DNA of 64,000 bases from Acutalibacteraceae bacterium (GTDB taxonomy: Bacteria; Bacillota; Clostridia; Oscillospirales; Acutalibacteraceae): positions 1,910-65,909 of the forward strand of contig JAZSAM010000040.1 of NCBI GenBank assembly GCA_045601905.1. The letters are read 5' to 3'. The notes below the pieces were generated by a model that worked only from the letters and a program-made list of their open reading frames with translations, did not search any database and was not told where the DNA came from. Shown here in pieces: positions 1-64,000 of the stretch; positions within the stretch are counted from its first letter, which is position 1, and every line of letters starts with the position of its first letter. A program made the translations under genes and the position numbers.

Positions 1-1
1 G

Positions 2-223
2 GGCATTGTCGGAACATCTTCTGTTACCTTGCAGGACAATATGAACAGTTCACCGTCTTCAGTAAATGTTAAAGTAACTCCTGCAAAAATCATCCTTGCC
101 GTTGTAGCGGTGATTGCGTGTGTGGCATTGATTGTTGCAGTTTGGCGTCCGATAAAGACCAAGGCAAAGGCTTCTGATGAAAAGAAAGGTAACAGTAAAA
201 ACGATATGCCCTGGGAAAGCTGA
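2..223 (+). CDS. 3' end of a CDS entering from upstream of the window; C-terminal membrane anchor, family unknown
   Basis: The frame is open from nt 2, with no stop before the TTG at 29. Hydrophobic stretch IILAVVAVIACVALIVAV is followed by a Lys-rich tail. Confidence 0.35.
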   Translation, partial: GIVGTSSVTLQDNMNSSPSSVNVKVTPAKIILAVVAVIACVALIVAVWRPIKTKAKASDEKKGNSKNDMPWES

Positions 224-365
224 GGTATATAATAATCTTAAGGCACAGGGTCTGCAGCTTTGCATGCTCTGTGCTTTCTTGTTCCCTCGTACCTCAGCCC
301 TCGGTCCCTAAATTTGCTATTTTAAAAATTACATCCCCCTATGCTTATTTTTTATGCCTAAACAC

Positions 366-394
366 TTGAAAAATAATCAATAATGTTATAAAAT
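366..394 (+). promoter_or_regulatory. sigma-A-like promoter for pgk
   Basis: TTGAAA (366-371), 17-nt spacer, TAAAAT (389-394), about 50 nt upstream of the pgk start. Confidence 0.5.
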
Positions 395-446
395 AGCAAA
401 TGGTGTTTTTTAATTCTAAATGTTATTAACGAAAGGAAAGAACAGA

Positions 447-1637
447 ATGAACGTATTAAACAAGAAATCAGTTGAAGACATTGACGTAAGAGGAAAAAAA
501 GTTCTCATCCGTTGCGACTTCAACGTAAAGATGGAAGACGGCGTAATCACAAGCGACAAGAGAATCGTTGCTTCCCTTCCCACAATCAAGTATCTCCTTG
601 ACAACGGCGCAAAGGTTATCGCTTGCTCACACCTCGGCAGACCCAAGGGTGAATTCAAGCCCGAATTCTCACTTGCTCCTGTTGCAGTAAGACTCGGCGA
701 GCTTCTCGGTATCGAAGTTAAGATGGCAAAGGATGTTGTTGGCGAAAGTGCACAGGCTCTTGCAGCAGACCTCAAGGAGGGTGAAGTTCTTCTTCTTGAA
801 AACGTTCGTTTCCATAAGGAAGAGACCAAGAACGATCCCGAATTCTCGAAGGCTCTTGCTTCACTTGCAGAAATCTATGTAAACGATGCTTTCGGTTCAG
901 CTCACAGAGCTCACAGCTCTACAACAGGTGTTGCTGATTACCTTCCCGCAGTAGGCGGTTATCTCATCCGTAAGGAGCTCGAGTACATCGGCGGTGCTCT
1001 TGAAAATCCCAAGAGACCTCTCGTTGCTATCCTCGGCGGCGCAAAGGTTTCCGATAAGATCGGTGTTATCACAAACCTTATGGACAAGGTTGACACTCTC
1101 ATCGTAGGCGGCGGTATGGCTTACACCTTCTTTGCAGCACAGGGCCACACAGTAGGTACATCAATCTGCGAAGAAGACAAGATTGACCTTGCAAGAGAAA
1201 TGATGGAAACAGCAAAGGCTAAGGGCGTTAAGTTCCTTATCCCCGTAGATAACAGAGTAGGTCTTGAATACAGCGCTGATACAGAGCACAAGATTGTTGA
1301 TTCAGATGACATTCCCGAAGGTTGGATGGGTCTTGACATCGGTCCCAAGACTGAAGAGCTCTTCGCAGATGCAATCAAGGGTGCAGGTACAGTAATTTGG
1401 AACGGACCTATGGGTGTTTCCGAATGGAAGAACTTTGCTTCAGGTACAATCGCAGTTGCAACAGCAGTTGCAGAAAGCGGTTCAATCTCAATTATTGGCG
1501 GCGGTGACTCAGCTGCAGCAGTTCAGAAGCTTGGCTTTGCTGACAAGATGAGCCACATCTCAACAGGCGGCGGTGCTTCACTCGAATTCCTCGAGGGTAA
1601 GGAACTTCCCGGTGTTGTTGCTCTCAACGATAAATAA
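447..1637 (+). CDS. pgk: phosphoglycerate kinase
   Basis: [27 protein letters not shown] and full-length PGK-like sequence. Start moved from 420 to ATG 447, which follows the RBS aaaggaaag. Confidence 0.97.
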
Positions 1638-1639
1638 GA

Positions 1640-1662
1640 GTAGTCAGTAGGCAGTAGGCAGG
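1640..1662 (+). repeat. short tandem heptamer array (CAGTAGG-like, about 3 units)
   Basis: gtagtCAGTAGGCAGTAGGCAGG directly after the pgk stop. Confidence 0.6.
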
Positions 1663-1681
1663 GCTCAGAAGGAGGCTGATT

Positions 1682-1716
1682 CGGGATCGGGAATCCGGAA
1701 TGCGGAATTGGGAATT
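1682..1716 (+). repeat. tandem heptamer array, 5 units (sGGAATy)
   Basis: cgggatc gggaatc cggaatg cggaatt gggaatt. Approximate reverse complement of the array at 1864-1896. Confidence 0.7.
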
Positions 1717-1863
1717 GAAGGTCGCTTCGCTCCGGATTATATGACGGCTACAGCAATGCAAATACTGTCAAATCAAACGGAATTTAAGAATTATTTATAA
1801 TAAATTTCCCGTGGGAGATGTCAGTGTAACTGACAGAGGGCATTATAATGCGGCGCAGCCCCA

Positions 1864-1896
1864 CAATTCTGCATTTTGCATTCTGCATTCTGCATT
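1864..1896 (+). repeat. tandem heptamer array (ATTCTGC-like, about 4.5 units)
   Basis: caattct gcatttt gcattct gcattct gcatt. The same heptamer recurs at 26232-26255 and 43422-43438, and in reverse complement near 8606. Confidence 0.7.
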
Positions 1897-1937
1897 AAAA
1901 CGGCGTCACTATTTAATATTAAAGGAGTATAAAAGTT

Positions 1938-2711
1938 ATGAACAAAGCTACACGTAAGGCAGTTATCGCAGGTAACTGGAAAATGAATATGACTCCCTCT
2001 CAGGCGAAGGCACTCATCGAAGAAATGAAGCCCCTCGTTGCAGGTGCTGACTGTGAAGTTGTTCTTTGCGTACCCTTCGTTGACATTGCAACAGCAATTG
2101 AAGCAGCAAAGGGCTCAAACATCAAAATCGGTGCTGAAAACGTACACTTCAAGGCTTCAGGTGCATACACAGGCGAAATTTCAGCTGAGATGCTCAAGGA
2201 ATGCGGCGTTGAATATGTTGTTGTAGGTCACAGCGAAAGAAGACAGTACTTCGGTGAAACAGACCAGACTGTAAACCTTCGTTCACTTGCTGCCCTCAAG
2301 GCAGGCCTCAAGCCCATCATCTGCGTTGGTGAAACTCTCGAGCAGAGAGAGCTCGGCTACACAGAGACTCTTCTTAAGTATCAGACAAAGATGGCTCTTA
2401 CAAATGTAAGTGCTGAAGAACTCAAGAATGTTGGTATCGCATACGAGCCTGTATGCGCAAACGTCACAGGTGTTACTGCAACAGCTGACCAGGCTGACGA
2501 GGGTAACGGCTACTGCCGTGCTGCAATTGCAGAGGCTTACGGTGCAGACGTTGCTGAAACTGTTACAGTTCAGTACGGCGGTTCAATGAACGCAAAGAAC
2601 GCTGCAGAGCTTGTTGCAAAGGTTAACGTTGACGGTGGTCTCATCGGCGGCGCATCACTCAAGGCTGAAGACTTCTCAGTTATTGTAAAGGCAGCTTCCG
2701 AGCAGAAATAA
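1938..2711 (+). CDS. tpiA: triosephosphate isomerase with atypical loop 6
   Basis: GNWKMN, GHSERR, AYEP, YGGS and GGASL motifs are present. RBS is aaaggag. Position between pgk and gpmI fits. Confidence 0.9.
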   Translation: MNKATRKAVIAGNWKMNMTPSQAKALIEEMKPLVAGADCEVVLCVPFVDIATAIEAAKGSNIKIGAENVHFKASGAYTGEISAEMLKECGVEYVVVGHSERRQYFGETDQTVNLRSLAALKAGLKPIICVGETLEQRELGYTETLLKYQTKMALTNVSAEELKNVGIAYEPVCANVTGVTATADQADEGNGYCRAAIAEAYGADVAETVTVQYGGSMNAKNAAELVAKVNVDGGLIGGASLKAEDFSVIVKAASEQK

Positions 2712-2717
2712 AATTCA

Positions 2718-2742
2718 GAGGGGCTCAATGAGCCCCTTTTTA
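2718..2742 (+). terminator. rho-independent terminator or attenuator after tpiA
   Basis: GGGGCTC-aat-GAGCCCC followed by TTTTT. Confidence 0.65.
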
Positions 2743-2790
2743 ATGCAGAGTGAATTTTTGTATATCAGAACAAAAAAGGAGCATTTTAAA

Positions 2791-4323
2791 ATGAAAAAAC
2801 CTGTATTATTATGTATCATGGACGGCTTCGGCAGAAATGACGAAGCTTACGGCAACGCAATCGAAGCTGCAGCAACTCCCAATCTCGATAAAATTATGAA
2901 GGAAAACCCTATGACCTTTATCGGTGCATCGGGTATGGATGTAGGTCTTCCCGACGGTCAGATGGGTAACAGCGAGGTTGGTCATACAAATATTGGTGCA
3001 GGCCGTGTTGTTTACCAGGAGCTGACCCGAATTACCAAGTCCATCAAGGACGGCGACTTCTTTAATAACGAGGCACTCAAGGGTGCAATGGAAAACTGCC
3101 TTAATAACGGCAGTGCACTTCACCTTATGGGTCTTATGAGTGACGGCGGTGTTCATTCACACAACACTCACATGTATGCTATTGTTGAAATGGCAAAGAA
3201 GATGGGACTTAAGGAGGTTTATGTTCACTGCTTCCTTGACGGACGTGACGTTCCTCCCGCATCAGGTGCTGACTTCGTTCAGGAAACCTGCGACAAGCTC
3301 AAGGAAATCGGTCTCGGTAAGGTTGCTACAGTAATGGGCAGATATTACGCTATGGACAGAGACAACCGTTGGGACAGAGTCGGCAAGGCTTATGCTGCAA
3401 TGGTTTACGGCGAAGGAATCAAGGCTGAATGTCCTGTTGCCGCAATCAAGGAAAGCTATGAAACAGTCGATGCTGACGGTAAAAACCTCACCGACGAGTT
3501 CGTTCTTCCCACCGTTTGTGCTGAAAATGCGTGCATCAAGGCAAACGACAGCGTTGTATTCTTCAATTTCCGCCCTGACAGAGCAAGAGAAATCACAAGA
3601 ACATTTGTTGATGAGGCATTTGACGGCTTTGAAAGAAGAAACGGCTTCTTCCCGCTTTACTATGTATGTATGACACAGTATGATGCAACAATGCCCAATG
3701 TTCATGTTGCCTTCAAGCCTCAGACTCTTGAAAACACCTTCGGTGAATACCTTGCAAAGATGGGCAAGACTCAGCTTCGCATTGCTGAAACTGAAAAATA
3801 TGCTCACGTAACCTTCTTCTTCAACGGTGGCGTTGAAAAGCAGTATGAGGGCGAGGACAGAATCCTTGTTGCTTCACCCAAGGTTGCAACCTACGACCTT
3901 CAGCCCGAAATGAGTGCTTATGAGGTAACCGAAAAGGTAACAGAGGCAATCAGAAGCGGTAAGTATGATGCAATCATTCTCAACTTTGCCAACTGTGACA
4001 TGGTAGGTCACACCGGTATCTTTGATGCTGCAAAGGCAGCTGTTGAAGCTGTTGACACCTGCGTAGGCAAGGTTTACGATGCAGTAAACGAAATGGACGG
4101 TGTAATGCTTATCACAGCTGACCACGGTAATGCCGATAAGATGTATGAAGCAGACGGTTCACCCTTTACTGCCCACACAACAAATCCCGTTCCCTTTGTA
4201 GTATGCGGTTGGGACTGTGAGCTTCGTGAGGGCGGAAAGCTTTGCGATATCGCTCCTACAATGCTCAAGATTATGGGACTCGAGCAGCCTGCAGAAATGG
4301 ATGGCGAAAGCATAATTAAATAA
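2791..4323 (+). CDS. gpmI: 2,3-bisphosphoglycerate-independent phosphoglycerate mutase
   Basis: MKKPVLLCIMDGFG...GNSEVGH...ADHGN are iPGM hallmarks. Start moved to ATG 2791, after aaaggag. Confidence 0.97.
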   Translation: MKKPVLLCIMDGFGRNDEAYGNAIEAAATPNLDKIMKENPMTFIGASGMDVGLPDGQMGNSEVGHTNIGAGRVVYQELTRITKSIKDGDFFNNEALKGAMENCLNNGSALHLMGLMSDGGVHSHNTHMYAIVEMAKKMGLKEVYVHCFLDGRDVPPASGADFVQETCDKLKEIGLGKVATVMGRYYAMDRDNRWDRVGKAYAAMVYGEGIKAECPVAAIKESYETVDADGKNLTDEFVLPTVCAENACIKANDSVVFFNFRPDRAREITRTFVDEAFDGFERRNGFFPLYYVCMTQYDATMPNVHVAFKPQTLENTFGEYLAKMGKTQLRIAETEKYAHVTFFFNGGVEKQYEGEDRILVASPKVATYDLQPEMSAYEVTEKVTEAIRSGKYDAIILNFANCDMVGHTGIFDAAKAAVEAVDTCVGKVYDAVNEMDGVMLITADHGNADKMYEADGSPFTAHTTNPVPFVVCGWDCELREGGKLCDIAPTMLKIMGLEQPAEMDGESIIK

Positions 4324-4333
4324 AAAAGAAGTT

Positions 4334-4367
4334 CAGCTGCGGTGTTGTTCCGCAGCTGATTATTTTG
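4334..4367 (+). terminator. rho-independent terminator after gpmI
   Basis: CAGCTGCGG-tgttgtt-CCGCAGCTG followed by a T-rich tract. Confidence 0.8.
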
Positions 4368-4468
4368 TTAAGGTGAGGTTAATAAAATTTTAATATATTC
4401 GGAAATTTGTCTTGAAAATGAATTAGAAATGTGTTATTATAAGAGAAAAAAAGAAAGGGGTAAGAACC

Positions 4469-6127
4469 ATGAAAAAAATAGTTTCAGTAATTCTTTCAAT
4501 TCTTATGATTTTTGCCGTGATGGCTCCTGCGGTAAGTGCAGCAGACGAAAAGGAAGTAACGGTTTATGTCGAAGGCTACGGCGACGCTCTTTACGGTAAA
4601 AGCGGTGAACAGGCTTTCCCTGTAGACCTTGGTCTTGTTGAAAAGCTTGAGGTAATGCTCGGCGACCTTCTTGCTAATCTCGCTTGGGCTGAGCTTACAG
4701 GTGATTACACCAGGTACAGTCAGCAGCTTTACGATCTCATTGCTCCCGGTTATGCTGACTTAAAGCTTGATAACAACGGCGAATCAAGAAAAGATGACGG
4801 CACATGGTACGACGGTCTCGGCTTTGCTCCTCTTGACAGAGTTGAGCTCAGCGGCGGCAGATTTCAGGACGGCTACTACCGTTTCCGTTATGACTGGAGA
4901 CTTTCGGTAGAATACAATGCAGAGCTTCTTGATAAGTTTATCGGTATAGTTGCCGGAAGAACAGGAGCAACAAAAATTAATGTTGTAGGCCGTTGCCTCG
5001 GCGGTAATATTGTTTCATCACTTCTTCAGAACGCATCAGATGCAACAATTGCTCTTATCGACAAGGTTGTGCTTTACATTCCCTCAACCCTCGGTGTTGA
5101 TTTCATCAGCGCACTCTTCTCAGGTAAGATTGTTCTTGATCCCGATGCAGTTGATAACTACGTTACATATTCACTGAAGGATAACGATATTCTCGGCGAT
5201 GCTATTGAGGGTGAGATGTTTGAAGGTCTCACAACAATTGTTAATTTCATCAACGAAATTTATGTTCTCGGTTACGGAGCAGATGTTGTTGAAAAAATTG
5301 TTGAATCCGTAAGGGAGGATGCTCTTGCACGAATTCTCCGTGACTCCTACGCTTCATTCCCTTCATTCTGGTCTATGGTTTGTTCCGATGATGTTGAAGA
5401 TGCAATTGCCTTCATTTATAACACTCCTGAGCTTCAGGAGGAATATGCGGGAATGATTAAAAAGATCAGATCCTACCACGAAAATGTTCAGGTGAATGCT
5501 GCAGACAGAATGCTCGAGCTTGAAAAAGCAGGTAAGGAGATTATGGTTATCTCAAAGTATAACTATGCAGACTTCCCGCTTTCAAAGAATGCAGCTCAGC
5601 AGTCAGACGGCACAGCAGCAACCTATGCAACCTCCTTCGGTGCTACAGTTGCTCCCTTCGGAAGCACTCTTACAGAAAAATACATCAAGTCAATGGATAA
5701 GGAAGACTTGAAGTATCTTTCTGATGATAAGATGATTGATGCATCAACATGTACTCTTCCCGATACAACATGGTTCATCAAGAATCTTTACCACGCAAAT
5801 TTCCCCCAGTGTGTTGACAGCCTTATAGATGTTTTCTTCAGAACAGAGGGTATGACTGTTGAAACTATGAAAGAGTATCCTCAGTTTATGAAGTATGACA
5901 AGGAAACAGGTGAGCTTTCAGAGGTTACAGGCCTTGATAAAGGTGATATTATTGACAAGGATTCTCTTGAGGCAAAAACATCAGTCTTTATGAGAATTCT
6001 CAAAATGATCTTTGATTTCCTCACAAAGCTTCTTGAAGGCAAGATCATTGACTTCGGTCCTGCACCCGAGCGCACGGAGAATTCCTTGATTCCCACACTT
6101 CCCACATTACCCAAAACCGCTGAATAA
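4469..6127 (+). CDS. secreted alpha/beta-hydrolase, LCAT/PGAP1-like, with a Cys in the nucleophile elbow
   Basis: Signal peptide MKKIVSVILSILMIFAVMAPAVSAADE. FRYDWR motif at codons 139-144. GRCLGG at codons 174-179, with TGC at 4994-4996. RBS is aaagggg. Confidence 0.7.
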   Translation: MKKIVSVILSILMIFAVMAPAVSAADEKEVTVYVEGYGDALYGKSGEQAFPVDLGLVEKLEVMLGDLLANLAWAELTGDYTRYSQQLYDLIAPGYADLKLDNNGESRKDDGTWYDGLGFAPLDRVELSGGRFQDGYYRFRYDWRLSVEYNAELLDKFIGIVAGRTGATKINVVGRCLGGNIVSSLLQNASDATIALIDKVVLYIPSTLGVDFISALFSGKIVLDPDAVDNYVTYSLKDNDILGDAIEGEMFEGLTTIVNFINEIYVLGYGADVVEKIVESVREDALARILRDSYASFPSFWSMVCSDDVEDAIAFIYNTPELQEEYAGMIKKIRSYHENVQVNAADRMLELEKAGKEIMVISKYNYADFPLSKNAAQQSDGTAATYATSFGATVAPFGSTLTEKYIKSMDKEDLKYLSDDKMIDASTCTLPDTTWFIKNLYHANFPQCVDSLIDVFFRTEGMTVETMKEYPQFMKYDKETGELSEVTGLDKGDIIDKDSLEAKTSVFMRILKMIFDFLTKLLEGKIIDFGPAPERTENSLIPTLPTLPKTAE

Positions 6128-6293
6128 AATTCAGCTGAACAATTAAACCGACGAGGCTGCAAAGAACGGAAGTTTTTTACAGCCTCTTTTATAATATTTT
6201 TTTACTTTTTCCTTGACTTTGATGACATATTTTGATATAAATATACTAGGTATTTTATGTAATGGATAATTATATATAAAAAGGAGTGTAATC

Positions 6294-8537
6294 ATGGATT
6301 ATATCAAGAATCTCATGAACAACAACAAGGTGCTCAAAACCATTAGCATTGTCCTTGTTGTTGCAATCGTTATCACCTCTGTTTTCGGTGTGGCAGTTAA
6401 TGTCATCGGCGGTGAAAAAGTAAACTGTGTAAAAGAGGTTGAGGCTTACAACAGTGCAAAGCCTGACTTCAGTTCATACTTTGTAAGTATGAGTGAGGAT
6501 GAGCTTACAAAGCGTCTTGACAAGAGTGAAGCTGCTCTCATCAGCATTATATCAATGGTTAACATCGAAGAAATGCTTTACAGCGATGAGGTTGCAACTC
6601 TTATTGCAAGATTCACCTCCGAGCTTATCGGCAAGGAGTTTGCTGATGTGAAGTTCAAAGCAATGAAAAAGAGCTTCCCCGCTGCTTACGATTTTGTTAA
6701 GGCTGAAAAGGAAGCAGGTAAAACCTGGGCTGACCTCGGTGTAATTCCTTTCGGAATCGAGAAGGGCGACAAGGAAGCCTTCATCAAGGCTTGCGGTGCC
6801 GGTGCAGAAGCCTTCGGTAAGAATCTGCTCAAGGTTATTCTCAATGCTCCCTCTTCCTATAACGATGCACTTGTTCCTGCACTTGAGGCTTTACATACAG
6901 GCCCGATGCCCACTTTCTCAGAGTTTGTAAGAACAACAGGTCTTTCAGGCAGTAAGAGAATGGAGCTTCTTGTAGAAAAAATTCTTTCAATTGTAGATCC
7001 CATCAAGGAAGCACCTCTTACTTACCTTTGTGAGATAGCTCCCGACTTCTTTAAAAATTATACCAAGGCTGCAGAGTTCCTTAACGGCAAAAAGGGTGTT
7101 GAAAAGAGAGCACACCTTGTAATGCCCACAATCGACGGCCTTCTTAATGAGGTTCTTGCTTCAGCAGGTCTCAAGGTTCCCGCACTCGATGTTGCTCAGG
7201 CTTCACAGATGGGCACAGCAGTTGTTGACGAAAGCGGAGCAAACAGAGGCGAAAGAGTAAGAATCAACGGTGACAGAGAGGTAGTATTCTGCTTTATGGC
7301 TGATTACATCCTTGATACACTTGTATATGAAAACAACTTTGAATTCGTTGACAAGCTTCTTACAAAGGACTTCAAGAATGAAGCACTTCAGCAGGGAATT
7401 GCAGGCGAAATTATCAATAGTGACCTCTTCAGAGTATTCCTTGCAGACTTTGTTGACATCCTTTCAAAGATTCAGGGCAGAACTGCTCCCGATGTTCAGG
7501 CAGAGGTTGATGCTTACAATGCTCAGGATAAGGACTTCAGTGCTGTATTTGCATGGCCTGCAACAGAAAATACTGTTTCAGCAACAATTTCTGCACTCGA
7601 TGCAATCATCGTCGGTTCACTTTCAGACTTCAGCATTGAAGGCGCAATCTTCTCTGATACCTTTGCAACAACAATTGTAAAGCTTACCGCAAAAATGTGC
7701 TCAAAGGAAATTTCCGACCTTGTATTTGCTGCTCTTAAGAAGAGCTTCCCCAATGCTTATTCCTTCCTTATGGAAGCACAGTCAGCAGGTAAGACCTGGG
7801 CGGACATCGATGTAATTCCCTTCGGAATCACAGCAGGTGACAGAGCAACCTTTATAAAGGCTTGTGCTGCAGGTGCAGAGCACTTCGGTGATGCTCTTGC
7901 AATGTGCCTTCTTGCTTGTCCCACATCCTATGAGGAAGCACTTGTTCCTGTATTTGAATCACTTCACACAGGTCCTATGCCTGAAATCAAGGATTTCATC
8001 CTTTACTCAGGTCTTGATGCAGCAAAGAGAATGGAATTTGTAGTTGAAAAGGTTCTTGAAATTATGGATCCTCTTCTTGCAGCTCCCATCACCTACCTTT
8101 GTGAATTCCTTCCCGACTTTGTTGCAAGCTACAATAAGGCTGCAGCAGTTGCGGCTAACGACCGTGACATCATTGATAAGGCAGGCATGCAGCTTCTTCC
8201 CATCAATGAGCTTCTCAGTATGGTTCTTTCCGATTTCGGTATCACAATGCCCGAATTTGACTTCTCAACAATCGAAAAATTCGGTAACGCAAGACTTGCA
8301 GCCAGCGGTGACATCGGCGGACAGAGAATGGAAATTGTAGGCGACAAGGAAGCAGTCTTTGTATCAGTGGCAGGACTTATCCTCGCAGTTGCAAAGCAGG
8401 ACGGCAACCTTGAAGCAGTTGCAAACCTTCTTACAAGCACACTCGGTCTTGAAACCGAAGCAGTTACTTCAGCAATGTCAACATTCAACACTGTTGTTTC
8501 AACAGTTAACGGACTTGTAGGTACAGCTGCTGCATAA
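6294..8537 (+). CDS. N-terminally membrane-anchored protein made of two ~356-aa tandem repeats; function unknown
   Basis: TM segment ISIVLVVAIVITSVFGVAVNVIG. Residues ~47-402 and ~403-700 align throughout, for example KKSFPAAYDFV..AGKTWADLGVIPFGI with KKSFPNAYSFL..AGKTWADIDVIPFGI. Confidence 0.8.
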   Translation: MDYIKNLMNNNKVLKTISIVLVVAIVITSVFGVAVNVIGGEKVNCVKEVEAYNSAKPDFSSYFVSMSEDELTKRLDKSEAALISIISMVNIEEMLYSDEVATLIARFTSELIGKEFADVKFKAMKKSFPAAYDFVKAEKEAGKTWADLGVIPFGIEKGDKEAFIKACGAGAEAFGKNLLKVILNAPSSYNDALVPALEALHTGPMPTFSEFVRTTGLSGSKRMELLVEKILSIVDPIKEAPLTYLCEIAPDFFKNYTKAAEFLNGKKGVEKRAHLVMPTIDGLLNEVLASAGLKVPALDVAQASQMGTAVVDESGANRGERVRINGDREVVFCFMADYILDTLVYENNFEFVDKLLTKDFKNEALQQGIAGEIINSDLFRVFLADFVDILSKIQGRTAPDVQAEVDAYNAQDKDFSAVFAWPATENTVSATISALDAIIVGSLSDFSIEGAIFSDTFATTIVKLTAKMCSKEISDLVFAALKKSFPNAYSFLMEAQSAGKTWADIDVIPFGITAGDRATFIKACAAGAEHFGDALAMCLLACPTSYEEALVPVFESLHTGPMPEIKDFILYSGLDAAKRMEFVVEKVLEIMDPLLAAPITYLCEFLPDFVASYNKAAAVAANDRDIIDKAGMQLLPINELLSMVLSDFGITMPEFDFSTIEKFGNARLAASGDIGGQRMEIVGDKEAVFVSVAGLILAVAKQDGNLEAVANLLTSTLGLETEAVTSAMSTFNTVVSTVNGLVGTAAA

Positions 8538-8556
8538 GAAACCACATAATAAACAA

Positions 8557-8593
8557 GCGGTCACAGAGATTGTTCTCCGTGACCGCTTTTAAG
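8557..8593. terminator. bidirectional terminator between convergent genes
   Basis: AGCGGTCACAGAG-attgtt-CTCCGTGACCGCT followed by TTTT. Confidence 0.75.
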
Positions 8594-8655
8594 TTTGAAG
8601 GAGTAATGCAGAATTTGTGGCTCCGATTACAACAGCATCGGATTGTAAAGGACTT

Positions 8656-9273
8656 TTAATAAATGACAAGCAATCTGCCTGATTTTACACTGATTGAGGC
8701 TTCTTCACCAATGAATTCATTGCTGACACCAAAGGGCGTATCAAGACGCAAGCTGACGTCATTTACGCAGTATCTGAGTCCTTTTATTGTAACACCGTTG
8801 CTTTCGTCGCAAAGAGAAAAAACTGAAATATAACCGTTTTTTCGTTGAGGCAGCGTGATTTCTCCGTCGGAAAAGCCGAGCCAGTTTTTCTCACCGTGAA
8901 TAAGCTTACCCTTTGCACCTTTACTGCAAAGATAAGAAAGAAGAGCAACATTTGCAACGGAATGGTCGCTCCTTTCACCACCGAGAGCACCGAAAATCAC
9001 AAAATCTCTGTAGCCCCGTTTCAGTCCTTCATCAACGGCAACCTTCATGTCGGTGAAGTCCTTTTCGCAGGGGAGTATAATCTTGTTTTCAAATTCAGGA
9101 GTTAATCCGAGTGAGTCAAAATCACCCACAACAAGGTCGCACATCCTTCCGAGAAGTGTACTGTGCTTAAATCCACCGTCAGCACAGATTATAAAATCAC
9201 CTTCATCGGCTTTTATGTCTGTTGCTTCGGGTACATCTCCTGCACCGATTATATAGCAGATATTATTCTCCAT
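8656..9273 (-). CDS. thiN: thiamine diphosphokinase
   Basis: IIGAGD...ICADGG...VGDFDS...KDFTDM...GGERSDH is the motif series typical of TPK. Confidence 0.88.
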   Translation of the reverse strand: MENNICYIIGAGDVPEATDIKADEGDFIICADGGFKHSTLLGRMCDLVVGDFDSLGLTPEFENKIILPCEKDFTDMKVAVDEGLKRGYRDFVIFGALGGERSDHSVANVALLSYLCSKGAKGKLIHGEKNWLGFSDGEITLPQRKNGYISVFSLCDESNGVTIKGLRYCVNDVSLRLDTPFGVSNEFIGEEASISVKSGRLLVIY

Positions 9274-9402
9274 AACTTATCCTCACTACTTACTATTTAC
9301 TACTTCAAGTATATCACACTGTATCAACTTATTCAACAAAAACTCTTTACAAAAACAGTTTTATACATTAGAATATAGGAAGTAAAAATAAAGGAGCAGT
9401 CT

Positions 9403-9756
9403 ATGAATATACAGATATACGGCACAAACAAGTGCTTTGACACCAAAAAAGCTCAAAGGCATTTCAAGGAACGAGGAATAAAGTTTCAGTTTGTTGACCT
9501 TTCCAAATACGGAATGAGTAAGGGTGAATACGAAAGCATCAAACGCAGTCTCGGCTGTAAGCTTGAAGACCTCGTAAATGAAAAAAGCAAGGCTTACGAA
9601 AAGTCATTTATAAAGTATCTTGCTTCTGAAGAAGCAAAGCTTGAAAAGCTTCTTGACAATCAGGAAATGTTCAGAACACCGATTGTACGTAACGGAAAAA
9701 AAGCAACACTGGGATATTGTCCCGATGAATGGAAAAAATGGGAGGATGAAAAATAA
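9403..9756 (+). CDS. ArsC/Spx-family protein (thioredoxin-like fold)
   Basis: MNIQIYGTNKCFDTKKAQRHFKERGIKFQFVDL is an N-terminus typical of the ArsC family. RBS is aaaggag. Confidence 0.8.
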   Translation: MNIQIYGTNKCFDTKKAQRHFKERGIKFQFVDLSKYGMSKGEYESIKRSLGCKLEDLVNEKSKAYEKSFIKYLASEEAKLEKLLDNQEMFRTPIVRNGKKATLGYCPDEWKKWEDEK

Positions 9757-9971
9757 TGGTAACACAGGAACAGATTGACAGAATCAATGTCCTTGCACGA
9801 AAGTCAAAGACACCCGAGGGACTTACCGAGGAAGAAAAGGCAGAACAGCAGAAATTAAGAAGGCTTTACATCGACTCCTTCAAGGAAAGCCTTGTCGGTC
9901 AGCTTGAAAACACTTACATTGTTGACGAAAAGGGCAACAAGCGTAAGGTTGAGCGTAAAGGAAAGAAATAA
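9756..9971 (+). CDS. DUF896 (UPF0291/YnzC-like) small protein
   Basis: IDRINVLARKSK...LTEEEKAEQQKLRRLYIDSFK closely resembles B. subtilis YnzC. The start overlaps the upstream stop as TAATG. Confidence 0.85.
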   Translation: MVTQEQIDRINVLARKSKTPEGLTEEEKAEQQKLRRLYIDSFKESLVGQLENTYIVDEKGNKRKVERKGKK

Positions 9972-9976
9972 ATCCT

Positions 9977-10016
9977 TTGATTACTTTCTTTCAAGAAAGT
10001 AATGCCATGCGGCGAG
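9977..10016 (+). repeat. repeat family D copy 1 (hairpin plus GCGGCGAG tail), terminator-like
   Basis: ttGATTACTTTCtttcaaGAAAGTAATgccatGCGGCGAG. Related copies lie at 19886-19929 (+) and 21013-21052 (-). Confidence 0.6.
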
Positions 10017-10154
10017 AAATAAGAAAAAACACACCGTCACCGTGATGATCACCTTTGACAGTGTGTTTTGTTTTTTACTTATCATATCAAGGGGATTTGC
10101 CCCTTGTACCCTATTAGCTTTTGAAAAAGCTCAAGCAAAACTTTTCTTGTTTTA

Positions 10155-12323
10155 TCAGAAGAAATCCTTTAGCAGATCAGCCATCGGATTGTTGTCCGGC
10201 TTACCCTTTTCTTCCTTCTGCTGTTTTTTCATATAGTTCATCACGTCAAACTTGTTTGCACCGCTGTCCTGCTTGCGCTTGTTGAAGTCGGAAAGGCGTT
10301 CACGGTAACCGCATTTGCAGGTGAAGAGCTTTTTGTCGCCCTCACCGCGAAGCTCGAGCTTTTTGTGACATTCGGGGCAGCGTGCATTTGTCACCTGAGT
10401 AAGTCCCTTACGGTAACCGCATTCTCTGTCCTGGCAGATGAGCATTTTACCCTTTTTGCCGTTAACCTCTAAAAGATACTTGCCGCAGACGGGACATTTG
10501 TCCTTGGTGGCATTTTCGTGGTTGTACTGTGCATCGGAGACAATTACCTTTGAAACAAGTGAGGTTGAGTATTCTCTCATTTCACCGATGAACTTCTTCA
10601 TGCTCTGCTTGCCTTTACTTATGTTCTGAAGCTGCTGCTCCCATTTAGCCGTGAGAGTAGCAGATTTGAGATCCTCGGGAACAATGCGTACGAGCTGCTT
10701 GCCCTTTGCCGTGGGATGAATTTCCTTGCCTACACGCTCGATTGAGAAGTTGTCGAAAAGCTTTTCGATGATGTCGGCTCTTGTTGCGGGCGTACCGAGA
10801 CCGCTTGTGGTTTCGATAACCGCCTTTAGAGTCTTGTCAGTAATCTGCTTTGAAGGGTTTTCCATTGCCGAAAGGAGAGTTGCTTCCGTGTAGCGTGCAG
10901 GAGGCTTGGTCTTTCCTTCGGTTATTTTTATGCCCTTTAAGGTGAGAGCCTGACCTTGCTTTAAGGGAGGCAGACTCTGTGCCTTGTCGTCACTGTCCTC
11001 ATCCTCGTCATCGTCAAGGCTTCCGTAAAATTCCTTCCAGCCCTGCTTAAGGGGAGTTTTCCCCTTGGCGTAAAAGCTGCCCTTGTCGGCGGCAATCTCA
11101 ACCTTGACCTCATCATACTCAAAGGGCTCGCTGAGAACAGCCATAAAGCGTCTTACAACAAGGTCATAAATGTTTCTTTCCTCGTAAGAAAGCTTCTGAA
11201 GGTTAGGACTTTGCTCTGTGGGTATGATTGCGTGGTGATCGGACACCTTTGCGTTATTCACAATGTATTTCGTTTCGATTCTGCCTCTTGCAAGCTTCAT
11301 TGCACTTGCCTGGTAGGGGCCTATTGCCATTGCACGAAGCCTTTCGGGAAGAGTTGCAACAATGTCATCGGTTATGTAACGTGAGTCTGTACGGGGGTAG
11401 GTAAGCACCTTGTGGTATTCGTAAAGACTCTGCATAAGTGAAAGCGTCTGCTTAGCTGAATAGCCGTACTTTTTGTTGGCATCACGCTGAAGCTCAGTCA
11501 GATCATAGGCGGCAGGAGGATTCTGCTTCTTTGTTGCCTTTTCGAGCTTTGTGACAGAGTAGTTTTTACCCTGAAGGCTCTTGTAAAGTCCTTCTGCAAA
11601 GCCTCTGTCTGAAAATCGGGTGTTACCCTTACTGTCTCTGTAGGTGGCCCTGAAGGCACCGAAATCTCCCTTTAAGCCGTAGTATGCCTTGGGTACAAAG
11701 GACTGAATCTCTTCCTCTCTCTGCACAATCATTGCAAGGGTAGGCGTCTGTACACGGCCTGCCGAAAGAGAGGCATTGTACTTGCAGGTCAGCGCTCTCG
11801 TGGTGTTGAGTCCAACGAGCCAGTCAGCCTCGGCACGTGCCTGGGCAGAATAGTAAAGGTTGTCGTATTCCTTTGCACTTTTAAGATTCTGAAAGCCCTC
11901 CCTGATGGCCTTGTCTGTCTGTGAGGAAATCCACAGACGGTATGCAGGTAATTTGCAGTGAGCCTTCATCATAATCCATCTTGCGACAAGCTCACCCTCA
12001 CGGCCTGCATCGGTTGCGATTACAAGCTTGTCAATGTCGGGACGCTTCATAAGAGCAGATACAATTCTGTATTGCTTTGAGGTCTGCTTTATTGTGACAA
12101 GCTTCATTTTTTCGGGAAGCATCGGCAGATCCTCAAGGCGCCACGCCTTGTATTTGTCGTCGTAAGCATCGGGGTCGGCGAGGGTTACAAGGTGTCCTAG
12201 CGCCCAGGTTACAACATATTTGTCACCGTTAATGCAGCCGTCACCCTTGCCCTTGCAGCCGAGCACTCTTGCAATATCTCTTGCTACGGAAGGCTTTTCC
12301 GCAAGCACTAATGTTTTTCCCAT
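10155..12323 (-). CDS. topB: DNA topoisomerase III with C-terminal zinc ribbons
   Basis: N-terminal Toprim sequence MGKTLVLAEKPSVARDIA, type IA core, and C-terminal CPVCG/CPEC zinc-ribbon motifs. Confidence 0.95.
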   Translation of the reverse strand: MGKTLVLAEKPSVARDIARVLGCKGKGDGCINGDKYVVTWALGHLVTLADPDAYDDKYKAWRLEDLPMLPEKMKLVTIKQTSKQYRIVSALMKRPDIDKLVIATDAGREGELVARWIMMKAHCKLPAYRLWISSQTDKAIREGFQNLKSAKEYDNLYYSAQARAEADWLVGLNTTRALTCKYNASLSAGRVQTPTLAMIVQREEEIQSFVPKAYYGLKGDFGAFRATYRDSKGNTRFSDRGFAEGLYKSLQGKNYSVTKLEKATKKQNPPAAYDLTELQRDANKKYGYSAKQTLSLMQSLYEYHKVLTYPRTDSRYITDDIVATLPERLRAMAIGPYQASAMKLARGRIETKYIVNNAKVSDHHAIIPTEQSPNLQKLSYEERNIYDLVVRRFMAVLSEPFEYDEVKVEIAADKGSFYAKGKTPLKQGWKEFYGSLDDDEDEDSDDKAQSLPPLKQGQALTLKGIKITEGKTKPPARYTEATLLSAMENPSKQITDKTLKAVIETTSGLGTPATRADIIEKLFDNFSIERVGKEIHPTAKGKQLVRIVPEDLKSATLTAKWEQQLQNISKGKQSMKKFIGEMREYSTSLVSKVIVSDAQYNHENATKDKCPVCGKYLLEVNGKKGKMLICQDRECGYRKGLTQVTNARCPECHKKLELRGEGDKKLFTCKCGYRERLSDFNKRKQDSGANKFDVMNYMKKQQKEEKGKPDNNPMADLLKDFF

Positions 12324-12424
12324 AATTTTACTCCTTTTTATTGGTAACAGTCATACACGGTGCAGTTGATTCTGTCGCTTGTCTGTCACCGTGTGCAATG
12401 TGAGGTCAGAAGCTTCTGAACGGA

Positions 12425-13687
12425 TTACTTAATTACCGAAAGACAGACGCATTCTGACTTGAAGCCGTCAGCGATTACCTTTTCCACATCCTCTTTTGTG
12501 ATTCTTTTATAAAGGTCAATTGTGTCAAAGATGCCGTAAAAGTTAAGATAAGCATCGCAGAGATTGTTTGCAAGGTCATTTACATCGTTGTAGGAGAAAA
12601 TTTCTGCACCGTACTTTTTCTTAAGGCACATGTCAAAATCCTCCTTTGAAACACCGTCTTTTCTGATGCGTTCAATTTCGCTGATGATTTCGTCTCTTAC
12701 CTTTTCGGGCTCCTTACTTTCACCGCTGAAAAGGACAGAGGAGAAGCCTCTTCCGGCAAAGTATTCTTTACCGAAGGCTGTGTTGATGAGACCTTCATCA
12801 AGAAGTCTCGTGTAAAGAGGGGAGAATTTACCTGCTATTATTTCAAGTGCAAGATTGTAAACGAGGGTTTCCTTTGGTGTGGGAACAAGTCCCGTAAGCT
12901 TTTCTTTAAAGCCGATTGCAAACTTCGGAGTTTCAACACCGAGCTTTTCTTCAGTATAAGTCATTTCAATGCCTTCGGGCTCTTCAGGGACAATCTGTTC
13001 AAACTCGACGGGCTCTTCGGTTTTAAGCACCTTGTCGGCAATTTTAATGACCTCTTCGGCACTTACATTACCTGCAACTGCAAGGCACATATTGGAATTA
13101 TTGTAGAAGGTTCTGTAGCAGGAGTAAAGAAGCTCTGCATTTATCTGAGCAATTGATTCAACTGTTCCTGCAATGTCAATTCTGACGGGATTTTTACTGT
13201 AAAGAGCACGAAGGAGATTGAAAAGCACCTGCCAGTCGGGATCATCCTGGTACATTCTGATTTCCTGACCGATGATGCCCTGCTCCTTTTGTACCGTTTC
13301 TTCGGTGAAATAGGGGGCTTTTACGAAGTCAAGAAGGATTTCAAGGTTTTCCTGCCAATTGTCGGAGCACTGGAAAATATAGCAGGTACGGTCAAAGGAT
13401 GTGAATGCGTTTGCGTTTGCACCGGTTTTGTTGAAGCGCTCAAAGGCGTCAAGCTCCTCACTTTCAAAAAGCTTGTGCTCAAGGAAGTGGGCAATGCCCT
13501 CGGGAACTGATGTGTAGCTTTCCTCTCCCTTAAGGCGGAAGCAGGTGTCAACACTGCCGTAGCGTGTGCCGAACATTGCAAAGGCTCCAGAATAATCGGG
13601 CTTTTCCATTACAAAAATTTTAAGACCGCTTTTATGATCAATCTCAAAGTATTCTTCGTCAAGAAGCTCGTTTCTTATCTTTTTCAT
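12425..13687 (-). CDS. M16 (pitrilysin) family zinc peptidase, active-type subunit
   Basis: HFLEHKLFE is an HxxEH inverted zincin motif. The start overlaps the upstream M16 paralogue by 4 nt. Confidence 0.9.
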   Translation of the reverse strand: MKKIRNELLDEEYFEIDHKSGLKIFVMEKPDYSGAFAMFGTRYGSVDTCFRLKGEESYTSVPEGIAHFLEHKLFESEELDAFERFNKTGANANAFTSFDRTCYIFQCSDNWQENLEILLDFVKAPYFTEETVQKEQGIIGQEIRMYQDDPDWQVLFNLLRALYSKNPVRIDIAGTVESIAQINAELLYSCYRTFYNNSNMCLAVAGNVSAEEVIKIADKVLKTEEPVEFEQIVPEEPEGIEMTYTEEKLGVETPKFAIGFKEKLTGLVPTPKETLVYNLALEIIAGKFSPLYTRLLDEGLINTAFGKEYFAGRGFSSVLFSGESKEPEKVRDEIISEIERIRKDGVSKEDFDMCLKKKYGAEIFSYNDVNDLANNLCDAYLNFYGIFDTIDLYKRITKEDVEKVIADGFKSECVCLSVIK

Positions 13688-14961
13688 TCGGCATCCTCCT
13701 TTTCACTTTCGAGTATGAACACGGTATCCTCTGTTACCATAGAGGCGGCAAGGATGATTTCCTCGCGACAGACGGCATTGATGCTTTCAGCGTAGTCCGA
13801 AGGCTCCGTAAGCTCATTTTTGTTGCAGCAGGAGGTCATCCAGTCGTTGATGCTCATAACGCTGTCGTAAACGCTGCCGTAAAGGTCTGAAAGGCTTCGT
13901 TTGGCATTTTCGATTGTTTCGTCGGTGAAGTTACCCTTTCTCACCTCATCAAGCTCGTTGCGGATGGCATTAAGAGCCTTTTCTGCGTTTTCGGTTTCAA
14001 CACCGCTTTCAACGGTGATGATTCCCTTGTTGCTGTCGAGTCTTGCGGCACAGTAATAGCAAAGGCTCATTTTTTCTCTGACATTCATAAAGAGCTTTGA
14101 GAAGGTGCCGCTTCCGAAAATGGCATTCATCAGCTTGATTGCAGGGAAGTTGTCACCCTCCCAGGTCATACCTGCACGCATACCGATAACTAGCTTGCCC
14201 TGCTTGACAGGCTGCTTTTCGGTGAAGGTGCGGCTTTCGTAGGACTCTGTGAGAAACTCAGTATGCACCTCAAGAATGCTTTCCTTCTTTCTTTCAAGGG
14301 GAGAGAAAAGAGCCGAGAGTGTTTCTTCAATTTTCTTTTCGTCAAAGCTACCCGTAACATTGACCTGAATAGGAGCTTTGAAAAGGATGTCCTTCCAGAT
14401 TGAAAGAAGCTCCTTACCCGTTGCCTCTTCGATTTCCTCTTTTGTGCCGAGTCGGTGAGCACCGTAAAGCTCATCACGACACATTTCCTTTATCATTGTG
14501 TTGAGAGCGTAAATTCTCTTGTCGTCCTTCTCACTGTCAATTTTTTCCTTGAGAAGTCGTTTTTCTCTTTTCAGGTTTTCTTCCTTAAAGCCCTCGGGGG
14601 TAATGTCAGGCATAAAAAGACAGCCTGAAAGCAGACGGATGCCTTCTTCAAGGATTTTTTCATTTTCAAGAGAGAATCTGTCATCGAGGCAGATAAGTAC
14701 AAGTGACAGCACCTGAGCCTCACCGATTTTTCTGACAGAGGGAGAAATTATTGCACCGTAAAGCTCGGCAAGACGGCGATTCATTGCGGTAATTGTGGGA
14801 TAAGCCTTGCACGTCCTTGCAAGCAGATTTAAAAGAAGAGCCTTTTTACCCGGATTTTCACCGAGATCTGTTACTATGTTGAAGGATACAACCGAGGTCT
14901 TGAACTGTTCTGTTTTATGGGTACAGAGTCTGACACCCGGTGCGATTGTTTTACTGAGCAT
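13684..14961 (-). CDS. M16-family peptidase paralogue lacking HxxEH (non-catalytic partner)
   Basis: M16-like length and architecture with no HxxEH motif. Translationally coupled to 12425-13687. RBS is ggagg. Confidence 0.8.
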   Translation of the reverse strand: MLSKTIAPGVRLCTHKTEQFKTSVVSFNIVTDLGENPGKKALLLNLLARTCKAYPTITAMNRRLAELYGAIISPSVRKIGEAQVLSLVLICLDDRFSLENEKILEEGIRLLSGCLFMPDITPEGFKEENLKREKRLLKEKIDSEKDDKRIYALNTMIKEMCRDELYGAHRLGTKEEIEEATGKELLSIWKDILFKAPIQVNVTGSFDEKKIEETLSALFSPLERKKESILEVHTEFLTESYESRTFTEKQPVKQGKLVIGMRAGMTWEGDNFPAIKLMNAIFGSGTFSKLFMNVREKMSLCYYCAARLDSNKGIITVESGVETENAEKALNAIRNELDEVRKGNFTDETIENAKRSLSDLYGSVYDSVMSINDWMTSCCNKNELTEPSDYAESINAVCREEIILAASMVTEDTVFILESEKEDAE

Positions 14962-15031
14962 AGAGCACCTCCGTATAAAGCTTTTAACCTTTATATTGTA
15001 TCACAAACAGAGGGTGATATGCAATAAGTAA

Positions 15032-15793
15032 TCACATACTGATTGCCCAGATATTGCGTATTTCATCTGAAAATTCACTGAATGACCAGAGCTTTTCGCT
15101 TCTTATGATGCTGTTAGGATCGTTTATCTTATATTTTCCGTCTTTGTAATCACAAAGAACAATAAAATGTCCCGATGAGGTGAAGTTTCCCGGTCCCATA
15201 ATCAGTATAACGGGGTTTCCTTTCTCGAGATTTTCAATGATGATATTCTCCGACAATGGTAGTATTTCTGATTCAAGTCCGAGTTTTTCAGCTCCTTCAC
15301 TCATTAAAAGCCAATCTGAACCGCCGTTTTTTATACAGTAGCCGTTTTTTATTGAAAAATCAATTACTTTATCCGGTGAAAAAGTGTCTTCTTTACGGGT
15401 AAGATAATAGCCGGCCATGCTGAGACAGACGGGACCGCAACCCGAAATTCCTACACACTCTCCGCCGTAATCCATATAACCCCAGCGTTTGTCCCACTGC
15501 AGAAAGAGCGGAACTTCATCGGAGTTTTCATATTCGGACAAATCTATTGTATGCTCAATATCTTTTTCTTTTCTGTATGAGACTGCAAAGTCTCTTGCTT
15601 CCTCGTTTTTTCTGTAAAGCTCAATAATTTCTTCGGGATAGTCGTAATCAATCATTGCTTTTATCATAGGATCATAGTTATCCGGCTCATTTTCATTTTT
15701 AAATAACATACATCCGACAATTATTACGGCAAGAAGAATAATAATCGAAATAATGGCAGATTTTTTTATTCGTTTTTTTGAAGCTCTTTTCAT
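15032..15793 (-). CDS. membrane-anchored C39-like (papain-fold) cysteine peptidase domain protein
   Basis: WDKRWGYMDYGG...ISGCGPVCLSMAGYY and SSGHFIVL motifs. Start moved to the ATG at 15793, after ggagg. Confidence 0.72.
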   Translation of the reverse strand: MKRASKKRIKKSAIISIIILLAVIIVGCMLFKNENEPDNYDPMIKAMIDYDYPEEIIELYRKNEEARDFAVSYRKEKDIEHTIDLSEYENSDEVPLFLQWDKRWGYMDYGGECVGISGCGPVCLSMAGYYLTRKEDTFSPDKVIDFSIKNGYCIKNGGSDWLLMSEGAEKLGLESEILPLSENIIIENLEKGNPVILIMGPGNFTSSGHFIVLCDYKDGKYKINDPNSIIRSEKLWSFSEFSDEIRNIWAISM

Positions 15794-15998
15794 AAAGCGT
15801 CCTCCGTTTATGTTTTTAAACATAGTAGCATCGCAGGCGCATAAAGGGAATGATAATAACTGAAAAGAAAGATAAAAGAAACTGTTCTGTAATTGTTTTT
15901 ATAAAATTGAAATAAAGTTTTCTATCTCAATGTTATATTTCAGCCACTCACACTATTTTTCACAATATTTTTCTTTCTTTTTGTGCAAAGAGTCAAAA

Positions 15999-16014
15999 AC
16001 ACAAAATGTTGTGG
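15999..16014 (+). promoter_or_regulatory. candidate NrdR box
   Basis: ACACAAAATGTTGTGG matches about 13 of 16 positions of the acaCwAtATaTwGtgt palindrome and abuts the -35 of the nrdD promoter. I found no convincing second box. Confidence 0.3.
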
Positions 16015-16021
16015 TTTAATA

Positions 16022-16050
16022 TTGACTTGATACTAAATATGCTATATAAT
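16022..16050 (+). promoter_or_regulatory. sigma-A-like promoter for nrdDG
   Basis: TTGACT, 17-nt spacer, TATAAT. Confidence 0.55.
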
Positions 16051-16090
16051 TAAAATCCACCACAAAAAAACAGCCGAAAGGAGAATATAT

Positions 16091-18217
16091 ATGAAGGTTA
16101 TAAAAAGAGACGGAACAATTGTTGATTTTGACCGTAGTAAAATAATCATCGCTCTTTCAAAAGCAAACGATGCCGTTGAGGAAAATGAAAGAATCACAGA
16201 AGCTCAGATGGACAGCATTGCCGATTTTATCACAGATAAAAAGAAGGACAGAATTCTCGTCGAGGACATTCAGGATGCCGTCGAAATGAAGCTTATGGAG
16301 CTTGGTAAGTACGCTCTTTCCAAGGCTTACATAATTTACCGTTACAACAGAGCACTTGTAAGAAAGGCTAATACCACCGATGATTCCATTTTAAGCCTTA
16401 TCAAAAACTCCAATAAGGATGTTATGGAGGAAAACTCCAATAAGGATGCCGTTATGGCGGCAACTCAGCGTGACCTTATTGCAGGTGAGGTCAGCAAGGA
16501 CCTTACAAGAAGAATGCTTCTTCCCGAGCACATTTCAAAGGCACACGATGAGGGTGCAATCCACTTCCACGATGCCGATTACTTCCTTCAGCCGATTTTT
16601 AACTGCTGCCTTATCAATATCGGTGATATGCTCGACAACGGCACGGTTATGAATGCAAAGCTTATCGAAAGCCCCAAAAGCTTCCAGGTTGCCTGCAATG
16701 TTATGACGCAGATTATCGCTTCCGTTGCTTCAAGTCAGTACGGCGGACAGTCCGTTGATGTAAGCCATCTCGGCAAATATCTCAGAAAAAGCCGTGACAA
16801 GTTCACAAAGCACCTGACAGAAGCCTTCGGTGAGGAATTCACAAAAGAAGAAATCGATAAAATTGTTGCAGACCGTTTGCAGGATGAGCTTCGTTCAGGC
16901 GTGCAGACAATTCAGTATCAGATCAACACTCTTATGACAACAAACGGTCAGTCACCCTTTGTTACAATTTTCCTTAACCTTAAGGAGGGTGACGAATACA
17001 TTGAAGAAAACGCAATGATCGTTGAAGAAATTCTCCGTCAGCGTTACGAGGGCATCAAAAACGAAAAGGGTGTTTATGTCACACCTGCCTTCCCGAAGCT
17101 TGTTTATGTTCTTGACGAGCATAACTGTCTTAAGGGCGGAAAGTACGATTACATCACAAAGCTCGCAGTAAAGTGCTCTGCAAAGAGACTTTACCCCGAT
17201 TACATCTCTGCAAAGAAGATGCGTGAAAATTACGAAGGCAATGTTTTCTCACCTATGGGCTGCCGTAGCTTCCTTTCTCCCTGGAAGGACGAAAACGGAA
17301 ACTACAAATTCGAAGGCCGTTTCAACCAGGGTGTGGTTTCCCTTAATCTTCCTCAGCTCGGTATTCTCGCAAAGGGCGACGAAGAAAAGTTCTGGGAGCT
17401 TCTTGAGGACAGACTTTCACTTTGCTTTGAGGCTCTTATGTGTCGTCATGAGGCTTTACACAAGGTCATTTCCGATACAAGCCCCGTTCATTGGCGTTAC
17501 GGTGCAATTGCGAGACTTGAGAAGGGTGAAAGCATTGAAAGATTCCTTCACGACGGCTACAGCACAATTTCTCTCGGCTACATCGGACTTTACGAGCTTA
17601 CAAAGCTTGTCAAGGGTGTAAGCCATACTCAGCCCGAAGGCACCGAATTTGCACTTAAGGTAATGAAGAGCCTTCGTGAGCACTGTGAAAAATGGAAGAA
17701 GGAGACAGGTCTCGGCTTCGGACTTTACGGCACTCCTGCCGAAAGTCTCTGCTACCGCTTTGCAAGAGTTGACAAGAAGCGCTTCGGCACAATTGAGGAT
17801 GTGACCGACAAGGGCTACTACACAAACTCCTACCATGTTGATGTGCGTGAGGACATTGATGCTTTCACAAAGTTTACCTTCGAAAGTCAGTTCCAGACAA
17901 TTTCCTCAGGCGGTGCGATTTCCTATGTTGAAATTCCCAATATGAGACACAACCTTGAGGCTCTTGAGGAGCTTGTCAGATTCATTTACGATAACATTCA
18001 GTATGCCGAATTCAACACGAAGAGTGACTATTGTCATTGCTGCGGTTATGACGGTGAAATCAAAATCAATGATGACCTTGAGTGGGAGTGCCCCTCCTGC
18101 GGAAACAAGGATCAGAGAAAAATGAACGTTACAAGAAGAACCTGCGGTTATCTTGGCGAAAATTTCTGGAATGTAGGCAAGACAAAAGAGATCAAAGCAA
18201 GAGTACTGCATTTATAA
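16091..18217 (+). CDS. nrdD: anaerobic ribonucleoside-triphosphate reductase (class III)
   Basis: N-terminal ATP-cone (MKVIKRDGTIVDFD), C-terminal CxxC zinc site and the glycyl-radical motif RRTCGYLG. Confidence 0.97.
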   Translation: MKVIKRDGTIVDFDRSKIIIALSKANDAVEENERITEAQMDSIADFITDKKKDRILVEDIQDAVEMKLMELGKYALSKAYIIYRYNRALVRKANTTDDSILSLIKNSNKDVMEENSNKDAVMAATQRDLIAGEVSKDLTRRMLLPEHISKAHDEGAIHFHDADYFLQPIFNCCLINIGDMLDNGTVMNAKLIESPKSFQVACNVMTQIIASVASSQYGGQSVDVSHLGKYLRKSRDKFTKHLTEAFGEEFTKEEIDKIVADRLQDELRSGVQTIQYQINTLMTTNGQSPFVTIFLNLKEGDEYIEENAMIVEEILRQRYEGIKNEKGVYVTPAFPKLVYVLDEHNCLKGGKYDYITKLAVKCSAKRLYPDYISAKKMRENYEGNVFSPMGCRSFLSPWKDENGNYKFEGRFNQGVVSLNLPQLGILAKGDEEKFWELLEDRLSLCFEALMCRHEALHKVISDTSPVHWRYGAIARLEKGESIERFLHDGYSTISLGYIGLYELTKLVKGVSHTQPEGTEFALKVMKSLREHCEKWKKETGLGFGLYGTPAESLCYRFARVDKKRFGTIEDVTDKGYYTNSYHVDVREDIDAFTKFTFESQFQTISSGGAISYVEIPNMRHNLEALEELVRFIYDNIQYAEFNTKSDYCHCCGYDGEIKINDDLEWECPSCGNKDQRKMNVTRRTCGYLGENFWNVGKTKEIKARVLHL

Positions 18218-18263
18218 TTTATGGTTTAATAACATTTGGCCCCCGGCCCTCTCGAGGTACATT

Positions 18264-18800
18264 ATGAACTATGCAACAATCAAGCCCTTCGATGTGGCAA
18301 ACGGTCCCGGCGTGAGAGTTTCCCTTTTCGTTTCGGGCTGTACACACCGATGTAAGGGATGCTTCAATGAGGAAGCGTGGGATTTTTCCTACGGTGAGGA
18401 ATTCACCTGTGCCGAGGAAGAAAAAATCCTTGAGGCACTTGCACCGGATTATATAAAAGGCTTTTCACTTCTCGGCGGTGAGCCCTTTGAGCCGAGAAAT
18501 CAGGCTGTGCTTTGTGATTTTCTCCCGAAGATAAAAGAAAAATATCCCCTTAAGGACATCTGGTGTTACACGGGATACGATTTTGAAAAAGATTTGATTT
18601 CGGGCAGATTATGTGATAAAATGATTACCGAAAGGATGCTTTCCTGTATTGACATTCTCGTTGACGGAAAATTTATCGAAGAAAAGAAAAATCTTAAGCT
18701 TCGGTTTAAAGGCTCGGAAAATCAGCGGATAATTGATGTTAAGAAATCCTTGCAGGAAAACAGAGTTATTCTTTGGGAAGGTGACACAAATGCAGTATGA
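18264..18800 (+). CDS. nrdG: anaerobic RNR activating radical-SAM protein
   Basis: CTHRCKGCFN cluster motif. Lies immediately downstream of nrdD. Confidence 0.95.
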   Translation: MNYATIKPFDVANGPGVRVSLFVSGCTHRCKGCFNEEAWDFSYGEEFTCAEEEKILEALAPDYIKGFSLLGGEPFEPRNQAVLCDFLPKIKEKYPLKDIWCYTGYDFEKDLISGRLCDKMITERMLSCIDILVDGKFIEEKKNLKLRFKGSENQRIIDVKKSLQENRVILWEGDTNAV

Positions 18801-19233
18801 TGTAAAAATAAAAAAGCTCAGAGAAAATGCAATTGTCCCCACTTACGGCACAGAGTTTGCCGCAGGTGCTGACCTTTATGCAGCTCTTGATGAGGCTGTT
18901 ACAATTGAACCCGGTGAAACGAAATTCATCCCCACAGGCTTTGCCTTTGAAATTCCCACAGGCTATGCAGGCTTCGTTTATGCAAGAAGCGGACTTGCCA
19001 CAAAAAGAGGTCTTGCACCTGCCAATAAGGTTGGTGTAATTGACTCGGATTACAGAGGCGAGGTGATGACCGCGCTTCACAATCACGGTAAAGAGGCACA
19101 GACAATCGAGCCGGGGGAAAGAATTGCACAGATGGTAATTGCTCCCTATATCACGGCAAATTTCATCCTTGCAGATGAGCTTGATGATACAGTAAGAGGA
19201 GAGGGCGGCTTCGGCTCAACGGGTAGAAAATAA
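18790..19233 (+). CDS. dut: dUTP diphosphatase
   Basis: AAGADLYA...GVIDSDYRGE...ERIAQ...RGEGGFGSTG. Start moved to ATG 18790, which overlaps the nrdG end by 11 nt. Confidence 0.93.
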   Translation: MQYDVKIKKLRENAIVPTYGTEFAAGADLYAALDEAVTIEPGETKFIPTGFAFEIPTGYAGFVYARSGLATKRGLAPANKVGVIDSDYRGEVMTALHNHGKEAQTIEPGERIAQMVIAPYITANFILADELDDTVRGEGGFGSTGRK

Positions 19234-19871
19234 TGTTTGAAAAATTGAAGCTCAAAAAGACAGAATACGATGCTCATAAGTGCCGTATGCGTGACGGCTT
19301 TACATATCATTGCAGGACTGTTGCAAAGGAAGGTCAGGTAGTTTTTTTCGGTGACTCGATTACTGAGTTCCTTCCCGTCAGCGACTGGTACGGTGAATAC
19401 TCAATTAAAAGCGGTCTCGAGCTTTATAACAGAGGCATCGGCGGCGACTCAACCCTTGGTCTTTACAAAAGAGCAAAAGAAAACGTCACCTGTATAAAGC
19501 CGAAGGCAGTTGTAATTCTTATCGGAACAAATGACCTTGGAATGGGCTTCGATACTGAGTTTATAAAGACAAATATGGAAAACACCCTTAAGCTTTTCAA
19601 ACAGGAGTGTCCCGATTGTAAGGTTATCATTGCTGCAATTTATCCCGTTATCGAGGGTAAAGCAGGAAGGCGTAAGAACAAGGACATTCTTGAAGCCAAC
19701 AAGAAGCTGAAAGCACTTTCGGAAAAGTACGGTGCAGCTTACATTGATCTTACGGACAAGCTTGCTGACCAAAACGGCAATCTCAGAGAGGACTGCACTT
19801 ATGACGGTCTTCACCTTTCAGCAAAGGGCTATGAGGTGACAACGAAGGAAATTGTGAAGCTGCTTCCATAA
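19233..19871 (+). CDS. SGNH/GDSL-family hydrolase
   Basis: VVFFGDSITE block I and GTNDL block III. TAATG overlap with dut. Confidence 0.85.
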   Translation: MFEKLKLKKTEYDAHKCRMRDGFTYHCRTVAKEGQVVFFGDSITEFLPVSDWYGEYSIKSGLELYNRGIGGDSTLGLYKRAKENVTCIKPKAVVILIGTNDLGMGFDTEFIKTNMENTLKLFKQECPDCKVIIAAIYPVIEGKAGRRKNKDILEANKKLKALSEKYGAAYIDLTDKLADQNGNLREDCTYDGLHLSAKGYEVTTKEIVKLLP

Positions 19872-19885
19872 AACGAAAGGTTCTT

Positions 19886-19929
19886 TTGATTACTTTTCTT
19901 TTTGGGAAAAGTAATGCCCGACCGGCGAG
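19886..19929 (+). repeat. repeat family D copy 2
   Basis: ttGATTACTTTTCtttttggGAAAAGTAATgcccgacCGGCGAG. Confidence 0.6.
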
Positions 19930-20082
19930 GTCATAAAACAATAAATGCTAAATTTGTTTATAAAGACACTGTATGGACACGGCTTGCCGTGTCCACTTTT
20001 TTATGAAGAGCGTATTGACAAAAAAATGTAAAGTATTATTATATACTTAAGGATAAAATAGTTTTTGAAAGGAATATATAAA

Positions 20083-20724
20083 ATGTCACTAAATGCTGTT
20101 AACTTAATTAGTCTTGTTGTTTTACCGTGTCTTGCTGTTGCTTTTTTCGTTTTCTTTGCTTTGATACTCAAAAACAAAAGGCAAGCCAAAACAAGCAAAG
20201 CATTATTGAAGGTTTTTGCTTTGTGTATAACTGCTGTGATAGTTTTTAATGCAATTTTACTTCCTGCTTTTAAGTTTAAAATAGATGATGATTTTAAAGA
20301 TATAATAAATAATGTGTCAATGGAGAGTTTAAATATAGATATGTTTGAATTTTCTCCATATGAGGAATATAGTATAGACGAAAGATGGGTTACATGCAAA
20401 GAAAGCGGTGATACAAGCTACAATACAACGGTATGGTTTGTAATTCAGCCGAAGGATACATATTTGCAGACTATAAAAACAAGTGATAATAAACTTGTTG
20501 AAAAGCTTTGTTTGAATGAGTTTGAAAATGAATACGGTACTGTAAAAATATATCCTGTCGGTCTTGAAAAGTATTATGCTTTTCTGGCGATGTATTTTTA
20601 TGGCACAATAGTAATTCCCATAAGCCAGGAGTATGATTTAGTAATTGAATATGAATGTGATTCAGATATAAATGAATGTAAAAATTATATATTCAGCGAA
20701 TTACAGAAGCTTTTAATAGCATAA
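20083..20724 (+). CDS. hypothetical membrane protein in a low-GC patch
   Basis: ATG 20083 follows aaagga. Two predicted TM segments. No recognisable family. The local sequence is visibly more AT-rich than its neighbours. Confidence 0.6.
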   Translation: MSLNAVNLISLVVLPCLAVAFFVFFALILKNKRQAKTSKALLKVFALCITAVIVFNAILLPAFKFKIDDDFKDIINNVSMESLNIDMFEFSPYEEYSIDERWVTCKESGDTSYNTTVWFVIQPKDTYLQTIKTSDNKLVEKLCLNEFENEYGTVKIYPVGLEKYYAFLAMYFYGTIVIPISQEYDLVIEYECDSDINECKNYIFSELQKLLIA

Positions 20725-20733
20725 TGAAAACTT

Positions 20734-21000
20734 TACATCCCTTTTTTAGGGGCTAGGAAAAAATGCGCAGAATGAACAAACCAAGCCAAAATAAAGCGTT
20801 CAGCTTTATTTTGGTTTACCCGACGGCGTACAAAGGTACTCCGAGGGCGAGGTTTGTTTATAGCATAAAACGCAAAAACCTTGTTTTTGCCTACTTTTGC
20901 TGATTTTTACAGTTTTAAAGGGTTTCTTTGGTAGTTCAATACCGAAAGAAACCCTTTAGTTATCTTGTTTTATGCGGTCTGCACTTTTTTTACAGCCCCT
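20734..21000 (+). repeat. repeat family C copy 1 (~270 bp structured intergenic repeat)
   Basis: Near-identical to 24615-24907, 29191-29481 and the reverse complement of 43444-43732. Contains several internal hairpins. Confidence 0.85.
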
Positions 21001-21012
21001 TGATTTTTTTCG

Positions 21013-21052
21013 CTCGCCGCGAGGCGTTACTTTTTTGAAAAAAAGTAACCAA
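21013..21052 (-). repeat. repeat family D copy 3 (inverted)
   Basis: CTCGCCGCgaggcGTTACTTTTTTgaAAAAAAGTAACcaa is the reverse complement of the D motif. Confidence 0.55.
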
Positions 21053-21077
21053 AAAAACTTTTATTGCTTTGCTTTTT

Positions 21078-21575
21078 TCAGTTTGCATTGTTTGCTGCTC
21101 TTTGCATCGCAATTACACAGTCAATTGCAAGCACAACTGCAAGTGCATGAACTGCATCGGATGCATTTGCAATGTCAAGCATATATGAGTCACCCCAGGA
21201 AAACCATGACTTCGCAATGGTGACAATGGGCCTTCCGTTACTTGTAATTTCATAATCGTGATCCCACAGATTACCGTTTACCTCCCAATTAAGTCCGTCA
21301 ATGCGGTACTTGTTTCTGAAAAGAGTGAACTCCTTGACAATCTCGGCCACCTGAGTATCACCAACAAAAACATAAAAACGGGGGAGGAATGACAAAACCT
21401 TCTGATGAACATAGGCAACTTCGCCGCCGTTCATGTCATAAATGTGAAGCTTTTTGCCGATTGAAAAAAACTCACCTTCAATATAGTATTTGTCGTTGCC
21501 GTCCTTATCTTTTACATAAAATTTGTCTTTCCAGGAAAAAACTTTCTGTTTTATAAAAAGTCTCATATTTTCCAC
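21078..21575 (-). CDS. LURP-one-related / YxjI-like (tubby C-terminal-like fold) protein
   Basis: LFIKQKVFSWKDKFYVKD...SWGDSYMLDI...LAIDCV strongly resembles B. subtilis YxjI. The true start may be the ATG at 21566. Confidence 0.8.
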   Translation of the reverse strand: MENMRLFIKQKVFSWKDKFYVKDKDGNDKYYIEGEFFSIGKKLHIYDMNGGEVAYVHQKVLSFLPRFYVFVGDTQVAEIVKEFTLFRNKYRIDGLNWEVNGNLWDHDYEITSNGRPIVTIAKSWFSWGDSYMLDIANASDAVHALAVVLAIDCVIAMQRAANNAN

Positions 21576-22732
21576 TCCTTAAGAAAATCCGTTATCTTTT
21601 CTTCTTCACCGCAAAGACTGCCCTGAATCATTTCACCCCTGCCGCCGCCTTTTCCGTTAAAGGCGCTGTTAAGCTCCTTTGCAAGAGGACGAAGGTCAAT
21701 GGACTTACTTGCAATGCAGTAGCGGAAAAGGCCGTTTTCGCCGCAAAAGCAAGCTGCAAATTCATTTGCCTTAGCTTTGATTGACTCGGTGAATTCTGTA
21801 AGAAGCTTACCCTCAAGCTTTTTGTCAAACACAATAATCCGCTTATCCTCTTTTATGCTCTGAGCCTTAATCATAAGAAGCTCACGGTTTGCACCGACAA
21901 GCTCGTATTCGAGTCTTTCCTTTTCCTTGAGAAGTCTTTCAACTGCATCGGCAGTTTCAGCTTGCTTTGTTTTGGTAAGCACGGAAATTTTTCTGTTCTC
22001 GTCAAGCTTGTGACGGATGTCCGTAAGTGCTCTGTCGCCGCAAAGAATGGACACTCTTGTGCCACCCTTGTATTTTTCAAAGCCGACAACCTCGATAAAG
22101 CCGATTTCACCGGTCATTTTAACGTGGGGAGCACAGCAGGCGCAAACATCAATCCCGGGAATTTCAACAATTCTTACCTGACCTTCAATTTCAATTTTGC
22201 TGCGGTATTTTATCTTTGAAAGTTCCTCATCCGTGGGGTAAAGTACCTTGATTTCAATGTTGTCCCAGACTGCTTTGTTGACAAGGTTTTCTACTTTACA
22301 GATGTCTTTTTCAGTAAGAATTCCGTCAAAATCAAGGGTTACAACCTCACTTCCTAGGTGAAAGCCTACATTGTTGTAGCCGTAAAGGTTATTAACAATG
22401 CCCGAGAAGATATGCTCGCCTGAATGCTGCTGCATATCGGAAAAACGCTTGTTCATATCGATTTTTCCATGCAAAAATGTGGAATTCTTCAGCAATTCAA
22501 CGTTTTCCTCATTGTTTTCAACAAAGTGGATAATCTTTTCTTTGTCAATTTGTACGTTTTCCACATAGGCTTCACCGAGCCAACCTCTGTCAGAGGTCTG
22601 TCCGCCACCCTCTGGGAAGAAAGCAGTGCGGTCAGTTTCGATATAAATGTATTTTTTATCGCTGTAAAGGTTGACAACTTTACAGTCAAACTCTGAAAGG
22701 TAGGCATCGGCATAGTATAGCTTTTCTGTCAT
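21563..22732 (-). CDS. alanyl-tRNA editing protein (AlaX-L type, with DHHA1-like C-terminus)
   Basis: HSGEHIFSG and CCAPHV zinc and editing-site motifs of the Ala/Thr-tRNA synthetase second additional domain. Confidence 0.88.
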   Translation of the reverse strand: MTEKLYYADAYLSEFDCKVVNLYSDKKYIYIETDRTAFFPEGGGQTSDRGWLGEAYVENVQIDKEKIIHFVENNEENVELLKNSTFLHGKIDMNKRFSDMQQHSGEHIFSGIVNNLYGYNNVGFHLGSEVVTLDFDGILTEKDICKVENLVNKAVWDNIEIKVLYPTDEELSKIKYRSKIEIEGQVRIVEIPGIDVCACCAPHVKMTGEIGFIEVVGFEKYKGGTRVSILCGDRALTDIRHKLDENRKISVLTKTKQAETADAVERLLKEKERLEYELVGANRELLMIKAQSIKEDKRIIVFDKKLEGKLLTEFTESIKAKANEFAACFCGENGLFRYCIASKSIDLRPLAKELNSAFNGKGGGRGEMIQGSLCGEEEKITDFLKEWKI

Positions 22733-22750
22733 TTTTTTGTAAAACTCCTT

Positions 22751-23995
22751 TTATTTAAGCTTGTGGATGAAAAGTCCGCTTAAAAGCTTCGGCTCAAACC
22801 AGGTTGATTTAGGCGGCATAACCTCACCTGCATCGGCGATTGCCATAAGCTCTTCAAGAGAGGTGGGATACATTGAAAAAGCAATTTTCATATCCTCACG
22901 GCAACGCTTTTCAAGCTCACCGAGACCTCTTATACCGCCTATGAAATCGATTCGCTTATCAGTTCTCGGGTCGTCGATTCCGAAAATGGGAGTGATGCAG
23001 TTTTGCTGAAGTATTGAAACATCAAGTGAAGCAACGGGATCGTTTTCGGGGAAGGTGCCGTCCTTTGCGGTCAGCTTGTACCATTCATTTTCAAGATACA
23101 TTCCGAAGGTGTGACGCTTTTCCGGCTTATAAATTTCCTTGCCGATTTTTTCGACGCTGAATTTTTCGCTCAATGCAAGAAGGAAATCTTCTTTTGATTT
23201 TCCGCCGAGATCCTTCATAACTCTGTTATAGTCCATAATCTCAAGCTCGTCGCAGGGGAAGCACACTGCAAGGAAGAAATTGAATTCTTCACTGCCGTTA
23301 AAATCGGGATTTTCCTCGCGACGCTTGAGTCCGACCTTTACTGCTGAAGCACAGCGATGATGTCCGTCAGCAATGTAAAGGGCGGGAGTTTCGGCAAAAG
23401 CCTTCTGAAGCTTTTCATTTGTTTCCTCGTCGTCAATTACCCAGACGGTGTTTCCGATGCCGTCTGAGGTGGTGAAATCATAAACGGGTGCGTGGCTTTC
23501 CTTCCAGGCGTTTACAATTTCTGAGAGCTCGTTGTTGCTTCTGTAGGTAAGGAAAATCGGACCTGTGTTTGCATCGCAGTAATCAACGTGACGGATTCGG
23601 TCAGCCTCCTTGTCGGCTCTTGTGAACTCGTGTTTTTTGATTGTGCCGCTGGTGTAATCGTCAATTGAAGCACAACCGACGATGCCTGTCTGACTTCTGC
23701 CGTTCATAATCTGGCGATAGATGTAAAAGCAGGGGACGCTGTCCTGCTTGCAGATGTTATCGTTTTCAAGCTTGTCGAGGTTTTCCCTTGCCTTGAGGTA
23801 AACCGTTTCATCGTAAATGTCTGTTCCCTCGGGAAGGTCAATTTCTGCCTTGTCAACGTGAAGGAAGGAATGAGGATTTCCCTTTGCCATTTCTGCGGCT
23901 TCCTTACTGTTCATTACATCGTAGGGAAGAGCTGCAACAGCAGGTGCATATTCTGAAAGAGGTCTTACAGCCTTGAAGGGTTTAAAGATTGCCAT
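22751..23995 (-). CDS. DUF1015 family protein
   Basis: N-terminus MAIFKPFKAVRP...ALPYDVM and the ADGHHR motif are typical of DUF1015. Confidence 0.88.
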   Translation of the reverse strand: MAIFKPFKAVRPLSEYAPAVAALPYDVMNSKEAAEMAKGNPHSFLHVDKAEIDLPEGTDIYDETVYLKARENLDKLENDNICKQDSVPCFYIYRQIMNGRSQTGIVGCASIDDYTSGTIKKHEFTRADKEADRIRHVDYCDANTGPIFLTYRSNNELSEIVNAWKESHAPVYDFTTSDGIGNTVWVIDDEETNEKLQKAFAETPALYIADGHHRCASAVKVGLKRREENPDFNGSEEFNFFLAVCFPCDELEIMDYNRVMKDLGGKSKEDFLLALSEKFSVEKIGKEIYKPEKRHTFGMYLENEWYKLTAKDGTFPENDPVASLDVSILQQNCITPIFGIDDPRTDKRIDFIGGIRGLGELEKRCREDMKIAFSMYPTSLEELMAIADAGEVMPPKSTWFEPKLLSGLFIHKLK

Positions 23996-24127
23996 AATGT
24001 TTTCTCCTTAAATTAAATTTATATCTAGTTTATTTTATATTTTTTTGCTCCTTTTGTCAACAAAACAGGAATAAATAAGGCACTTTGAGAAAAGATATTT
24101 ACACAGCAAATTAAGGGAAGTGATTTT

Positions 24128-24565
24128 GTGTCAGTTTCGAAAAAGGATTATGCCGAAATGACAAAAAAAGCCTCTCCGAAATCACCGCTTTTAACCGATA
24201 TGGTTAAGGCTTTTCTTTCGGGAGGTTTAATCTGTGCTTTTGCAGAAGGCTTGTTTTTCTTTTTTTCTGAAATGGGATTAGCCGAAAAGGACAGCCGTAG
24301 CGTAGCAATGATTATTCTTATTGTGATTACGGCAATTCTTACGGCGACGGGCGTTTTTGATGTGATCGCCAAGCACGCGGGAGCAGGTACGGCAGTACCA
24401 ATTTCGGGATTTGCAAACTCAATTGTTTCCTCTGCACTCGAATTTCAGACAGAGGGACGGATTCTCGGCACTGCGGCACAGATGTTTTCAATTGCGGGCC
24501 CCGTGATTGTTTTCGGGTGCTCAGGTGCGGCTCTGTACGGTTTGATTTATTGGCTGGTAAAATGA
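24128..24565 (+). CDS. spoVAC: stage V sporulation protein AC
   Basis: GTG start. Sequence LSGGLICAFAEG...PISGFANSIVS...GPVIVFG is SpoVAC-like. No spoVAD or spoVAE follows. Confidence 0.85.
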   Translation: MSVSKKDYAEMTKKASPKSPLLTDMVKAFLSGGLICAFAEGLFFFFSEMGLAEKDSRSVAMIILIVITAILTATGVFDVIAKHAGAGTAVPISGFANSIVSSALEFQTEGRILGTAAQMFSIAGPVIVFGCSGAALYGLIYWLVK

Positions 24566-24614
24566 AAAATTGTGTTGTTATTTTGTAAAAAAAGTAACGC
24601 CTAAGGTTATGAAA

Positions 24615-24907
24615 GGGGATGTAAAAAAACTCGTTTTTTTTACATCCCCTTTTTTAGGGGCTAGGAAAAAATGCGCAGAATGAACAAACCGAGCCAAAAT
24701 AAAGCTTTTTGCTTTATTCTGGGTTACCCGACGGCGTACAGAGGTACTCCGAGGGCGAGGTTTGTTTATAGCATAAAACGCAAAAACCTTGTTTTTGCCT
24801 GCTTTTGCTGATTTTTATAGCTTTATAGGGTTTCTTTAGTAGTTAAACACCGAAAGAAACCCTTTAGTTATCTTGTTTTATGCGGTCTGCACTTTTTTTA
24901 CATCCCC
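24615..24907 (+). repeat. repeat family C copy 2
   Basis: Begins with hairpin GGGGATGTAAAAAAActcgTTTTTTTACATCCCC and ends ...GCACTTTTTTTACATCCCC. It fills the gap between spoVAC and the 3' end of the next minus-strand gene. Confidence 0.85.
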
Positions 24908-25081
24908 TTACCTGAACATGTATTTCATGTCGCCCATAAGGTCACCTGCGGTCTTCATCATGACTTTAGCCTTTTTCTTTGCCATTCTCTTCATACCGCT
25001 TCCCTTCATCATACCTCTTACATAAGCTGATGCTCCGCCTACTGCCATACCGATTCCGATACCCTTTGCAATGCTTTTCAT
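24908..25081 (-). CDS. small Gly-rich basic protein (hypothetical)
   Basis: ATG at 25081 lies 8 nt after gaggg. The sequence runs MKSIAKGIGIGMAVGG...KKKAKV. No family recognised. Confidence 0.4.
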   Translation of the reverse strand: MKSIAKGIGIGMAVGGASAYVRGMMKGSGMKRMAKKKAKVMMKTAGDLMGDMKYMFR

Positions 25082-25255
25082 TTCCACTGCCCTCATCCTT
25101 TCAAAATTTTTTCACCGTTAAGGCTTTTTTGCACATCGGCAGAATTAGTTTTATACAAAGTGAGAAATAATATGCAGATTAAAAAATTTCAATTTTTGTT
25201 TCATTTTTCATTTTTTAGTGCTATAATAAGCTAAATCACCTCAAGGAGCAGAAAA

Positions 25256-25771
25256 ATGTCACAGCTTAACATTGTTCTTTTTCAGCCGCAGATCCCGCAG
25301 AACACGGGCAACATTGCAAGAACCTGTGCCGCAACGGGTGCAAGGCTTCACCTTGTAAAGCCTATGGGATTTACCGTTGATGACAGAAAATTAAAAAGAG
25401 CAGGTCTCGATTACTGGTACCTGCTTGATATAACCTATTACGAAAGCACAGAGGAATTTTTCGAAAAAAACAAGGACGGAAGCTTCTTCTATCTTACAAC
25501 TAAAGGGCAGCACACCTTTACAAAAACGGAATTTCCCGATAACTGCTACATAATCTTCGGCAGAGAGGATGCGGGAATTGATGAAAAAATCCTTTTTGAA
25601 AATCCGGGCACAAGCCTGCGAATTCCGATGAGGCAGGAGGCACGAAGCCTCAACCTTTCAAACACCGTTGCAATTGTAACCTACGAAATCCTTCGTCAAT
25701 GGGATTATCCCGACCTGCTTTGCGAAGGAAAGCTTACAAAATTTGACTGGCATAAAGCAAGTGAGGTATAA
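25256..25771 (+). CDS. trmL: tRNA (cytidine/uridine-2'-O-)-methyltransferase TrmL (SpoU family)
   Basis: NIVLFQPQIPQNTGNIARTCAATG...LNLSNTVAIV. Confidence 0.92.
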   Translation: MSQLNIVLFQPQIPQNTGNIARTCAATGARLHLVKPMGFTVDDRKLKRAGLDYWYLLDITYYESTEEFFEKNKDGSFFYLTTKGQHTFTKTEFPDNCYIIFGREDAGIDEKILFENPGTSLRIPMRQEARSLNLSNTVAIVTYEILRQWDYPDLLCEGKLTKFDWHKASEV

Positions 25772-25774
25772 AAA

Positions 25775-26230
25775 ATGAAAAAGAATTTTACTAAAGATGA
25801 TATAATCAAAAAACACGAGACGAATGTAAAATCCGCTTCGAGCTCCTTCAGTCTCGTCGGTATTCTCGGACTGATTTACGTTGTACGCTACTTCGTTTCG
25901 GGCAACCTTAATTTTTACTTCAGTCTCGCCTTTGCGGAAATGATGCTTCGGCTTTACGACGGCAAGCTGATTCCCCTTGTGGCCGCTCTTGCTGCAATCA
26001 TCGTCTTTTTTGCCCTTTACATCTTTGTCATTGTCCTTATTACAAAAGACCCGTCAAAGCTTAAGGTCGGTCTTGGCATTTACCTTTTCGACTGCCTTTG
26101 TCTTGCGGGTACGGGACTTATTCACGGCGAAAGCCTTCAGCCCGAATTTTTCATTGATGTGATTGTACACGCCTTTGTGATTGTTTTCCTTGCAGTCGGT
26201 ATCAGGTCGGCCAAGGCACTGAAAAAATAA
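25775..26230 (+). CDS. hypothetical integral membrane protein
   Basis: Four hydrophobic segments. RBS gaggt. Tightly follows trmL. Confidence 0.65.
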   Translation: MKKNFTKDDIIKKHETNVKSASSSFSLVGILGLIYVVRYFVSGNLNFYFSLAFAEMMLRLYDGKLIPLVAALAAIIVFFALYIFVIVLITKDPSKLKVGLGIYLFDCLCLAGTGLIHGESLQPEFFIDVIVHAFVIVFLAVGIRSAKALKK

Positions 26231-26254
26231 CATTTTGCATCTTACATTCTGCAT

Positions 26255-26292
26255 TAAAAAAGCCTATCCGAGAGCTCCGGATAGGCTTTTTA
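26255..26292. terminator. bidirectional rho-independent terminator
   Basis: AAAAAA-AGCCTATCCG-agagctc-CGGATAGGCT-TTTTT between convergent genes. Confidence 0.8.
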
Positions 26293-26310
26293 CTGTATGA
26301 TTTCAAGTAA

Positions 26311-27843
26311 TCAGGCTGACTGTTCAGCACTTTCTCTCTTTTCACGGATGAAAGCGTAGATAGGCTCGAGTCTTTCCTTTGTAAGAGGATAACCGAATCT
26401 CATAAGAAGCCATACGCCTGTGTAAACAACAGCAGGGATGATTGTGCAGATAAACATAATCTTCTTACTTGTGTCGTTTGCTGTGATAAAGCCGTTGCCT
26501 GCAGTTTCGCTGTCGTACTTTGCCCACTGAAGAAGGAAGAGCCCTGCGCCGTCAGCGATGGTCTGACCGAGCTTACGTGAGAAGGTGTAAACGGCATAAA
26601 CTGCGCTTTCGTTACGAAGACCTGTTGTGTATTCCTGATAATCGATAACATCCATAACAACTGCCCAGCAGGTAAGACTTACGAAGGTGTAGCCGAAGCC
26701 GATGAGAAGAAGACAAGCCATAAACATCCATGCAGGGAAGATGCCGTTTTCGGGATTGAGCTTGTCAATGATGCTCTGATTGTTTGCACAAACAGCAAGA
26801 GCAACGGAAGCGATTGCGGAAATGATTGAGAATTTACCGCAAAGCTCCTTCTTACCAAACTTTGCAGAAAGCTTGGGAGTGAAGAGCACGAGGCAAACCA
26901 TAGGAAGATAGTTGCAGATTGTGCCGAGAATGCTCAGGCTTGTGTTTGTGAAGTAGTTCTTATAAAGATAAGCGTTGAAGGAATTGAACTGAAGCTGACC
27001 GCTAATGAGAACACCTGCAAGTGCAACCGTTACGAAAGGACGGGACTTGAGAAGTCCGATGTAGGTCTTCTTGAGATCCATCTGAGGCTCTGCTTCTGAG
27101 GGAACTCGTTCCTTGGTGGTCTTGTAGCCCCAGAGATAGAAGATGATTGAAAGAATACCCATAATCACACCGAAGATGCACATCTTTGTGCCGTCGGCAA
27201 TCTCAACAGCCTTGCCCGTTGTCTGGTCAATGACCTCAACCATCTGATTTGTGGCAGGGTCAAGCTGAAGCTTTGTGGAGTAAATTACCATCGGTGCGAT
27301 AAGTGAAACAACAGCGCCGCCGATGCCTGAGCCGATTGAACGGAAGGTTGAAAGCAGGTTTCTGCCGTTGGGATCGTCGGTGATAACCGAAGCGAGTGAG
27401 CCGAAGGGAATGTTCATTCCGGTGTACATCATTCCGTAGAAGATGTAAGTTATGTAGGCAATAATGAGAAGTATGGTGGTGTTGTCTGTAAGCCTGTCAT
27501 AGGGCATAAAGCAAAGAAGTGTTGAAAGACCGAGCGGGATCGAAACCCACTTAAGATAAGGTCTGAACTTGCCGTCCTTGCTGGGCGGTCTTTTTGCAAC
27601 CATTGCACCCCAGATGGGGTCATTGATGCAGTCCCACAGACGGGTGATAATAAACATAAAGCCCGCCTTTGCCGGTGCGATTTTAAGCACGTCAGTCATG
27701 AAAACCTTAAGATAGCTTGAAATGTATGTAAGGTTAAACATATTGCCGGCCTCGGCAATGGTGTAGCCCGCAGCTTCCTTGATACCGATTTTATTCGGAT
27801 GGTCATTTACAGGCTTTTCTTTTTTGACTTTTTCTTTTGCCAT
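26311..27843 (-). CDS. GPH/MFS-family glycoside-pentoside-hexuronide:cation symporter
   Basis: About 12 TM segments. The DPIWG motif in loop 2-3 (RLWDCINDPIWGAMVAK) is typical of the GPH family. Confidence 0.85.
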   Translation of the reverse strand: MAKEKVKKEKPVNDHPNKIGIKEAAGYTIAEAGNMFNLTYISSYLKVFMTDVLKIAPAKAGFMFIITRLWDCINDPIWGAMVAKRPPSKDGKFRPYLKWVSIPLGLSTLLCFMPYDRLTDNTTILLIIAYITYIFYGMMYTGMNIPFGSLASVITDDPNGRNLLSTFRSIGSGIGGAVVSLIAPMVIYSTKLQLDPATNQMVEVIDQTTGKAVEIADGTKMCIFGVIMGILSIIFYLWGYKTTKERVPSEAEPQMDLKKTYIGLLKSRPFVTVALAGVLISGQLQFNSFNAYLYKNYFTNTSLSILGTICNYLPMVCLVLFTPKLSAKFGKKELCGKFSIISAIASVALAVCANNQSIIDKLNPENGIFPAWMFMACLLLIGFGYTFVSLTCWAVVMDVIDYQEYTTGLRNESAVYAVYTFSRKLGQTIADGAGLFLLQWAKYDSETAGNGFITANDTSKKIMFICTIIPAVVYTGVWLLMRFGYPLTKERLEPIYAFIREKRESAEQSA

Positions 27844-27866
27844 TTCAATTCTCCTTTATATAAGAT

Positions 27867-28097
27867 TCAACCGAAAAGTCCGGTCTTGACGGTGATTTCC
27901 CCGGGAATGAAGCCTTCCTTTTCAATAGCTTCAATAAAGAGCTTTTCGTCAATGTCCTTTTTCATTGTGACGGTAACTGCGTTTTTTTCACTGTCAGCCT
28001 TAACCTTTGAAACGCCGTCAAGAGCCTTTATGGCATCTTCAACTGCTTTTTCGCAGTGACCGCAATGCATACCGGTAACTTCGATAATTTTTTTCAT
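27867..28097 (-). CDS. copZ: heavy-metal-associated domain copper chaperone
   Basis: GMHCGHCEKAV is an MxCxxC motif. Start moved to ATG 28097, after aaagga. Confidence 0.9.
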   Translation of the reverse strand: MKKIIEVTGMHCGHCEKAVEDAIKALDGVSKVKADSEKNAVTVTMKKDIDEKLFIEAIEKEGFIPGEITVKTGLFG

Positions 28098-28175
28098 TGT
28101 CTTCATCCTTTCAAAAGATAATGTATAAATATACACTATATAGGATACACCGAAAGAAAGAAAAAATCAACATCA

Positions 28176-28224
28176 AAGCAGAATTTTCATTAATTTTTAA
28201 AAGCAGAATTTTGATTAATTTTTA
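28176..28224 (+). repeat. two 24-nt direct repeats (period 25) in the copZ upstream region
   Basis: AAGCAGAATTTTcATTAATTTTTA / AAGCAGAATTTTgATTAATTTTTA. Confidence 0.7.
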
Positions 28225-28236
28225 TTTCTGCATTTT

Positions 28237-28511
28237 AGGTTGGCGAGCATAAATCCGAACTCGCCTAAAAGTGTGACTTTTTGAGCCTTTTCGGCGTTTC
28301 GGACTTGAAAGGCGACAGCCTGTCGGCATCCTCAACATCCAAAAAGCCTTACAAAAATTCGCACTTTTGGGTCTGATGATTTTTTACAGAGCGAATTTTT
28401 GTCAAGACAAGGCACAAAACGCAGTAAATCCTTTCGGATTTGCGAGTATTTTAACAAGGGATTGACGAAAATCCGCCTGTAAAAACGGGTTCGGATTATA
28501 CTCGTCAACCT
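28237..28511 (+). mobile_element. MITE-like element A, copy 1 (275 bp, ~24-bp terminal inverted repeats)
   Basis: Left end is AGGTTGGCGAGCATAAATCCGAAC and right end is GTTCGGATTATACTCGTCAACCT. Near-identical to 28789-29064 and to the reverse complement of 30649-30924. No ORF. Confidence 0.6.
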
Positions 28512-28513
28512 AA

Positions 28514-28786
28514 GGTGACAGTATTCGAACCAAATAAGGTTTAATTGGGCATATTTTCACCGTAACAGCGTTAAAAAGCCTTGAAAGGCGCGAGTCTTCC
28601 TGCGGTTTTTGCCTTGTTACGATAAAAATCTTCTCCCATTAAACTTCGAAGGATCTTAAATGTTCAGGTTGTAGTGCATTTGAGATTTTCTTCGACGAAG
28701 TAATACTCGCGTATTGCGAGGAGAAAAAATTTCAAAGGTGCTGCAAATCGTACATTTAAGACTCATTTGGTTCGATTGCTGTCACC
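28514..28786 (+). repeat. element B (273 bp, 22-bp terminal inverted repeats) nested between A1 and A2
   Basis: Ends are GGTGACAGTATTCGAACCAAAT and ATTTGGTTCGATTGCTGTCACC, matching at 20 of 22 positions. Single copy in this window. Confidence 0.5.
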
Positions 28787-28788
28787 TT

Positions 28789-29064
28789 AGGTTGACGAGC
28801 ATAAATCCGAACTCGCCTAAAAGTGTGAATTTTTGAGCCTTTTCGACGTTTCGGACTTGAAAGGCGGCAGCCTGTCGGCATCCTCAACATCCAAAAAGCC
28901 TTACAAAAATTCGCACTTTTGGGTCTGTTGATTTTTTACAGAGCGAATTTTTGTCAAGACAAGGCACAAAACGCAGTAAATCCTTTCGGATTTGCGAGTA
29001 TTTTAACAAAGGATTGACGAAAATCCGCCTGTAAAAAACGGGTTCGGATTATACTCGTCAACCT
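28789..29064 (+). mobile_element. MITE-like element A, copy 2
   Basis: Differs from A1 at roughly 7 positions by eye. Confidence 0.6.
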
Positions 29065-29190
29065 ATGCGTCTTTATTCAGTTTTAAATTATAACACAAGC
29101 AAAAAATTAAGTCCACAATTTGACGCTTTTTAATAAAAAATCAGTAAATTAACCATATAAAATTCACTCCTTTTGGTCAAAACGACAAAA

Positions 29191-29481
29191 GGGGATGTAA
29201 AAAAAACTCGTTTTTTTACATCTCCTTTTTAGGGGCTGGGAAAAAATGCGCAGAATGAACAAACCGAGCCAAAATAAAGCGTTCAGCTTTATTTTGGCTT
29301 GCCCGACGGCGTACAAAGGTACTTAAGAGGGCGAGGTTTGTTTATAGCATAAAAGGCAAAAACCTTGTTTTTGCCTGCTTTTGCTGATTTTTACAGTTTT
29401 AAAGGGTTTCTTTGGTAGTTCAATACCGAAAGAAACCCTTTAGTTATCTTGTTTTATGCGGTCTGCACTTTTATTACAGCC
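29191..29481 (+). repeat. repeat family C copy 3
   Basis: Same architecture as copies 1 and 2. The internal pseudo-ORF is broken by a small insertion that creates a TAA stop. Confidence 0.85.
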
Positions 29482-29553
29482 ACTTTTGATATTCCGTCAG
29501 TCATAAGGGTTATCACTATAGCCCTTCAACTGTACCGAAGTGTACGAATTAAA

Positions 29554-30006
29554 TTAATCGTTGTCTACCTGAATGATTTCAACGTCTACAATGTAATCAG
29601 CAGCGTTTTCAGCAGTGATAAGAACACCGTTTACTGTAACATTCTTGAGCATTGCTCTGCTGCCTATTGTATCGCAGTTGTTAACAATAAGCTTACCGCC
29701 TTCGGGAAGAGTGATGTCAGCATTAACAATCATAATAACATTGTTTTCTTCAAGAACAACTAACTCTTCAACAGTTGCAGTAATGTCTCCGATATAAATC
29801 GGTCCGCCGATATTCTGCTGAACGAAAAGCATGCTTTCTGCTTCTACTACAAGATTCTCATAGCTGTAGGTTGCATAACGATCTGCATCCTTACCGATAA
29901 CGATGGTTTCTGTTACATCAGGCTTAACCTCAGGCTCTGTGGGCTCTGTTGAAGGCTCTGAGGGCTGAGTAACAACTTCGCCGTCACCGTAGGTAGCATT
30001 AGCATC
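29554..30006 (-). other. 150-codon open extension in frame with, and directly after, the TAA of the TasA-like gene 30007-30573
   Basis: There is no stop and no ATG/GTG/TTG for the first 58 codons after the TAA. It encodes a Pro/Glu/Thr linker plus a domain homologous to the C-terminus of 30946-31539 (MLF..TLP..GK.I..NVTVNG..IT.EN). Confidence 0.6.
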
Positions 30007-30573
30007 TTACTGATTGTCATAGCCGTCATATTCGTAAGAAAGCTGTGCAGCCTTTACAGTGATTGAAATGCCTTCGATAGTCTTGTTCTGATATTCGTTG
30101 TCTGCTTCTTCGTCCATGTGAGCAACGATTACAAGCTTTTCGCTTTCTTCAGGAAGAAGAGTGCCTTCGAAATCAGCAACATCGATTTCTTCACCGGCAA
30201 CTGATACCTTGAAGGTGATAACATCAAGAAGTTTTACGTCGCCGTCGATTCCGTTAACAATAACCTTATACTTAAGAGCAAGGTTGCCGTTGTTCTTGAT
30301 GTAAGCATCAGCTGTTTCATAAGTACAACCGGGCTCCCAAAGAACTTCATCGTTGCCTTCTGCCTTTACCCATTCAAGTGATTCGCCTTCAAGATCGTTG
30401 TCTTCTGCGTCTTCAAGAGCAACATCAAGAATACCTGACTGGATTGTGTTTCCCTTTGTGTTTGCTTCGTCTGTGAACCATGCAAATGTTGTGCCGATAA
30501 ACATTACTGCACAAAGGAAAATGGAAATAATGCTTGAAACAAGTGCATACTTCGTTGTTTTTGTGTTTCTCAT
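30007..30573 (-). CDS. TasA/camelysin-like protein with SipW-cognate signal peptide
   Basis: N-terminus ..IGTTFAWFTDEANT..., then WEPGCTYETADAYIKNNGNLALKYKV, a TasA-like beta-sandwich signature. RBS aaggagg. Confidence 0.8.
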   Translation of the reverse strand: MRNTKTTKYALVSSIISIFLCAVMFIGTTFAWFTDEANTKGNTIQSGILDVALEDAEDNDLEGESLEWVKAEGNDEVLWEPGCTYETADAYIKNNGNLALKYKVIVNGIDGDVKLLDVITFKVSVAGEEIDVADFEGTLLPEESEKLVIVAHMDEEADNEYQNKTIEGISITVKAAQLSYEYDGYDNQ

Positions 30574-30648
30574 TAGAATTACCTCCTTTTTTATTTTTGT
30601 TAAGAGAAACTTATATATCGAGCGACCTTACCGTCGCTTGGATATCTT

Positions 30649-30924
30649 AGGTTGGCAAGTATAATCCGAACCCGTTTTTGGCAGGCGGATTTTCGCCAAT
30701 CCTTTGTTAAAATACTCGTAAACCCGAAAGGATTTACTGCGTTTTGTGCCTTGTCTTGACAAAAATTCGCTCTGCAAAAAAACATCAGACCCAAAAGTGC
30801 GAATTTTTGTAAGGCTTTTTGGATGTTGAGGATGCCGACAGGCTGCCGCCTTTCAAGTCCGAAACGCCGAAAAGGCTCAAAAAGTCACACTTTTAGGCGA
30901 GTTCAGATTTATGCTCGTCAATCT
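30649..30924 (-). mobile_element. MITE-like element A, copy 3 (inverted relative to A1/A2), inside the operon
   Basis: Its reverse complement aligns end to end with A1 and A2, with scattered substitutions. It lies between the stop of 30946-31539 and the start of 30007-30573. Confidence 0.6.
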
Positions 30925-30945
30925 AACCCTTATTTGCCCGATCGA

Positions 30946-31539
30946 TCACATAAAAATTACTTTTTTTATGCCGGTTAAATACTGTGAATAGTTTTCTTTG
31001 GTAATTTTTTCTCCGTTTACGGTGACATTAAATAAAACAACCTGAATGTCAGAATCACCGTTTATACTGATAATTTTACCGTCTGCCGGAAGAGTAAAAT
31101 CACAATTACTGAATGAAATAATTTCGGCTGAAGCATCATCTTCAATTACAATAACATCATCAACATCAGCCGAAATACCTGTAAGAAAAAGCATATTTAT
31201 TTCAGCTTTTAAACTGGCAACAGCCCTTGCTTCAACTGTCTCACCTTCAATGAAAACATCACTGTCAGAATCGTATTTATCGCCCTCTATGACTATAAAG
31301 AAGACTTCACTCTCTTCAGCCGGAGTTTTTGTCGTCGGTTCAGTTATAGTTTCCTTTTCAGTAGTGGGTTCTTCGGTTGCGGGTTCTTTTCTGAACTCAC
31401 CTGCACTGATATCCTCAACATTCACCTTTGCCCCGTCTGTATACCAGGCAAAGGTTGTCCCAATAAGCATCACGGAACACAGTACTATTGAAATAATACT
31501 GCTTATGAACGCCTGGGTTGTTAATTTGTATTTTCTCAA
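30946..31539 (-). CDS. secreted protein: SipW-type signal peptide, Thr/Glu/Pro linker and a C-terminal domain shared with 29554-30006
   Basis: TTG start after ggaggg. N-terminus is IGTTFAWYTDGAKV. There is no TasA core between the signal peptide and the linker. Confidence 0.7.
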   Translation of the reverse strand: MRKYKLTTQAFISSIISIVLCSVMLIGTTFAWYTDGAKVNVEDISAGEFRKEPATEEPTTEKETITEPTTKTPAEESEVFFIVIEGDKYDSDSDVFIEGETVEARAVASLKAEINMLFLTGISADVDDVIVIEDDASAEIISFSNCDFTLPADGKIISINGDSDIQVVLFNVTVNGEKITKENYSQYLTGIKKVIFM

Positions 31540-31604
31540 GTCCTTTCCCTCCGTTTCATTTTCTGAGAGAATCTGTATTTTTTGTTCATTCCTTGATTTT
31601 ACAA

Positions 31605-32351
31605 TCAGACCTCTGCTGTTGCCTCGGCCTCTTCGGGATTTTCGATAACTTCCTCGACTTCATCCGTAAAATCGTCCGTAAAGAGCTTTTCACCTAATTG
31701 CTTTTTAAGAGCCATAAGCTCTTCCATCATTTTCTCGCTCTTTTCGCGCTCCTTCTGAAGCTCTGCCTTCTGAACTTCAAGCTCCTTAAGCTGCTCATCC
31801 TTGTACTTTCTGAAAAGTCTGACACAACTGATGCCCTGTGAAAGAATGAGGATAAAGAAGGGAAGGAATATACACATTATATAACCGGGAACGGTTTTAA
31901 TATAATTGAAGAATGTACCGACCTTCGGAATGCTGAACTCATACTTACCTACAATGTACGGATAGGTTACTACCTTTTCATCGTCGGTATCAGTCGTTGT
32001 ACCGTAGGTGATGAAGCCGGGATTTCCGTGCTCATCCTTTGCAGGCTTTCTGATTTTATGAGTAATTGTTTCACCGTAATTCTCAAAGCTTTGTGACATA
32101 TAGGAAATTATGTCACCGGCTTTAAGCTCTGAGTAATCCTTAACCTCTTTTACGAAAATGAGGTCACCTGCACCAAAATCCGTCTTGCTCATTGAATCGG
32201 AAAGGACAATGAATGCCTTGTAGCCGAAAAGAGAACGGTCATTGCGATTGAAGGTGTTGACGGAAATGATTGTAAAAATCATCATTCCCACGGCGATGCA
32301 CACAACAAGAGCCACAAAAACTCTTCTGATAATATCAAATGCTTTTTTCAT
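31605..32351 (-). CDS. sipW: signal peptidase I, SipW (ER/archaeal) type, with a ~68-aa charged coiled-coil tail
   Basis: N-terminal TM segment, SDSMS catalytic-Ser box, ITHKI His box, second TM segment, then KDEQLKELEVQKAELQKEREKSEKMMEEL... Confidence 0.85.
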   Translation of the reverse strand: MKKAFDIIRRVFVALVVCIAVGMMIFTIISVNTFNRNDRSLFGYKAFIVLSDSMSKTDFGAGDLIFVKEVKDYSELKAGDIISYMSQSFENYGETITHKIRKPAKDEHGNPGFITYGTTTDTDDEKVVTYPYIVGKYEFSIPKVGTFFNYIKTVPGYIMCIFLPFFILILSQGISCVRLFRKYKDEQLKELEVQKAELQKEREKSEKMMEELMALKKQLGEKLFTDDFTDEVEEVIENPEEAEATAEV

Positions 32352-32353
32352 AA

Positions 32354-32896
32354 TCAGTCAAAAACCTTCTCTGTATTATTTCTTGTCTGAACTGACTTTG
32401 CGTAGAAGATGAAGGAAAGACCCTTTGACTGAAAATCATTACCTGAATCCTCGGGGAAGTGGAAAATAATTTTCAGGTCGCGCCTTTCGCCAAGGGCAAG
32501 TACATCATCCACGGCTTCTTTTTCCTCGGTAAGCTCGTTTATCTTACCTGAAAGAAGAACCTTTTCCCCGTCCTTGATTGTTATTTCAAGAGCATCGGCA
32601 AGCTCGCCTGAAACCTCCTTGAAATATAACTTGTAATAAATTTCATCGCTTCCTGTGTTTTCAACGAAGAAATCCTTTTCAACGGTCATACCGGGCTCAA
32701 AAAGGAATTCGTCAGACTCAATCACGGGCTCTCCGTCATTGAGATTGATGCCTACGCCGCCTGTCCGGAAGGTGTTTCCGCCTACGGTTACCGAAAGGAA
32801 AAGAACTGCAAAGGTTGTTATGCAAAGACAGCCTATAAGTCCGATAATCAGCATTATACCTGCGGAAAGCTTTCTTGATGTCTTATCAGCAGCCAT
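32354..32896 (-). CDS. TasA/camelysin-like secreted protein
   Basis: Start taken as MAADKTSRK at 32896. FEPGMTVEKDFFVENTGSDEIYYKLYF is the TasA-like core. Confidence 0.75.
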   Translation of the reverse strand: MAADKTSRKLSAGIMLIIGLIGCLCITTFAVLFLSVTVGGNTFRTGGVGINLNDGEPVIESDEFLFEPGMTVEKDFFVENTGSDEIYYKLYFKEVSGELADALEITIKDGEKVLLSGKINELTEEKEAVDDVLALGERRDLKIIFHFPEDSGNDFQSKGLSFIFYAKSVQTRNNTEKVFD

Positions 32897-33752
32897 GAGC
32901 CTCCTCCCTTCTCTTTCTGAGTGAAAGAACAAATACTGTGGAAGAAACCGCAAGAACTGCAATTATTATTCCTATCTGTGTTGAATCGCCCGTATCCGGC
33001 GGGTCAATAAGCTCACCCGGCGGAGGGTTCTTTCTTGTTGTCGATTCGGTTGTTGTCTCAGCTGTCGGTTCGGTTGTCGGCTCAGAGGTTGCCTCTGTCT
33101 CTGATTCACTGACTGTCTCACTTGTGGACTCGGTTTCAGACTCACTTGTGGATTCAGTTGTGGATTCAGTTGTGGATTCAGTAGTTGATTCGGTAGTTGA
33201 TTCGGTAGTAGACTCTGTTGTTGTCTCCTCTTCCTCTTCAACCCACCATTTGAAATCGCAGATGAGCTCCTTGTACTGATACTCGTTACCGACGCTTGTA
33301 TCAAGGTATACTATAATATCGTATACAAGAGTCTGTGTTGTCTTTTCCTCACTGGAAATTTCCGTGTCAACACACTCCGGCATATCCTTCATAAGTCCGT
33401 CATAAAGAGGCTCCTCGCTACCGTCAAGGATCAGCTTACATTTAAGAACCTCTGCGAGCTTTTCATAGCCGGGGTAAATAACTGTTGAAAAATGAACGGT
33501 AAGGGTTCCGACAAAGGAAACATCCAGCTTATATGTTCCCTTTACTTCGTCTCCGGGGAACATATTTACTGCATTGAAACGGAATTTCTCAATGGGATTG
33601 TTTTTATAAAGCGCAAGTGAAACCTCTCCTGACTGAGCCGTGAGTCTGTTGCCGTATGCAGCCGATGCCGTACCTGTACAAAAAGCAAGCATACTGAAAA
33701 CGAAAAACACAGCAATCATAAGGGAAAGCTTTTTAATGCTTCTTTGCTTCAT
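32886..33752 (-). CDS. secreted TasA-like-fold protein with a (TEST)n linker and an LPXTG-like cell-wall sorting signal
   Basis: Sec signal peptide ...CTGTASAAY. MFPGDEVKGTYKLDV core. TESTTESTTEST repeats. C-terminus PPDTGD plus IGIIIAVLAVSSTVFVL plus RKRREE. ATG at 33752 follows aggagg. Confidence 0.8.
   Translation of the reverse strand: MKQRSIKKLSLMIAVFFVFSMLAFCTGTASAAYGNRLTAQSGEVSLALYKNNPIEKFRFNAVNMFPGDEVKGTYKLDVSFVGTLTVHFSTVIYPGYEKLAEVLKCKLILDGSEEPLYDGLMKDMPECVDTEISSEEKTTQTLVYDIIVYLDTSVGNEYQYKELICDFKWWVEEEEETTTESTTESTTESTTESTTESTTESTSESETESTSETVSESETEATSEPTTEPTAETTTESTTRKNPPPGELIDPPDTGDSTQIGIIIAVLAVSSTVFVLSLRKRREEAHGC
33147..33216 (-). repeat. 12-nt tandem repeat (about 6 units) encoding (TEST)n
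   Basis: The plus strand reads tgtggattcagt / tgtggattcagt / ... / agttgattcggt. Confidence 0.8.
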
Positions 33753-33841
33753 TGTCAATCTCCACCTCCTGGTTATATTATCATTCTGGTATTGAGAAAG
33801 GTGTAGGAATATGCACGGATATCCGACTTATAAGTTGTATA

Positions 33842-33870
33842 ATTATACACCAGCACCCATCCGATTTCAA
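33842..33870 (-). promoter_or_regulatory. sigma-A-like promoter of the TasA/SipW operon
   Basis: The minus strand reads TTGAAA, 17-nt spacer, TATAAT, about 90 nt upstream of the first ATG. Confidence 0.6.
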
Positions 33871-33951
33871 GTGTTAAAGTTTTATTTGTATATATTGACA
33901 ATTTTATCTGTCATTTTTTTAACATAGATTAATCCTTCAAATTCTCAGACC

Positions 33952-33990
33952 AAAAAAAGGGGCTGTCGCCTTAAGCGACAGCCTCTATTT
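33952..33990. terminator. rho-independent terminator (serves the 38-codon ORF on the minus strand)
   Basis: GGCTGTCGC-cttaa-GCGACAGCC, flanked by an A7 run on the plus strand, which is a T7 run on the minus strand. Confidence 0.75.
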
Positions 33991-34026
33991 TAAAATTTCA
34001 AATTTTAAAACAGTGAATAAATAAAA

Positions 34027-34143
34027 TTATTCAGCTTCGTTTTCGAGAACCCAATTCTTGAATGCGAAATAGATCTTATCGAAAAGCTCTACGATGTCTG
34101 CCCAGTACTCCTTAAGGAAATCAAAAAATACGTTGTCACCCAT
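34027..34143 (-). CDS. 38-aa small protein, amphipathic and aromatic-rich
   Basis: MGDNVFFDFLKEYWADIVELFDKIYFAFKNWVLENEAE. RBS aaaggaga lies 7 nt upstream. A terminator follows about 40 nt downstream. It is below the 60-aa cut-off of the ORF track. Confidence 0.6.
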   Translation of the reverse strand: MGDNVFFDFLKEYWADIVELFDKIYFAFKNWVLENEAE

Positions 34144-34304
34144 TGTAGTTATCTCCTTTCATAATATTTGATAAATCAGGAGTCTCCCCCTCATTTTCAC
34201 ATAAATTATATAACGGGATTTAAATTTTGTCAATATTTAATTAAAAAAAAGTTCACGAATTGCGTAAAAAAATTTTTTTGAAAAATATTTTTACATTTTT
34301 TGCC

Positions 34305-34333
34305 GTTTTGTTGCAGAAAACCTGCAACAAAAC
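34305..34333 (+). promoter_or_regulatory. 12-bp perfect hairpin immediately upstream of terS
   Basis: GTTTTGTTGCAG-aaaac-CTGCAACAAAAC followed by acgTTTT. Could be a terminator or antitermination site, or part of a pac region. Confidence 0.3.
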
Positions 34334-34351
34334 ACGTTTTCCGGACTACTT

Positions 34352-34867
34352 ATGAGAGAACTTTTTCTCTCAGAAAGGAGAATTACCATCAAAAACGAAA
34401 TTACAAGCAAAGAAAAACTCTTTTGCACCTATTACAGTCTCAACTGTAATGCAAGAGAAGCTGCAGCAAAATCCGGTTACATTTTCCCGGAAAAAAGTGC
34501 ACTCAGACTACTGAAAAGAAAGGAGATACGAGCCTTCATTGATGAGCTTGACAAGCAGCGAAGGAGCAACAGAAAGGATATAGCCCGTGGCTATGAAAGA
34601 CTCGCCTTCGGCTGTGTCAGCGATGCAATAAGGCTGATGTTTGCAGATAATGTGAATGCAGACGAGCTTGACCGGATGGATCTTTTCAACATTTCCGAAA
34701 TCAAAAGAAAAAAAGGCGGTGACATCGAAATCAAATTCTTTGACCGCATAAAGGCTCTTGAAAAGCTTCATCTTATGAGCGACGAAAAAGACTGTCTTAC
34801 GGGTAAGTCACTTTACTCGGCAATTGCTTATTCAGCAGCAGCACTGAAGGAGGATGAGCTTGGGTAA
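34352..34867 (+). CDS. phage terminase small subunit
   Basis: KEKLFCTYYSLNCNAREAAAKSGY is the HTH typical of the Terminase_2 family. Lies directly upstream of terL. The start codon is uncertain. Confidence 0.75.
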   Translation: MRELFLSERRITIKNEITSKEKLFCTYYSLNCNAREAAAKSGYIFPEKSALRLLKRKEIRAFIDELDKQRRSNRKDIARGYERLAFGCVSDAIRLMFADNVNADELDRMDLFNISEIKRKKGGDIEIKFFDRIKALEKLHLMSDEKDCLTGKSLYSAIAYSAAALKEDELG

Positions 34868-36119
34868 CCGTAATTTTTCTGCTTTTTCAAAAAAGCAGCT
34901 TGTCGCACTCTGCTGGTGGCACGATGAATCCCCCTTTTGCAGCAGGGACGGGATCATCTGCGACGGCGCAGTCAGAAGCGGCAAAACCACCTGTATGTCA
35001 CTTTCCTTTGTCTCATGGGCTTTTTACAGCTTTGACGACACCTCCTTTGCAGTTTGCGGCAAAACCATCACCTCATTAAGGCGTAACATCATCACGGAGC
35101 TTTTGCCCCGCCTGAGAGGTCTCGGCTTTGAATGCAAGGAAAGGCTCAGTCAGAACATGATCGAAATAACCCTTGAGGACAGAACGAACAGATTCTATCT
35201 TTTCGGAGGCCGTGACGAAGGCTCTGCTTCTCTTATTCAGGGTATGACTTTGGGTGGTGTTCTCCTTGACGAAGTTGCTCTCATGCCCCGTTCCTTTGTT
35301 GAACAGGCTCTGGCACGTTGCTCCCTTGCGGGCTCAAAATTCTGGTTTAACTGTAACCCCGAAAATCCGATGCATTGGTTTTACAAGGAGTGGATACTAA
35401 AGCACAGAGAAAAGAACTGTCTTTATGTTCACTTTCTGATGTCCGACAATCCCTCACTTTCACCGAAAATGATCAGCCGCTACGAAAACCTTTACAGCGG
35501 CACCTTTTATGAAAGATTTGTTCTCGGGAAATGGGTTGCCGTTGACGGCCTTGTTTACCCCGATGCGGCACAGGGGAAATACACAGTAAATCCACCCGTA
35601 CAGAGCTTTGAAAAGTATTATGTCTCCTGTGATTACGGGACTGTCAACCCCACCTCAATGGGGCTGTGGGGACTTTATGACGAGGTCTGGTACCGCATTG
35701 ACGAATACTATTTCGACTCAAGGAAACAGGGCAGGCAGAAAACCGATGAAGAATATTATGAGGATCTTCTTTCCTTTACAGAGGGTAAAACAATCGCTTC
35801 GGTAATAATCGATCCCTCTGCCGCATCCTTCATCGAGTGCATCTGCCGACACGGAAAATTCAGTGTCACTCCTGCAAGAAACGATGTTACTGACGGTATC
35901 CGCAAGGTGCAAAGCGCCTTTCGTGACGGAAAAATCCGCATTTCCCCCTGCTGTAAAAGTGCAATCAGGGAATTCTCCCTTTACCGCTGGGATGAGAGTG
36001 CAAAAAAGGATGCTCCGAAAAAAGAAAACGACCACGCCATGGATGAAATCAGGTACTTCGTTCTGAATGTGCTTTCCTCGCAGGATGACGGATTTTTCGC
36101 CCTTGCATCAAGCAGATAA
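34854..36119 (+). CDS. phage terminase large subunit
   Basis: Walker A sequence GAVRSGKT, Walker B-like sequence VLLDE, and a C-terminal nuclease-like region with DHAMDEIRY. Confidence 0.9.
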   Translation: MSLGNRNFSAFSKKQLVALCWWHDESPFCSRDGIICDGAVRSGKTTCMSLSFVSWAFYSFDDTSFAVCGKTITSLRRNIITELLPRLRGLGFECKERLSQNMIEITLEDRTNRFYLFGGRDEGSASLIQGMTLGGVLLDEVALMPRSFVEQALARCSLAGSKFWFNCNPENPMHWFYKEWILKHREKNCLYVHFLMSDNPSLSPKMISRYENLYSGTFYERFVLGKWVAVDGLVYPDAAQGKYTVNPPVQSFEKYYVSCDYGTVNPTSMGLWGLYDEVWYRIDEYYFDSRKQGRQKTDEEYYEDLLSFTEGKTIASVIIDPSAASFIECICRHGKFSVTPARNDVTDGIRKVQSAFRDGKIRISPCCKSAIREFSLYRWDESAKKDAPKKENDHAMDEIRYFVLNVLSSQDDGFFALASSR

Positions 36120-36158
36120 ATTCGGAAAATCTTTGTTTCCGGGAAAGGAGAAAAAAAT

Positions 36159-37331
36159 TTGGCAATCGGAAAAAGAAAAAAAGACTCTCCCGAAAGTGCC
36201 GTTGTGGCAGTCCCGCAGACCTCAGGCTCATCCCATCCCTTTGTGAGCCTGAGCAGCTATAATCCTGTTTCATCGGCTGATATGGCACTTTTCAAGTCAC
36301 TGAGAGAAGCCATTCCCGTAATTGACGCCGCCATCTTCAAGATCATCCGTCTCATCGGCTCCTTTACGGTTGAGTGCGAAAACAAAGAAGCAGGAAAGGC
36401 TCTGGCCAACTTTCTCAGAAATGTCAATGTCGGTGGCACCCGTCAGGGAATTGATGCTTTCATTTCAACCTTTCTTGAGCAGCTTCTGACCTACGGCACT
36501 GCTATCGGTGAAATGATTACTGACGGAGACACCGTCACCCATCTTTACAACGCCGATCTGAAATGCGTATCCCTTTCTGAAGGAAGCAGTGCTCTTGACA
36601 TCACCGTAAGCACAGATAAGGGAAACGGCACCTTTACTCCCGTTAAGTATCCTGCCCTCATCCTGCTTTCCGTGCACAACCCCGAGCCGGGCAAGATTTA
36701 CGGCACCTCGATTCTCAAGGGACTTCCCTTTGTAAGCGACATTCTTCTGAAAATTTACAACACCATCGGCACAAACTGGGAAAGAGTCGGCAACGTGCGC
36801 TTCGCCGTTACCTACAAGCCCCAGAACGATGTTATGGACAAGGCTTACGCAAAGGAAAGAGCAATGCTCGTGGCAAACGAATGGAGCAAGGCAATGAGCT
36901 CGGGGAGTTCGGCGGCAAAGGACTTTGTTGCCGTAGGCGATGTCAGCATTAAGGCAATCGGTGCAGACAATCAGATTCTCGACAGTGAAATTCCCGTAAG
37001 GCAGATGCTCGAGCAGATAATTGCAAAAATCGGCATTCCTCCCTTCCTGCTCGGTCTTAACTGGTCAACTACGGAACGAATGAGCTATCAGCAGGCTGAT
37101 ATTCTCACAAGCGAAATCGAATTTTACCGCCGTGAGCTTAATCCCATTATCTCACAGATCTGCCGCCTTTTCTTAAGGCTCAACGGCTTCGACTGTGACT
37201 TTGACATCAACTGGGAGCACATAACGCTTCAGGACATCACGGAAATTGCACGAAGCCGTTACCTTGACGCACAGACAAGAAAAATTGACTATGAAACAGG
37301 AGGTGAAGCCAATGAATCAGGCACCCAATAA
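36159..37331 (+). CDS. phage portal protein
   Basis: Size and position after terL fit a portal, and the sequence character is portal-like. TTG start. Confidence 0.7.
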   Translation: MAIGKRKKDSPESAVVAVPQTSGSSHPFVSLSSYNPVSSADMALFKSLREAIPVIDAAIFKIIRLIGSFTVECENKEAGKALANFLRNVNVGGTRQGIDAFISTFLEQLLTYGTAIGEMITDGDTVTHLYNADLKCVSLSEGSSALDITVSTDKGNGTFTPVKYPALILLSVHNPEPGKIYGTSILKGLPFVSDILLKIYNTIGTNWERVGNVRFAVTYKPQNDVMDKAYAKERAMLVANEWSKAMSSGSSAAKDFVAVGDVSIKAIGADNQILDSEIPVRQMLEQIIAKIGIPPFLLGLNWSTTERMSYQQADILTSEIEFYRRELNPIISQICRLFLRLNGFDCDFDINWEHITLQDITEIARSRYLDAQTRKIDYETGGEANESGTQ

Positions 37332-38253
37332 CACTCCCGACGCAAGTGACCTTGAGCTTATAAACACCTACACACGCAATCCCATTTCAGTTGATGAGGT
37401 TTACTGCTTCAATCTCACCCTCTGCGACAACGAGGTTGACCGGGACTTCGAACGCTTTTCCGTTGACGCTCTCAAGGGACTTTGTGAGCTTTTCCCCGGA
37501 AGAACAGGCATCTGCGACCATAATATGAGCGCTAAAAATCAGATGGCCCGTATTTTCAGAACCTGGCTCGAGGAGGACAGCACAAAAAAGACCTCTGTGG
37601 GTGAAGCCTATGTAGCATTAAGGGCAAAGGCCTATATGCTCAGAACAAAGGAAAACGAGGAGCTTATTTCCCAGATTGAAGGCGGCATCAAAAAGGAGGT
37701 AAGCGTAGGCTGCTCAATGAAAAATGTCACCTGCTCAATCTGCGGTAAGGACATGAAAGGCCACGAATGCAGTCACATCAAGGGAAAGCACTACGGCAAA
37801 AAGCTCTGTCACGGAATTCTTGACAACGCAAACGATGCTTACGAATGGTCTTTTGTCGCCGTACCTGCACAAAAGAACGCAGGCGTTACAAAGGCCTTTT
37901 CTCCCGAAAAAGAAAAAGACGCCGTCGTATCTGATTCCTCAGACAGCATTTATACCGACAAGGTTCTCTGCTCAAAGGAGCACCTGAGTCAGCTTGAAGG
38001 CCTCGCGCAGGACGGAAGGCTTTACAGAGACGAGCTAAAAAAACAAATGAAGAAGTACGCACTTATTGCTATGCCTAAGGTAACAGCCGAAAGCATAATT
38101 GCAGCCTGCGAGGGTATGGAAACCTCCGCACTCAAGGCTCTTACCGACGGACTCAGAGCGCAGGCAGGGGAGATAATTCCCGTAACTCTTCAGCTTCGTG
38201 AGTTAAATGAAAAAAAGACAAAAAACTTCAACAACAATGCTTTTAAAATTTAA
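37312..38253 (+). CDS. putative prohead protease with C-terminal scaffold-like coiled coil
   Basis: ATG 37312 follows aggagg. VDRDFERFS...GICDHN...EVSVGCS resembles the spacing of S78-type prohead protease motifs. The C-terminal half is charged and helical. Confidence 0.5.
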   Translation: MNQAPNNTPDASDLELINTYTRNPISVDEVYCFNLTLCDNEVDRDFERFSVDALKGLCELFPGRTGICDHNMSAKNQMARIFRTWLEEDSTKKTSVGEAYVALRAKAYMLRTKENEELISQIEGGIKKEVSVGCSMKNVTCSICGKDMKGHECSHIKGKHYGKKLCHGILDNANDAYEWSFVAVPAQKNAGVTKAFSPEKEKDAVVSDSSDSIYTDKVLCSKEHLSQLEGLAQDGRLYRDELKKQMKKYALIAMPKVTAESIIAACEGMETSALKALTDGLRAQAGEIIPVTLQLRELNEKKTKNFNNNAFKI

Positions 38254-38265
38254 GGAGGATTTTTT

Positions 38266-38607
38266 ATGAACGCACTTTTAAACGGCTTTGACACAAATGA
38301 GGCCACTTTCAGAACAATGACCAAGCTTTCACCCAACAGAGCGGTGGCACTCAGCAGCGACGGTACTCTTTTTTATCCCTTAAGCGGAAAATTTACAGGT
38401 ATACTCACTTCCTGCAAGGATAATATCGGCTCCGTTGTAATGAGAGGCTATGCAGTAGCCGAATTCAAAAGCACCGTCCCCTCAGTCGGTATCTGCAATC
38501 TCGCTCCCACACCCACAGGTTACATGGAGGTTGACGATACAAACGGTAAGCCCTATACCGTTGTGGGCGTTGATCTTATTAACAAAACTATTGAATTTAT
38601 TCTCTAA
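38266..38607 (+). CDS. phage head-associated hypothetical protein
   Basis: RBS aaggagg. Lies between the protease and capsid genes. Confidence 0.55.
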   Translation: MNALLNGFDTNEATFRTMTKLSPNRAVALSSDGTLFYPLSGKFTGILTSCKDNIGSVVMRGYAVAEFKSTVPSVGICNLAPTPTGYMEVDDTNGKPYTVVGVDLINKTIEFIL

Positions 38608-38622
38608 GAGGAGGAAAACGAA

Positions 38623-39627
38623 ATGAATTTTGATAACATCAGACTCGATAAAGGACTTTACACCACCGGCAAGAGCTTCACTCAGGCGCTTGAAGAGATT
38701 GACCCCAGCGAAAACTACATAGGCACAGAGCTTGAAGGGCTCGACGCCTTCCAGCGTCAGCTCAAGCGCTTTGACATCAAGGTCAGCGGCAAAAACAGCG
38801 ACCCTATCGAAAAGTTTTTCAGAACAACCGATTCAGCTGCCCTTTTCCCTGAATATATTTCACGCTCCGTTGCTCAGGGCGTTGATTCAACAGACATTCT
38901 TGATTCAATTGTTGCCACAACAACAAAAATTGAAGGTCTTGATTACCGTTCAGTAACAACCGAAAATTGCGAGGATGCATACCAGCCCTCAGTCATCGCA
39001 GAAGGTGCTTTTGTACCTGAAACAAAAATTGTCACAAAGGACAAGCTTGTCCACCTTCATAAGTGCGGCAGAATGCTTAGCGCCTCCTACGAAGCAATCC
39101 GCTTCCAGAGAATCGACCTTTTCACTGTCGCTCTCAGACAGATCGGTATCGGCATTGCACGTGCCCAGCTTGCAGATGCAATTGAAGTTCTTATTTACGG
39201 TGCTTCCGACTCCGCACCTGCAAAAACGGTTACCGCTGAAAATTCAACCGTATCCTTCGCAAATCTTCTCAAGCTCTGGGATGCTCTTTCTCCCTATAAT
39301 CTCTCAACTCTCATTGCTTCACCTGATGTAATGCTCAAGCTTCTCGCTCTTCCCGAATTCAGAGACAGCTACAAGGGTCTCGATTTCCACGCATCAGGCA
39401 AAATGATCACTCCTCTCGGTGCCGAGCTCTTCAAGCACGAGCCTCTCAATGCAGACACGCTTCTTGCCCTCGACAAGACCTGCGCTCTTGAAAAAATCGA
39501 AGCAATGCCCGTTACTACAGAATTTGACAAGCTTATTGACCGTCAGCTTGAAAGAGCCTCAATCACAACGATTGCCGGCTTCTCAAAGATTTTTGAAGGT
39601 GCTTGTGCAGTAATGAGCTTCGAATAA
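38623..39627 (+). CDS. phage major capsid protein
   Basis: 334 aa, RBS gaggagg, in the canonical position after protease/scaffold. No close family recalled. Confidence 0.65.
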   Translation: MNFDNIRLDKGLYTTGKSFTQALEEIDPSENYIGTELEGLDAFQRQLKRFDIKVSGKNSDPIEKFFRTTDSAALFPEYISRSVAQGVDSTDILDSIVATTTKIEGLDYRSVTTENCEDAYQPSVIAEGAFVPETKIVTKDKLVHLHKCGRMLSASYEAIRFQRIDLFTVALRQIGIGIARAQLADAIEVLIYGASDSAPAKTVTAENSTVSFANLLKLWDALSPYNLSTLIASPDVMLKLLALPEFRDSYKGLDFHASGKMITPLGAELFKHEPLNADTLLALDKTCALEKIEAMPVTTEFDKLIDRQLERASITTIAGFSKIFEGACAVMSFE

Positions 39628-39638
39628 GGAGTGGTTGA

Positions 39639-40001
39639 ATGATTACCTCAAGCGATGTTCTTACACAGCTCAGTTGTAATTATGACACCTCGGGTTATCC
39701 CGAAGAGGAGCTTCTCTCCTGCTGTGAGGCAGGACTCAGCTGGGTAAATTCCCGACTTAAAACCAACACCTCAAAGGATGATCCACTCATCGCACAGACC
39801 GCAGCGGCAATTGCACACTATCACTTTTTTGTCCGCACTCTCACAGAGCCTGACAAATATGAGAGCTACAAGGTCGGTGACATCACTGTAAATGCCGATC
39901 CCTCAAAGGCTCTTGAAAGAGAAAAGCAGATCCGTGACAATGCCATTGCCGATGCGGCATCAATTCTTGTTGACGGAGGTTTTTACTGCTGTGGTTACTG
40001 A
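39639..40001 (+). CDS. head-tail connector / adaptor-like protein
   Basis: 120 aa, immediately after the capsid gene. RBS aaggag. Confidence 0.5.
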   Translation: MITSSDVLTQLSCNYDTSGYPEEELLSCCEAGLSWVNSRLKTNTSKDDPLIAQTAAAIAHYHFFVRTLTEPDKYESYKVGDITVNADPSKALEREKQIRDNAIADAASILVDGGFYCCGY

Positions 40002-40005
40002 TAAA

Positions 40006-40329
40006 GTGGCGAAAGCCCTTATTGAAAAATCGGGAGTCACTCTCCTTATAAAAAAAGACTCCGTAACCGTAGGCAGCTTCAAGGCCTTTCTTCAGCCTCT
40101 CAGGTATAAAAACAAAATATACCTGAGGGGTGTCCCCACGGAATTAGGTTACGACAGTCAGAAAAAATACCTGCTTATCTCACCGTCCGATGTTGACCTT
40201 TCCGATGTTGACGGAACAAACCGTGCCCTTTATTTTGAAGACAGACATCTCAGTATCGACCACAGTGAAAGGGTTTACTTCGGCAATGTTCCCTTTTACA
40301 CCTGGTCCATTGTAAGTAAGGAGGAATAA
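40006..40329 (+). CDS. phage head-closure-like hypothetical protein
   Basis: GTG at 40006 lies just after the upstream stop and is preferred over the 39892 start, which would overlap by 110 nt. The start is uncertain. Confidence 0.45.
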   Translation: MAKALIEKSGVTLLIKKDSVTVGSFKAFLQPLRYKNKIYLRGVPTELGYDSQKKYLLISPSDVDLSDVDGTNRALYFEDRHLSIDHSERVYFGNVPFYTWSIVSKEE

Positions 40330-40330
40330 A

Positions 40331-41143
40331 ATGCTTTTCACTTCAGAAATAATCAATGATATGATAGAGGCGATAAACGGTCAGCTAAAGCCGAAAAAGT
40401 GCGAAGCCATCCGCGGCTTTGACACAAAGGGTCTGCCGATTCCTCTCAAGAAGATTTACCTCTCCTTTGCTCCCGAAAAAAATACCGTTACATACTTCAG
40501 CAACGACTTTGAGGAGTTCTGTCAGAAGAATGAAGCCACAATCCGTATGACCTGCTTTTCGCCTCTCGCGTCCCTTGCCTCGGACACTCACGTACTGCTT
40601 GAGCAGGTGCTTACCTTCCTCAACGAAAAGTACATCACGGAAATTTCCGGCTACACCATCGGTGAAACGGAATACGACAGCGATGTCAAGGCCTTCCGTA
40701 TTATCTGTAAGATATTCTACGAAAGAGAATCCTGCCCTGCCGAAAGCTCGGAAAATACCAACATCACAACTCCATATAACTTTTTCTGCAAATCCCACGT
40801 CACCGACAAGGACATTCACATCACCGCCGAGGAGCACGCAAAATACAACGAGCCCTTTGTCACCGGCACCTACACGGGACACGGATACGATGTTGAAAAG
40901 GAAATCGAGCTGGGCTTCAGACCGAAGCTTCTTTTCATCTTCCGTCAGGGCTATCCACCTATGGTTTTCGACAGCGACATTCTCTTTATGAAAAATTACT
41001 GCGGATTTTCCTTCGGCGGAAAAAGCTCTAAAAATCTTCACATTACCTCCACCGGCTTTTATGTGCTGGATACACAGAAAACAGAAAATGAAACAAGGCT
41101 CAATGAGGACGGCATTGTTTATGTTTATGTAGCCTTCAGATAA
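40331..41143 (+). CDS. phage-module hypothetical protein (270 aa)
   Basis: RBS aaggagg. Last gene of the co-directional module. No family recognised. Confidence 0.55.
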   Translation: MLFTSEIINDMIEAINGQLKPKKCEAIRGFDTKGLPIPLKKIYLSFAPEKNTVTYFSNDFEEFCQKNEATIRMTCFSPLASLASDTHVLLEQVLTFLNEKYITEISGYTIGETEYDSDVKAFRIICKIFYERESCPAESSENTNITTPYNFFCKSHVTDKDIHITAEEHAKYNEPFVTGTYTGHGYDVEKEIELGFRPKLLFIFRQGYPPMVFDSDILFMKNYCGFSFGGKSSKNLHITSTGFYVLDTQKTENETRLNEDGIVYVYVAFR

Positions 41144-41161
41144 ACCGGGCTATAAAAGAAA

Positions 41162-41199
41162 CAATCCTGCATGGAAATATCCGTGCAGGATTGCTTTTT
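41162..41199. terminator. bidirectional terminator ending the phage module and the convergent ABC gene
   Basis: CAATCCTGCATGG-aaatat-CCGTGCAGGATTG followed by CTTTTT. Confidence 0.8.
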
Positions 41200-41205
41200 A
41201 CATTT

Positions 41206-42957
41206 TTATATATTCTTTCTGTCCGTTTCGTAAAGCCTCTTGTAAACGCCGTCAACCGAAAGCAATTCGTCATGAGTGCCCTGCTGCTCAATTCCGTTTT
41301 CGGTCAGCACAATGATTCTTGAAGCATTGCGGACCGTGGAAAGTCTGTGAGCAATTGTGAAGGTTGTTCTTCCCTTCGTAAGCTCGGCAAGGGACTTTTT
41401 GATGTAAAGCTCACTTTCATTGTCAAGCGCCGAGGTTGCCTCATCAAGAATGAGAATAGGCGGATTCTTTACAAAGACTCTTGCAATGCTGATTCTCTGC
41501 TTCTGACCGCCTGAAAGCATAACGCCCCTTTCACCGACATAGGTGTCGTACCCGTCGGGAAGTCCGCAGATGAATTCGTGAGCGCCTGCCTTCCTTGCCG
41601 CTTCAACAGCATCCTCTCTTGTGGCATCCTTTTTACCGTAAAGAATATTTTCAATCACGCTGCCCGAAAACAGATAAACATCCTGCTGAACAACACCGAT
41701 GGCGTTACGAAGCTCCTCAAGTGAAAGCTCCCTAATGTCTCTGCCGTCAAGAAGCACGCTACCCTGCTGAGGCTCATAAAATCTTGAAATGAGTGAGCAA
41801 AGGGTGGTTTTACCGCTTCCCGAGGGACCTACAACGGCAATGTTTTCACCCTTTTTTACCTTAAGACTGATGTTGGCAAGAACATCGCCCTTTTCCTTTG
41901 CATAGCTGAAGGAAACGTCTCTGAACTCAATTTCGCCCCTGACCTCACCGGGAGTATCACCTTTGCCGTAGCCCGGCTCACAAGGAGCCTCGAGAATTTC
42001 CGCAAAGCGCTCAATTCCCGTCATTCCCTTTTCAAACTGCTCTGTGAATTCGACAATTCTCTTGATTGCCGCAATCAGCATACCTATGTAAAGAAGGTAA
42101 GCAGTCATATCTGCGGCAGTTATTTTTCCTTTTATAAGAAAGTATCCGCCGAGAATTATCATTATTACATACATCAGTCCGTCAAAGAGCCTTGTAACGG
42201 CATTGAGCCTTGCCATATATTTGTAGGAATCACGCTGAACCTCGCTCAGTGCCGTGCTCTGCTCATTGAACTTTTTCTTTTCGAGCTCCTCATTTGCAAA
42301 GGATTTGACGACTCTTATTCCGAGAAGCGTGGTTTCGGTCTGTGCATTCACCTCACCTGCGATAACACGCCTTTCCTTGAAGACCGCACGCATTTTTCTT
42401 CTGAAATAAATGCTTCCGAAAAAGATAAAAGGAATAGCTAAAAAGGTTGCAACCGTCAGCGTAAGATTGATTGAAGCAAGAATGCCGAAGGAGGCAACGA
42501 TTTTGATTCCCGCAATGAAAAATTCCTCAGGACAGTGATGGGAAAATTCGGCAATATCGAAAAGGTCAGTTGTGATTCTTGACATAAGCTGACCGATTTT
42601 CGTTTTATCAAAATATGAAAACGGTGCCGTAAGAAGATGAGCAAACATATCCTCGCGCATATCCTTTTCTATTTTTACACCCATTCCGTGACCGATGTAA
42701 ATCATATAATAGCCTGCCGCCATATCGATAAGCTTAAGCACACCGTAAACTGCTGCAAGAGACACAATCAGCTCCCATGTAAGCTTTGAAAGGTCTGTTG
42801 TTGCAACAGAGGTTATTTCTCTTATAATCATAGGCAGCACAATTTCGCATCCCGTTGTCAGAAGGGCGCAGAAAAGGTCAAGCACAAGCACCGCCTTGTG
42901 CCTTTTGAAGTAAGGAATGAAATGTTTTCTGAGTAAGCCTTTTTTGTGGTTTTTCAT
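41206..42957 (-). CDS. ABC transporter, fused permease/ATPase (MsbA/multidrug exporter type)
   Basis: Six-TM N-terminal domain, Walker A GPSGSGKTT, signature LSGGQKQR and Walker B ILILDEATS. Start moved to the ATG at 42957. Confidence 0.92.
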   Translation of the reverse strand: MKNHKKGLLRKHFIPYFKRHKAVLVLDLFCALLTTGCEIVLPMIIREITSVATTDLSKLTWELIVSLAAVYGVLKLIDMAAGYYMIYIGHGMGVKIEKDMREDMFAHLLTAPFSYFDKTKIGQLMSRITTDLFDIAEFSHHCPEEFFIAGIKIVASFGILASINLTLTVATFLAIPFIFFGSIYFRRKMRAVFKERRVIAGEVNAQTETTLLGIRVVKSFANEELEKKKFNEQSTALSEVQRDSYKYMARLNAVTRLFDGLMYVIMIILGGYFLIKGKITAADMTAYLLYIGMLIAAIKRIVEFTEQFEKGMTGIERFAEILEAPCEPGYGKGDTPGEVRGEIEFRDVSFSYAKEKGDVLANISLKVKKGENIAVVGPSGSGKTTLCSLISRFYEPQQGSVLLDGRDIRELSLEELRNAIGVVQQDVYLFSGSVIENILYGKKDATREDAVEAARKAGAHEFICGLPDGYDTYVGERGVMLSGGQKQRISIARVFVKNPPILILDEATSALDNESELYIKKSLAELTKGRTTFTIAHRLSTVRNASRIIVLTENGIEQQGTHDELLSVDGVYKRLYETDRKNI

Positions 42958-42980
42958 TTTTATCACCTTTATAAACGAAG

Positions 42981-43325
42981 TTATCGCTGTATTAAAACAC
43001 CTTTCATAAACGGTGTTTCGTTATGTGTTTCGTATACTGTCTGTTTTTCTTCGGCTGTACATCCAATCAATATTTTTATTTCGGAATCTTTTTTTATTAA
43101 ATCGACAATACACATTATTGCATCGGCTTTTTTCTCTTTGCTTCCTACCCAAACATCTATTCCTGCCCCATCCATAGAGGATGTATCCTTTAAATAGCCG
43201 TAATCTACCCGATAAATAAAATCCGGGTACTTGGGATGCGCCGTTCCTTTAGGTCTGTCAATTACAATTTCCGAGCTGTTTACCAATTCATCTACAGCAT
43301 TCCAAAATTCAGTATTATCCTGCAT
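42981..43325 (-). CDS. small inorganic-pyrophosphatase-like domain protein
   Basis: IDRPKGTAHPKYPDFIYRVDYGYL...DGAGIDVWVG resembles short proteins annotated as pyrophosphatase in Clostridia, from memory only. Confidence 0.5.
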   Translation of the reverse strand: MQDNTEFWNAVDELVNSSEIVIDRPKGTAHPKYPDFIYRVDYGYLKDTSSMDGAGIDVWVGSKEKKADAIMCIVDLIKKDSEIKILIGCTAEEKQTVYETHNETPFMKGVLIQR

Positions 43326-43443
43326 TAAACCACACTTTCACATTTTTTAAACAATTCTCACAGCATTTTCTCTTTCGCGGAACAAAACTAAAAACTGCTT
43401 CACAATTACTCCGCGACCGAAATTCTGCATTCTGCATTTTAAA

Positions 43444-43732
43444 GGGGCTGTAAAAAAGTGCAGACCGCATAAAACAAGATAACTAAAGGGTTTCTTTCGG
43501 TTTTGAACTGCCAAAGAAACCCTTTAAACAATAAAAAATATTAAAAGAGGCAAAAACCTTGTTTTTGCGTTTTATGCTATAAACAAACCTCGCCCTCGGA
43601 GTACCTCTGTACGCCGTCGGGTAACCCAAAATAAAGCAAAAAGCTTTATTTTGGCTCGGTTTGTTCATTCTGCGCGTTTTTTCCTAGCCCCTAAAAAAGG
43701 GGATGTAAAAAAACGAGTTTTTTTACATCCCC
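43444..43732 (-). repeat. repeat family C copy 4 (inverted)
   Basis: Reverse complement of copies 1-3. Its terminal hairpin GGGGATGTAAAAAAAcgagTTTTTTTACATCCCC lies 5 nt from the lysC stop. Confidence 0.85.
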
Positions 43733-43737
43733 TTTTA

Positions 43738-44940
43738 TTAACCGAAGAATGCCTTGTGAACTGCGGATACAGCCTTGTCAGCAAACTCCTTATCAATAAG
43801 CACGGAGATTGTGATTTCACTTGTGGAAATCATGCTGATGTTGATGCCCGCCTCATAAAGAGCGCCGAACATCTTTGAAGCTGTGCCCGAATGTGACTGC
43901 ATGCCTGCACCGACAATTGAAACCTTGGCAACGGATGTATCGCTTGAAACTGCTGCACCCTCCATTGCAAAAATATCGTTGAGGATTTCAACTGCTTCGT
44001 CAGCATATCCTGCTGCACAGGTAAAGGAAATGTCCTTTGTACCGTCTCTGCCTACTGACTGAAGAATAACGTCAATGTTGATGCCCTTCTGTGCAAGGCG
44101 TGAGAACATCTTGAATGCATTACCGGGAATATCCTTCATTCCTACAACGGAAATTCTTGCAATGTCTGTATCCTTTGTAACGCCTCTGATTAACATCTTT
44201 TCCATCTTTGCTACCTCCCTGACGATGGTTCCGGGCTCTCTTACAAGGCTTGAGAGAACCTCTAATTCTACATTGTATTTCTTTGCCATTTCAACGGAAC
44301 GGTTGTTGAGAACCTGTGCGCCGAGAGTAGCAAATTCAAGCATTTCATCATAAGTGATGTCTGCGAGCTTCTGTGTGTTTTCAACCTTTCTGGGATCGGC
44401 TGTAAAAACGCCCGTAACATCGGTGAAGATCTGACAACGGTCAGCGTGAAGAGCTGCTGCAATTGCAACTGCACTTGTGTCTGAGCCGCCTCTTCCGAGG
44501 GTTGTCATATCATCATACTGGTTAAGTCCCTGGAATCCTGCAACAATAACAATCTTTTTCTTGTCAAGCTCTTTTTCCAGTCTTTCGGTTTTGATCTGAC
44601 GGATTCTTGCACTTCCGTATGCGGAATTTGTCACGAAGCCTGCCTGCCAGCCGAGAAGTGAAATAACGGGATAACCCATTTCCTCGATTGCCATTGCAAG
44701 AAGGGAGATTGAAATCTGCTCACCTGCAGTAAGGAGCATATCCATTTCTCTTTTTGAGGGGTTCTTGCTGATTTCCGCTGCCTTTTCAATAAGGTCATCT
44801 GTTGTGTCACCCTGAGCTGAAACAACAACTACAACGTTGTTTCCCTGCTTATAGGTATCGGTAATTATACCGGCAACATTTCTGACTCTGTCGGCGTTTG
44901 CAACGGAGGAGCCGCCGAATTTCTGTACTATTAATGCCAT
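43738..44940 (-). CDS. lysC: aspartate kinase
   Basis: MALIVQKFGGSSV, with C-terminal ACT domains. Start moved to the ATG at 44940, after aggagg. Confidence 0.95.
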   Translation of the reverse strand: MALIVQKFGGSSVANADRVRNVAGIITDTYKQGNNVVVVVSAQGDTTDDLIEKAAEISKNPSKREMDMLLTAGEQISISLLAMAIEEMGYPVISLLGWQAGFVTNSAYGSARIRQIKTERLEKELDKKKIVIVAGFQGLNQYDDMTTLGRGGSDTSAVAIAAALHADRCQIFTDVTGVFTADPRKVENTQKLADITYDEMLEFATLGAQVLNNRSVEMAKKYNVELEVLSSLVREPGTIVREVAKMEKMLIRGVTKDTDIARISVVGMKDIPGNAFKMFSRLAQKGINIDVILQSVGRDGTKDISFTCAAGYADEAVEILNDIFAMEGAAVSSDTSVAKVSIVGAGMQSHSGTASKMFGALYEAGINISMISTSEITISVLIDKEFADKAVSAVHKAFFG

Positions 44941-45023
44941 GTGTGTGCCTCCTATAAAAAACATGCGGAAACCGTAAGGAATACCCGTGGTTTCCGTCAC
45001 GCTTATAAACAAAATTGTGCAAA

Positions 45024-46250
45024 TTATGCGAATACTCTGATTGTTGTGATTACACTGACGCCTGTTGTGCTGAGTACCTTACGAAGCTGTCTTTCCTTCA
45101 TAACGGGAGTGATGAAGGCGATTTCGTTTTCGGGCTGATCGTTTCTCCAGAGGAAAACGACCTTGCCGAAAATTGACTTAAGTCTTCTGCAGGCCTCGGG
45201 CTTATCCATAACGGTGCATCTTACATAAAGTGCGGTTTCCTTCTCCGTGTACTCGGAAAGAATGTCTCCGTCGCTGTCCTTCCAGCCGAAGAACTTGCCG
45301 TTCTTATTGTCTGCACAGTCGATAATGTCTCCGACAACGGCAGAGGCTGTAGGCTCACTGCCTGCGCCCTTACCGTACATAAGAACCTCACCTGTCATAT
45401 CGCCGTCTGCAAGGCAGGCATTGTAAACATCGTTAACACCTGAAAGCATATTGCTCCTTTTGACAAGGCAGGGAGAAACCATTGCAAAAATCTTGCCGTC
45501 GGAAAGCTTTTCAGCTCTTGCAACAAGCTTGATTACACTGCCGTACTTTGCAGCATAGGCAACGTCGGCAAGAGTAACTCTTCTGATGCCTTCACAGTAA
45601 ACGCCTTCGGGGTAAAGGTGAGTTCCGAAGCAAAGAGATGCAAGAATACAGATTTTTCTCATTGCATCAATGCCGTCAACATCAGCTGAGGGATCCTTTT
45701 CAGCATAGCCGAGCCTCTGAGCCTCCTCAAGAGCCTCATCAAAGGATACACCCTCTGTTATCATTTTAGTAAGAATGTAATTTGTTGTTCCGTTGAGAAT
45801 ACCTGCAACCTTGCTTATATTATTACCTGCAAGGCAACGGCTTATAGGTCTGATTACGGGAATTCCGCCGCCTACTGCAGCCTCAAAGAAGAAATTGACA
45901 TTGTTCTTTCTTGCAATTTCAAGAAGCTCTGCACCCTTGCAGGCAACAAGCTCCTTGTTTGAGGAAACAACGTGCTTGCCCTTTTCAAGGCAGGTTTTTA
46001 CAAAACCGAAAGCAGGCTCAACTCCACCCATTGTTTCAACAACGATTTCAACAGTTTCATCGTTTGCGATATCATCGAAATTTTTTGTAATAATTGAACG
46101 GTATTCGCTCAAAGGGAAATCCCTTATATCAAGAATTCGTGTCACCTTGAATTCGTGTCCGGTTTTTTCAGTAACCGTTTTTGAATTTTCCTTAAGAACC
46201 TTAGCCACGCCGGAGCCGACAACTCCGTAACCGAGAATAGCAACGTTCAT
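45024..46250 (-). CDS. hom: homoserine dehydrogenase
   Basis: MNVAILGYGVVGSGV Rossmann N-terminus and a C-terminal ACT-like domain. Confidence 0.93.
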   Translation of the reverse strand: MNVAILGYGVVGSGVAKVLKENSKTVTEKTGHEFKVTRILDIRDFPLSEYRSIITKNFDDIANDETVEIVVETMGGVEPAFGFVKTCLEKGKHVVSSNKELVACKGAELLEIARKNNVNFFFEAAVGGGIPVIRPISRCLAGNNISKVAGILNGTTNYILTKMITEGVSFDEALEEAQRLGYAEKDPSADVDGIDAMRKICILASLCFGTHLYPEGVYCEGIRRVTLADVAYAAKYGSVIKLVARAEKLSDGKIFAMVSPCLVKRSNMLSGVNDVYNACLADGDMTGEVLMYGKGAGSEPTASAVVGDIIDCADNKNGKFFGWKDSDGDILSEYTEKETALYVRCTVMDKPEACRRLKSIFGKVVFLWRNDQPENEIAFITPVMKERQLRKVLSTTGVSVITTIRVFA

Positions 46251-46463
46251 TTTTTCACTACCTTTCTTAGCGTCCGTTTTATCCCCCTTGGTAACAGTCG
46301 CATATATACATTGTATATAATATCACATCCTGACGAATAATTAAAGTAGTTACGGCAAAAAAATTCAAATTTTTGTAAAAAAGTTTTGATTTTTTTCTTT
46401 TATATCGTTGATTTTAAGTATATATTAGGTTAATATATTAATTAAAGAAATGAGGTGTTATAT

Positions 46464-47681
46464 ATGACAGATGTTGAAAAAAAGAGAAAAACGATAATTA
46501 ATGTAATATATTATGTGATGCTCGCGGCAATTTTTTTCCTGATTATCAGATATGCAATGGGAGTATGCTTCCCGATTGTCTGTGCCTTTTTCATCGCAAC
46601 AATTCTCCAAAGGCCCAAAAACTTCCTTGTGAAGAAAACCTTTCTAAAAAAGGGAAGTGCCTCGGTTGTGGCTCTTTTCCTGATGATCTTTGTTGTGCTC
46701 TCCCTCTTCGTTCTTATCGGTGTAAGAGCAGTGCAGGAAATCAGTGGCTTTATTGATTATATAAGCGCACAGCTGCAGAACATTGATGTTGTTGTGACCA
46801 ACATCGAAAATGCTGTTCTCAGCTTCATTGACCGCCTTCCCGACTTTGTGGGTGAAACCCTTAACGAATCCGTCACCACAATTTTTGTTCAGCTTCGCGA
46901 ATACATCGCAGGTCAGAGCACAGACCTTACCGACAGCATAACCGGCACTCTCGGCGATTCCTTCAGCCTTTCCTGGATAACTACCCCCTTAAGCGGTGTT
47001 ATCTCAACTGCCAAGCAGATTCCCTCTATTCTCATTGCTGTTGTTATCACACTTGTTGCCTCCTGCTTTATGACCTCGGATTACGAAAGCATTCTCGGCT
47101 TCATAAAGCGCCAGTTCCCCGAGCATAAGCGTGACGACCTTACAAGATCAAAGGTTCTTCTCAAAAGCACCCTTACAAAAATGGCAAAGGCCTACGCACT
47201 TATCGTTTCCGTAACCTTCACGGAAATGTTCATCGGTCTTACCGTACTCAAGCTTTTCGGCATTTATTCCTCAAATTACGCAGTCATCATTGCCATCATC
47301 ACCGCAATTGTTGACATCATTCCCGTTCTCGGAACAGGTACAATCCTCATCCCCTGGGCAGCGTACAATCTCATTGTCGGAAACTACTCACTTGCAATCG
47401 GTCTTGCCGTAATCTATGCGGCAATCACCGTAATACGCCAGATCATCGAGCCGAAGCTTGTTGCAGGTCAGCTCGGACTTTCACCCGTTGTTACCATCTG
47501 CTCACTTTATCTCGGACTTAAGATTTTCGGTGTTCTCGGTATGATTATTTCCCCCATTCTTGTAACAATGCTCAAGGTGCTCAACGATGAGGGCATCATT
47601 CACCTCTGGAAATCATCCTCAAAGCTGCAGGAAAGCTTACCCGAAGGAAAAGAGGCACCAAGCGAAAAGAAAACCACATAA
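46464..47681 (+). CDS. ytvI: sporulation integral membrane protein YtvI (AI-2E/PerM family)
   Basis: Multi-TM AI-2E family architecture. ATG 46464 follows tgagg. Confidence 0.8.
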   Translation: MTDVEKKRKTIINVIYYVMLAAIFFLIIRYAMGVCFPIVCAFFIATILQRPKNFLVKKTFLKKGSASVVALFLMIFVVLSLFVLIGVRAVQEISGFIDYISAQLQNIDVVVTNIENAVLSFIDRLPDFVGETLNESVTTIFVQLREYIAGQSTDLTDSITGTLGDSFSLSWITTPLSGVISTAKQIPSILIAVVITLVASCFMTSDYESILGFIKRQFPEHKRDDLTRSKVLLKSTLTKMAKAYALIVSVTFTEMFIGLTVLKLFGIYSSNYAVIIAIITAIVDIIPVLGTGTILIPWAAYNLIVGNYSLAIGLAVIYAAITVIRQIIEPKLVAGQLGLSPVVTICSLYLGLKIFGVLGMIISPILVTMLKVLNDEGIIHLWKSSSKLQESLPEGKEAPSEKKTT

Positions 47682-47691
47682 AAAAAATAAC

Positions 47692-47780
47692 GGGGCTGTA
47701 AAAAAAGTGCAGACCGCATAAAACAAGATAACTAAAGGGTTTCTTTCGGCTTTGAATCGCCAAAGAAACCCTTTAATGTT
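47692..47780 (-). repeat. repeat family C copy 5 (truncated, about 90 bp of one end)
   Basis: GGGGCTGTAAAAAAAGTGCAGACCGCATAAAACAAGATAACTAAAGGGTTTCTTTCGG... matches the end of copy 4, and then similarity stops. Confidence 0.75.
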
Positions 47781-47799
47781 ATAAAAAACTCGTTCTTAC

Positions 47800-48663
47800 T
47801 TATTCAATACCCTTAAGAGCCTCAAGCTCTTTTTTGTTTACCTTGATTTGTGAATCCTTTATTGTTTTGACTTCTTTTCTGTGAACAAGGATGGGTGCGC
47901 CGTCGGGGTTTCTTTCAAGAGAAACCTTAAGCATACCCGTGAGGAGATTGTTGTCAACAACAGTTCCCTTGCCGTCCTTCGTTTCAACGATGGCACCGTT
48001 TTTTGGCGTTACTTTGAGAAGGTGCTCGTATGCCTCCTGCTCGTACTTAAGACAGCACATAAGTCTTCCGCAGGTACCGCTGATTTTGACGGGACTCAAG
48101 GAAAGGCTCTGCTCCTTTGCCATTTTGATTGAAACGGGCTGGAAATCCCCAAGGAAGGTGTTGCAGCAGAAGGGTCTGCCGCAGATGCCGAGACCGCCGA
48201 CCTTTTTGCTTTCGTCTCTTACACCGATCTGACGAAGCTCAATTCTTGTGCGGAAAACCGAAGCAAGGTCCTTCACAAGCTCACGGAAGTCAACTCTGCC
48301 GTCAGCGGTGAAGTAAAAGAGAATCTTGTTTCTGTCAAATGTGTATTCAACATCAACAAGCTTCATTTCGAGCTTGTGAGCCTCGATTTTTTTACTGCAT
48401 ACTTCAAAGGCGTTTTTTTCCTTTTCCTTGTTTTCGTTGACTGTTTCAATGTCCTTGCTGTTTGCAAGTCTTATGACGGGCTTTAAAGGTGAGGTGATTT
48501 CCTCGTCGTTGATTTCTCTGTTTGCAATTGTAACTGTGCCGAATTCGAGTCCTCTTGCTGTTTCGACGATTACATTGTCGCCTTTATTATATTTCTTACC
48601 CTTGGGATCAAAGTAGTAATTTTTGCCGACTTCTTTGAATCTGACTGAGATTACCTCTGCCAT
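47800..48663 (-). CDS. ricT: PSP1-domain protein RicT/YaaT
   Basis: VISVRFKEVGKNYYFDP and the CGRLMCCLKYE Cys cluster. Lies downstream of holB, as in Bacillus. Confidence 0.92.
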   Translation of the reverse strand: MAEVISVRFKEVGKNYYFDPKGKKYNKGDNVIVETARGLEFGTVTIANREINDEEITSPLKPVIRLANSKDIETVNENKEKEKNAFEVCSKKIEAHKLEMKLVDVEYTFDRNKILFYFTADGRVDFRELVKDLASVFRTRIELRQIGVRDESKKVGGLGICGRPFCCNTFLGDFQPVSIKMAKEQSLSLSPVKISGTCGRLMCCLKYEQEAYEHLLKVTPKNGAIVETKDGKGTVVDNNLLTGMLKVSLERNPDGAPILVHRKEVKTIKDSQIKVNKKELEALKGIE

Positions 48664-48694
48664 TATTTATATCATCCTTTCTTTGTGGATTGAG

Positions 48695-49576
48695 TTAATT
48701 TGATTTGATACCGTAGAACAAAGAGGAGAGTCTCGCTACGGTAAGATTGTGATTTGAGTTTGCCTTGCTGCAGCGGTAAAGCTCTCCTGTCGCATTGACA
48801 AGCTCGAGAATCTTTTTTGATGTAAGGCGGACTGAAAGCCTTTTTGCCGTTTCAGTAAAAGGAGTGGACATTTCCTTTACGCCCTGCTGAAGAACAATAC
48901 TGTCACGGAGAATGAGCGTCATACTCTGCAGACACAGTCTGAAAAGCTCCTTGTCCTTCTGGAAAACGGAAATTTTTCTGAGGAATTCAACCTCGCTTCC
49001 GTCCGCAACAAGCTTAAGAAGACTGTCGGCAAGGCTGTCAGCCTCCTCCTGCCTTGAGGATTTACTGCTTTTACTGTTGTCTGCGCCGAGACTGTAAAGA
49101 GTTGCCCGTGAAATGATCGTTTCAAGCAAGGACGATTTTGTTTCGCAACAGAGGATGAACAGCAGATGCTTTGCAGGCTCCTCAAAAAGCTTGAGAAAAG
49201 CATTCTGTGCCTGAATGTTCATGTGTTCGGCACCGTTTATTATAAAAACACTTTTGTTGCCGTCGTTAGGAAAAACCAAAGCCTTCTTTTTCAGCTCTCT
49301 TATAGGCTCAATTTTAATCATTGAGCTTTTTTCTTCTTTTTCGAGGACGTGAATGTCAGGGTGTGAGCCCGACTCAACCTTACGGCATTTGCTGCAGACA
49401 CCGCAGGGCTTGCTTTCACCCTCGCAAAGCACAGCCTTGGCAATTTCCCTCGCGGCAGAAAATCTCGTGTTTTCGTCACCGCCTTCGAGTATCAGGGCGT
49501 GAGAGAGCATACCTTTTTTTACAGCTCTTGTAATTGAAGAAGCAAAAGCTTCGGAAATTTCGAGACCTTCAAACAC
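48695..49576 (-). CDS. holB: DNA polymerase III delta' subunit
   Basis: HALILEG...CGVCSKCRKVESGSHPD zinc module. GTG start. Confidence 0.85.
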   Translation of the reverse strand: MFEGLEISEAFASSITRAVKKGMLSHALILEGGDENTRFSAAREIAKAVLCEGESKPCGVCSKCRKVESGSHPDIHVLEKEEKSSMIKIEPIRELKKKALVFPNDGNKSVFIINGAEHMNIQAQNAFLKLFEEPAKHLLFILCCETKSSLLETIISRATLYSLGADNSKSSKSSRQEEADSLADSLLKLVADGSEVEFLRKISVFQKDKELFRLCLQSMTLILRDSIVLQQGVKEMSTPFTETAKRLSVRLTSKKILELVNATGELYRCSKANSNHNLTVARLSSLFYGIKSN

Positions 49577-49650
49577 GTGCTTTCTTCCTTTCCTGATACA
49601 ATCTTAAATATTATACATTATAATGAGCATTTTTACAAGTACATTTAAGC

Positions 49651-49680
49651 AAAAAAATCCGCAACCCTATGAGGCTGCGG
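49651..49680 (-). terminator. rho-independent terminator
   Basis: The minus strand reads CCGCAGCC-tcatag-GGTTGCGG followed by ATTTTTTT. Confidence 0.8.
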
Positions 49681-49696
49681 AAGGCTTGTTTTTAAA

Positions 49697-49906
49697 TCAA
49701 AGGTTAAAGAAAGCCTTGAGTCTTTCGGTGCTGAATCCGTAGGACGGCTTTTTTTCCTTAGGCATCGGCATAACCGGGGAATTTTCCGGATAAGGTGCAA
49801 CGGTAAAGCCTTCGAGCAGAGGCTCGTCGTTGCTCGCTTTTTCTCCGCAAAGAGGGCAGAGGGTGTAGGTTTCTGCAAGGTCAACATTACATTTTCTGCA
49901 TCTCAT
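49697..49906 (-). CDS. small zinc-ribbon protein
   Basis: MRCRKCNVDL...CPLCGEK, with no following TM domain. The gene starts 1 nt after the upstream stop codon. Confidence 0.55.
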   Translation of the reverse strand: MRCRKCNVDLAETYTLCPLCGEKASNDEPLLEGFTVAPYPENSPVMPMPKEKKPSYGFSTERLKAFFNL

Positions 49907-49907
49907 T

Positions 49908-51170
49908 TTATTTTCCTCCGTTTCCGTGTGTGCTTTCGATTCTGATTCTCAGTCCACGCTCTGAAAGAACTCTGACACATTCCTTTGCCCAGGAAAGGTC
50001 GTGAGTGCAGGCTGAGAAGCAAAGGTTGAAAACTCCGTTGCAGCTAAGAGCTGAGCAGGTAGAAATGAGCCCGTAGCCGCTTGTGTCACCGTTAACGCCG
50101 TCAGCACGAAGCACCTCACCCTCGAGAACGGGTGAAAGCTCGCTGTTGCCGGTGTTTGTGAGAATAGTTGTGTTGTTTCCGTGAGATTTTTCCTGACGGC
50201 TTCTGACAACGGGAAGCTTGATGAAGTTGGGAACATATTTTATAACCTCATTGTTTGCCATTGAGCCGAAATTGTTGAGAATTTTCTGGAGCTCGGGAAC
50301 GGTGAGCCTTTTTTCAAGCTGTCCCTTAACCTTGTCGCAGACCTCATCAAAGGTCCAGTCCGTTTTTTCCTCGGGGAAGAAGTCGATTCTTGACTGAATC
50401 GTGAAATTGCGGATTGATTTAGTGGGGAAAAAGCGTCTGAGGTTTACCGGGATTGCAATTACAATCGGCTCACTGATGGGCACTTCTGCGTGACGGATTG
50501 TGCCGAGAATCAAAGCTGAAGCGAGGTATTCGGTGATGGTGAGACCTTTTTCCTTGGCTTTGCCGTGAAGCTCATCAACATCCATCATTGCAAAAACAAG
50601 CTGAAGGAAGCCTTCTTCAATTTCGCCCTTGATCTGGTAGGCGTGAAACTCCTCTTCAACATCCTTGCTGCCGCCTTTTACATAGTAATCATTGAAGGCG
50701 TTATTGATTTCTTCCTCTTCAAACTCAGTAGGGCAGTAGGGAGCGTCGGGGTTATTTTTAAGCTCGACATATCTTTCAACAAGTGCATTGAAGTAGGTAT
50801 TTACACCGAGACCGTCACCGAGGTAATGGGCACATTCGAGGCCAAGTCTCTTTTTATAGTAAACAATTCTGAAATCAGGTCTGCCGTCGTTTCGTATGGT
50901 AATGGGGAGAAGCTGTCTTGAAAACTCCTCTCTTATTTCGGGAAGAAGCTCTGTGCCTTCAAGGTAGTTCCAGAAAAATCCTTTTTTGATGCACGAGTGC
51001 ATGCTTGGAAATCTCGGCATAATGTCCCTTGCGGCCCTTTCAAGTATTTCCGGTTTTACTTCATCCTTCAGTATTACTGTCATGCGAAATGTTCTGCCCC
51101 ATTTTTTTGAGCTGAGGCTTGAAAACATAATCGAAGCAGTATCAACCTTCATCCAACGGTATTTTTTCAT
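49908..51170 (-). CDS. condensation/CAT-superfamily acyltransferase-like protein (HxxxDG)
   Basis: CAHYLGDGLG motif. Start moved to the ATG at 51170, after ggagaggtg. Resembles proteins annotated as alcohol acetyltransferase-like. Confidence 0.6.
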   Translation of the reverse strand: MKKYRWMKVDTASIMFSSLSSKKWGRTFRMTVILKDEVKPEILERAARDIMPRFPSMHSCIKKGFFWNYLEGTELLPEIREEFSRQLLPITIRNDGRPDFRIVYYKKRLGLECAHYLGDGLGVNTYFNALVERYVELKNNPDAPYCPTEFEEEEINNAFNDYYVKGGSKDVEEEFHAYQIKGEIEEGFLQLVFAMMDVDELHGKAKEKGLTITEYLASALILGTIRHAEVPISEPIVIAIPVNLRRFFPTKSIRNFTIQSRIDFFPEEKTDWTFDEVCDKVKGQLEKRLTVPELQKILNNFGSMANNEVIKYVPNFIKLPVVRSRQEKSHGNNTTILTNTGNSELSPVLEGEVLRADGVNGDTSGYGLISTCSALSCNGVFNLCFSACTHDLSWAKECVRVLSERGLRIRIESTHGNGGK

Positions 51171-51461
51171 AGCACCTCTCCTATAGTACAAAAAGTAGAT
51201 ATTTGTTTAATTTGGTATGAATGACATTTTATCATTTAAATGTAAAAGTGTCAACCAACAAAATTGTCATATGAGTTGCAATTGTAAAATAAACATTAGT
51301 GTTGGTCACCTTAATCAGATGATTTTAAAGTAAAACTGTTCTTTAAACGAAAAAAAGGTAAAAAAATATTAAAAAACCCAAAAAAGTTACAAAAACCTAT
51401 TGATATTTTGATTTTATATGTTAAAATGAGACTATAAATTTAAGAAAGGGGAGTTATTAGC

Positions 51462-51632
51462 ATGGCATATGTAATTAATGATGATTGCATCTCTTGCGGC
51501 GCTTGTGCAGACGGTTGCCCCGTAGGCGCTATCGCAGAAGGCGACAGCAAGTATGAAATCGACGCAGACAGCTGCATCGATTGCGGCGCTTGTGCTGACG
51601 GTTGTCCCGTAAGTGCTATCGCAGAAGGCTGA
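51462..51632 (+). CDS. 2x[4Fe-4S] ferredoxin (56 aa)
   Basis: MAYVINDDCISCGACADGCPV...CIDCGACADGCPV has two CxxCxxCxxxCP motifs. RBS aaagggga. Below the ORF-track cut-off. Confidence 0.92.
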   Translation: MAYVINDDCISCGACADGCPVGAIAEGDSKYEIDADSCIDCGACADGCPVSAIAEG

Positions 51633-51649
51633 TTTAGCTTATAAAAACG

Positions 51650-51678
51650 GCGGATGTGAAAAACATCCGCTTTTTTTT
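51650..51678. terminator. bidirectional terminator
   Basis: GCGGATGT-gaaaa-ACATCCGC followed by T8, which overlaps the rfbD stop codon. Confidence 0.8.
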
Positions 51679-52516
51679 ATTTTATGTTATTCAGATATTT
51701 TTCCACGGCATCCTCCCAGCGGGGGAGTCTTTCAAAGCCGTTTCTGTCAAGACAAGCCTTTGAAAGCCGTGAGTTTTTAGGCCTTTTTGCCTTTGTCGGA
51801 AAATCCTCACTTGCAACGGGGTTGACTCCGGTGTTTTTGCCCGCAAGCTCAAAGGTCTTTTTCGCAAGGTCGCACCAGGAGCAGAAGCCCTCGTTTGTGC
51901 CGTGGTAGGTGCCGTAGCTTTCGGTTTTTATCATTTCCGAAAGAAGTCTTGCAAGATCTTTTGAGTAAGTCGGTGAGCCGACCTGGTCATCGACGACATT
52001 CAGCTCATTTCTTGTTTCGGAAAGCCGGAGCATTGTAGCAATGAAATTGGTGTTCTTCTCTCCGAAAACCCAGGAGGTACGCACGATGAAGTAATTGCTG
52101 AGAATGCTTTTTACCGCCTCTTCACCCCTGAGCTTACTTAAGCCGTAGGTGTTAAGGGGGCCTTTTTTATCTTCCGGCTCAAAGGGGGAGTCACCGTTTC
52201 CCGGGAAAACATAATCTGTTGAAACATAGAGCATTTTAACACCGTGATTTTTGCAGGCACTTGCAAGGTTGTAGGTGCCCTTTTCGTTAACGGCAAAGCA
52301 GATTTCCTTTTCGTCCTCAGCCTTGTCAACGGCAACATAAGCTGCACAGTGAATGAGAGCATCAGCCTTGTTCTTTTCAAAAAAAGCATCAACTGCCTGT
52401 TTATCTGTAATGTCAAGCTCATCCTTATCGATACCGATAAAGTCTGTGCCTTCTTTTTTCAAAAGGTCGCAGACATCACCGCCGAGCTGACCCTTTGCTC
52501 CTGTAACAATAATCAT
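51677..52516 (-). CDS. rfbD: dTDP-4-dehydrorhamnose reductase
   Basis: MIIVTGAKGQLG Rossmann motif, STDYVF, and RmlD-like length. Confidence 0.92.
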   Translation of the reverse strand: MIIVTGAKGQLGGDVCDLLKKEGTDFIGIDKDELDITDKQAVDAFFEKNKADALIHCAAYVAVDKAEDEKEICFAVNEKGTYNLASACKNHGVKMLYVSTDYVFPGNGDSPFEPEDKKGPLNTYGLSKLRGEEAVKSILSNYFIVRTSWVFGEKNTNFIATMLRLSETRNELNVVDDQVGSPTYSKDLARLLSEMIKTESYGTYHGTNEGFCSWCDLAKKTFELAGKNTGVNPVASEDFPTKAKRPKNSRLSKACLDRNGFERLPRWEDAVEKYLNNIK

Positions 52517-52549
52517 AATATCACCTTATTGTAGCTGATTTTTGCATTT

Positions 52550-53095
52550 TTAAAAGTCAACATCGCTGTCACACAGAAGGGGAGCATTCATGTCCTTGAG
52601 TGAAAGCACGGGCTCTGTAACACCCCAGCTTACGCCGATTGCTTCGTCATCAAAGCGGATGCTTCTGTCGTGCTCCCTGCTGTAGTATTCGTCAACCTTG
52701 TAAAGCACCTCAACATCCTCGGTCAAGGTCACAAAGCCGTGACCGAAGCCCTTGGGAATAAAGAGCATAAGCTTGTTTTCCTCCGTAAGCTCAACGCTTG
52801 TCCATTTGAGATAATCCGGGGAATCCTTTCTCAGGTCAACGGCAACATCAAGGATTCTGCCTTTTGTGCAGGTGATGAGCTTTGACTGTGCCATTGGGCT
52901 TTTCTGAAAGTGGATGCCTCTTAAGGTGCCCTTTTCCTTTGAGTAGGAACGGTTATCCTGGACAAATCTGACGTCAATGCCGAGCTCCTTTAATTTTTCG
53001 TAGCTGTAGGATTCATAAAACCAGCCTCTGTTGTCGCCGAAAACCTGAGGCTCAACGATTTTTACATCGGCAAGGTCTGTATTGATAATTTTCAC
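52550..53095 (-). CDS. rfbC: dTDP-4-dehydrorhamnose 3,5-epimerase
   Basis: FGDNRGWFYE...LRGIHFQ...KGFGHGF. GTG start. Confidence 0.93.
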   Translation of the reverse strand: MKIINTDLADVKIVEPQVFGDNRGWFYESYSYEKLKELGIDVRFVQDNRSYSKEKGTLRGIHFQKSPMAQSKLITCTKGRILDVAVDLRKDSPDYLKWTSVELTEENKLMLFIPKGFGHGFVTLTEDVEVLYKVDEYYSREHDRSIRFDDEAIGVSWGVTEPVLSLKDMNAPLLCDSDVDF

Positions 53096-53223
53096 TGTAT
53101 CACTCCGTTTGGCTTATTTACTTCTAACATTATATCTTAAGCGGTTTTATTAGTCAAGGAATCCTTGACAAAGAAGCGGAAAATAATATAATTATACTAT
53201 ATCAGACAGAAAGGAGAGACCTT

Positions 53224-54414
53224 ATGGTTGCAGGTATCGTCTGTGAGTATAACCCTTTTCACAAGGGGCATCTTTATCAGCTTGAAAGAACGAAAAAGGC
53301 CGGTGCGGATTATATTATCTGTGTGATGAGCGGTAACTTTGTTCAGCGCGGTGAATGTGCCTTCCTCGATAAGTGGAAAAGGGCAGAAATTGCCGTAAAA
53401 AGCGGTGCTGATATTGTAATTGATCTGCCTGTTGCCTGGGCAGTCTCTTCGGCTGAAAGCTTTGCAAGGGGCAGTGTTTACCTTCTTAAGCAGGCAGGTG
53501 TTGACACACTTTCCTTCGGCAGTGAAACAGAAGACCGTGAAAATCTTCTCCTTGCCGCAGAAAGCACGGAAAACGAAAGGGTTCTTTCTCTTGTAAGAAA
53601 AAATATGTCTGACGGTAACAGTTATCCTCTTTCATTGTACGGGGCAGTTAAGGAAATTTACGGTGAAAAAGCGGCAGAAATTATTGCTTCGCCCAACAGT
53701 ACCCTTGCCGTTGAGTATATAAGACAGATAAAAAAGCAGGGCGGGATGGATTTTCAACCGATTAAAAGAAAGGGTGCTTCTCACGACAGTGAGGAAACCG
53801 AAGGTGAAATTCTCTCGGCATCGGCAATAAGAGCTTTACTTTCAGAAAAAGACAACACAGAGCCACTTTCATCTCTTAATGATGTTGGTGCTGAAGTTGT
53901 GAGAAAAGCCATTGACGAGGGGATCGCACCCTGCACGATGAAGCAAAACGAGAGGGCAGTTCTTTCTTCATTGAGACAGCTTACAAAAAATGAGCTTGAA
54001 AACTATACCGGCGACACCAAGGGGCTTGCTTCAAGAATCTATGACAGTCTTAAAGTCGCACGAAGCCTTGAGGAGCTTTACACGCTTTCTAAAAGCAAGA
54101 ACTACACTCATTCAAGAGTACGCCGTGAGGTGCTCAATGCTTTTCTCGGTATCGATAAGGAAATCTCCCTTTCAACGCCGCCTTATATGAGAATTCTTGC
54201 CGTAAATGAAAGGGGACGTGAGCTTCTTTATTCGGTAAAGAAAAATTCTGCAGTTCCTGTTGTGACAAAGCACTCGGAAATGCAGAATCTTGATTGTTTC
54301 TCAAAAAAGGTTTATGAGCTTCAATGCTCCTCTACGGACAAATTTGCTCTTTTTTCTCCTGAAGTGAGACCTTGCGGTCTTGAGCAGAAAAATTCACTTC
54401 TCATTATAAAATAA
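53224..54414 (+). CDS. tmcAL: tRNA(Met) cytidine acetate ligase (YlbM/UPF0348)
   Basis: GIVCEYNPFHKGHLYQ HIGH-like nucleotidyltransferase N-terminus. Confidence 0.85.
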   Translation: MVAGIVCEYNPFHKGHLYQLERTKKAGADYIICVMSGNFVQRGECAFLDKWKRAEIAVKSGADIVIDLPVAWAVSSAESFARGSVYLLKQAGVDTLSFGSETEDRENLLLAAESTENERVLSLVRKNMSDGNSYPLSLYGAVKEIYGEKAAEIIASPNSTLAVEYIRQIKKQGGMDFQPIKRKGASHDSEETEGEILSASAIRALLSEKDNTEPLSSLNDVGAEVVRKAIDEGIAPCTMKQNERAVLSSLRQLTKNELENYTGDTKGLASRIYDSLKVARSLEELYTLSKSKNYTHSRVRREVLNAFLGIDKEISLSTPPYMRILAVNERGRELLYSVKKNSAVPVVTKHSEMQNLDCFSKKVYELQCSSTDKFALFSPEVRPCGLEQKNSLLIIK

Positions 54415-55696
54415 CTTCACCCATACAGAAATCACCGTCACCGATGGCGGTGATTTTAACTTTTACGGTTTTATCGTGGCAGCTGTCGGGAAGTGAAAAT
54501 TTAACAGGAATGTAGTTTGCAGTATAGCCGATGAAAAGGCCGTCGCTGTTCTTCGTTTCGGGAATAACGCTGAAGACTTTGCCGATTACGCTCAGAAAAA
54601 ACTCGCGGCGGAGCTTTTCCGTTTCCTCAATCATTATTTTACAACGCTTTTCCTTGACGGATTTGTCAAGGTGTCCCGTAAGCTTTTCGGCTCTTGTACC
54701 TTTTCTTACTGAATATGGGAAAACGTGCACCTTTTCAAATCCGATTTCCTTTACAAAGCTGAGGCTTTCTTTGAAATCCTCCTCACTTTCACCTGCAAAT
54801 CCGACCATAACATCTGTTGTGAGAGTGCAGTCATTGAAGCTTCTTCTGAGCTTTCTTGCGATTTGTCTGAATTCGTCGGCGGTATAATGTCGGTTCATGC
54901 TGCGAAGAGTTTTGTCACAGCCGGACTGTAATGAAAGATGAAACTGAGGGCAAAGCTTTTCGCATTCGCTCAGCTTTTCAATAACCTCATCGGTAAGGTG
55001 GTCGGGCTCAAGTGAGCCGAGACGTACTCTTTCAATTCCTTCAACGCCGTTGACTGCTTTTACGGCATCGGGGAAGGAGTCACCTGTATCCTGACCGTAG
55101 GAGGAAAGGTTGATTCCGACAAGCACAACCTCCTTGTAGCCCCTTTTGCTGAGTGCCTCAACCTCTTTTCTTAATTTGTCAAGGGGCTTTGAGCGTACAC
55201 GTCCTCTTGAATAGGGAATGACACAGTAGGAGCAGAAACGGTTGCAGCCGTCCTGAATCTTGACGCAGGCTCTCGTGCGCTCTTCAAAGCAGGTGATTGT
55301 ATCGCCACTGAAGGGGTCACCCTTCTGATGCTCGCAGACACGGAAAAGTCTTTTACCTTCCCTGGCGTATTCCTCGAGCAGGTCGGGGAGTACATCATTG
55401 TTTTTGTTGCCGAGAATAATATCAGCTTCAATAAGCTCCTTTGATTTGTCGGGGTAGGCCTGAGGCATACATCCCGTGAGTACAACAACGGAGTCGGGAT
55501 TGTTCCTTTTGAAGCGGCGTACAGCCTGACGCGTTTTCTGGTCAGCAGAGGCAGTAACTGTGCATGAGTTGACGACAATGACATCGGCGTTTTTCGCTCC
55601 TGTTACCTCAAAGCCTCTTTTCGAAAGAGCCTCGCTTATTGCCTGACTTTCGTACTGATTTACCTTACAGCCGAGAGTGTAAAACTTAACCTTCAT
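54404..55696 (-). CDS. mtaB: tRNA t6A37 methylthiotransferase (radical SAM, MiaB family)
   Basis: MKVKFYTLGCKVNQYES, CNRFCSYC and a TRAM-like C-terminus. Confidence 0.9.
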   Translation of the reverse strand: MKVKFYTLGCKVNQYESQAISEALSKRGFEVTGAKNADVIVVNSCTVTASADQKTRQAVRRFKRNNPDSVVVLTGCMPQAYPDKSKELIEADIILGNKNNDVLPDLLEEYAREGKRLFRVCEHQKGDPFSGDTITCFEERTRACVKIQDGCNRFCSYCVIPYSRGRVRSKPLDKLRKEVEALSKRGYKEVVLVGINLSSYGQDTGDSFPDAVKAVNGVEGIERVRLGSLEPDHLTDEVIEKLSECEKLCPQFHLSLQSGCDKTLRSMNRHYTADEFRQIARKLRRSFNDCTLTTDVMVGFAGESEEDFKESLSFVKEIGFEKVHVFPYSVRKGTRAEKLTGHLDKSVKEKRCKIMIEETEKLRREFFLSVIGKVFSVIPETKNSDGLFIGYTANYIPVKFSLPDSCHDKTVKVKITAIGDGDFCMGEVIL

Positions 55697-55862
55697 TTAT
55701 CTGTACCTTTAACCTTAATAAAATAGCAGATTTATTATACTTGAAACAAGCAAAAAGGTCAATAGAAAGGGCGTGCATAATATTGACATCAGCTCATATT
55801 CCGGGTAAAATATATATGTTGAAAACTAACGAAAAAAACTTTCTCTTTTTGTTAATTTTTTC

Positions 55863-55891
55863 TTGACAAACAATAACTCTTGTGCTATACT
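55863..55891 (+). promoter_or_regulatory. sigma-A consensus promoter for rplU-prp-rpmA
   Basis: TTGACA, 17-nt spacer, TATACT. Confidence 0.6.
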
Positions 55892-55991
55892 CATTCATAC
55901 CGCATATTAAAGGCGGCGTGATTTGTCATGCCATAAGGATAATTTATCCGCCCCAAAGTAGCGAGTCCATAATAAAGGAAGGAAAGAAACT
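55892..55991 (+). ncRNA. possible L21 ribosomal-protein leader
   Basis: A ~100-nt 5' UTR between the promoter and rplU with pairing potential (GGCGG...CCGCC). Firmicutes commonly carry an L21 leader here. I did not verify the structure. Confidence 0.3.
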
Positions 55992-56303
55992 ATGTACGCA
56001 ATTATCGAAACAGGCGGCAAGCAGTATAAGGTTGAAGCAGGCGACGTTCTCTTCATCGAAAAGCTTGACGTTGAAGCAGACTCCGAGGTTACCTTTGACA
56101 AGGTTATCGCAGTTGGCGCAGACGACGGCATCAAGGTTGGTGCTCCCTACGTTGACGGTGCAACCGTAAGCGCAAAGGCAATTAAGAACGGTAAGGGCAA
56201 GAAGATCGTTGTATTCACTTACAAGCCCAAGAAGAACGCAAAGCGTAAGATGGGTCACAGACAGCCCTACACAAAGGTTGAGATTTCATCAATCAACGCT
56301 TAA
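55992..56303 (+). CDS. rplU: 50S ribosomal protein L21
   Basis: [14 protein letters not shown]. Confidence 0.98.
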
Positions 56304-56618
56304 ATGATTAAGATTACCTTTTTCAAAAAAAGAGGGAATTTCACCGGCTTTGAGATAAGCGGTCACAGCGGCTTCGCCGAAGAGGGTGCAGACATTGTCT
56401 GCAGTGCAGTTTCTTCAGCAGCCTATATGACAGCCAACACTCTTACCGAAATCGTTGGTATAGATGCTGATATTAAGCTTAATGACGGTTATCTGAAATT
56501 CATTTCTTCAGACTGCTCCGACACGGTGCAGATAATTTACAAAGGTATGGCTCTTCATTTAAATGCCCTTGCAGAGCAGTATTACGAATACATACTCTGC
56601 GAAGAAACAACTGTTTAA
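56304..56618 (+). CDS. prp: ribosomal-processing cysteine protease Prp
   Basis: GHSGFAEEGADIVCSAVS motif. Lies between rplU and rpmA. Confidence 0.9.
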   Translation: MIKITFFKKRGNFTGFEISGHSGFAEEGADIVCSAVSSAAYMTANTLTEIVGIDADIKLNDGYLKFISSDCSDTVQIIYKGMALHLNALAEQYYEYILCEETTV

Positions 56619-56641
56619 AGAATAATACGGAGGTGTAACAA

Positions 56642-56926
56642 ATGCTTAAGATAAACATTCAATTATTCGCTCACAAAAAAGGTATGGGTTCAACCCGTAA
56701 CGGCCGTGACTCAGAATCAAAGAGACTCGGTGTTAAGCGTGCAGACGGTCAGTTCGTTCTTGCAGGTAACATCCTTGTTAAGCAGCGCGGCACTCACATC
56801 CATCCCGGTAACAACGTAGGCAGAGGCTCAGACGACTCTCTCTTCGCACTTATCGACGGTAAGGTTAAGTTCGAGCGTTACGGTAAGGATCGCAAGAAGG
56901 TAAGCGTTTACGCTGTTGAGCAGTAA
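56642..56926 (+). CDS. rpmA: 50S ribosomal protein L27 with Prp-cleaved N-terminal extension
   Basis: [24 protein letters not shown], where the LFA/HKKG junction is the Prp cleavage site. Confidence 0.97.
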
Positions 56927-56952
56927 TCAGTTTATAAGTAAATTGCGCATAA

Positions 56953-56985
56953 GCACATCGCATAGCGGTGTGCTTTTCCTTTTTA
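56953..56985 (+). terminator. rho-independent terminator after rpmA
   Basis: GCACATCGC-ata-GCGGTGTGC followed by TTTTCCTTTTT. Confidence 0.75.
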
Positions 56986-57104
56986 TATACAAAAAGATGA
57001 GTTTTGTATAAAATGTTAAGAAAATATTGCTTTTTATTAAAAAACATGTTATTATCATAAAAGAATTAAATCGAAAGATTTAAAACCCCGAAAGGAGACA
57101 AACA

Positions 57105-58241
57105 ATGAAAAAAATATTATCAATCACACTTGCAATCTTAATGATTGCAACAAGTATTCCTTTTGCCTTTGCATCAGATCATTCTCACGGTGAAGCGCTT
57201 TTTAAAAGAGCTGTCAACTATGACGAAACTGCTTTCTGTACCGTTTATAAAGACGGCTGTGCCGTTGTTGAGGGCGAGGGCTATGCTGACTTTTCCGGAT
57301 GTACATGGTGGTTTAGTGAAGAAGGTTACTATGATTATGAGCTAAATACTATGTATATCGGCGAGGGAATTTCAGATATTTTTAATTTTGATTTATACGC
57401 TGAGATTATTATAGACGAAAACAATCCTTATCTTTCGGTAGGTGAGGACGGTTCAATTTATAACAAAGACAAAACAGAACTTGTTATGTACAATAGCAGT
57501 GTTAAACGTTATACTGTTCCTTCATCTGTAAAAATTATTAAGGCCGGCTCTTTTTCCGGATGTGGAATTAATGATCTGATTATACCTGATACGGTTGAAA
57601 TGATTGAACCCTTAGCTTTTGAGAGCGGCAGTGTAGGTTATCTCGAACTGCCTTCTACATTTAAGGTTATTGAGGAAGGTGTGTTTTACGGTTTGCATTG
57701 CGAGTGTATTGTTGTTCCTGCCACTGTTGAAAAAATAGAGGATTTCGGCTTTTACGCATACAATAAAACGGTTTTATTTATTATGAATCCTGACTGTGAA
57801 ATCGGTTATCTTGGCGAAGATATCAAGATTATGGGCTTCAGCGGCTCTACCGCAGAAAGATATGCCGATGAAAACGGTGTAGCCTTTGATGCAATTGACA
57901 GTGATGACCACAAGCATATTTTCATTCCTCGTGTTACAAAGGAAATCACCTGTACAGAGGACGGTATTTTTACATACAATTGCCCCTGCGGAAATGCACA
58001 GCCTTATGAGCATATTGACGAAAGCTACGGTCATTATATGGATTATGACAAACCGGCAACAGACGGCAATGTGTATTGCGAGATTTGCGGTGTCAAAGCT
58101 GATTGCAACTGCTTCTGTCACAAAGCAACAAGAGAAAATGCATCTGAGATACAGAGGTTTATTTATAAAATTTATACATTTTTCTGGAAACTTTTCAGAA
58201 TCAACGAAGAGTGTGCCTGTGGCAACGACTATCATTATTAA
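57105..58241 (+). CDS. secreted BspA-type leucine-rich-repeat protein with C-terminal Cys-rich module
   Basis: Signal peptide. LRR units of the type IPDTVEMIEPLAFESG / LPSTFKVIEEGVFYG / VPATVEKIEDFGFY. C-terminus ...CNCFCHK...FIYKIYTFFWKLFRINEECACGNDYHY. Confidence 0.8.
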   Translation: MKKILSITLAILMIATSIPFAFASDHSHGEALFKRAVNYDETAFCTVYKDGCAVVEGEGYADFSGCTWWFSEEGYYDYELNTMYIGEGISDIFNFDLYAEIIIDENNPYLSVGEDGSIYNKDKTELVMYNSSVKRYTVPSSVKIIKAGSFSGCGINDLIIPDTVEMIEPLAFESGSVGYLELPSTFKVIEEGVFYGLHCECIVVPATVEKIEDFGFYAYNKTVLFIMNPDCEIGYLGEDIKIMGFSGSTAERYADENGVAFDAIDSDDHKHIFIPRVTKEITCTEDGIFTYNCPCGNAQPYEHIDESYGHYMDYDKPATDGNVYCEICGVKADCNCFCHKATRENASEIQRFIYKIYTFFWKLFRINEECACGNDYHY

Positions 58242-58272
58242 TAACTGTAATTAAAGAAAGGAGGACACAGCA

Positions 58273-59838
58273 ATGAAAAAATATAAAGCATTATTATCAT
58301 CAATTCTTGCACTCATTATACTTTGCTCCTGTATAGTGCTTCCCGTAAACGCACAGCAGACACTTCCCGAAAGTGAGCACAGATACAAGAACAACTTTTA
58401 CGGTGAATGGGACTACACTCACAGCAATGAGGATGCAAAAGGTCTTTTCGTAACCTTCAGTGAAAATACTTACGTAGAAGACGGTGACGATTATTATAAT
58501 ATCTACTTTGAAGATGAAGATATAACAATCGGTGACGTTATCGAAAATGGAGAACAGAACAAAATCGGTGATATTATTTCCATTTATGACAGCAAGGATA
58601 ATCTTATAGGTGTTTGTCAGGGAGATGAGCTCGCAGGTCAGACTGTTTTTGTTCCCGATTCATCCTTTAAAATCACTCTTATCACCGACGGCAGCCTTAC
58701 AGCCTACGGCTTTAAGGTTACAAATGTTACTGATGAAATTCCCGAGGGCACAACCATTTTCCGTTACCATATGCCCGACGGCAGTATAAAAGCTGATGTT
58801 GCGTATGAATATGACTCAACATTGACGGTAAATGATGATTATATGCACGTTATTTCAGGTGACCAGGCAATCATTGGCTGGACCTTGCCGAACGGTGAAG
58901 ACTGGTATTATGCATCGGGTTCAGTTTATGATACATATATGGAAGAAAGCGGAGTTTATGACTTCTATGCAATTTCAACTCCCGTTCAGCTCCTTCCCAC
59001 CGATGTTTATAATTTTACAAACACCACTGACTATTTCGACTTTGACGGTGACAGATATTACATGACAAAAGAGCACCAGTTAAGACTTGTTTCAAGCACC
59101 TGTCTTGCAGGCGGCACAATTCCTCTTGCTCTTCCTGCTTCAGTATTGGCGACGGTGCTTTCTACATATTCCGCATGGAACTGGGCAGGTTCATGTATCG
59201 GCTTTGCTAACACCGTATGTCTGCAGAAAAAAGGTATTATTGATATAGTTTCTACTCAGGAGGGTGCAACCTGTGTGCGTGACCTTAAGCCCACACCGGA
59301 GCTTATCAGTCTTCTCAATTACTATAATGCTCATTCAGCAGCAACAATTCTTCCCAAGGATAAGGCGTTCAAGCCCGGCAGTGCAGAATATACAAGACAG
59401 CTTAAAAAGCTTGTAAAAAGTGCTCTTGACGGTAATCTTATTCTTTTTGAATTTCTCCCTGTAGGCACGGAGCTCGCAGAGACGTTTTCTGATTATCACG
59501 GCATTGTTATCACAGGTGCATATGAGCATCCCGACGGCGGTTATGTGCTTCTTTATTATGATGAAAATGACGGCTCATATGGAAGCTATAAAACCAGCAG
59601 ATATGCAAAGGACGGACGCTGCGGTGAGCTTTATATTCCCGCTGACTACAGCCAGATTTACGGTGAATACAGCAATCTCATGTTTTTCTGGACAGACAGC
59701 TTTGAGGAATTCAGAAGCCTTGACCCTGATATGGAAAACTCCAACATTTTCTCTTTCCGTATTGAATTTTTCAAACACCTTCTCGAGCTTATCAGAGAAT
59801 GGTTTGATTATTATTTCAAGGCTTTATTTATAAAATAA
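58273..59838 (+). CDS. secreted protein: CUB-like N-terminal domain plus papain-like Cys/His region
   Basis: Signal peptide ..LPVNAQQ. The stretch YKNNFYGEWDY...ISIYDSKDNLIGVCQGDELAG...ITLITDGSLTAYGFKV has CUB-like spacing. WNWAGSCIGFA (Cys308) and DYHGIVITGAY (His409) are also present. Confidence 0.7.
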   Translation: MKKYKALLSSILALIILCSCIVLPVNAQQTLPESEHRYKNNFYGEWDYTHSNEDAKGLFVTFSENTYVEDGDDYYNIYFEDEDITIGDVIENGEQNKIGDIISIYDSKDNLIGVCQGDELAGQTVFVPDSSFKITLITDGSLTAYGFKVTNVTDEIPEGTTIFRYHMPDGSIKADVAYEYDSTLTVNDDYMHVISGDQAIIGWTLPNGEDWYYASGSVYDTYMEESGVYDFYAISTPVQLLPTDVYNFTNTTDYFDFDGDRYYMTKEHQLRLVSSTCLAGGTIPLALPASVLATVLSTYSAWNWAGSCIGFANTVCLQKKGIIDIVSTQEGATCVRDLKPTPELISLLNYYNAHSAATILPKDKAFKPGSAEYTRQLKKLVKSALDGNLILFEFLPVGTELAETFSDYHGIVITGAYEHPDGGYVLLYYDENDGSYGSYKTSRYAKDGRCGELYIPADYSQIYGEYSNLMFFWTDSFEEFRSLDPDMENSNIFSFRIEFFKHLLELIREWFDYYFKALFIK

Positions 59839-59888
59839 ATATCAGCGGACTGAAACTACAGTTCGCATAATTAAGGAGGAAAAATATA

Positions 59889-60275
59889 ATGAAAAAAGCT
59901 ATGAGCTTATTATTAGCGGTACTTATGCTGTTTTCTGTTTTAAGCATCGGAGCGAGTGCAGAATATCGTTGCCCTGATGATATTCACGCGTGGAATCACG
60001 GAACAGTACAGAAGTATCCTGCTACCTGCACATCACGTGCTTATTCAGTATACGAGTGTATGTATTGCAGTGTTACTCTCAGACAGGAGTACGGCCCGGT
60101 TGCTCCCCATACTGACAAAGATCACAACGGCAGATGTGATGTTTGCAACGAAGATTTAACAATAGGCTGCGGACATCTTTGCCACAGAGGCGGCTTCTTC
60201 TATAAGATTGCTCTTTTCTTCTGGAAGCTTTTTAAAACGAATAAAGAGTGCGCTTGCGGTATGTATCATTATTGA
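59889..60275 (+). CDS. small secreted Cys-rich protein sharing the C-terminal module of 57105-58241
   Basis: Signal peptide ..SIGASAEY. C-terminus ..GCGHLCHRGGFFYKIALFFWKLFKTNKECACGMYHY. Confidence 0.75.
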   Translation: MKKAMSLLLAVLMLFSVLSIGASAEYRCPDDIHAWNHGTVQKYPATCTSRAYSVYECMYCSVTLRQEYGPVAPHTDKDHNGRCDVCNEDLTIGCGHLCHRGGFFYKIALFFWKLFKTNKECACGMYHY

Positions 60276-60314
60276 TAAAATTATTATATCTTTTAAATGA
60301 AAGGAGAATATATT

Positions 60315-60461
60315 ATGAGTGACGTTATGGGCAAGATTCTGATCTGGACAGCAAAAGTTTTATTCTTTCTTCCGGCTCTGTTCTTTATACTGCTGCCGAT
60401 TATGCTTATTGACGGAGAAAAAGGTGCAGATGCTATAAACGGATATTGGGGCGAATGGTAA
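60315..60461 (+). CDS. 48-aa small membrane protein
   Basis: MSDVMGKILIWTAKVLFFLPALFFILLPIMLIDGEKGADAINGYWGEW. RBS aaaggaga. Followed directly by a terminator. Below the ORF-track cut-off. Confidence 0.6.
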   Translation: MSDVMGKILIWTAKVLFFLPALFFILLPIMLIDGEKGADAINGYWGEW

Positions 60462-60466
60462 AGCTT

Positions 60467-60500
60467 AACCCGACAGAGTATTCTGTCGGGTTCCTTTTTT
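60467..60500 (+). terminator. rho-independent terminator
   Basis: AACCCGACAG-agtatt-CTGTCGGGTT followed by CCTTTTTT. Confidence 0.85.
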
Positions 60501-60571
60501 GGCATTTTCCTTGACACAGATAATTATTTGTATTATAATGTAAAGAGATTATAATCAGGAGAGATATTTTT

Positions 60572-61318
60572 ATGGAAATTAAAATTTGCGCTTATTGCGG
60601 ACAGGAAATAAAAATGGAGGAGTACAGAGTGTACTGTCCTTCATGTCATGAGGATTATCACAAGGAATGCTGGCTTGCAAATAACGGTTGCGTGACCGAG
60701 GGCTGTGAGTATAACCGCAGACCTACGGGTATGTGTCCTTATTGCCACACTCCCACAAAGAAGGAGTATGTTTATTGCAAAAAGTGCGGCAGACCTACAA
60801 ACCCTCTTATGAACCTTGTTGTTTATCCCGAGGGCAGTGATTACTTTGTTCCCGATACTGAAGCTGATACTGCGGTTATGCTTGCAGGCGACAACAGCGA
60901 AAAGTTTATGAAGCGCTTTGTTGAAATGGAAAAAAATAAGTACAAGCTTTCCTGGAATTTCTCTTCCTTCCTTTTCACAGCCTTCTGGTTCATTTACCGT
61001 AAGATGTATGCACAGGGTGTTGCAGTGCTTCTCTTCTTTGCACTTCTTGCCTCTTCAATTGCATTCTTCCCGGGACTCAGATGGCTCAGCATCCCTCTTT
61101 TCGTTCTTCTCTGGGTTGCTTGCGGTGTCTGCGGTAACGGTATTTATATGGAGCACCTGAGAAAGGTAGCAGGAGAAGCACTTAAGGTTCCTCAGAACTT
61201 CAGACTCGAGTACATACTCAAGGTTGGCGGTGTCGATAAGAAATCAACGATTATCTCTGCAGTTGTTTCAGCCGTTGCAACCGTAATCTTCGTGCTTATC
61301 GCTAACCTGGTTATATAA
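60572..61318 (+). CDS. zinc-ribbon plus DUF2628-like membrane protein
   Basis: N-terminal CxxC pairs (CAYCG, CPSC, CPYC, CKKCG) followed by NFSSFLFTAFWFIYRKMY and TM segments. Confidence 0.75.
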   Translation: MEIKICAYCGQEIKMEEYRVYCPSCHEDYHKECWLANNGCVTEGCEYNRRPTGMCPYCHTPTKKEYVYCKKCGRPTNPLMNLVVYPEGSDYFVPDTEADTAVMLAGDNSEKFMKRFVEMEKNKYKLSWNFSSFLFTAFWFIYRKMYAQGVAVLLFFALLASSIAFFPGLRWLSIPLFVLLWVACGVCGNGIYMEHLRKVAGEALKVPQNFRLEYILKVGGVDKKSTIISAVVSAVATVIFVLIANLVI

Positions 61319-61339
61319 TCAAAACTTGAACTTTACCCC

Positions 61340-61368
61340 TTGACTTATTTTAAGTTATGGGGTATAAT
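61340..61368 (+). promoter_or_regulatory. sigma-A consensus promoter for the pheST leader
   Basis: TTGACT, 17-nt spacer, TATAAT. Confidence 0.6.
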
Positions 61369-61374
61369 TCTTGC

Positions 61375-61612
61375 AATATGTTTAAAAGCAATGACTGAGA
61401 AATAAGTAAGTCAGAGAGCATTTACTCAAAGAGAGCGACGGTTGGTGTGAGGTCGCAGTAAACTCTGAGCTGAAATTCGACTCACGAGCTGCCTGTGAAA
61501 AGCAGGATGTGGGCATCGCATTAAGGTGCATTAAAGTGGCAGGGGATTTTTCTCTGCAATTTGAGTGGTACCACGGTTATTTCCGTCTCATGTTTATGAG
61601 GCGGTTTTTATT
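61375..61612 (+). promoter_or_regulatory. T-box riboswitch leader, Phe specifier (UUC)
   Basis: AGAGAG...GGTTGGTG in distal Stem I. The gaaaTTCg specifier loop has UUC at 61476-61478. Conserved T-box TGAGTGGTACCACGG lies at 61562-61576. Terminator CCGTCTCAT-gttt-ATGAGGCGG plus a T-run. Confidence 0.88.
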
Positions 61613-61642
61613 TTATCAAAAATACTTCTTTGGAGGTTAATT

Positions 61643-62692
61643 ATGAACAGCAAAATTCTTGAACTTCAGAATCTGTTTGAAGCTGAAGCACAGAAGGCTT
61701 CTTCAACTGCTGAGCTTGAAGCACTCAGAGTTGCCTATTTAGGTAAAAAAGGCTCAATTACTGAGCTTATGAAGGAAATGAAGGATCTTTCTCCCGAGGA
61801 GAAGAAGACCTTCGGTCAGCAGGTAAATCAGCTTAAGGGCTTTGCCGCTGATAAGCTTGCAAGCCGTACCGAGGAGCTTAAAAAGCAGGAAATCGAAAAG
61901 GAAATCAACAGTGTTCCCGATTTTGACATTTCTATGCCCCCCTCAATGAACGAGGGCTCCTATCATCCCGTTACACTCGTTCAGCGTCAGTGTGAAAGAA
62001 TCTTCAAGACAATGGGCTTTGCAGTTGAGGATTATTCCGAAATCGTAACAGACTACGAGTGCTTTGAGGCTCTCAACATCCCCAAGCATCACCCCGCAAG
62101 AGATATGCAGGACACCTACTATCTTGAAAACGGTCAGCTTCTCAAGAGCCACACCTCAGCAGCACAGAACGCTATTTACAAAAAGTATAAGGACGCACTC
62201 ATTAACGACGGTGTGCCCATCAAGGCAATTTTTCCCGGACGCTGCTTCAGAAATGAGGCAACCGATGCCTGCCACGAAAACACCTTCTTCCAGATGGAAG
62301 GCGTTATGGTTGACAAGGACATCTCCATCTCAAACCTTATCTACTTTATGAAAACAATGCTTTCAGAGGTTTTTCAGAAGGATCTTAAGGTAAGACTCCG
62401 TCCCGGCTTCTTCCCCTTCGTTGAGCCCGGCTTTGAGCTTGACATCAGCTGCCTTATCTGTGGCGGTGAGGGTTGCCCCTCTTGTAAGCACAGTGGCTGG
62501 CTTGAGCTTTGTCCCTGCGGTATGATTCACCCCGAGGTGCTCAAGGCAGGCGGTATTGATCCCGAGGAGTACACAGGCTTTGCCTTCGGTCTCGGTCTTA
62601 CAAGACTTGTTATGATGAAATACGGAATCAAGGACATCCGTGACCTTAATTCCGGTAGCCTTAAAACACTTACACAGTTTATCGACGAATAA
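61643..62692 (+). CDS. pheS: phenylalanine--tRNA ligase alpha subunit
   Basis: Start moved to ATG 61643, after ggagg. HPARDMQDT and FRNE class II motifs are present. Confidence 0.97.
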   Translation: MNSKILELQNLFEAEAQKASSTAELEALRVAYLGKKGSITELMKEMKDLSPEEKKTFGQQVNQLKGFAADKLASRTEELKKQEIEKEINSVPDFDISMPPSMNEGSYHPVTLVQRQCERIFKTMGFAVEDYSEIVTDYECFEALNIPKHHPARDMQDTYYLENGQLLKSHTSAAQNAIYKKYKDALINDGVPIKAIFPGRCFRNEATDACHENTFFQMEGVMVDKDISISNLIYFMKTMLSEVFQKDLKVRLRPGFFPFVEPGFELDISCLICGGEGCPSCKHSGWLELCPCGMIHPEVLKAGGIDPEEYTGFAFGLGLTRLVMMKYGIKDIRDLNSGSLKTLTQFIDE

Positions 62693-62711
62693 GAGGAAAG
62701 GAGCGTAAATT

Positions 62712-64000
62712 ATGTTTTTATCAATGAATTGGATTTCAGATTTTGTTGATCTGGAAGGCATCGATAAGCTTGAGCTTATCCATCGTTTTTCACTTTCAAC
62801 AGCTGAAGTAGAGAATGAAATTTTCTTCAAGGGTAGTGACATCAGCGGTATTGTTGTTGCTGAAATCAAGGAAGTAAATGATCATCCCGAATCAAAGAAG
62901 CTTCATCTTCTTAAGGTTGATGCAGGTGACGGAAAGCTTACGGATGTTGTCTGCGGTGCACCTAATGTAAGAGTAGGCATGAAGACTGCTTTTGCGAAAA
63001 TCGGTGCAAAAATCGGTGAAATTGAAATCACTCCCCGAGCTCTTGCAGGCTACACCTCCTACGGTATGTGCTGTAGTGAAAAGGAGATCGGCATCAGCGA
63101 CGACAACTCAGGTATTATGGACATCCTTGAGGATGTTGCAAACGGCACCGATATCAAGGACCTTTATGAGGTAGAGGATATTGTCTTCGAGGTTGACAAC
63201 AAGTCACTTACAAACCGCCCTGACCTTTGGGGTCATTACGGCATTGCAAGAGAATTTGCTGCACTTTGCGGCAGACCCCTCAAGCCTCTTGATGTGGTTG
63301 ACCTTTCAGCTTATAACAATCTTCCTCAGATTGATATGAAAATTGAGGACAAGCTTTGTCAGCGTTATTCCTGCCTTCAGGTTGAAAACATCACGAAGTA
63401 TGTCAGCCCCGTAAATATGAGAATTCGTCTTTTCTATTGCGGAATGAGAGGCATCAATCTTCTTGCTGACCTTACAAACTACCTTATGCTTGAAATGGGA
63501 CAGCCCATGCACGCCTTTGATTCTCGCAAGGTTGAAAAGCTTCGTATCAAGCGATTCGACAAGCCCTTCACCTTTGAAACTCTTGACGGCGTTAAGAGAG
63601 ACATTGACGAAAATACTCTTATGATCTGTAACGGCGACACCCCCGTTGCGATTGCCGGCATTATGGGCGGTCTTGACAGTGAAATAGTTGAGGACACAAC
63701 AAGACTCACCCTTGAAAGTGCAACCTTTGACGCAGTTTCAATCCGTAAGTCAACAGTTCGTCTTGCTCACAGAACCGATGCTTCGCAGCGTTACGAGAAG
63801 TGCCTTGATCCCGAGCTTACAGTTCCCGCAATCGCACGCTTTGTCAAGCTTCTTCAGGATATCGATAGCGGCGTTACGGTTGTCTCCTCACTTACTGATG
63901 AATATGCCGTTAAGTACGACGATGTTACTCTTTCATTTGATAAGAGCTTCGTTGACCGTTACACCGGTATCGAAATCAGTAATGAAACAATCGTAAAAAC
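62712..64000 (+). CDS. pheT: phenylalanine--tRNA ligase beta subunit (5' part, runs off the window)
   Basis: MFLSMNWISDFVDL... and the tRNA-binding domain sequence HPESKKLHLLKVDAGDG. The frame is open to nt 64000. It is absent from the ORF track because it has no stop. Confidence 0.95.
   Translation, partial: MFLSMNWISDFVDLEGIDKLELIHRFSLSTAEVENEIFFKGSDISGIVVAEIKEVNDHPESKKLHLLKVDAGDGKLTDVVCGAPNVRVGMKTAFAKIGAKIGEIEITPRALAGYTSYGMCCSEKEIGISDDNSGIMDILEDVANGTDIKDLYEVEDIVFEVDNKSLTNRPDLWGHYGIAREFAALCGRPLKPLDVVDLSAYNNLPQIDMKIEDKLCQRYSCLQVENITKYVSPVNMRIRLFYCGMRGINLLADLTNYLMLEMGQPMHAFDSRKVEKLRIKRFDKPFTFETLDGVKRDIDENTLMICNGDTPVAIAGIMGGLDSEIVEDTTRLTLESATFDAVSIRKSTVRLAHRTDASQRYEKCLDPELTVPAIARFVKLLQDIDSGVTVVSSLTDEYAVKYDDVTLSFDKSFVDRYTGIEISNETIVK

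Follow-up and report, generated by a model that had tools for sequence, protein, structure and literature searches.

Five genes, g1 to g5, lie on the minus strand of the window, the 64-kb stretch of DNA analysed here, and all five, together with a promoter-like site 5′ of g1, were found where the initial annotation had placed them. Reading away from that site, they encode a TasA-superfamily protein with a predicted wall anchor (g1, 32886..33758), a 180-aa TasA/camelysin-like protein (g2, 32354..32896), a SipW-type signal peptidase of the ER/archaeal (S26B) kind (g3, 31605..32351), a protein composed of a signal peptide, a donor-strand segment, a linker and a C-terminal domain (g4, 30946..31539), and a truncated TasA-like subunit (g5, 30007..30573). 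HMMs and profile comparisons bear out the reading of this set as an operon that encodes several TasA-superfamily proteins alongside a SipW-type peptidase, and the proposed Clostridial host agrees with the nearest named relative, an Oscillospiraceae MAG.

The near-consensus site TTGAAA-17-TATAAT (33842..33870, minus strand; 11/12 matches), which had been taken for the operon's promoter, is present and is a putative promoter. It lies about 84 nt from the g1 start, directly past the terminator (33983-33961) of an upstream small ORF and before the g1 RBS. Sites of this type are about as frequent here as in shuffled sequence (15 observed, 13.6 expected), so the argument for a promoter is one of position rather than statistics. 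An Rfam scan found no c-di-GMP riboswitch upstream. The true start of g2 is an internal ATG preceded by the RBS GGGAGGAGG; from there the gene shares its first 11 nt with the end of g1, and the resulting 180-aa product matches a database protein exactly; g3 begins 2 nt past the g2 stop. Between g4 and g5 lie 372 nt, which include a 289-bp MITE-like insertion that is missing in conspecific strains, and because of this insertion the membership of g5 in a single operon with g1-g4 is uncertain.

Seven other loci (L001-L004 and the conspecific L005-L007) share the gene order g1-g2-sipW followed by two to three g5-type genes, with a g3 orthologue in the same position in each. The gene set is probably a genuine operon and occurs widely among gut-type Clostridia. 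Phage-like terminase, portal and capsid genes begin 480 nt upstream on the opposite strand, an adjacency kept in L002 and L005, which would fit an operon carried as cargo of a phage-like element (a moron or lysogenic conversion function). We regard this as highly improbable: L001, L003 and L004 have the same operon without phage genes, within the window no integrase, tail or lysis gene could be recognised in the phage module, and the GC content is unremarkable.

Signal peptidase and TasA-superfamily proteins

The assignment of g3 as a SipW-type signal peptidase stands, with a score of 62 against the archaeal/ER-type model TIGR02228 (cutoff 51.85) and both expected motifs present. These are SDSM (aa 51-54) and THKI (aa 97-100), which from general knowledge of S26B enzymes we take to be the Ser and His catalytic motifs; g3 also ends in a coiled-coil/acidic tail of about 60 aa. 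Unlike SipW of B. subtilis, it falls under the cutoff of the Bacillus SipW equivalog NF046067 (73.5, cutoff 190), and is therefore classed as a SipW-like enzyme and not as a Bacillus SipW orthologue.

The anticipated match to Peptidase_M73 (PF12389) was obtained for both g2 and g5, marginally, at 23.1 bits each against a cutoff of 22.5 and mainly over the N-terminal part. Among the 1,096 relatives of g2, the best 120 are 180-185 aa long and most carry a precomputed PF12389 match. g2 is the most conserved subunit, its family being invariant at V36, V38, N41, F43, T45, G46, E63, E67, P68, G69 and K74; the donor-strand residues among these (V36, V38, N41, F43, T45, G46) are kept at 98-100%, and the corresponding N-terminal strand of the g5 family (WFTD, N42, I44, Q45, G47) at 90-99%. 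Comparison of the two families by hhalign gave 98.2% (E 3e-14). g1 has no direct Peptidase_M73 match and is tied to the superfamily only through hhalign, to the g5 family at 92.7% (E 4e-7) and to the g2 family at 96.2% (E 2e-9). By these profile comparisons, g1, g2 and g5 are assigned to three paralogous TasA/camelysin-superfamily families. Sequence-profile searches of the PDB returned no TasA match.

The idea that the N-termini carry SipW-cognate signals held for g5, which scores 24.0 with TIGR04088 (cutoff 19; the intact L005 protein scores 23.2), but not for g4, at 13.4-13.6, although it shares the GTTFAW[YF]TD motif with g5, nor for g2, which has no match. g1 likewise has no TIGR04088 match, and its signal peptide ends in an ordinary ASA/A site, for which reasons g1 may not be a SipW substrate.

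Behind this signal peptide, g1 consists of a predicted beta-sandwich domain (about aa 45-175), a Thr/Glu/Ser stalk of 12-nt repeats encoding TESTTEST (aa 174-243; 33030-33239), and a sorting signal made up of PPDTG (aa 253-257; 32988-33002), a hydrophobic segment of 19 residues (aa 262-280; 32919-32975) and RKRREE. The product is 290 aa long, against 300 aa in conspecific strains, and translation may begin instead at the ATG at 33752, which is the start annotated in the conspecific L005. The proposed sortase-type anchor is borne out by this tripartite signal and by the sortase-substrate model TIGR01167 (19.6, cutoff 15.9); the score with Pfam PF00746, 15.1, is under the cutoff of 20. An AF2 model of g1 is an all-beta sandwich (pLDDT 82.5), for which the top Foldseek TM-score, only 0.48, was to TasA (5of2/5of1; E about 6e-4), many unrelated or generic jelly rolls having better E-values.

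The g1 family comprises 1,842 relatives, and in the best 120 of these the anchors are SPxTG (41), PPxTG (34) and LPxTG (7), with SPKTG, PPKTG and SPQTG predominating. C. difficile SrtB cleaves SPxTG/PPxTG motifs (PMC4155245, PMC5118464). No sortase gene was found in the window when a TLxTC-type motif was sought in all ORFs of at least 120 aa, nor was a sortase found within 10 kb of five related loci with gene or Pfam tables (L001, L003, L004 and L005 among them). Across the family, the segment from the signal peptide to the core is hypervariable, ranging from 0 to about 80 residues without a conserved motif, so that a conserved donor strand is lacking.

g4, g5 and the beta-solenoid module

After a SipW-type signal peptide with GTTFAWYTD (31435-31461), the mature g4 protein opens with about 17 conserved residues (WYTDGAKVNVEDISAGE) and continues through a Thr/Glu/Pro linker into a C-terminal domain of about 97 aa (aa 96-192; 30964-31254); the TasA core is absent. 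The described layout of g4, in which a linker joins a signal peptide to a separate domain, is thus confirmed, but the domain need no longer be called unknown: AF2 predicts a beta-solenoid (pLDDT 90.9, pTM 0.84), and on this model it is a rare module of about 97 aa outside Pfam. The same architecture occurs in P0242, P0243 (L002), P0245 and the conspecific strains. In divergent orthologues the mature N-terminus is conserved and the linker is not. TapA/YqxM (TIGR04087) gave no match to g4 at E values up to 1. g4 is best read as a functional analogue of Bacillus TapA, and the resemblance is functional only, consisting in a signal peptide, a donor-like strand and an unrelated domain.

g5 had been described as another TasA-like protein. 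Its SipW-cognate signal peptide (GTTFAWFTD, 30469-30495) and TasA-like domain are complete, but the allele is truncated by a nonsense codon and separated from g4 by a mobile element. The stop codon, TAA (30007-30009), falls just past the TasA-like domain, at a position occupied by Tyr in all full-length homologues and encoded by TAT in conspecific strains, L005 among them, where the product is 359 aa long. Read against these homologues, the stop is a nonsense mutation, TAT to TAA by a T-to-A change. The orphaned 3′ part continues in frame on the minus strand (29554..30006) and encodes a Pro/Ser/Thr/Glu linker and a second beta-solenoid domain (29581-29859), a paralogue of that of g4 (C-domain HMM, E 3e-29). 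Loss of this part strips g5 of its linker and beta-solenoid, leaving a bare TasA-like subunit.

The MITE-like insertion between g4 and g5 (30646..30938, about 289 bp) has terminal inverted repeats, contains a hairpin (30737-30718), and is 95% identical to copies at 28235-28514 and 28787-29065. It is absent from L005-L007, where the empty site reads GATCG/TTAAGG/TATCC. Lying just 3′ of g4, it may lower transcription of g5. Past the original end of g5, a terminator-like hairpin (29354..29376, minus strand) is followed by a second at 29299-29267.

The nonsense codon and the MITE could be taken as signs that the locus is decaying in this strain into a pseudogenising remnant with no functional structure, as could linkers shorter than in conspecific strains (the g4 product is 197 aa long against 284 aa, and g1 is shorter by the lengths given above). 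We consider this quite unlikely. g1-g4 are intact and 96-97% identical to strains with an intact g5 (whose DNA is 96-99% identical), the putative promoter and the RBSs are intact, the truncated g5 retains its whole TasA-like domain, and the linkers vary in length by ordinary repeat polymorphism. The orphaned part is free of frameshifts and differs from the conspecific gene by just two amino acids, which dates the nonsense event as recent; over 29418-29960, most of its length, the DNA is 99.3% identical to the intact L005 gene.

The proposed fibre and related systems

The operon probably builds a protein fibre that is anchored to the cell wall and related to TasA, the biofilm fibre of Bacillus. 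More specifically, we lean modestly towards a SipW-dependent surface-fibre operon of the TasA/BsaA superfamily in Oscillospiraceae/Clostridia, whose gene products would build a polar donor-strand fibre tied to the wall by a sortase. Sec would export the subunits, with their signal peptides holding them in the membrane; SipW would then cut after the TTFA motif, and the freed N-terminal strand would enter the beta-sandwich of the next subunit by donor-strand exchange, as in TasA and BsaA. g4 could donate a strand but not accept one and, like TapA, would supply the first strand, ending at the distal tip with its beta-solenoid module displayed. The shaft would be formed by g2 and/or g5-type subunits, with their strongly conserved donor strands, and an intact g5 would add one beta-solenoid module per copy. 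Because its family has no conserved donor strand, g1 would accept the last strand and serve as the wall-anchored base, joined to peptidoglycan by a SrtB-like housekeeping sortase whose gene would lie elsewhere. This acceptor-only role applies at the level of the family, since g1 of the window retains a g5-like 'GN...SG' segment.

The same genes can be read without polymerisation, as surface proteins displayed or released singly that share a dedicated signal peptidase, with g1 a single stalked, wall-anchored domain of the MSCRAMM adhesin type and g4 and g5 secreted carriers of beta-solenoid binding modules. The layout of g1 (domain, low-complexity stalk, sorting signal) is classic for such a protein, self-complemented monomers of TasA-like domains are known (PDB 5of1/5of2), and BsaB of C. 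perfringens does not assemble into long oligomers (PMC11580942). We nevertheless think this rather unlikely, because several divergent g4 orthologues have kept precisely the donor-strand segment of the TasA domain and no other part of it, a pattern not easily accounted for if no strand is donated, the g2 and g5 families have a near-invariant donor strand, and the gene order is fixed across three paralogous families. Polymerisation also has experimental precedent in TasA and BsaA.

The donor-strand fibre favoured here has close counterparts. The initial annotation held that the Bacillus paradigm lacks a separate tip or adaptor domain; this is not so, as TapA is an accessory subunit that donates its N-terminal strand and starts the TasA fibre (PMC9674648, PMC10151520), and g4 is for that reason not without precedent. 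Like the operon described here, B. subtilis tapA-sipW-tasA has its own ER-type signal peptidase gene and, 5′ of sipW, a gene translationally coupled to it. Its subunits are jelly rolls that carry a donor strand at the N-terminus, as is predicted here, and TapA supplies a strand and is not a shaft subunit, as proposed for g4. B. subtilis has one TasA-like protein against three paralogues here and, unlike this operon with g1, no sortase-anchored one. TapA has its own complete Ig-like domain, not homologous to g4, whereas g4 bears a beta-solenoid module on a long linker.

The claim that such a fibre had not been characterised holds in part: experimental proof of a wall-anchored TasA-type fibre is absent from the literature for any example, but anchored TasA-like proteins and tip subunits appear in two preprints of 2024-2026 on Clostridial loci, so that the general design (an LPXTG-anchored TasA-like protein with tip subunits) is already noted. 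BsaA/TasA genes are often found in operons that also encode signal peptidases, sortases, LPxTG proteins and several paralogues (PMC11580942). C. perfringens sipW-bsaA-bsaB-bsaC with srtB is likewise a SipW operon from Clostridia and encodes several TasA-like paralogues (PMC7395162, PMC11580942), and in most strains one bsaB-like gene beside srtB carries an LPXTG motif (Kivimaki et al., PMC11580942), comparable to the anchored g1. BsaA assembles at the membrane (PMC11580942), and its donor-strand exchange has been modelled and tested by mutating isopeptide-bond residues (PMC7395162, PMC11580942). Unlike C. perfringens, the present operon has no adjacent sortase, VWA protein (BsaC) or two-component system, and its gene order differs, with the anchored gene first and sipW in the middle; beta-solenoid modules and a donor-only protein are undescribed in the C. 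perfringens system. Neither g2 (20.2 bits) nor g5 (12.8 bits) reaches the cutoff of 60 for the BsaA family (TIGR04090), and the invariant g2 residues N41, E63, E67 and K74, with N42, E80 and K101 of g5, are only leads towards the BsaA N-E-K triad (N35/E56/K74).

A preprint on AbpX describes, for Clostridium amylolyticum, an LPXTG anchor protein and the fibril subunit joined in a donor-strand complex predicted by AF3, together with predicted tip and minor subunits (10.64898/2026.01.04.697558); the anchor is predicted to join in the way proposed for g1. AbpX/TasA-like loci with LPXTG or SLH anchors share the parts list seen here (fibril and minor subunits, tip, LPXTG anchor, SPase I), and the likeness lies in that list, the loci belonging to another subfamily. 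In that system the SPase I associated with AbpX has ten TM helices, and calcium-dependent lattices are reported.

The PPDTG of g1 is a sorting motif like the (S/P)PXTG of C. difficile SrtB substrates (PMC4155245, PMC5118464, PMC4591827), none of the known ones being TasA-like, unlike g1. SpaA-type pili resemble the proposed fibre in having a wall-anchored base subunit at one end, a distal tip adhesin and growth presumed to occur at the membrane-proximal end. In those pili a sortase makes the subunit-subunit links, whereas here non-covalent strand exchange would do so and the sortase would anchor g1 only.

The operon and its TasA-like products

ORF listing and domain scans confirmed the five co-oriented minus-strand genes of the initial annotation, whose observation proved real and largely correct, but incomplete: a truncation of g5 and a MITE-like insertion between g4 and g5 had been missed. 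The proposed wall-anchored, multi-subunit TasA-type fibre is partly supported. The first two genes overlap by 11 nt, with the g2 ATG inside the end of g1, and g3 starts 2 nt past the g2 stop, spacing that fits coupled expression of g1 to g3. A promoter-like TTGAAA-17-TATAAT (33870-33842) follows an upstream terminator (33983-33961) and precedes the g1 ribosome-binding site; the region holds no excess of such sites (15 found versus 13.6 expected). No inverted repeats flank this promoter, and an invertible promoter in the window was rejected; an Rfam scan of 27800-34400 (E ≤1) found no riboswitch in the leader, its sole match being a sub-threshold SurA sRNA (19.7 versus 100 bits). Directly upstream of g1, in the same orientation, lies a 38-aa ORF, MGDNVFFDFLKEYWADIVELFDKIYFAFKNWVLENEAE (34027-34143, minus strand), with a perfect TTGACA-17-TATAAT promoter (34233-34205) and the 33983-33961 terminator as its own. 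The peptide is kept at the same position in the related loci L005 and L006 (one substitution) and L002 (81%); it lacks a signal peptide and matches no NCBIfam model.

The sortase-anchored product of g1 (32886-33758, minus strand; 290 aa) comprises a signal peptide ending in ASA before an A, a folded domain, a TESTTEST stalk encoded by 12-nt repeats, and a C-terminal PPDTG followed by 19 hydrophobic residues and RKRREE. This signal passes the TIGR01167 LPXTG_anchor model (19.6, cutoff 15.9) and falls below the threshold of Pfam Gram_pos_anchor (15.1, threshold 20). The true start of g2 (minus strand) is the ATG at 32896, giving a protein of 180 aa, identical to a database protein, that barely reaches the Peptidase_M73 gathering score (23.1 versus 22.5). 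Its relatives number 1,096 at E ≤1e-3; the best 120 are 180-185 aa long with a mean column identity of 76%. The third gene, g3 (31605-32351, minus strand), encodes an archaeal/ER-type signal peptidase I (TIGR02228, 62 versus a cutoff of 51.85) that falls short of the cutoff of the Bacillus SipW equivalog model (73.5 versus 190). Beyond its second TM segment g3 carries an extra C-terminal tail of ~60 aa (residues 185-248; 31605-31800), in which a charged, coiled-coil-like stretch, KYKDEQLKELEVQKAELQKEREKSEKMMEELMALKKQL, precedes an acidic end; the related loci L001 and L002 have this tail too. Bacillus SipW has a second, C-terminal function in biofilm control.

Sequence-profile searches of the PDB, started from alignments of the g1, g5 and g2 families, returned neither TasA nor any other meaningful match, so homology to TasA rests on Pfam, hhalign and fold comparison. 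Profile-profile alignment joins the g2 family to those of g5 (98.2%, E 3e-14) and g1 (96.2%, E 2e-9), and g1 to g5 (92.7%, E 4e-7). In an AF2 model the g1 N-domain folds as a beta-sandwich behind a disordered N-terminal segment (pLDDT 82.5); in Foldseek its top TM-score, 0.48, is to TasA (5of2/5of1), with better E-values for generic jelly rolls. From these profiles we accept g2 and g5 as TasA superfamily members with marginal Pfam matches, and g1 as a member by transitivity, the fold evidence being supportive only. The locus fails the model of the BsaA family (TIGR04090; g2 20.2 versus 60) and has no match to the TapA model TIGR04087.

Truncation of g5 and the domain it shares with g4

The 188-aa product of g5 (30007-30573, minus strand) passes both Peptidase_M73 (23.1) and the SipW-cognate signal model TIGR04088 (24 versus 19). 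Past its stop the reading frame stays open for 150 further codons, to 29554, where it specifies a Pro/Ser/Thr/Glu linker followed by a paralogue of the C-terminal domain of g4. Intact homologues of the fused protein exist in the database (P0001, 342 aa and 67% identity; P0003, P0004 and P0005, ~54%), and all four have Tyr at the stop position. Further, three metagenomic contigs of the same species (L005-L007; 96-99% DNA identity) carry an intact g5 with a 359-aa product and read TAT in place of the window's TAA. Recoding or an alternative genetic code is ruled out, because TAA terminates 33 of the 45 long ORFs in the window and the conspecific strains carry TAT. Judged by these comparisons, the TAA is probably a recent T-to-A nonsense mutation; an assembly error is the less likely explanation. 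A database look-up for the 188-aa form found no contig with an exact match. Proteins of the g5 type number more than 6,600 at E ≤1e-3 and bear many different kinds of C-terminal extension, Beta_helix among them.

The product of g4 (30946-31539, minus strand; 197 aa) retains the donor-strand segment and nothing else of the TasA-like domain: its SipW-type signal peptide, with the motif GTTFAWYTD, leads through a Thr/Glu/Pro linker to the C-terminal domain. The same architecture, with ~17 conserved residues between signal peptide and low-complexity linker, recurs in the database proteins P0242, P0243 and P0245, indicating that it is maintained and is not a private deletion; its presence in divergent orthologues rules out a recent deletion derivative.

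The ~97-aa domain that ends g4 and intact g5 (here the C-domain) was found in 41 proteins at E ≤1e-3 among 1.84 billion representative proteins searched with HMMER. It usually sits at the extreme C-terminus, sometimes as two or three repeats, mostly in proteins with a SipW-type signal peptide and a TasA-like N-domain; other carriers are lipoprotein-type proteins with DUF6562 and one SLH protein (P0277). The DUF6562 carriers P0254, P0257, P0258, P0261, P0264, P0266 and P0276 are large and Bacteroidota-like, with lipobox-like AASC N-termini. The C-domain thus seems to be a module common to different surface-display systems. It is not in Pfam, a scan of 29 C-domains yielding only two weak Beta_helix/NosD matches. 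Its AF2 model is all-beta and confident (pLDDT 90.9, pTM 0.84); no PDB or BFVD structure matched it significantly in Foldseek (best E 0.15-0.23), and the best TM-scores (0.53-0.67) were to right-handed beta-helices, namely PL3 pectate lyase and pectinesterase. We read the modelled fold as a short beta-solenoid surface module, with a putative binding function suggested only by its position and carriers. This makes it a rare candidate surface-binding module on TasA-like, DUF6562 and SLH proteins.

A proposed polar fibre model and its precedents

TasA-type fibres are the model for Gram-positive biofilm scaffolds, and debate continues about how they start, end and attach to the cell. Directly after the predicted cleavage site, proteins of the g5 and g2 families have a near-invariant segment that matches the donor strands of TasA (PMC9674648) and BsaA (residues 28-38). 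In the g1 family, by contrast, 0 to ~80 residues separate the signal peptide or TM helix from the first core strand, and this stretch lacks any conserved motif, which suggests that g1 may accept a strand but not donate one; the window's g1 retains a g5-like 'GN...SG' stretch. Many g1-family proteins (e.g. P0123, P0130, P0136 and P0143) have an N-terminal hydrophobic helix with no obvious AXA site, and in these 'VPDNLITPD' and a long acidic low-complexity insert precede the core domain. Proteins of this kind may initially be double-tethered, with a signal anchor at the N-terminus and the sorting signal at the C-terminus.

The g1 family comprises 1,842 proteins at E ≤1e-3, and among the best 120 the anchor motif is SPxTG in 41, PPxTG in 34 and LPxTG in only 7. 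The family shares with C. difficile SrtB substrates the motif (S/P)PXTG (PMC4155245, PMC5118464). A motif search found no sortase in the 64-kb window, and none lies within 10 kb of the related loci that had gene or Pfam tables.

Beyond the domain identities, we infer every step of a polar model. SipW would free each donor strand; g4, able to donate a strand and unable to accept one, would form the distal end or tip; g2 and/or g5 would build the shaft, either being a candidate main subunit; and g1 would be the wall-anchored proximal end. The role of g4 would be that of Bacillus TapA, the proposed supplier of the first strand (PMC9674648, PMC10151520), which the initial annotation overlooked in stating that the paradigm lacks an adaptor. 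Assembly polarity can be tested with this parts list, which comprises a single donor-only protein, one or two candidates for the shaft and an anchored protein that lacks a conserved donor strand.

A fuller reading, which we offer tentatively and hold to be somewhat improbable, is a hybrid Gram-positive pilus: a donor-strand polymer with an acceptor-only g1 base that a sortase would link covalently to peptidoglycan, a donor-only g4 cap bearing an undescribed beta-solenoid adhesin, isopeptide locks that g2 Asn/Glu/Lys may form, and exchangeable g5-type adhesin modules. Donor-strand exchange would be as in TasA and chaperone-usher pili, and the locks would resemble those of BsaA. The invariant N41/E63/E67/K74 of g2 and the residues N42/E80/K101 of g5 are leads only towards the N-E-K isopeptide triad of BsaA. 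If the hybrid-pilus reading is true, the variable C-terminal modules of g5-type proteins would be an exchangeable adhesin repertoire of gut Clostridia.

The initial annotation held such a fibre to be uncharacterised. This is correct for the locus itself, but anchored multi-subunit TasA-like filaments have already been proposed in two preprints. Kivimaki et al. (PMC11580942) report that most C. perfringens strains have, next to srtB, a bsaB-like gene with an LPXTG motif, and describe operons in which BsaA/TasA paralogues occur together with sortases, signal peptidases and LPxTG proteins. The AbpX preprint (10.64898/2026.01.04.697558) presents, for C. amylolyticum, an AF3-predicted donor-strand complex of LPXTG anchor and fibril subunit, with predicted tip and minor subunits. 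The concept is therefore not new; what is particular here is the putatively donor-only beta-solenoid protein, the SrtB-type motif and the g2 family.

Variation among related loci

Operons of this family abound in metagenomes. The order g1-g2-sipW, with two or three g5-type genes after sipW, is shared by seven related loci: L001 (GCA_045587645.1), L002 (Oscillospiraceae MAG SIG583; SipW 73% identical), L003 (Clostridiales MAG GCA_022792475.1), L004 and the conspecific L005-L007. A scan of genome contigs turned up one locus, L002.

Genes g4 and g5 are separated by 372 nt, within which lies a 289-bp element that has terminal inverted repeats (TTAGGTTGACGAGYATAAWTCCGAAC...) and contains a hairpin (30737-30718 in this copy). 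It is one of three MITE-like copies of ~280 bp, 95-98% identical, at 28235-28514, 28787-29065 and 30646-30938; the two downstream of the operon are direct repeats and the g4-g5 copy is inverted. In L005-L007 the g4-g5 site is empty and the two genes lie 88 nt apart; L001-L007 contain no copies. Two tandem 25-nt direct repeats, AAAGCAGAATTTTSATTAATTTTTA (28175-28224), adjoin a MITE copy just upstream of an HMA-domain gene (27867-28136).

Length also differs between conspecifics in the low-complexity Thr/Glu/Ser/Pro linkers of g4 (~31255-31400), g1 (33030-33239) and g5 (~29930-29990). Linkers are shorter in the window strain than in L005-L007 (g4, 197 versus 284 aa; g1, 290 versus 300 aa), and the g5 linker has extra PSTEP repeats in L005, which points to repeat-mediated variation in stalk length. 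Strains thus offer natural comparisons of intact and truncated g5, MITE presence and absence, and linker lengths.

In L003, perfect 29-nt inverted repeats (8777-8806 and 9059-9087) flank a 252-bp segment that has a tyrosine recombinase gene on one side and the operon on the other. The segment contains the only promoter-like site, TTGAAA-17-TATTAT with TG, which is aimed at the g1 homologue, and it looks like an invertible promoter for phase variation. L004 has a recombinase upstream without such repeats, and the window has neither.

Because loci without phage genes exist, the operon is ruled out as phage cargo. A phage-like head module of ~7 kb (34352-41143, plus strand) encodes small and large terminase, portal, a possible scaffold/protease, capsid and four small ORFs, whereas genes for an integrase, tail or lysis functions were not recognised; the module could be GTA-like or the remnant of a phage. 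An ABC transporter follows it, and the same module adjoins the operon in L002 and L005.

Follow-up and report, generated by a model that had tools for sequence, protein, structure and literature searches.

A recent TAT-to-TAA mutation probably split the gene of a two-domain, TasA-like fiber subunit at the end of a sipW operon

The last gene of a putative SipW-dependent fiber operon is interrupted by a single in-frame TAA in the window, the whole 64,000-nucleotide stretch of DNA that was analyzed. We conclude, with a probability of about 0.75, that a recent TAT-to-TAA nonsense mutation split the gene of a two-domain fiber subunit, and that the result is a young truncation or pseudogene and not a case of regulated readthrough. 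Before the mutation, one gene closing the operon would have encoded a signal peptide, a TasA-like β-sandwich, a linker rich in Pro, Glu and Thr, and a C-terminal module that we call domain X. One transversion, TAT to TAA, would have turned a near-invariant Tyr codon after the β-sandwich into an ochre stop. Translation would now end at residue 188, the 450-nt remainder would be untranslated 3′ sequence, and domain X would be detached from this subunit.

The features of the split gene and of the gene before it are these.

30946-31539, minus strand: neighbor gene, 197 aa, with a near-identical SipW-type signal peptide, a donor-strand-like segment, a linker and domain X, and without a β-sandwich
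30582-30588, minus strand: Shine-Dalgarno sequence AAGGAGG, 8 nt upstream of the ATG of the 188-aa ORF (read from the sequence)
30010-30573, minus strand: TasA-like half of the split gene, an ORF of 188 aa with a SipW-type signal peptide, a donor-strand-like N-terminus and a β-sandwich domain
30007-30009, minus strand: premature TAA (ochre) at the conserved Tyr codon that closes the TasA-like domain, in the context CAG-TAA-GAT
29917-30006, minus strand: Pro/Glu/Thr-rich flexible linker, remnant codons downstream of the stop (translation; disordered in the models)
29557-29916, minus strand: domain X, a predicted C-terminal β-solenoid module of ~115 aa, remnant codons (model, homology and the invariant NVTVNG motif)
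29554-29556, minus strand: original TAA of the ancestral full-length gene, the alignment position at which the orthologs also end
29554-29832, minus strand: 92-aa ATG-initiated ORF within the remnant (from the ORF list), probably untranslated

Translation of the minus strand from 30573 to 29554 gives 188 aa ending in YDGYDNQ, a TAA, 150 sense codons and a second TAA, which bears out the report of the initial annotation that one in-frame stop is followed by 150 stop-free codons. According to the ORF list, the first ATG, GTG or TTG in this frame after the stop is the ATG at 29832. The first 58 post-stop codons are therefore free of starts, as had also been stated. The length of the extension is more than chance, because only 58 of the 5747 inter-stop stretches in the six frames of the window span at least 150 codons and because the C-terminal halves of unbroken orthologs match the extension over its full length. 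It encodes a linker that includes VVTQPSEPSTEPTEPEVKPD and continues into a domain that matches the C-terminus of the neighbor gene product (BLASTP E = 8e-12, with 32% identity and 56% positives over 118 aa), so its description as a Pro/Glu/Thr linker plus a domain homologous to that C-terminus is correct. The signature said to be shared by the two domains needs trimming: TLP..GK and NVTVNG..IT.EN are aligned by BLASTP, but the ‘MLF’ placed before them is not aligned between the two proteins. As a separate observation, there are four other places in the window where one stop lies between two long open stretches.

The protein database was searched with both halves joined as a reconstructed 338-aa product. 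Four uninterrupted orthologs span 98–99% of this reconstruction.

P0001: 342 aa, single ORF, 67% identity to the reconstruction
P0003: 330 aa, single ORF
P0004: 340 aa, single ORF, from an Acutalibacteraceae MAG
P0005: 330 aa, single ORF

Where the window has its stop, all four read ...YD(S)YDNQ-Y-DA(N/D)A... without a break. The initial annotation had proposed to ask of orthologous loci whether the codon is sense. In a 51-sequence family alignment the stop column is occupied by Tyr in 47 of 48 relatives, whichever C-terminal domain comes next. The 90%-identity cluster of the 188-aa product has one other member, P0121, which is encoded on contig L058 (ENA ERZ27316004, 4.1 kb). On this contig the operon is present with its gene order unchanged, at 96–97% nucleotide identity, and L058 is the sole other strain of the species that covers the codon. 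Its codon at the stop position is TAT, and the frame continues into the start of the linker. Since the relatives have Tyr and L058 has TAT, the TAA is read as a derived T-to-A transversion that is younger than the split between the two strains. The sequence comparison thus shows a derived and very young stop, one that would have arisen after the separation from a strain that is still 96–97% identical. The fused orthologs, the conserved Tyr and the TAT of L058 together give strong support to the first of the two explanations offered in the initial annotation, that a recent nonsense mutation split a TasA-linker-domain fusion.

Further inside the linker the same gene of L058 drops out of register with domain X. 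The unrelated 3′ tail that follows has no match in the window, in the fetched loci or in the protein database, and either L058 may have lost domain X independently or its odd 3′ end may come from a chimeric assembly. Other searches added little to the sample. An exact look-up of the 188-aa product returned no contig on record, and the best match in a scan of genome contigs for further strains has 54% identity. In a scan of metagenome contigs the best match has 38% identity over the TasA-like domain, and higher scores belong only to short N-terminal fragments. When the extension alone was used as a protein query, the only matches were P0008 and the 92-aa ORF of the window itself. A third strain, L078, stops just past the neighbor gene and provides no second extension sequence.

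Over the long term the extension evolved under purifying selection. Its long-term dN/dS is 0.21 against the L059 ortholog and 0.26 against L001, and that of the intact pair L059–L001 is 0.31. At 18 conserved columns, domain X of the window has two private deviations, both conservative and no more than are found in intact orthologs. These two private changes and the dN/dS of 0.21 suggest that domain X was under selection until recently, and the combination of a low dN/dS in the extension with an undamaged domain X fits a very recent lesion.

Domain X itself is confidently modeled, with a pLDDT of 95–98 across the domain in the AF2 model of the window's extension. It has no significant neighbor in the PDB (best E = 0.1), and its weak matches there are all right-handed β-helices, including PL3 and PL6 lyases, tailspikes and ice-binding proteins. 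Neither Pfam nor NCBIfam has a model for it. It is homologous to the C-termini of P0001, P0003, P0004, P0005, P0008 and P0014. A profile search of 1.84 billion representatives recovered domain X in 111 clusters at 50% identity, almost always at the extreme C-terminus, in proteins of up to 1256 aa; those sampled are Peptidase_M73-like or DUF6562 proteins. Because the neighbor gene also carries domain X, the strain keeps a route to display the domain without the focal gene. The neighbor protein could donate its strand and so cap the fiber with domain X, if it acts by analogy with TapA (PMC9674648, PMC10151520).

The operon is read on the minus strand in the order promoter-like site, LPXTG protein, ~180-aa protein, SipW peptidase, neighbor gene, focal gene and hairpins. 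The features outside the two genes listed above are as follows.

33842-33870: promoter-like site
32886-33758, minus strand: 290-aa TasA-like subunit with a Thr/Glu/Ser linker and an LPXTG anchor (TIGR01167, 19.6 bits, cut-off 15.9)
32354-32896, minus strand: TasA-like subunit of ~180 aa, slightly overlapping 32886-33758 (PF12389; weak TIGR04090)
31605-32351, minus strand: SipW-type (archaeal-type) signal peptidase I (TIGR02228, 62 bits, cut-off 51.85)
30647-30926, minus strand: 280-bp MITE-like element with imperfect terminal inverted repeats, between the stop of the neighbor gene and the focal ribosome-binding site
29267-29376, minus strand: two terminator-like hairpins past the ancestral stop, where the operon probably ends

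The gene order around the SipW-type peptidase gene is the same in L058, L001 and L002. The SipW-dependent signal peptide of the focal protein is recognized by TIGR04088 at residues 23–47 (24 bits, cut-off 19), as is that of P0001 (24.9 bits). PF12389 (Peptidase_M73/camelysin) matches the focal protein barely above its cut-off (23.1 versus 22.5 bits) and only at residues 11–56, which are mostly signal peptide. The AF2 model of P0001 consists of a signal helix, a disordered segment at residues 30–44, a β-sandwich at residues 50–176, a disordered linker and a confident C-terminal domain; the disordered segment 30–44 sits where TasA has its donor strand, and the linker is disordered in both models with a pLDDT of around 50–66. 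Donor-strand pilins give the best fold matches of this model in the PDB, and first among them is 7ueg_A (E = 1.4e-3, target TM-score 0.42, 10% identity, rmsd 10.6 Å). The matches that follow it are chaperone-usher pilins, and E ranges from 1e-3 to 1e-2. TasA itself (8AUR, 5OF1) is missing from the 50 best structural matches of the model, and a profile search of PDB sequences returned nothing. In an hhalign comparison with TasA, whose sequence was confirmed as 8AUR, the only match is a 24-column PG...NNGsLA motif with a probability of 1.7%.

The label ‘TasA-like’ given in the initial annotation is thus backed by a SipW-type signal peptide, a marginal PF12389 match and a model with a pilin-like β-sandwich, evidence that is thin but consistent. 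It is reasonable as a working label for a probable mode of action, SipW processing followed by donor-strand polymerization, and does not stand for a demonstrated family membership. Proteins of the family are 330–577 aa long and have differing C-terminal modules. In L001 and L002 the gene next after sipW ends in the linker, with no domain beyond it.

Within the TasA-like domain, the window and L058 differ by 12 nonsynonymous and 2 synonymous changes, a ratio of 1.64. This is higher than in the three upstream operon genes, whose ratios in the same comparison are 0.07 (32886-33758), 0.12 (32354-32896) and 0.26 (Fisher p = 0.0008). The 12:2 count is compatible with neutrality (p = 0.75) and lies above the long-term ratio (p = 0.02). 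When the changes are polarized with outgroups, eight prove to be window-derived (F25, K40, G41, D58, S124, D158, G184 and the stop), no change can be clearly assigned to L058, and four are of ambiguous origin (sign test p = 0.008). The replacements L25F, V41G, G158D and S184G fall in columns that are 85–100% conserved in the family. Because window-specific replacements are in excess, several of them at conserved positions, and because a MITE-like element is inserted upstream, the data suggest, short of proof, that the whole focal gene is under relaxed constraint in the window lineage. If so, the gene would be in the first stage of pseudogenization.

Fast evolution may, on the other hand, be normal for these surface proteins and need not signal decay, because the intact neighbor gene also has a dN/dS of about 1.5 (1.48 against L058), with derived changes in both lineages. 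Two of its sites, which flank the invariant NVTVNG, have three residues in three close strains. At the sequence level such hypervariable sites are typical of diversifying selection on surface proteins.

The site of the 280-bp element is empty in L058. Two further copies, 95% identical and in the opposite orientation, lie downstream at 28235-28514 and 28787-29065. No copies beyond these three were found in the 64-kb window, and the pattern of the terminal inverted repeats is absent from all 77 fetched loci. The element bears a weak terminator-like hairpin in the orientation of the focal gene and may have reduced the expression of this last gene of the operon. A lowered expression would explain the relaxed constraint.

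The outcome is probably a first step of pseudogenization or of domain loss. With its complete signal peptide and β-sandwich, the 188-aa product could still work as a plain subunit. This leads to the alternative that survives best, although we consider it unlikely: the stop was favored, the 188-aa protein is a functional fiber subunit without decoration, and the replacements are the product of diversifying selection and not of decay. The truncation falls exactly at a domain boundary, so that the signal peptide and β-sandwich are left whole. C-terminal modules vary widely across the family, and the gene after sipW in L001 and L002 ends in its linker. The rapid change of the neighbor gene and the loss of register with domain X in the L058 copy point the same way, but the L058 junction is possibly an assembly artefact. 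The pattern of replacements speaks against this alternative. Derived residues occupy the near-invariant positions G158 (in the motif EEAGNEYQ), S184 and L25, the changes are nearly all on the window lineage (eight against none), and the 12:2 count is no different from the neutral expectation.

If the TAA is an error of sequencing or assembly, or a minority allele fixed in the consensus of a MAG, the codon in the organism is really TAT or TAC and the 338-aa gene is whole. In favor of this, only one base separates the two versions, domain X has stayed perfectly intact, and the sequence resembles that of an uncultured lineage of gut Clostridia known mostly from MAGs. Such an error is nevertheless improbable. 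Consensus substitution errors are rare, and the same 564-bp segment holds seven other window-specific replacements, whereas the three upstream genes differ almost only synonymously; the segment is for this reason better viewed as genuinely divergent than as error-ridden. The gene caller behind the public record also gave products of 188 aa and 92 aa, the same split as here. A generally poor assembly was considered as well and rejected, as most differences from L058 in the three genes upstream in the operon are synonymous.

It is very unlikely that the TAA allele persists in the population as a switch that one base change can reverse, or is decoded at a low level by tRNA-Tyr, so that cells or lineages alternate between a bare and a domain X-decorated subunit. 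In both cases domain X would be preserved by selection and not merely by the youth of the lesion, and it would be under diversifying selection, perhaps as an adhesin or as a target of phages or immunity.

A leaky stop was the second explanation of the initial annotation. A major 188-aa subunit would be accompanied by a minor 338-aa form with domain X, for example as the tip or terminator of a fiber. The extension is indeed open, in frame and undamaged, and a tRNA-Tyr that read UAA as a near-cognate codon would give back the ancestral protein. A modest stem-loop is possible 15–130 nt downstream of the stop. The fold of the RNA in this region is unremarkable, however (MFE −37.3 kcal/mol, z = −1.77), and is equaled by 11 of 200 shuffles. 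TAA is in general the least leaky bacterial stop codon. It ends 31 of the 39 long ORFs in the window, and in six of these it is followed by G, as at the premature stop, so TAA-G is an ordinary terminator here. A reassignment of the codon is ruled out by the same count, which includes the extension itself. ARAGORN found no tRNA genes, and hence no suppressor, in the 64-kb window, and there are no Rfam families in 27800-31700. Above all, a programmed stop should be conserved, yet this one is missing from every relative, including the 96–97% identical sister strain. A separate gene of the operon, moreover, already provides domain X on a donor-strand-like N-terminus. Programmed readthrough thus finds no support and is left with a very low probability, although basal misreading of UAA by tRNA-Tyr could still supply the wild-type protein at a very low level.

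Least probable of all is independent translation of the tail as a 92-aa protein: an ATG-initiated ORF is present and annotated in the public record, but its only start, at 29832, lies 58 codons in, is preceded by a sequence without a Shine-Dalgarno motif (GTAGAAGCAGAAAGC) and falls inside the predicted fold of domain X, so that the first strands of the modeled domain would be missing, and the product has no signal peptide, whereas every homolog of the domain is the C-terminus of a secreted protein.

The preferred reading is therefore a textbook one, a young nonsense mutation, and the locus illustrates that a frame can stay open beyond a stop without being read through. If it is correct, the loss of a domain from a modular surface-fiber protein has been caught at its first step. 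For annotation, the 188-aa and 92-aa ORFs are best merged and flagged as one disrupted gene. The surrounding SipW fiber operon is uncharacterized. The analysis also draws attention to a large uncharacterized family of SipW-dependent TasA-like proteins in gut Clostridia, with more than 6000 database proteins and interchangeable C-terminal β-helix modules. It brings to light domain X, a small and so far unannotated C-terminal β-solenoid domain, and a TapA-like accessory protein of the ‘strand plus domain’ type with hypervariable sites.

The closest known counterpart is the tapA-sipW-tasA operon of Bacillus subtilis, whose TasA fibers assemble by donor-strand exchange (PMC9674648, PMC10151520). 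As in that operon, a dedicated SipW-type peptidase is encoded among secreted subunits with a matching signal peptide (the A-W/F-T/N-D region). The modeled β-sandwich with a disordered N-terminal segment at the donor-strand position resembles TasA, and the motif PG...NNG(S/N)LA(I/L)K is present here too. The neighbor gene product recalls TapA as it has been proposed to act, that is, as an accessory protein that has only the N-terminal strand region (PMC9674648, PMC10151520). The differences from TasA are considerable. Sequence similarity is negligible, with an hhalign probability of only 1.7%, TasA is outside the top 50 structures, and the subunits at this locus bear Pro/Glu/Thr linkers with a C-terminal β-solenoid or an LPXTG anchor. 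Fibers are known for TasA; here their formation is a prediction from genes and models.

Another clostridial sipW operon with several remote TasA homologs is that of BsaA, BsaB and SipW in Clostridium perfringens (PMC11580942, PMC7395162). Donor-strand polymerization has been shown for TasA (PMC9674648) and proposed for BsaA (PMC11580942). The product of 32354-32896 has a weak match to the BsaA family model TIGR04090 (20.7 bits), far under the cut-off of 60, and, unlike in C. perfringens, the locus revealed no von Willebrand A partner. The top structural match of P0001 is the archaeal bundling pilin AbpA (7UEG; PMC9245690), a TasA-like donor-strand pilin. The match is weak, however, and AbpA comes from another domain of life and is without a C-terminal module.

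In phage Qbeta, the A1 protein is a minor extended structural protein made by UGA readthrough. The locus shares with readthrough systems of this kind a structural subunit, one in-frame stop and a C-terminal extension that would be useful at low copy. Those systems have a conserved leaky stop, UGA or a UAG in favorable context, whereas the stop found here is TAA-G, occurs in one strain and replaces a conserved Tyr. The likeness to ordinary nonsense pseudogenes is much closer. Shared with them are a stop derived by a single-base change, intact orthologs, a downstream part without translation signals, signs of relaxed constraint and a nearby insertion of a mobile element. Nothing essential sets the locus apart from such pseudogenes, except that the lesion is unusually young, and this youth would explain why domain X is still pristine.

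Domain X, the C-terminal module common to the focal gene remnant and the neighbour gene, is an unannotated stretch of about 115 aa that is predicted to fold as a β-solenoid. No model for it exists in Pfam or NCBIfam. Its known distribution is as follows:

29557-29916, minus strand: domain X of the focal gene
111 protein clusters (P0123-P0229): further occurrences of domain X

The proteins that carry it are camelysin-like or DUF6562 proteins of up to 1256 aa, and in them it occupies the extreme C-terminal end.

The sipW operon family is one of extensive domain shuffling. Two loci from more distant relatives have the following gene after sipW:

L001, 4880-5863: post-sipW gene
L002, 1576-2607: post-sipW gene

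Both genes encode a TasA-like domain and then a long Thr/Ala-rich linker, without a terminal domain, and neither locus has a counterpart of the window's gene composed of strand, linker and domain X. Within the focal gene itself, comparison with the intact orthologue P0001 on contig L059 gives a dS of 0.40 for the TasA-like domain (30010-30573) and 1.39, far higher, for domain X (29557-29916). This contrast suggests mosaic evolution, with the N-terminal domain exchanged by recombination or gene conversion, or else strong codon constraint.

Domain X may also have been disrupted or lost in relatives. At about 440-570 of L059, the contig that carries P0001, the neighbour-gene orthologue has a 1-nt frameshift within domain X, reading ...GGKLVVKTGTK and a stop in one frame and VDTMVIIQNVTVNGEKIT... 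in another. The frameshift would be a second, independent disruption of a domain-X gene, unless it is an assembly error. In the sister strain L058 the focal gene stops at 237 aa without domain X, and past the repetitive PSTEP linker the sequence (3955-4134) is related neither to the window nor to the other loci retrieved. This 3' end either reflects a chimeric assembly or arose by a genuine rearrangement in which domain X was lost.

The focal gene is bracketed by inverted copies of a 280-bp MITE-like element:

30647-30926, minus strand: upstream copy
28235-28514, plus strand: downstream copy
28787-29065, plus strand: downstream copy

The three copies share 95% identity, lie within 3 kb, and have imperfect terminal inverted repeats of about 26 bp (TTAGRTTGRCRAGYATAAATCYGAAC). 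L058 has an empty site in place of the upstream copy. A second short inverted-repeat unit (28496-28547 and 28753-28804) is found between the two downstream copies.

Two further features flank the operon or lie within it:

34352-39627, plus strand: genes for phage packaging and head proteins (terminase small and large subunits, portal, capsid)
30621-30638, minus strand: small hairpin, AGCGAC-GGTAAG-GTCGCT, shortly before the ribosome-binding site of the focal gene

The phage genes begin about 500 bp from the fibre operon's promoter region and indicate an adjoining prophage or phage-derived island. The hairpin is kept in L058 and carries a compensatory pair (AGCGAT/ATCGCT) in L059; its possible roles are attenuation within the operon and RNA processing or stabilisation.

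The neighbour gene was compared among three close strains:

30946-31539, minus strand: neighbour gene, window
2330-3184: neighbour gene, L058
1237-2103: neighbour gene, L078

Its dN/dS is about 1.5 and its linker differs in length by 87 aa when close strains are compared, and two sites flanking the invariant NVTVNG read F/S/G and K/N/D across the three. In L078, TCA replaces the TGA stop, adding 4 residues. In the product, domain X follows a SipW signal peptide, a donor-strand-like segment and a linker; with a strand-like segment plus domain X and no β-sandwich, its layout is TapA-like.
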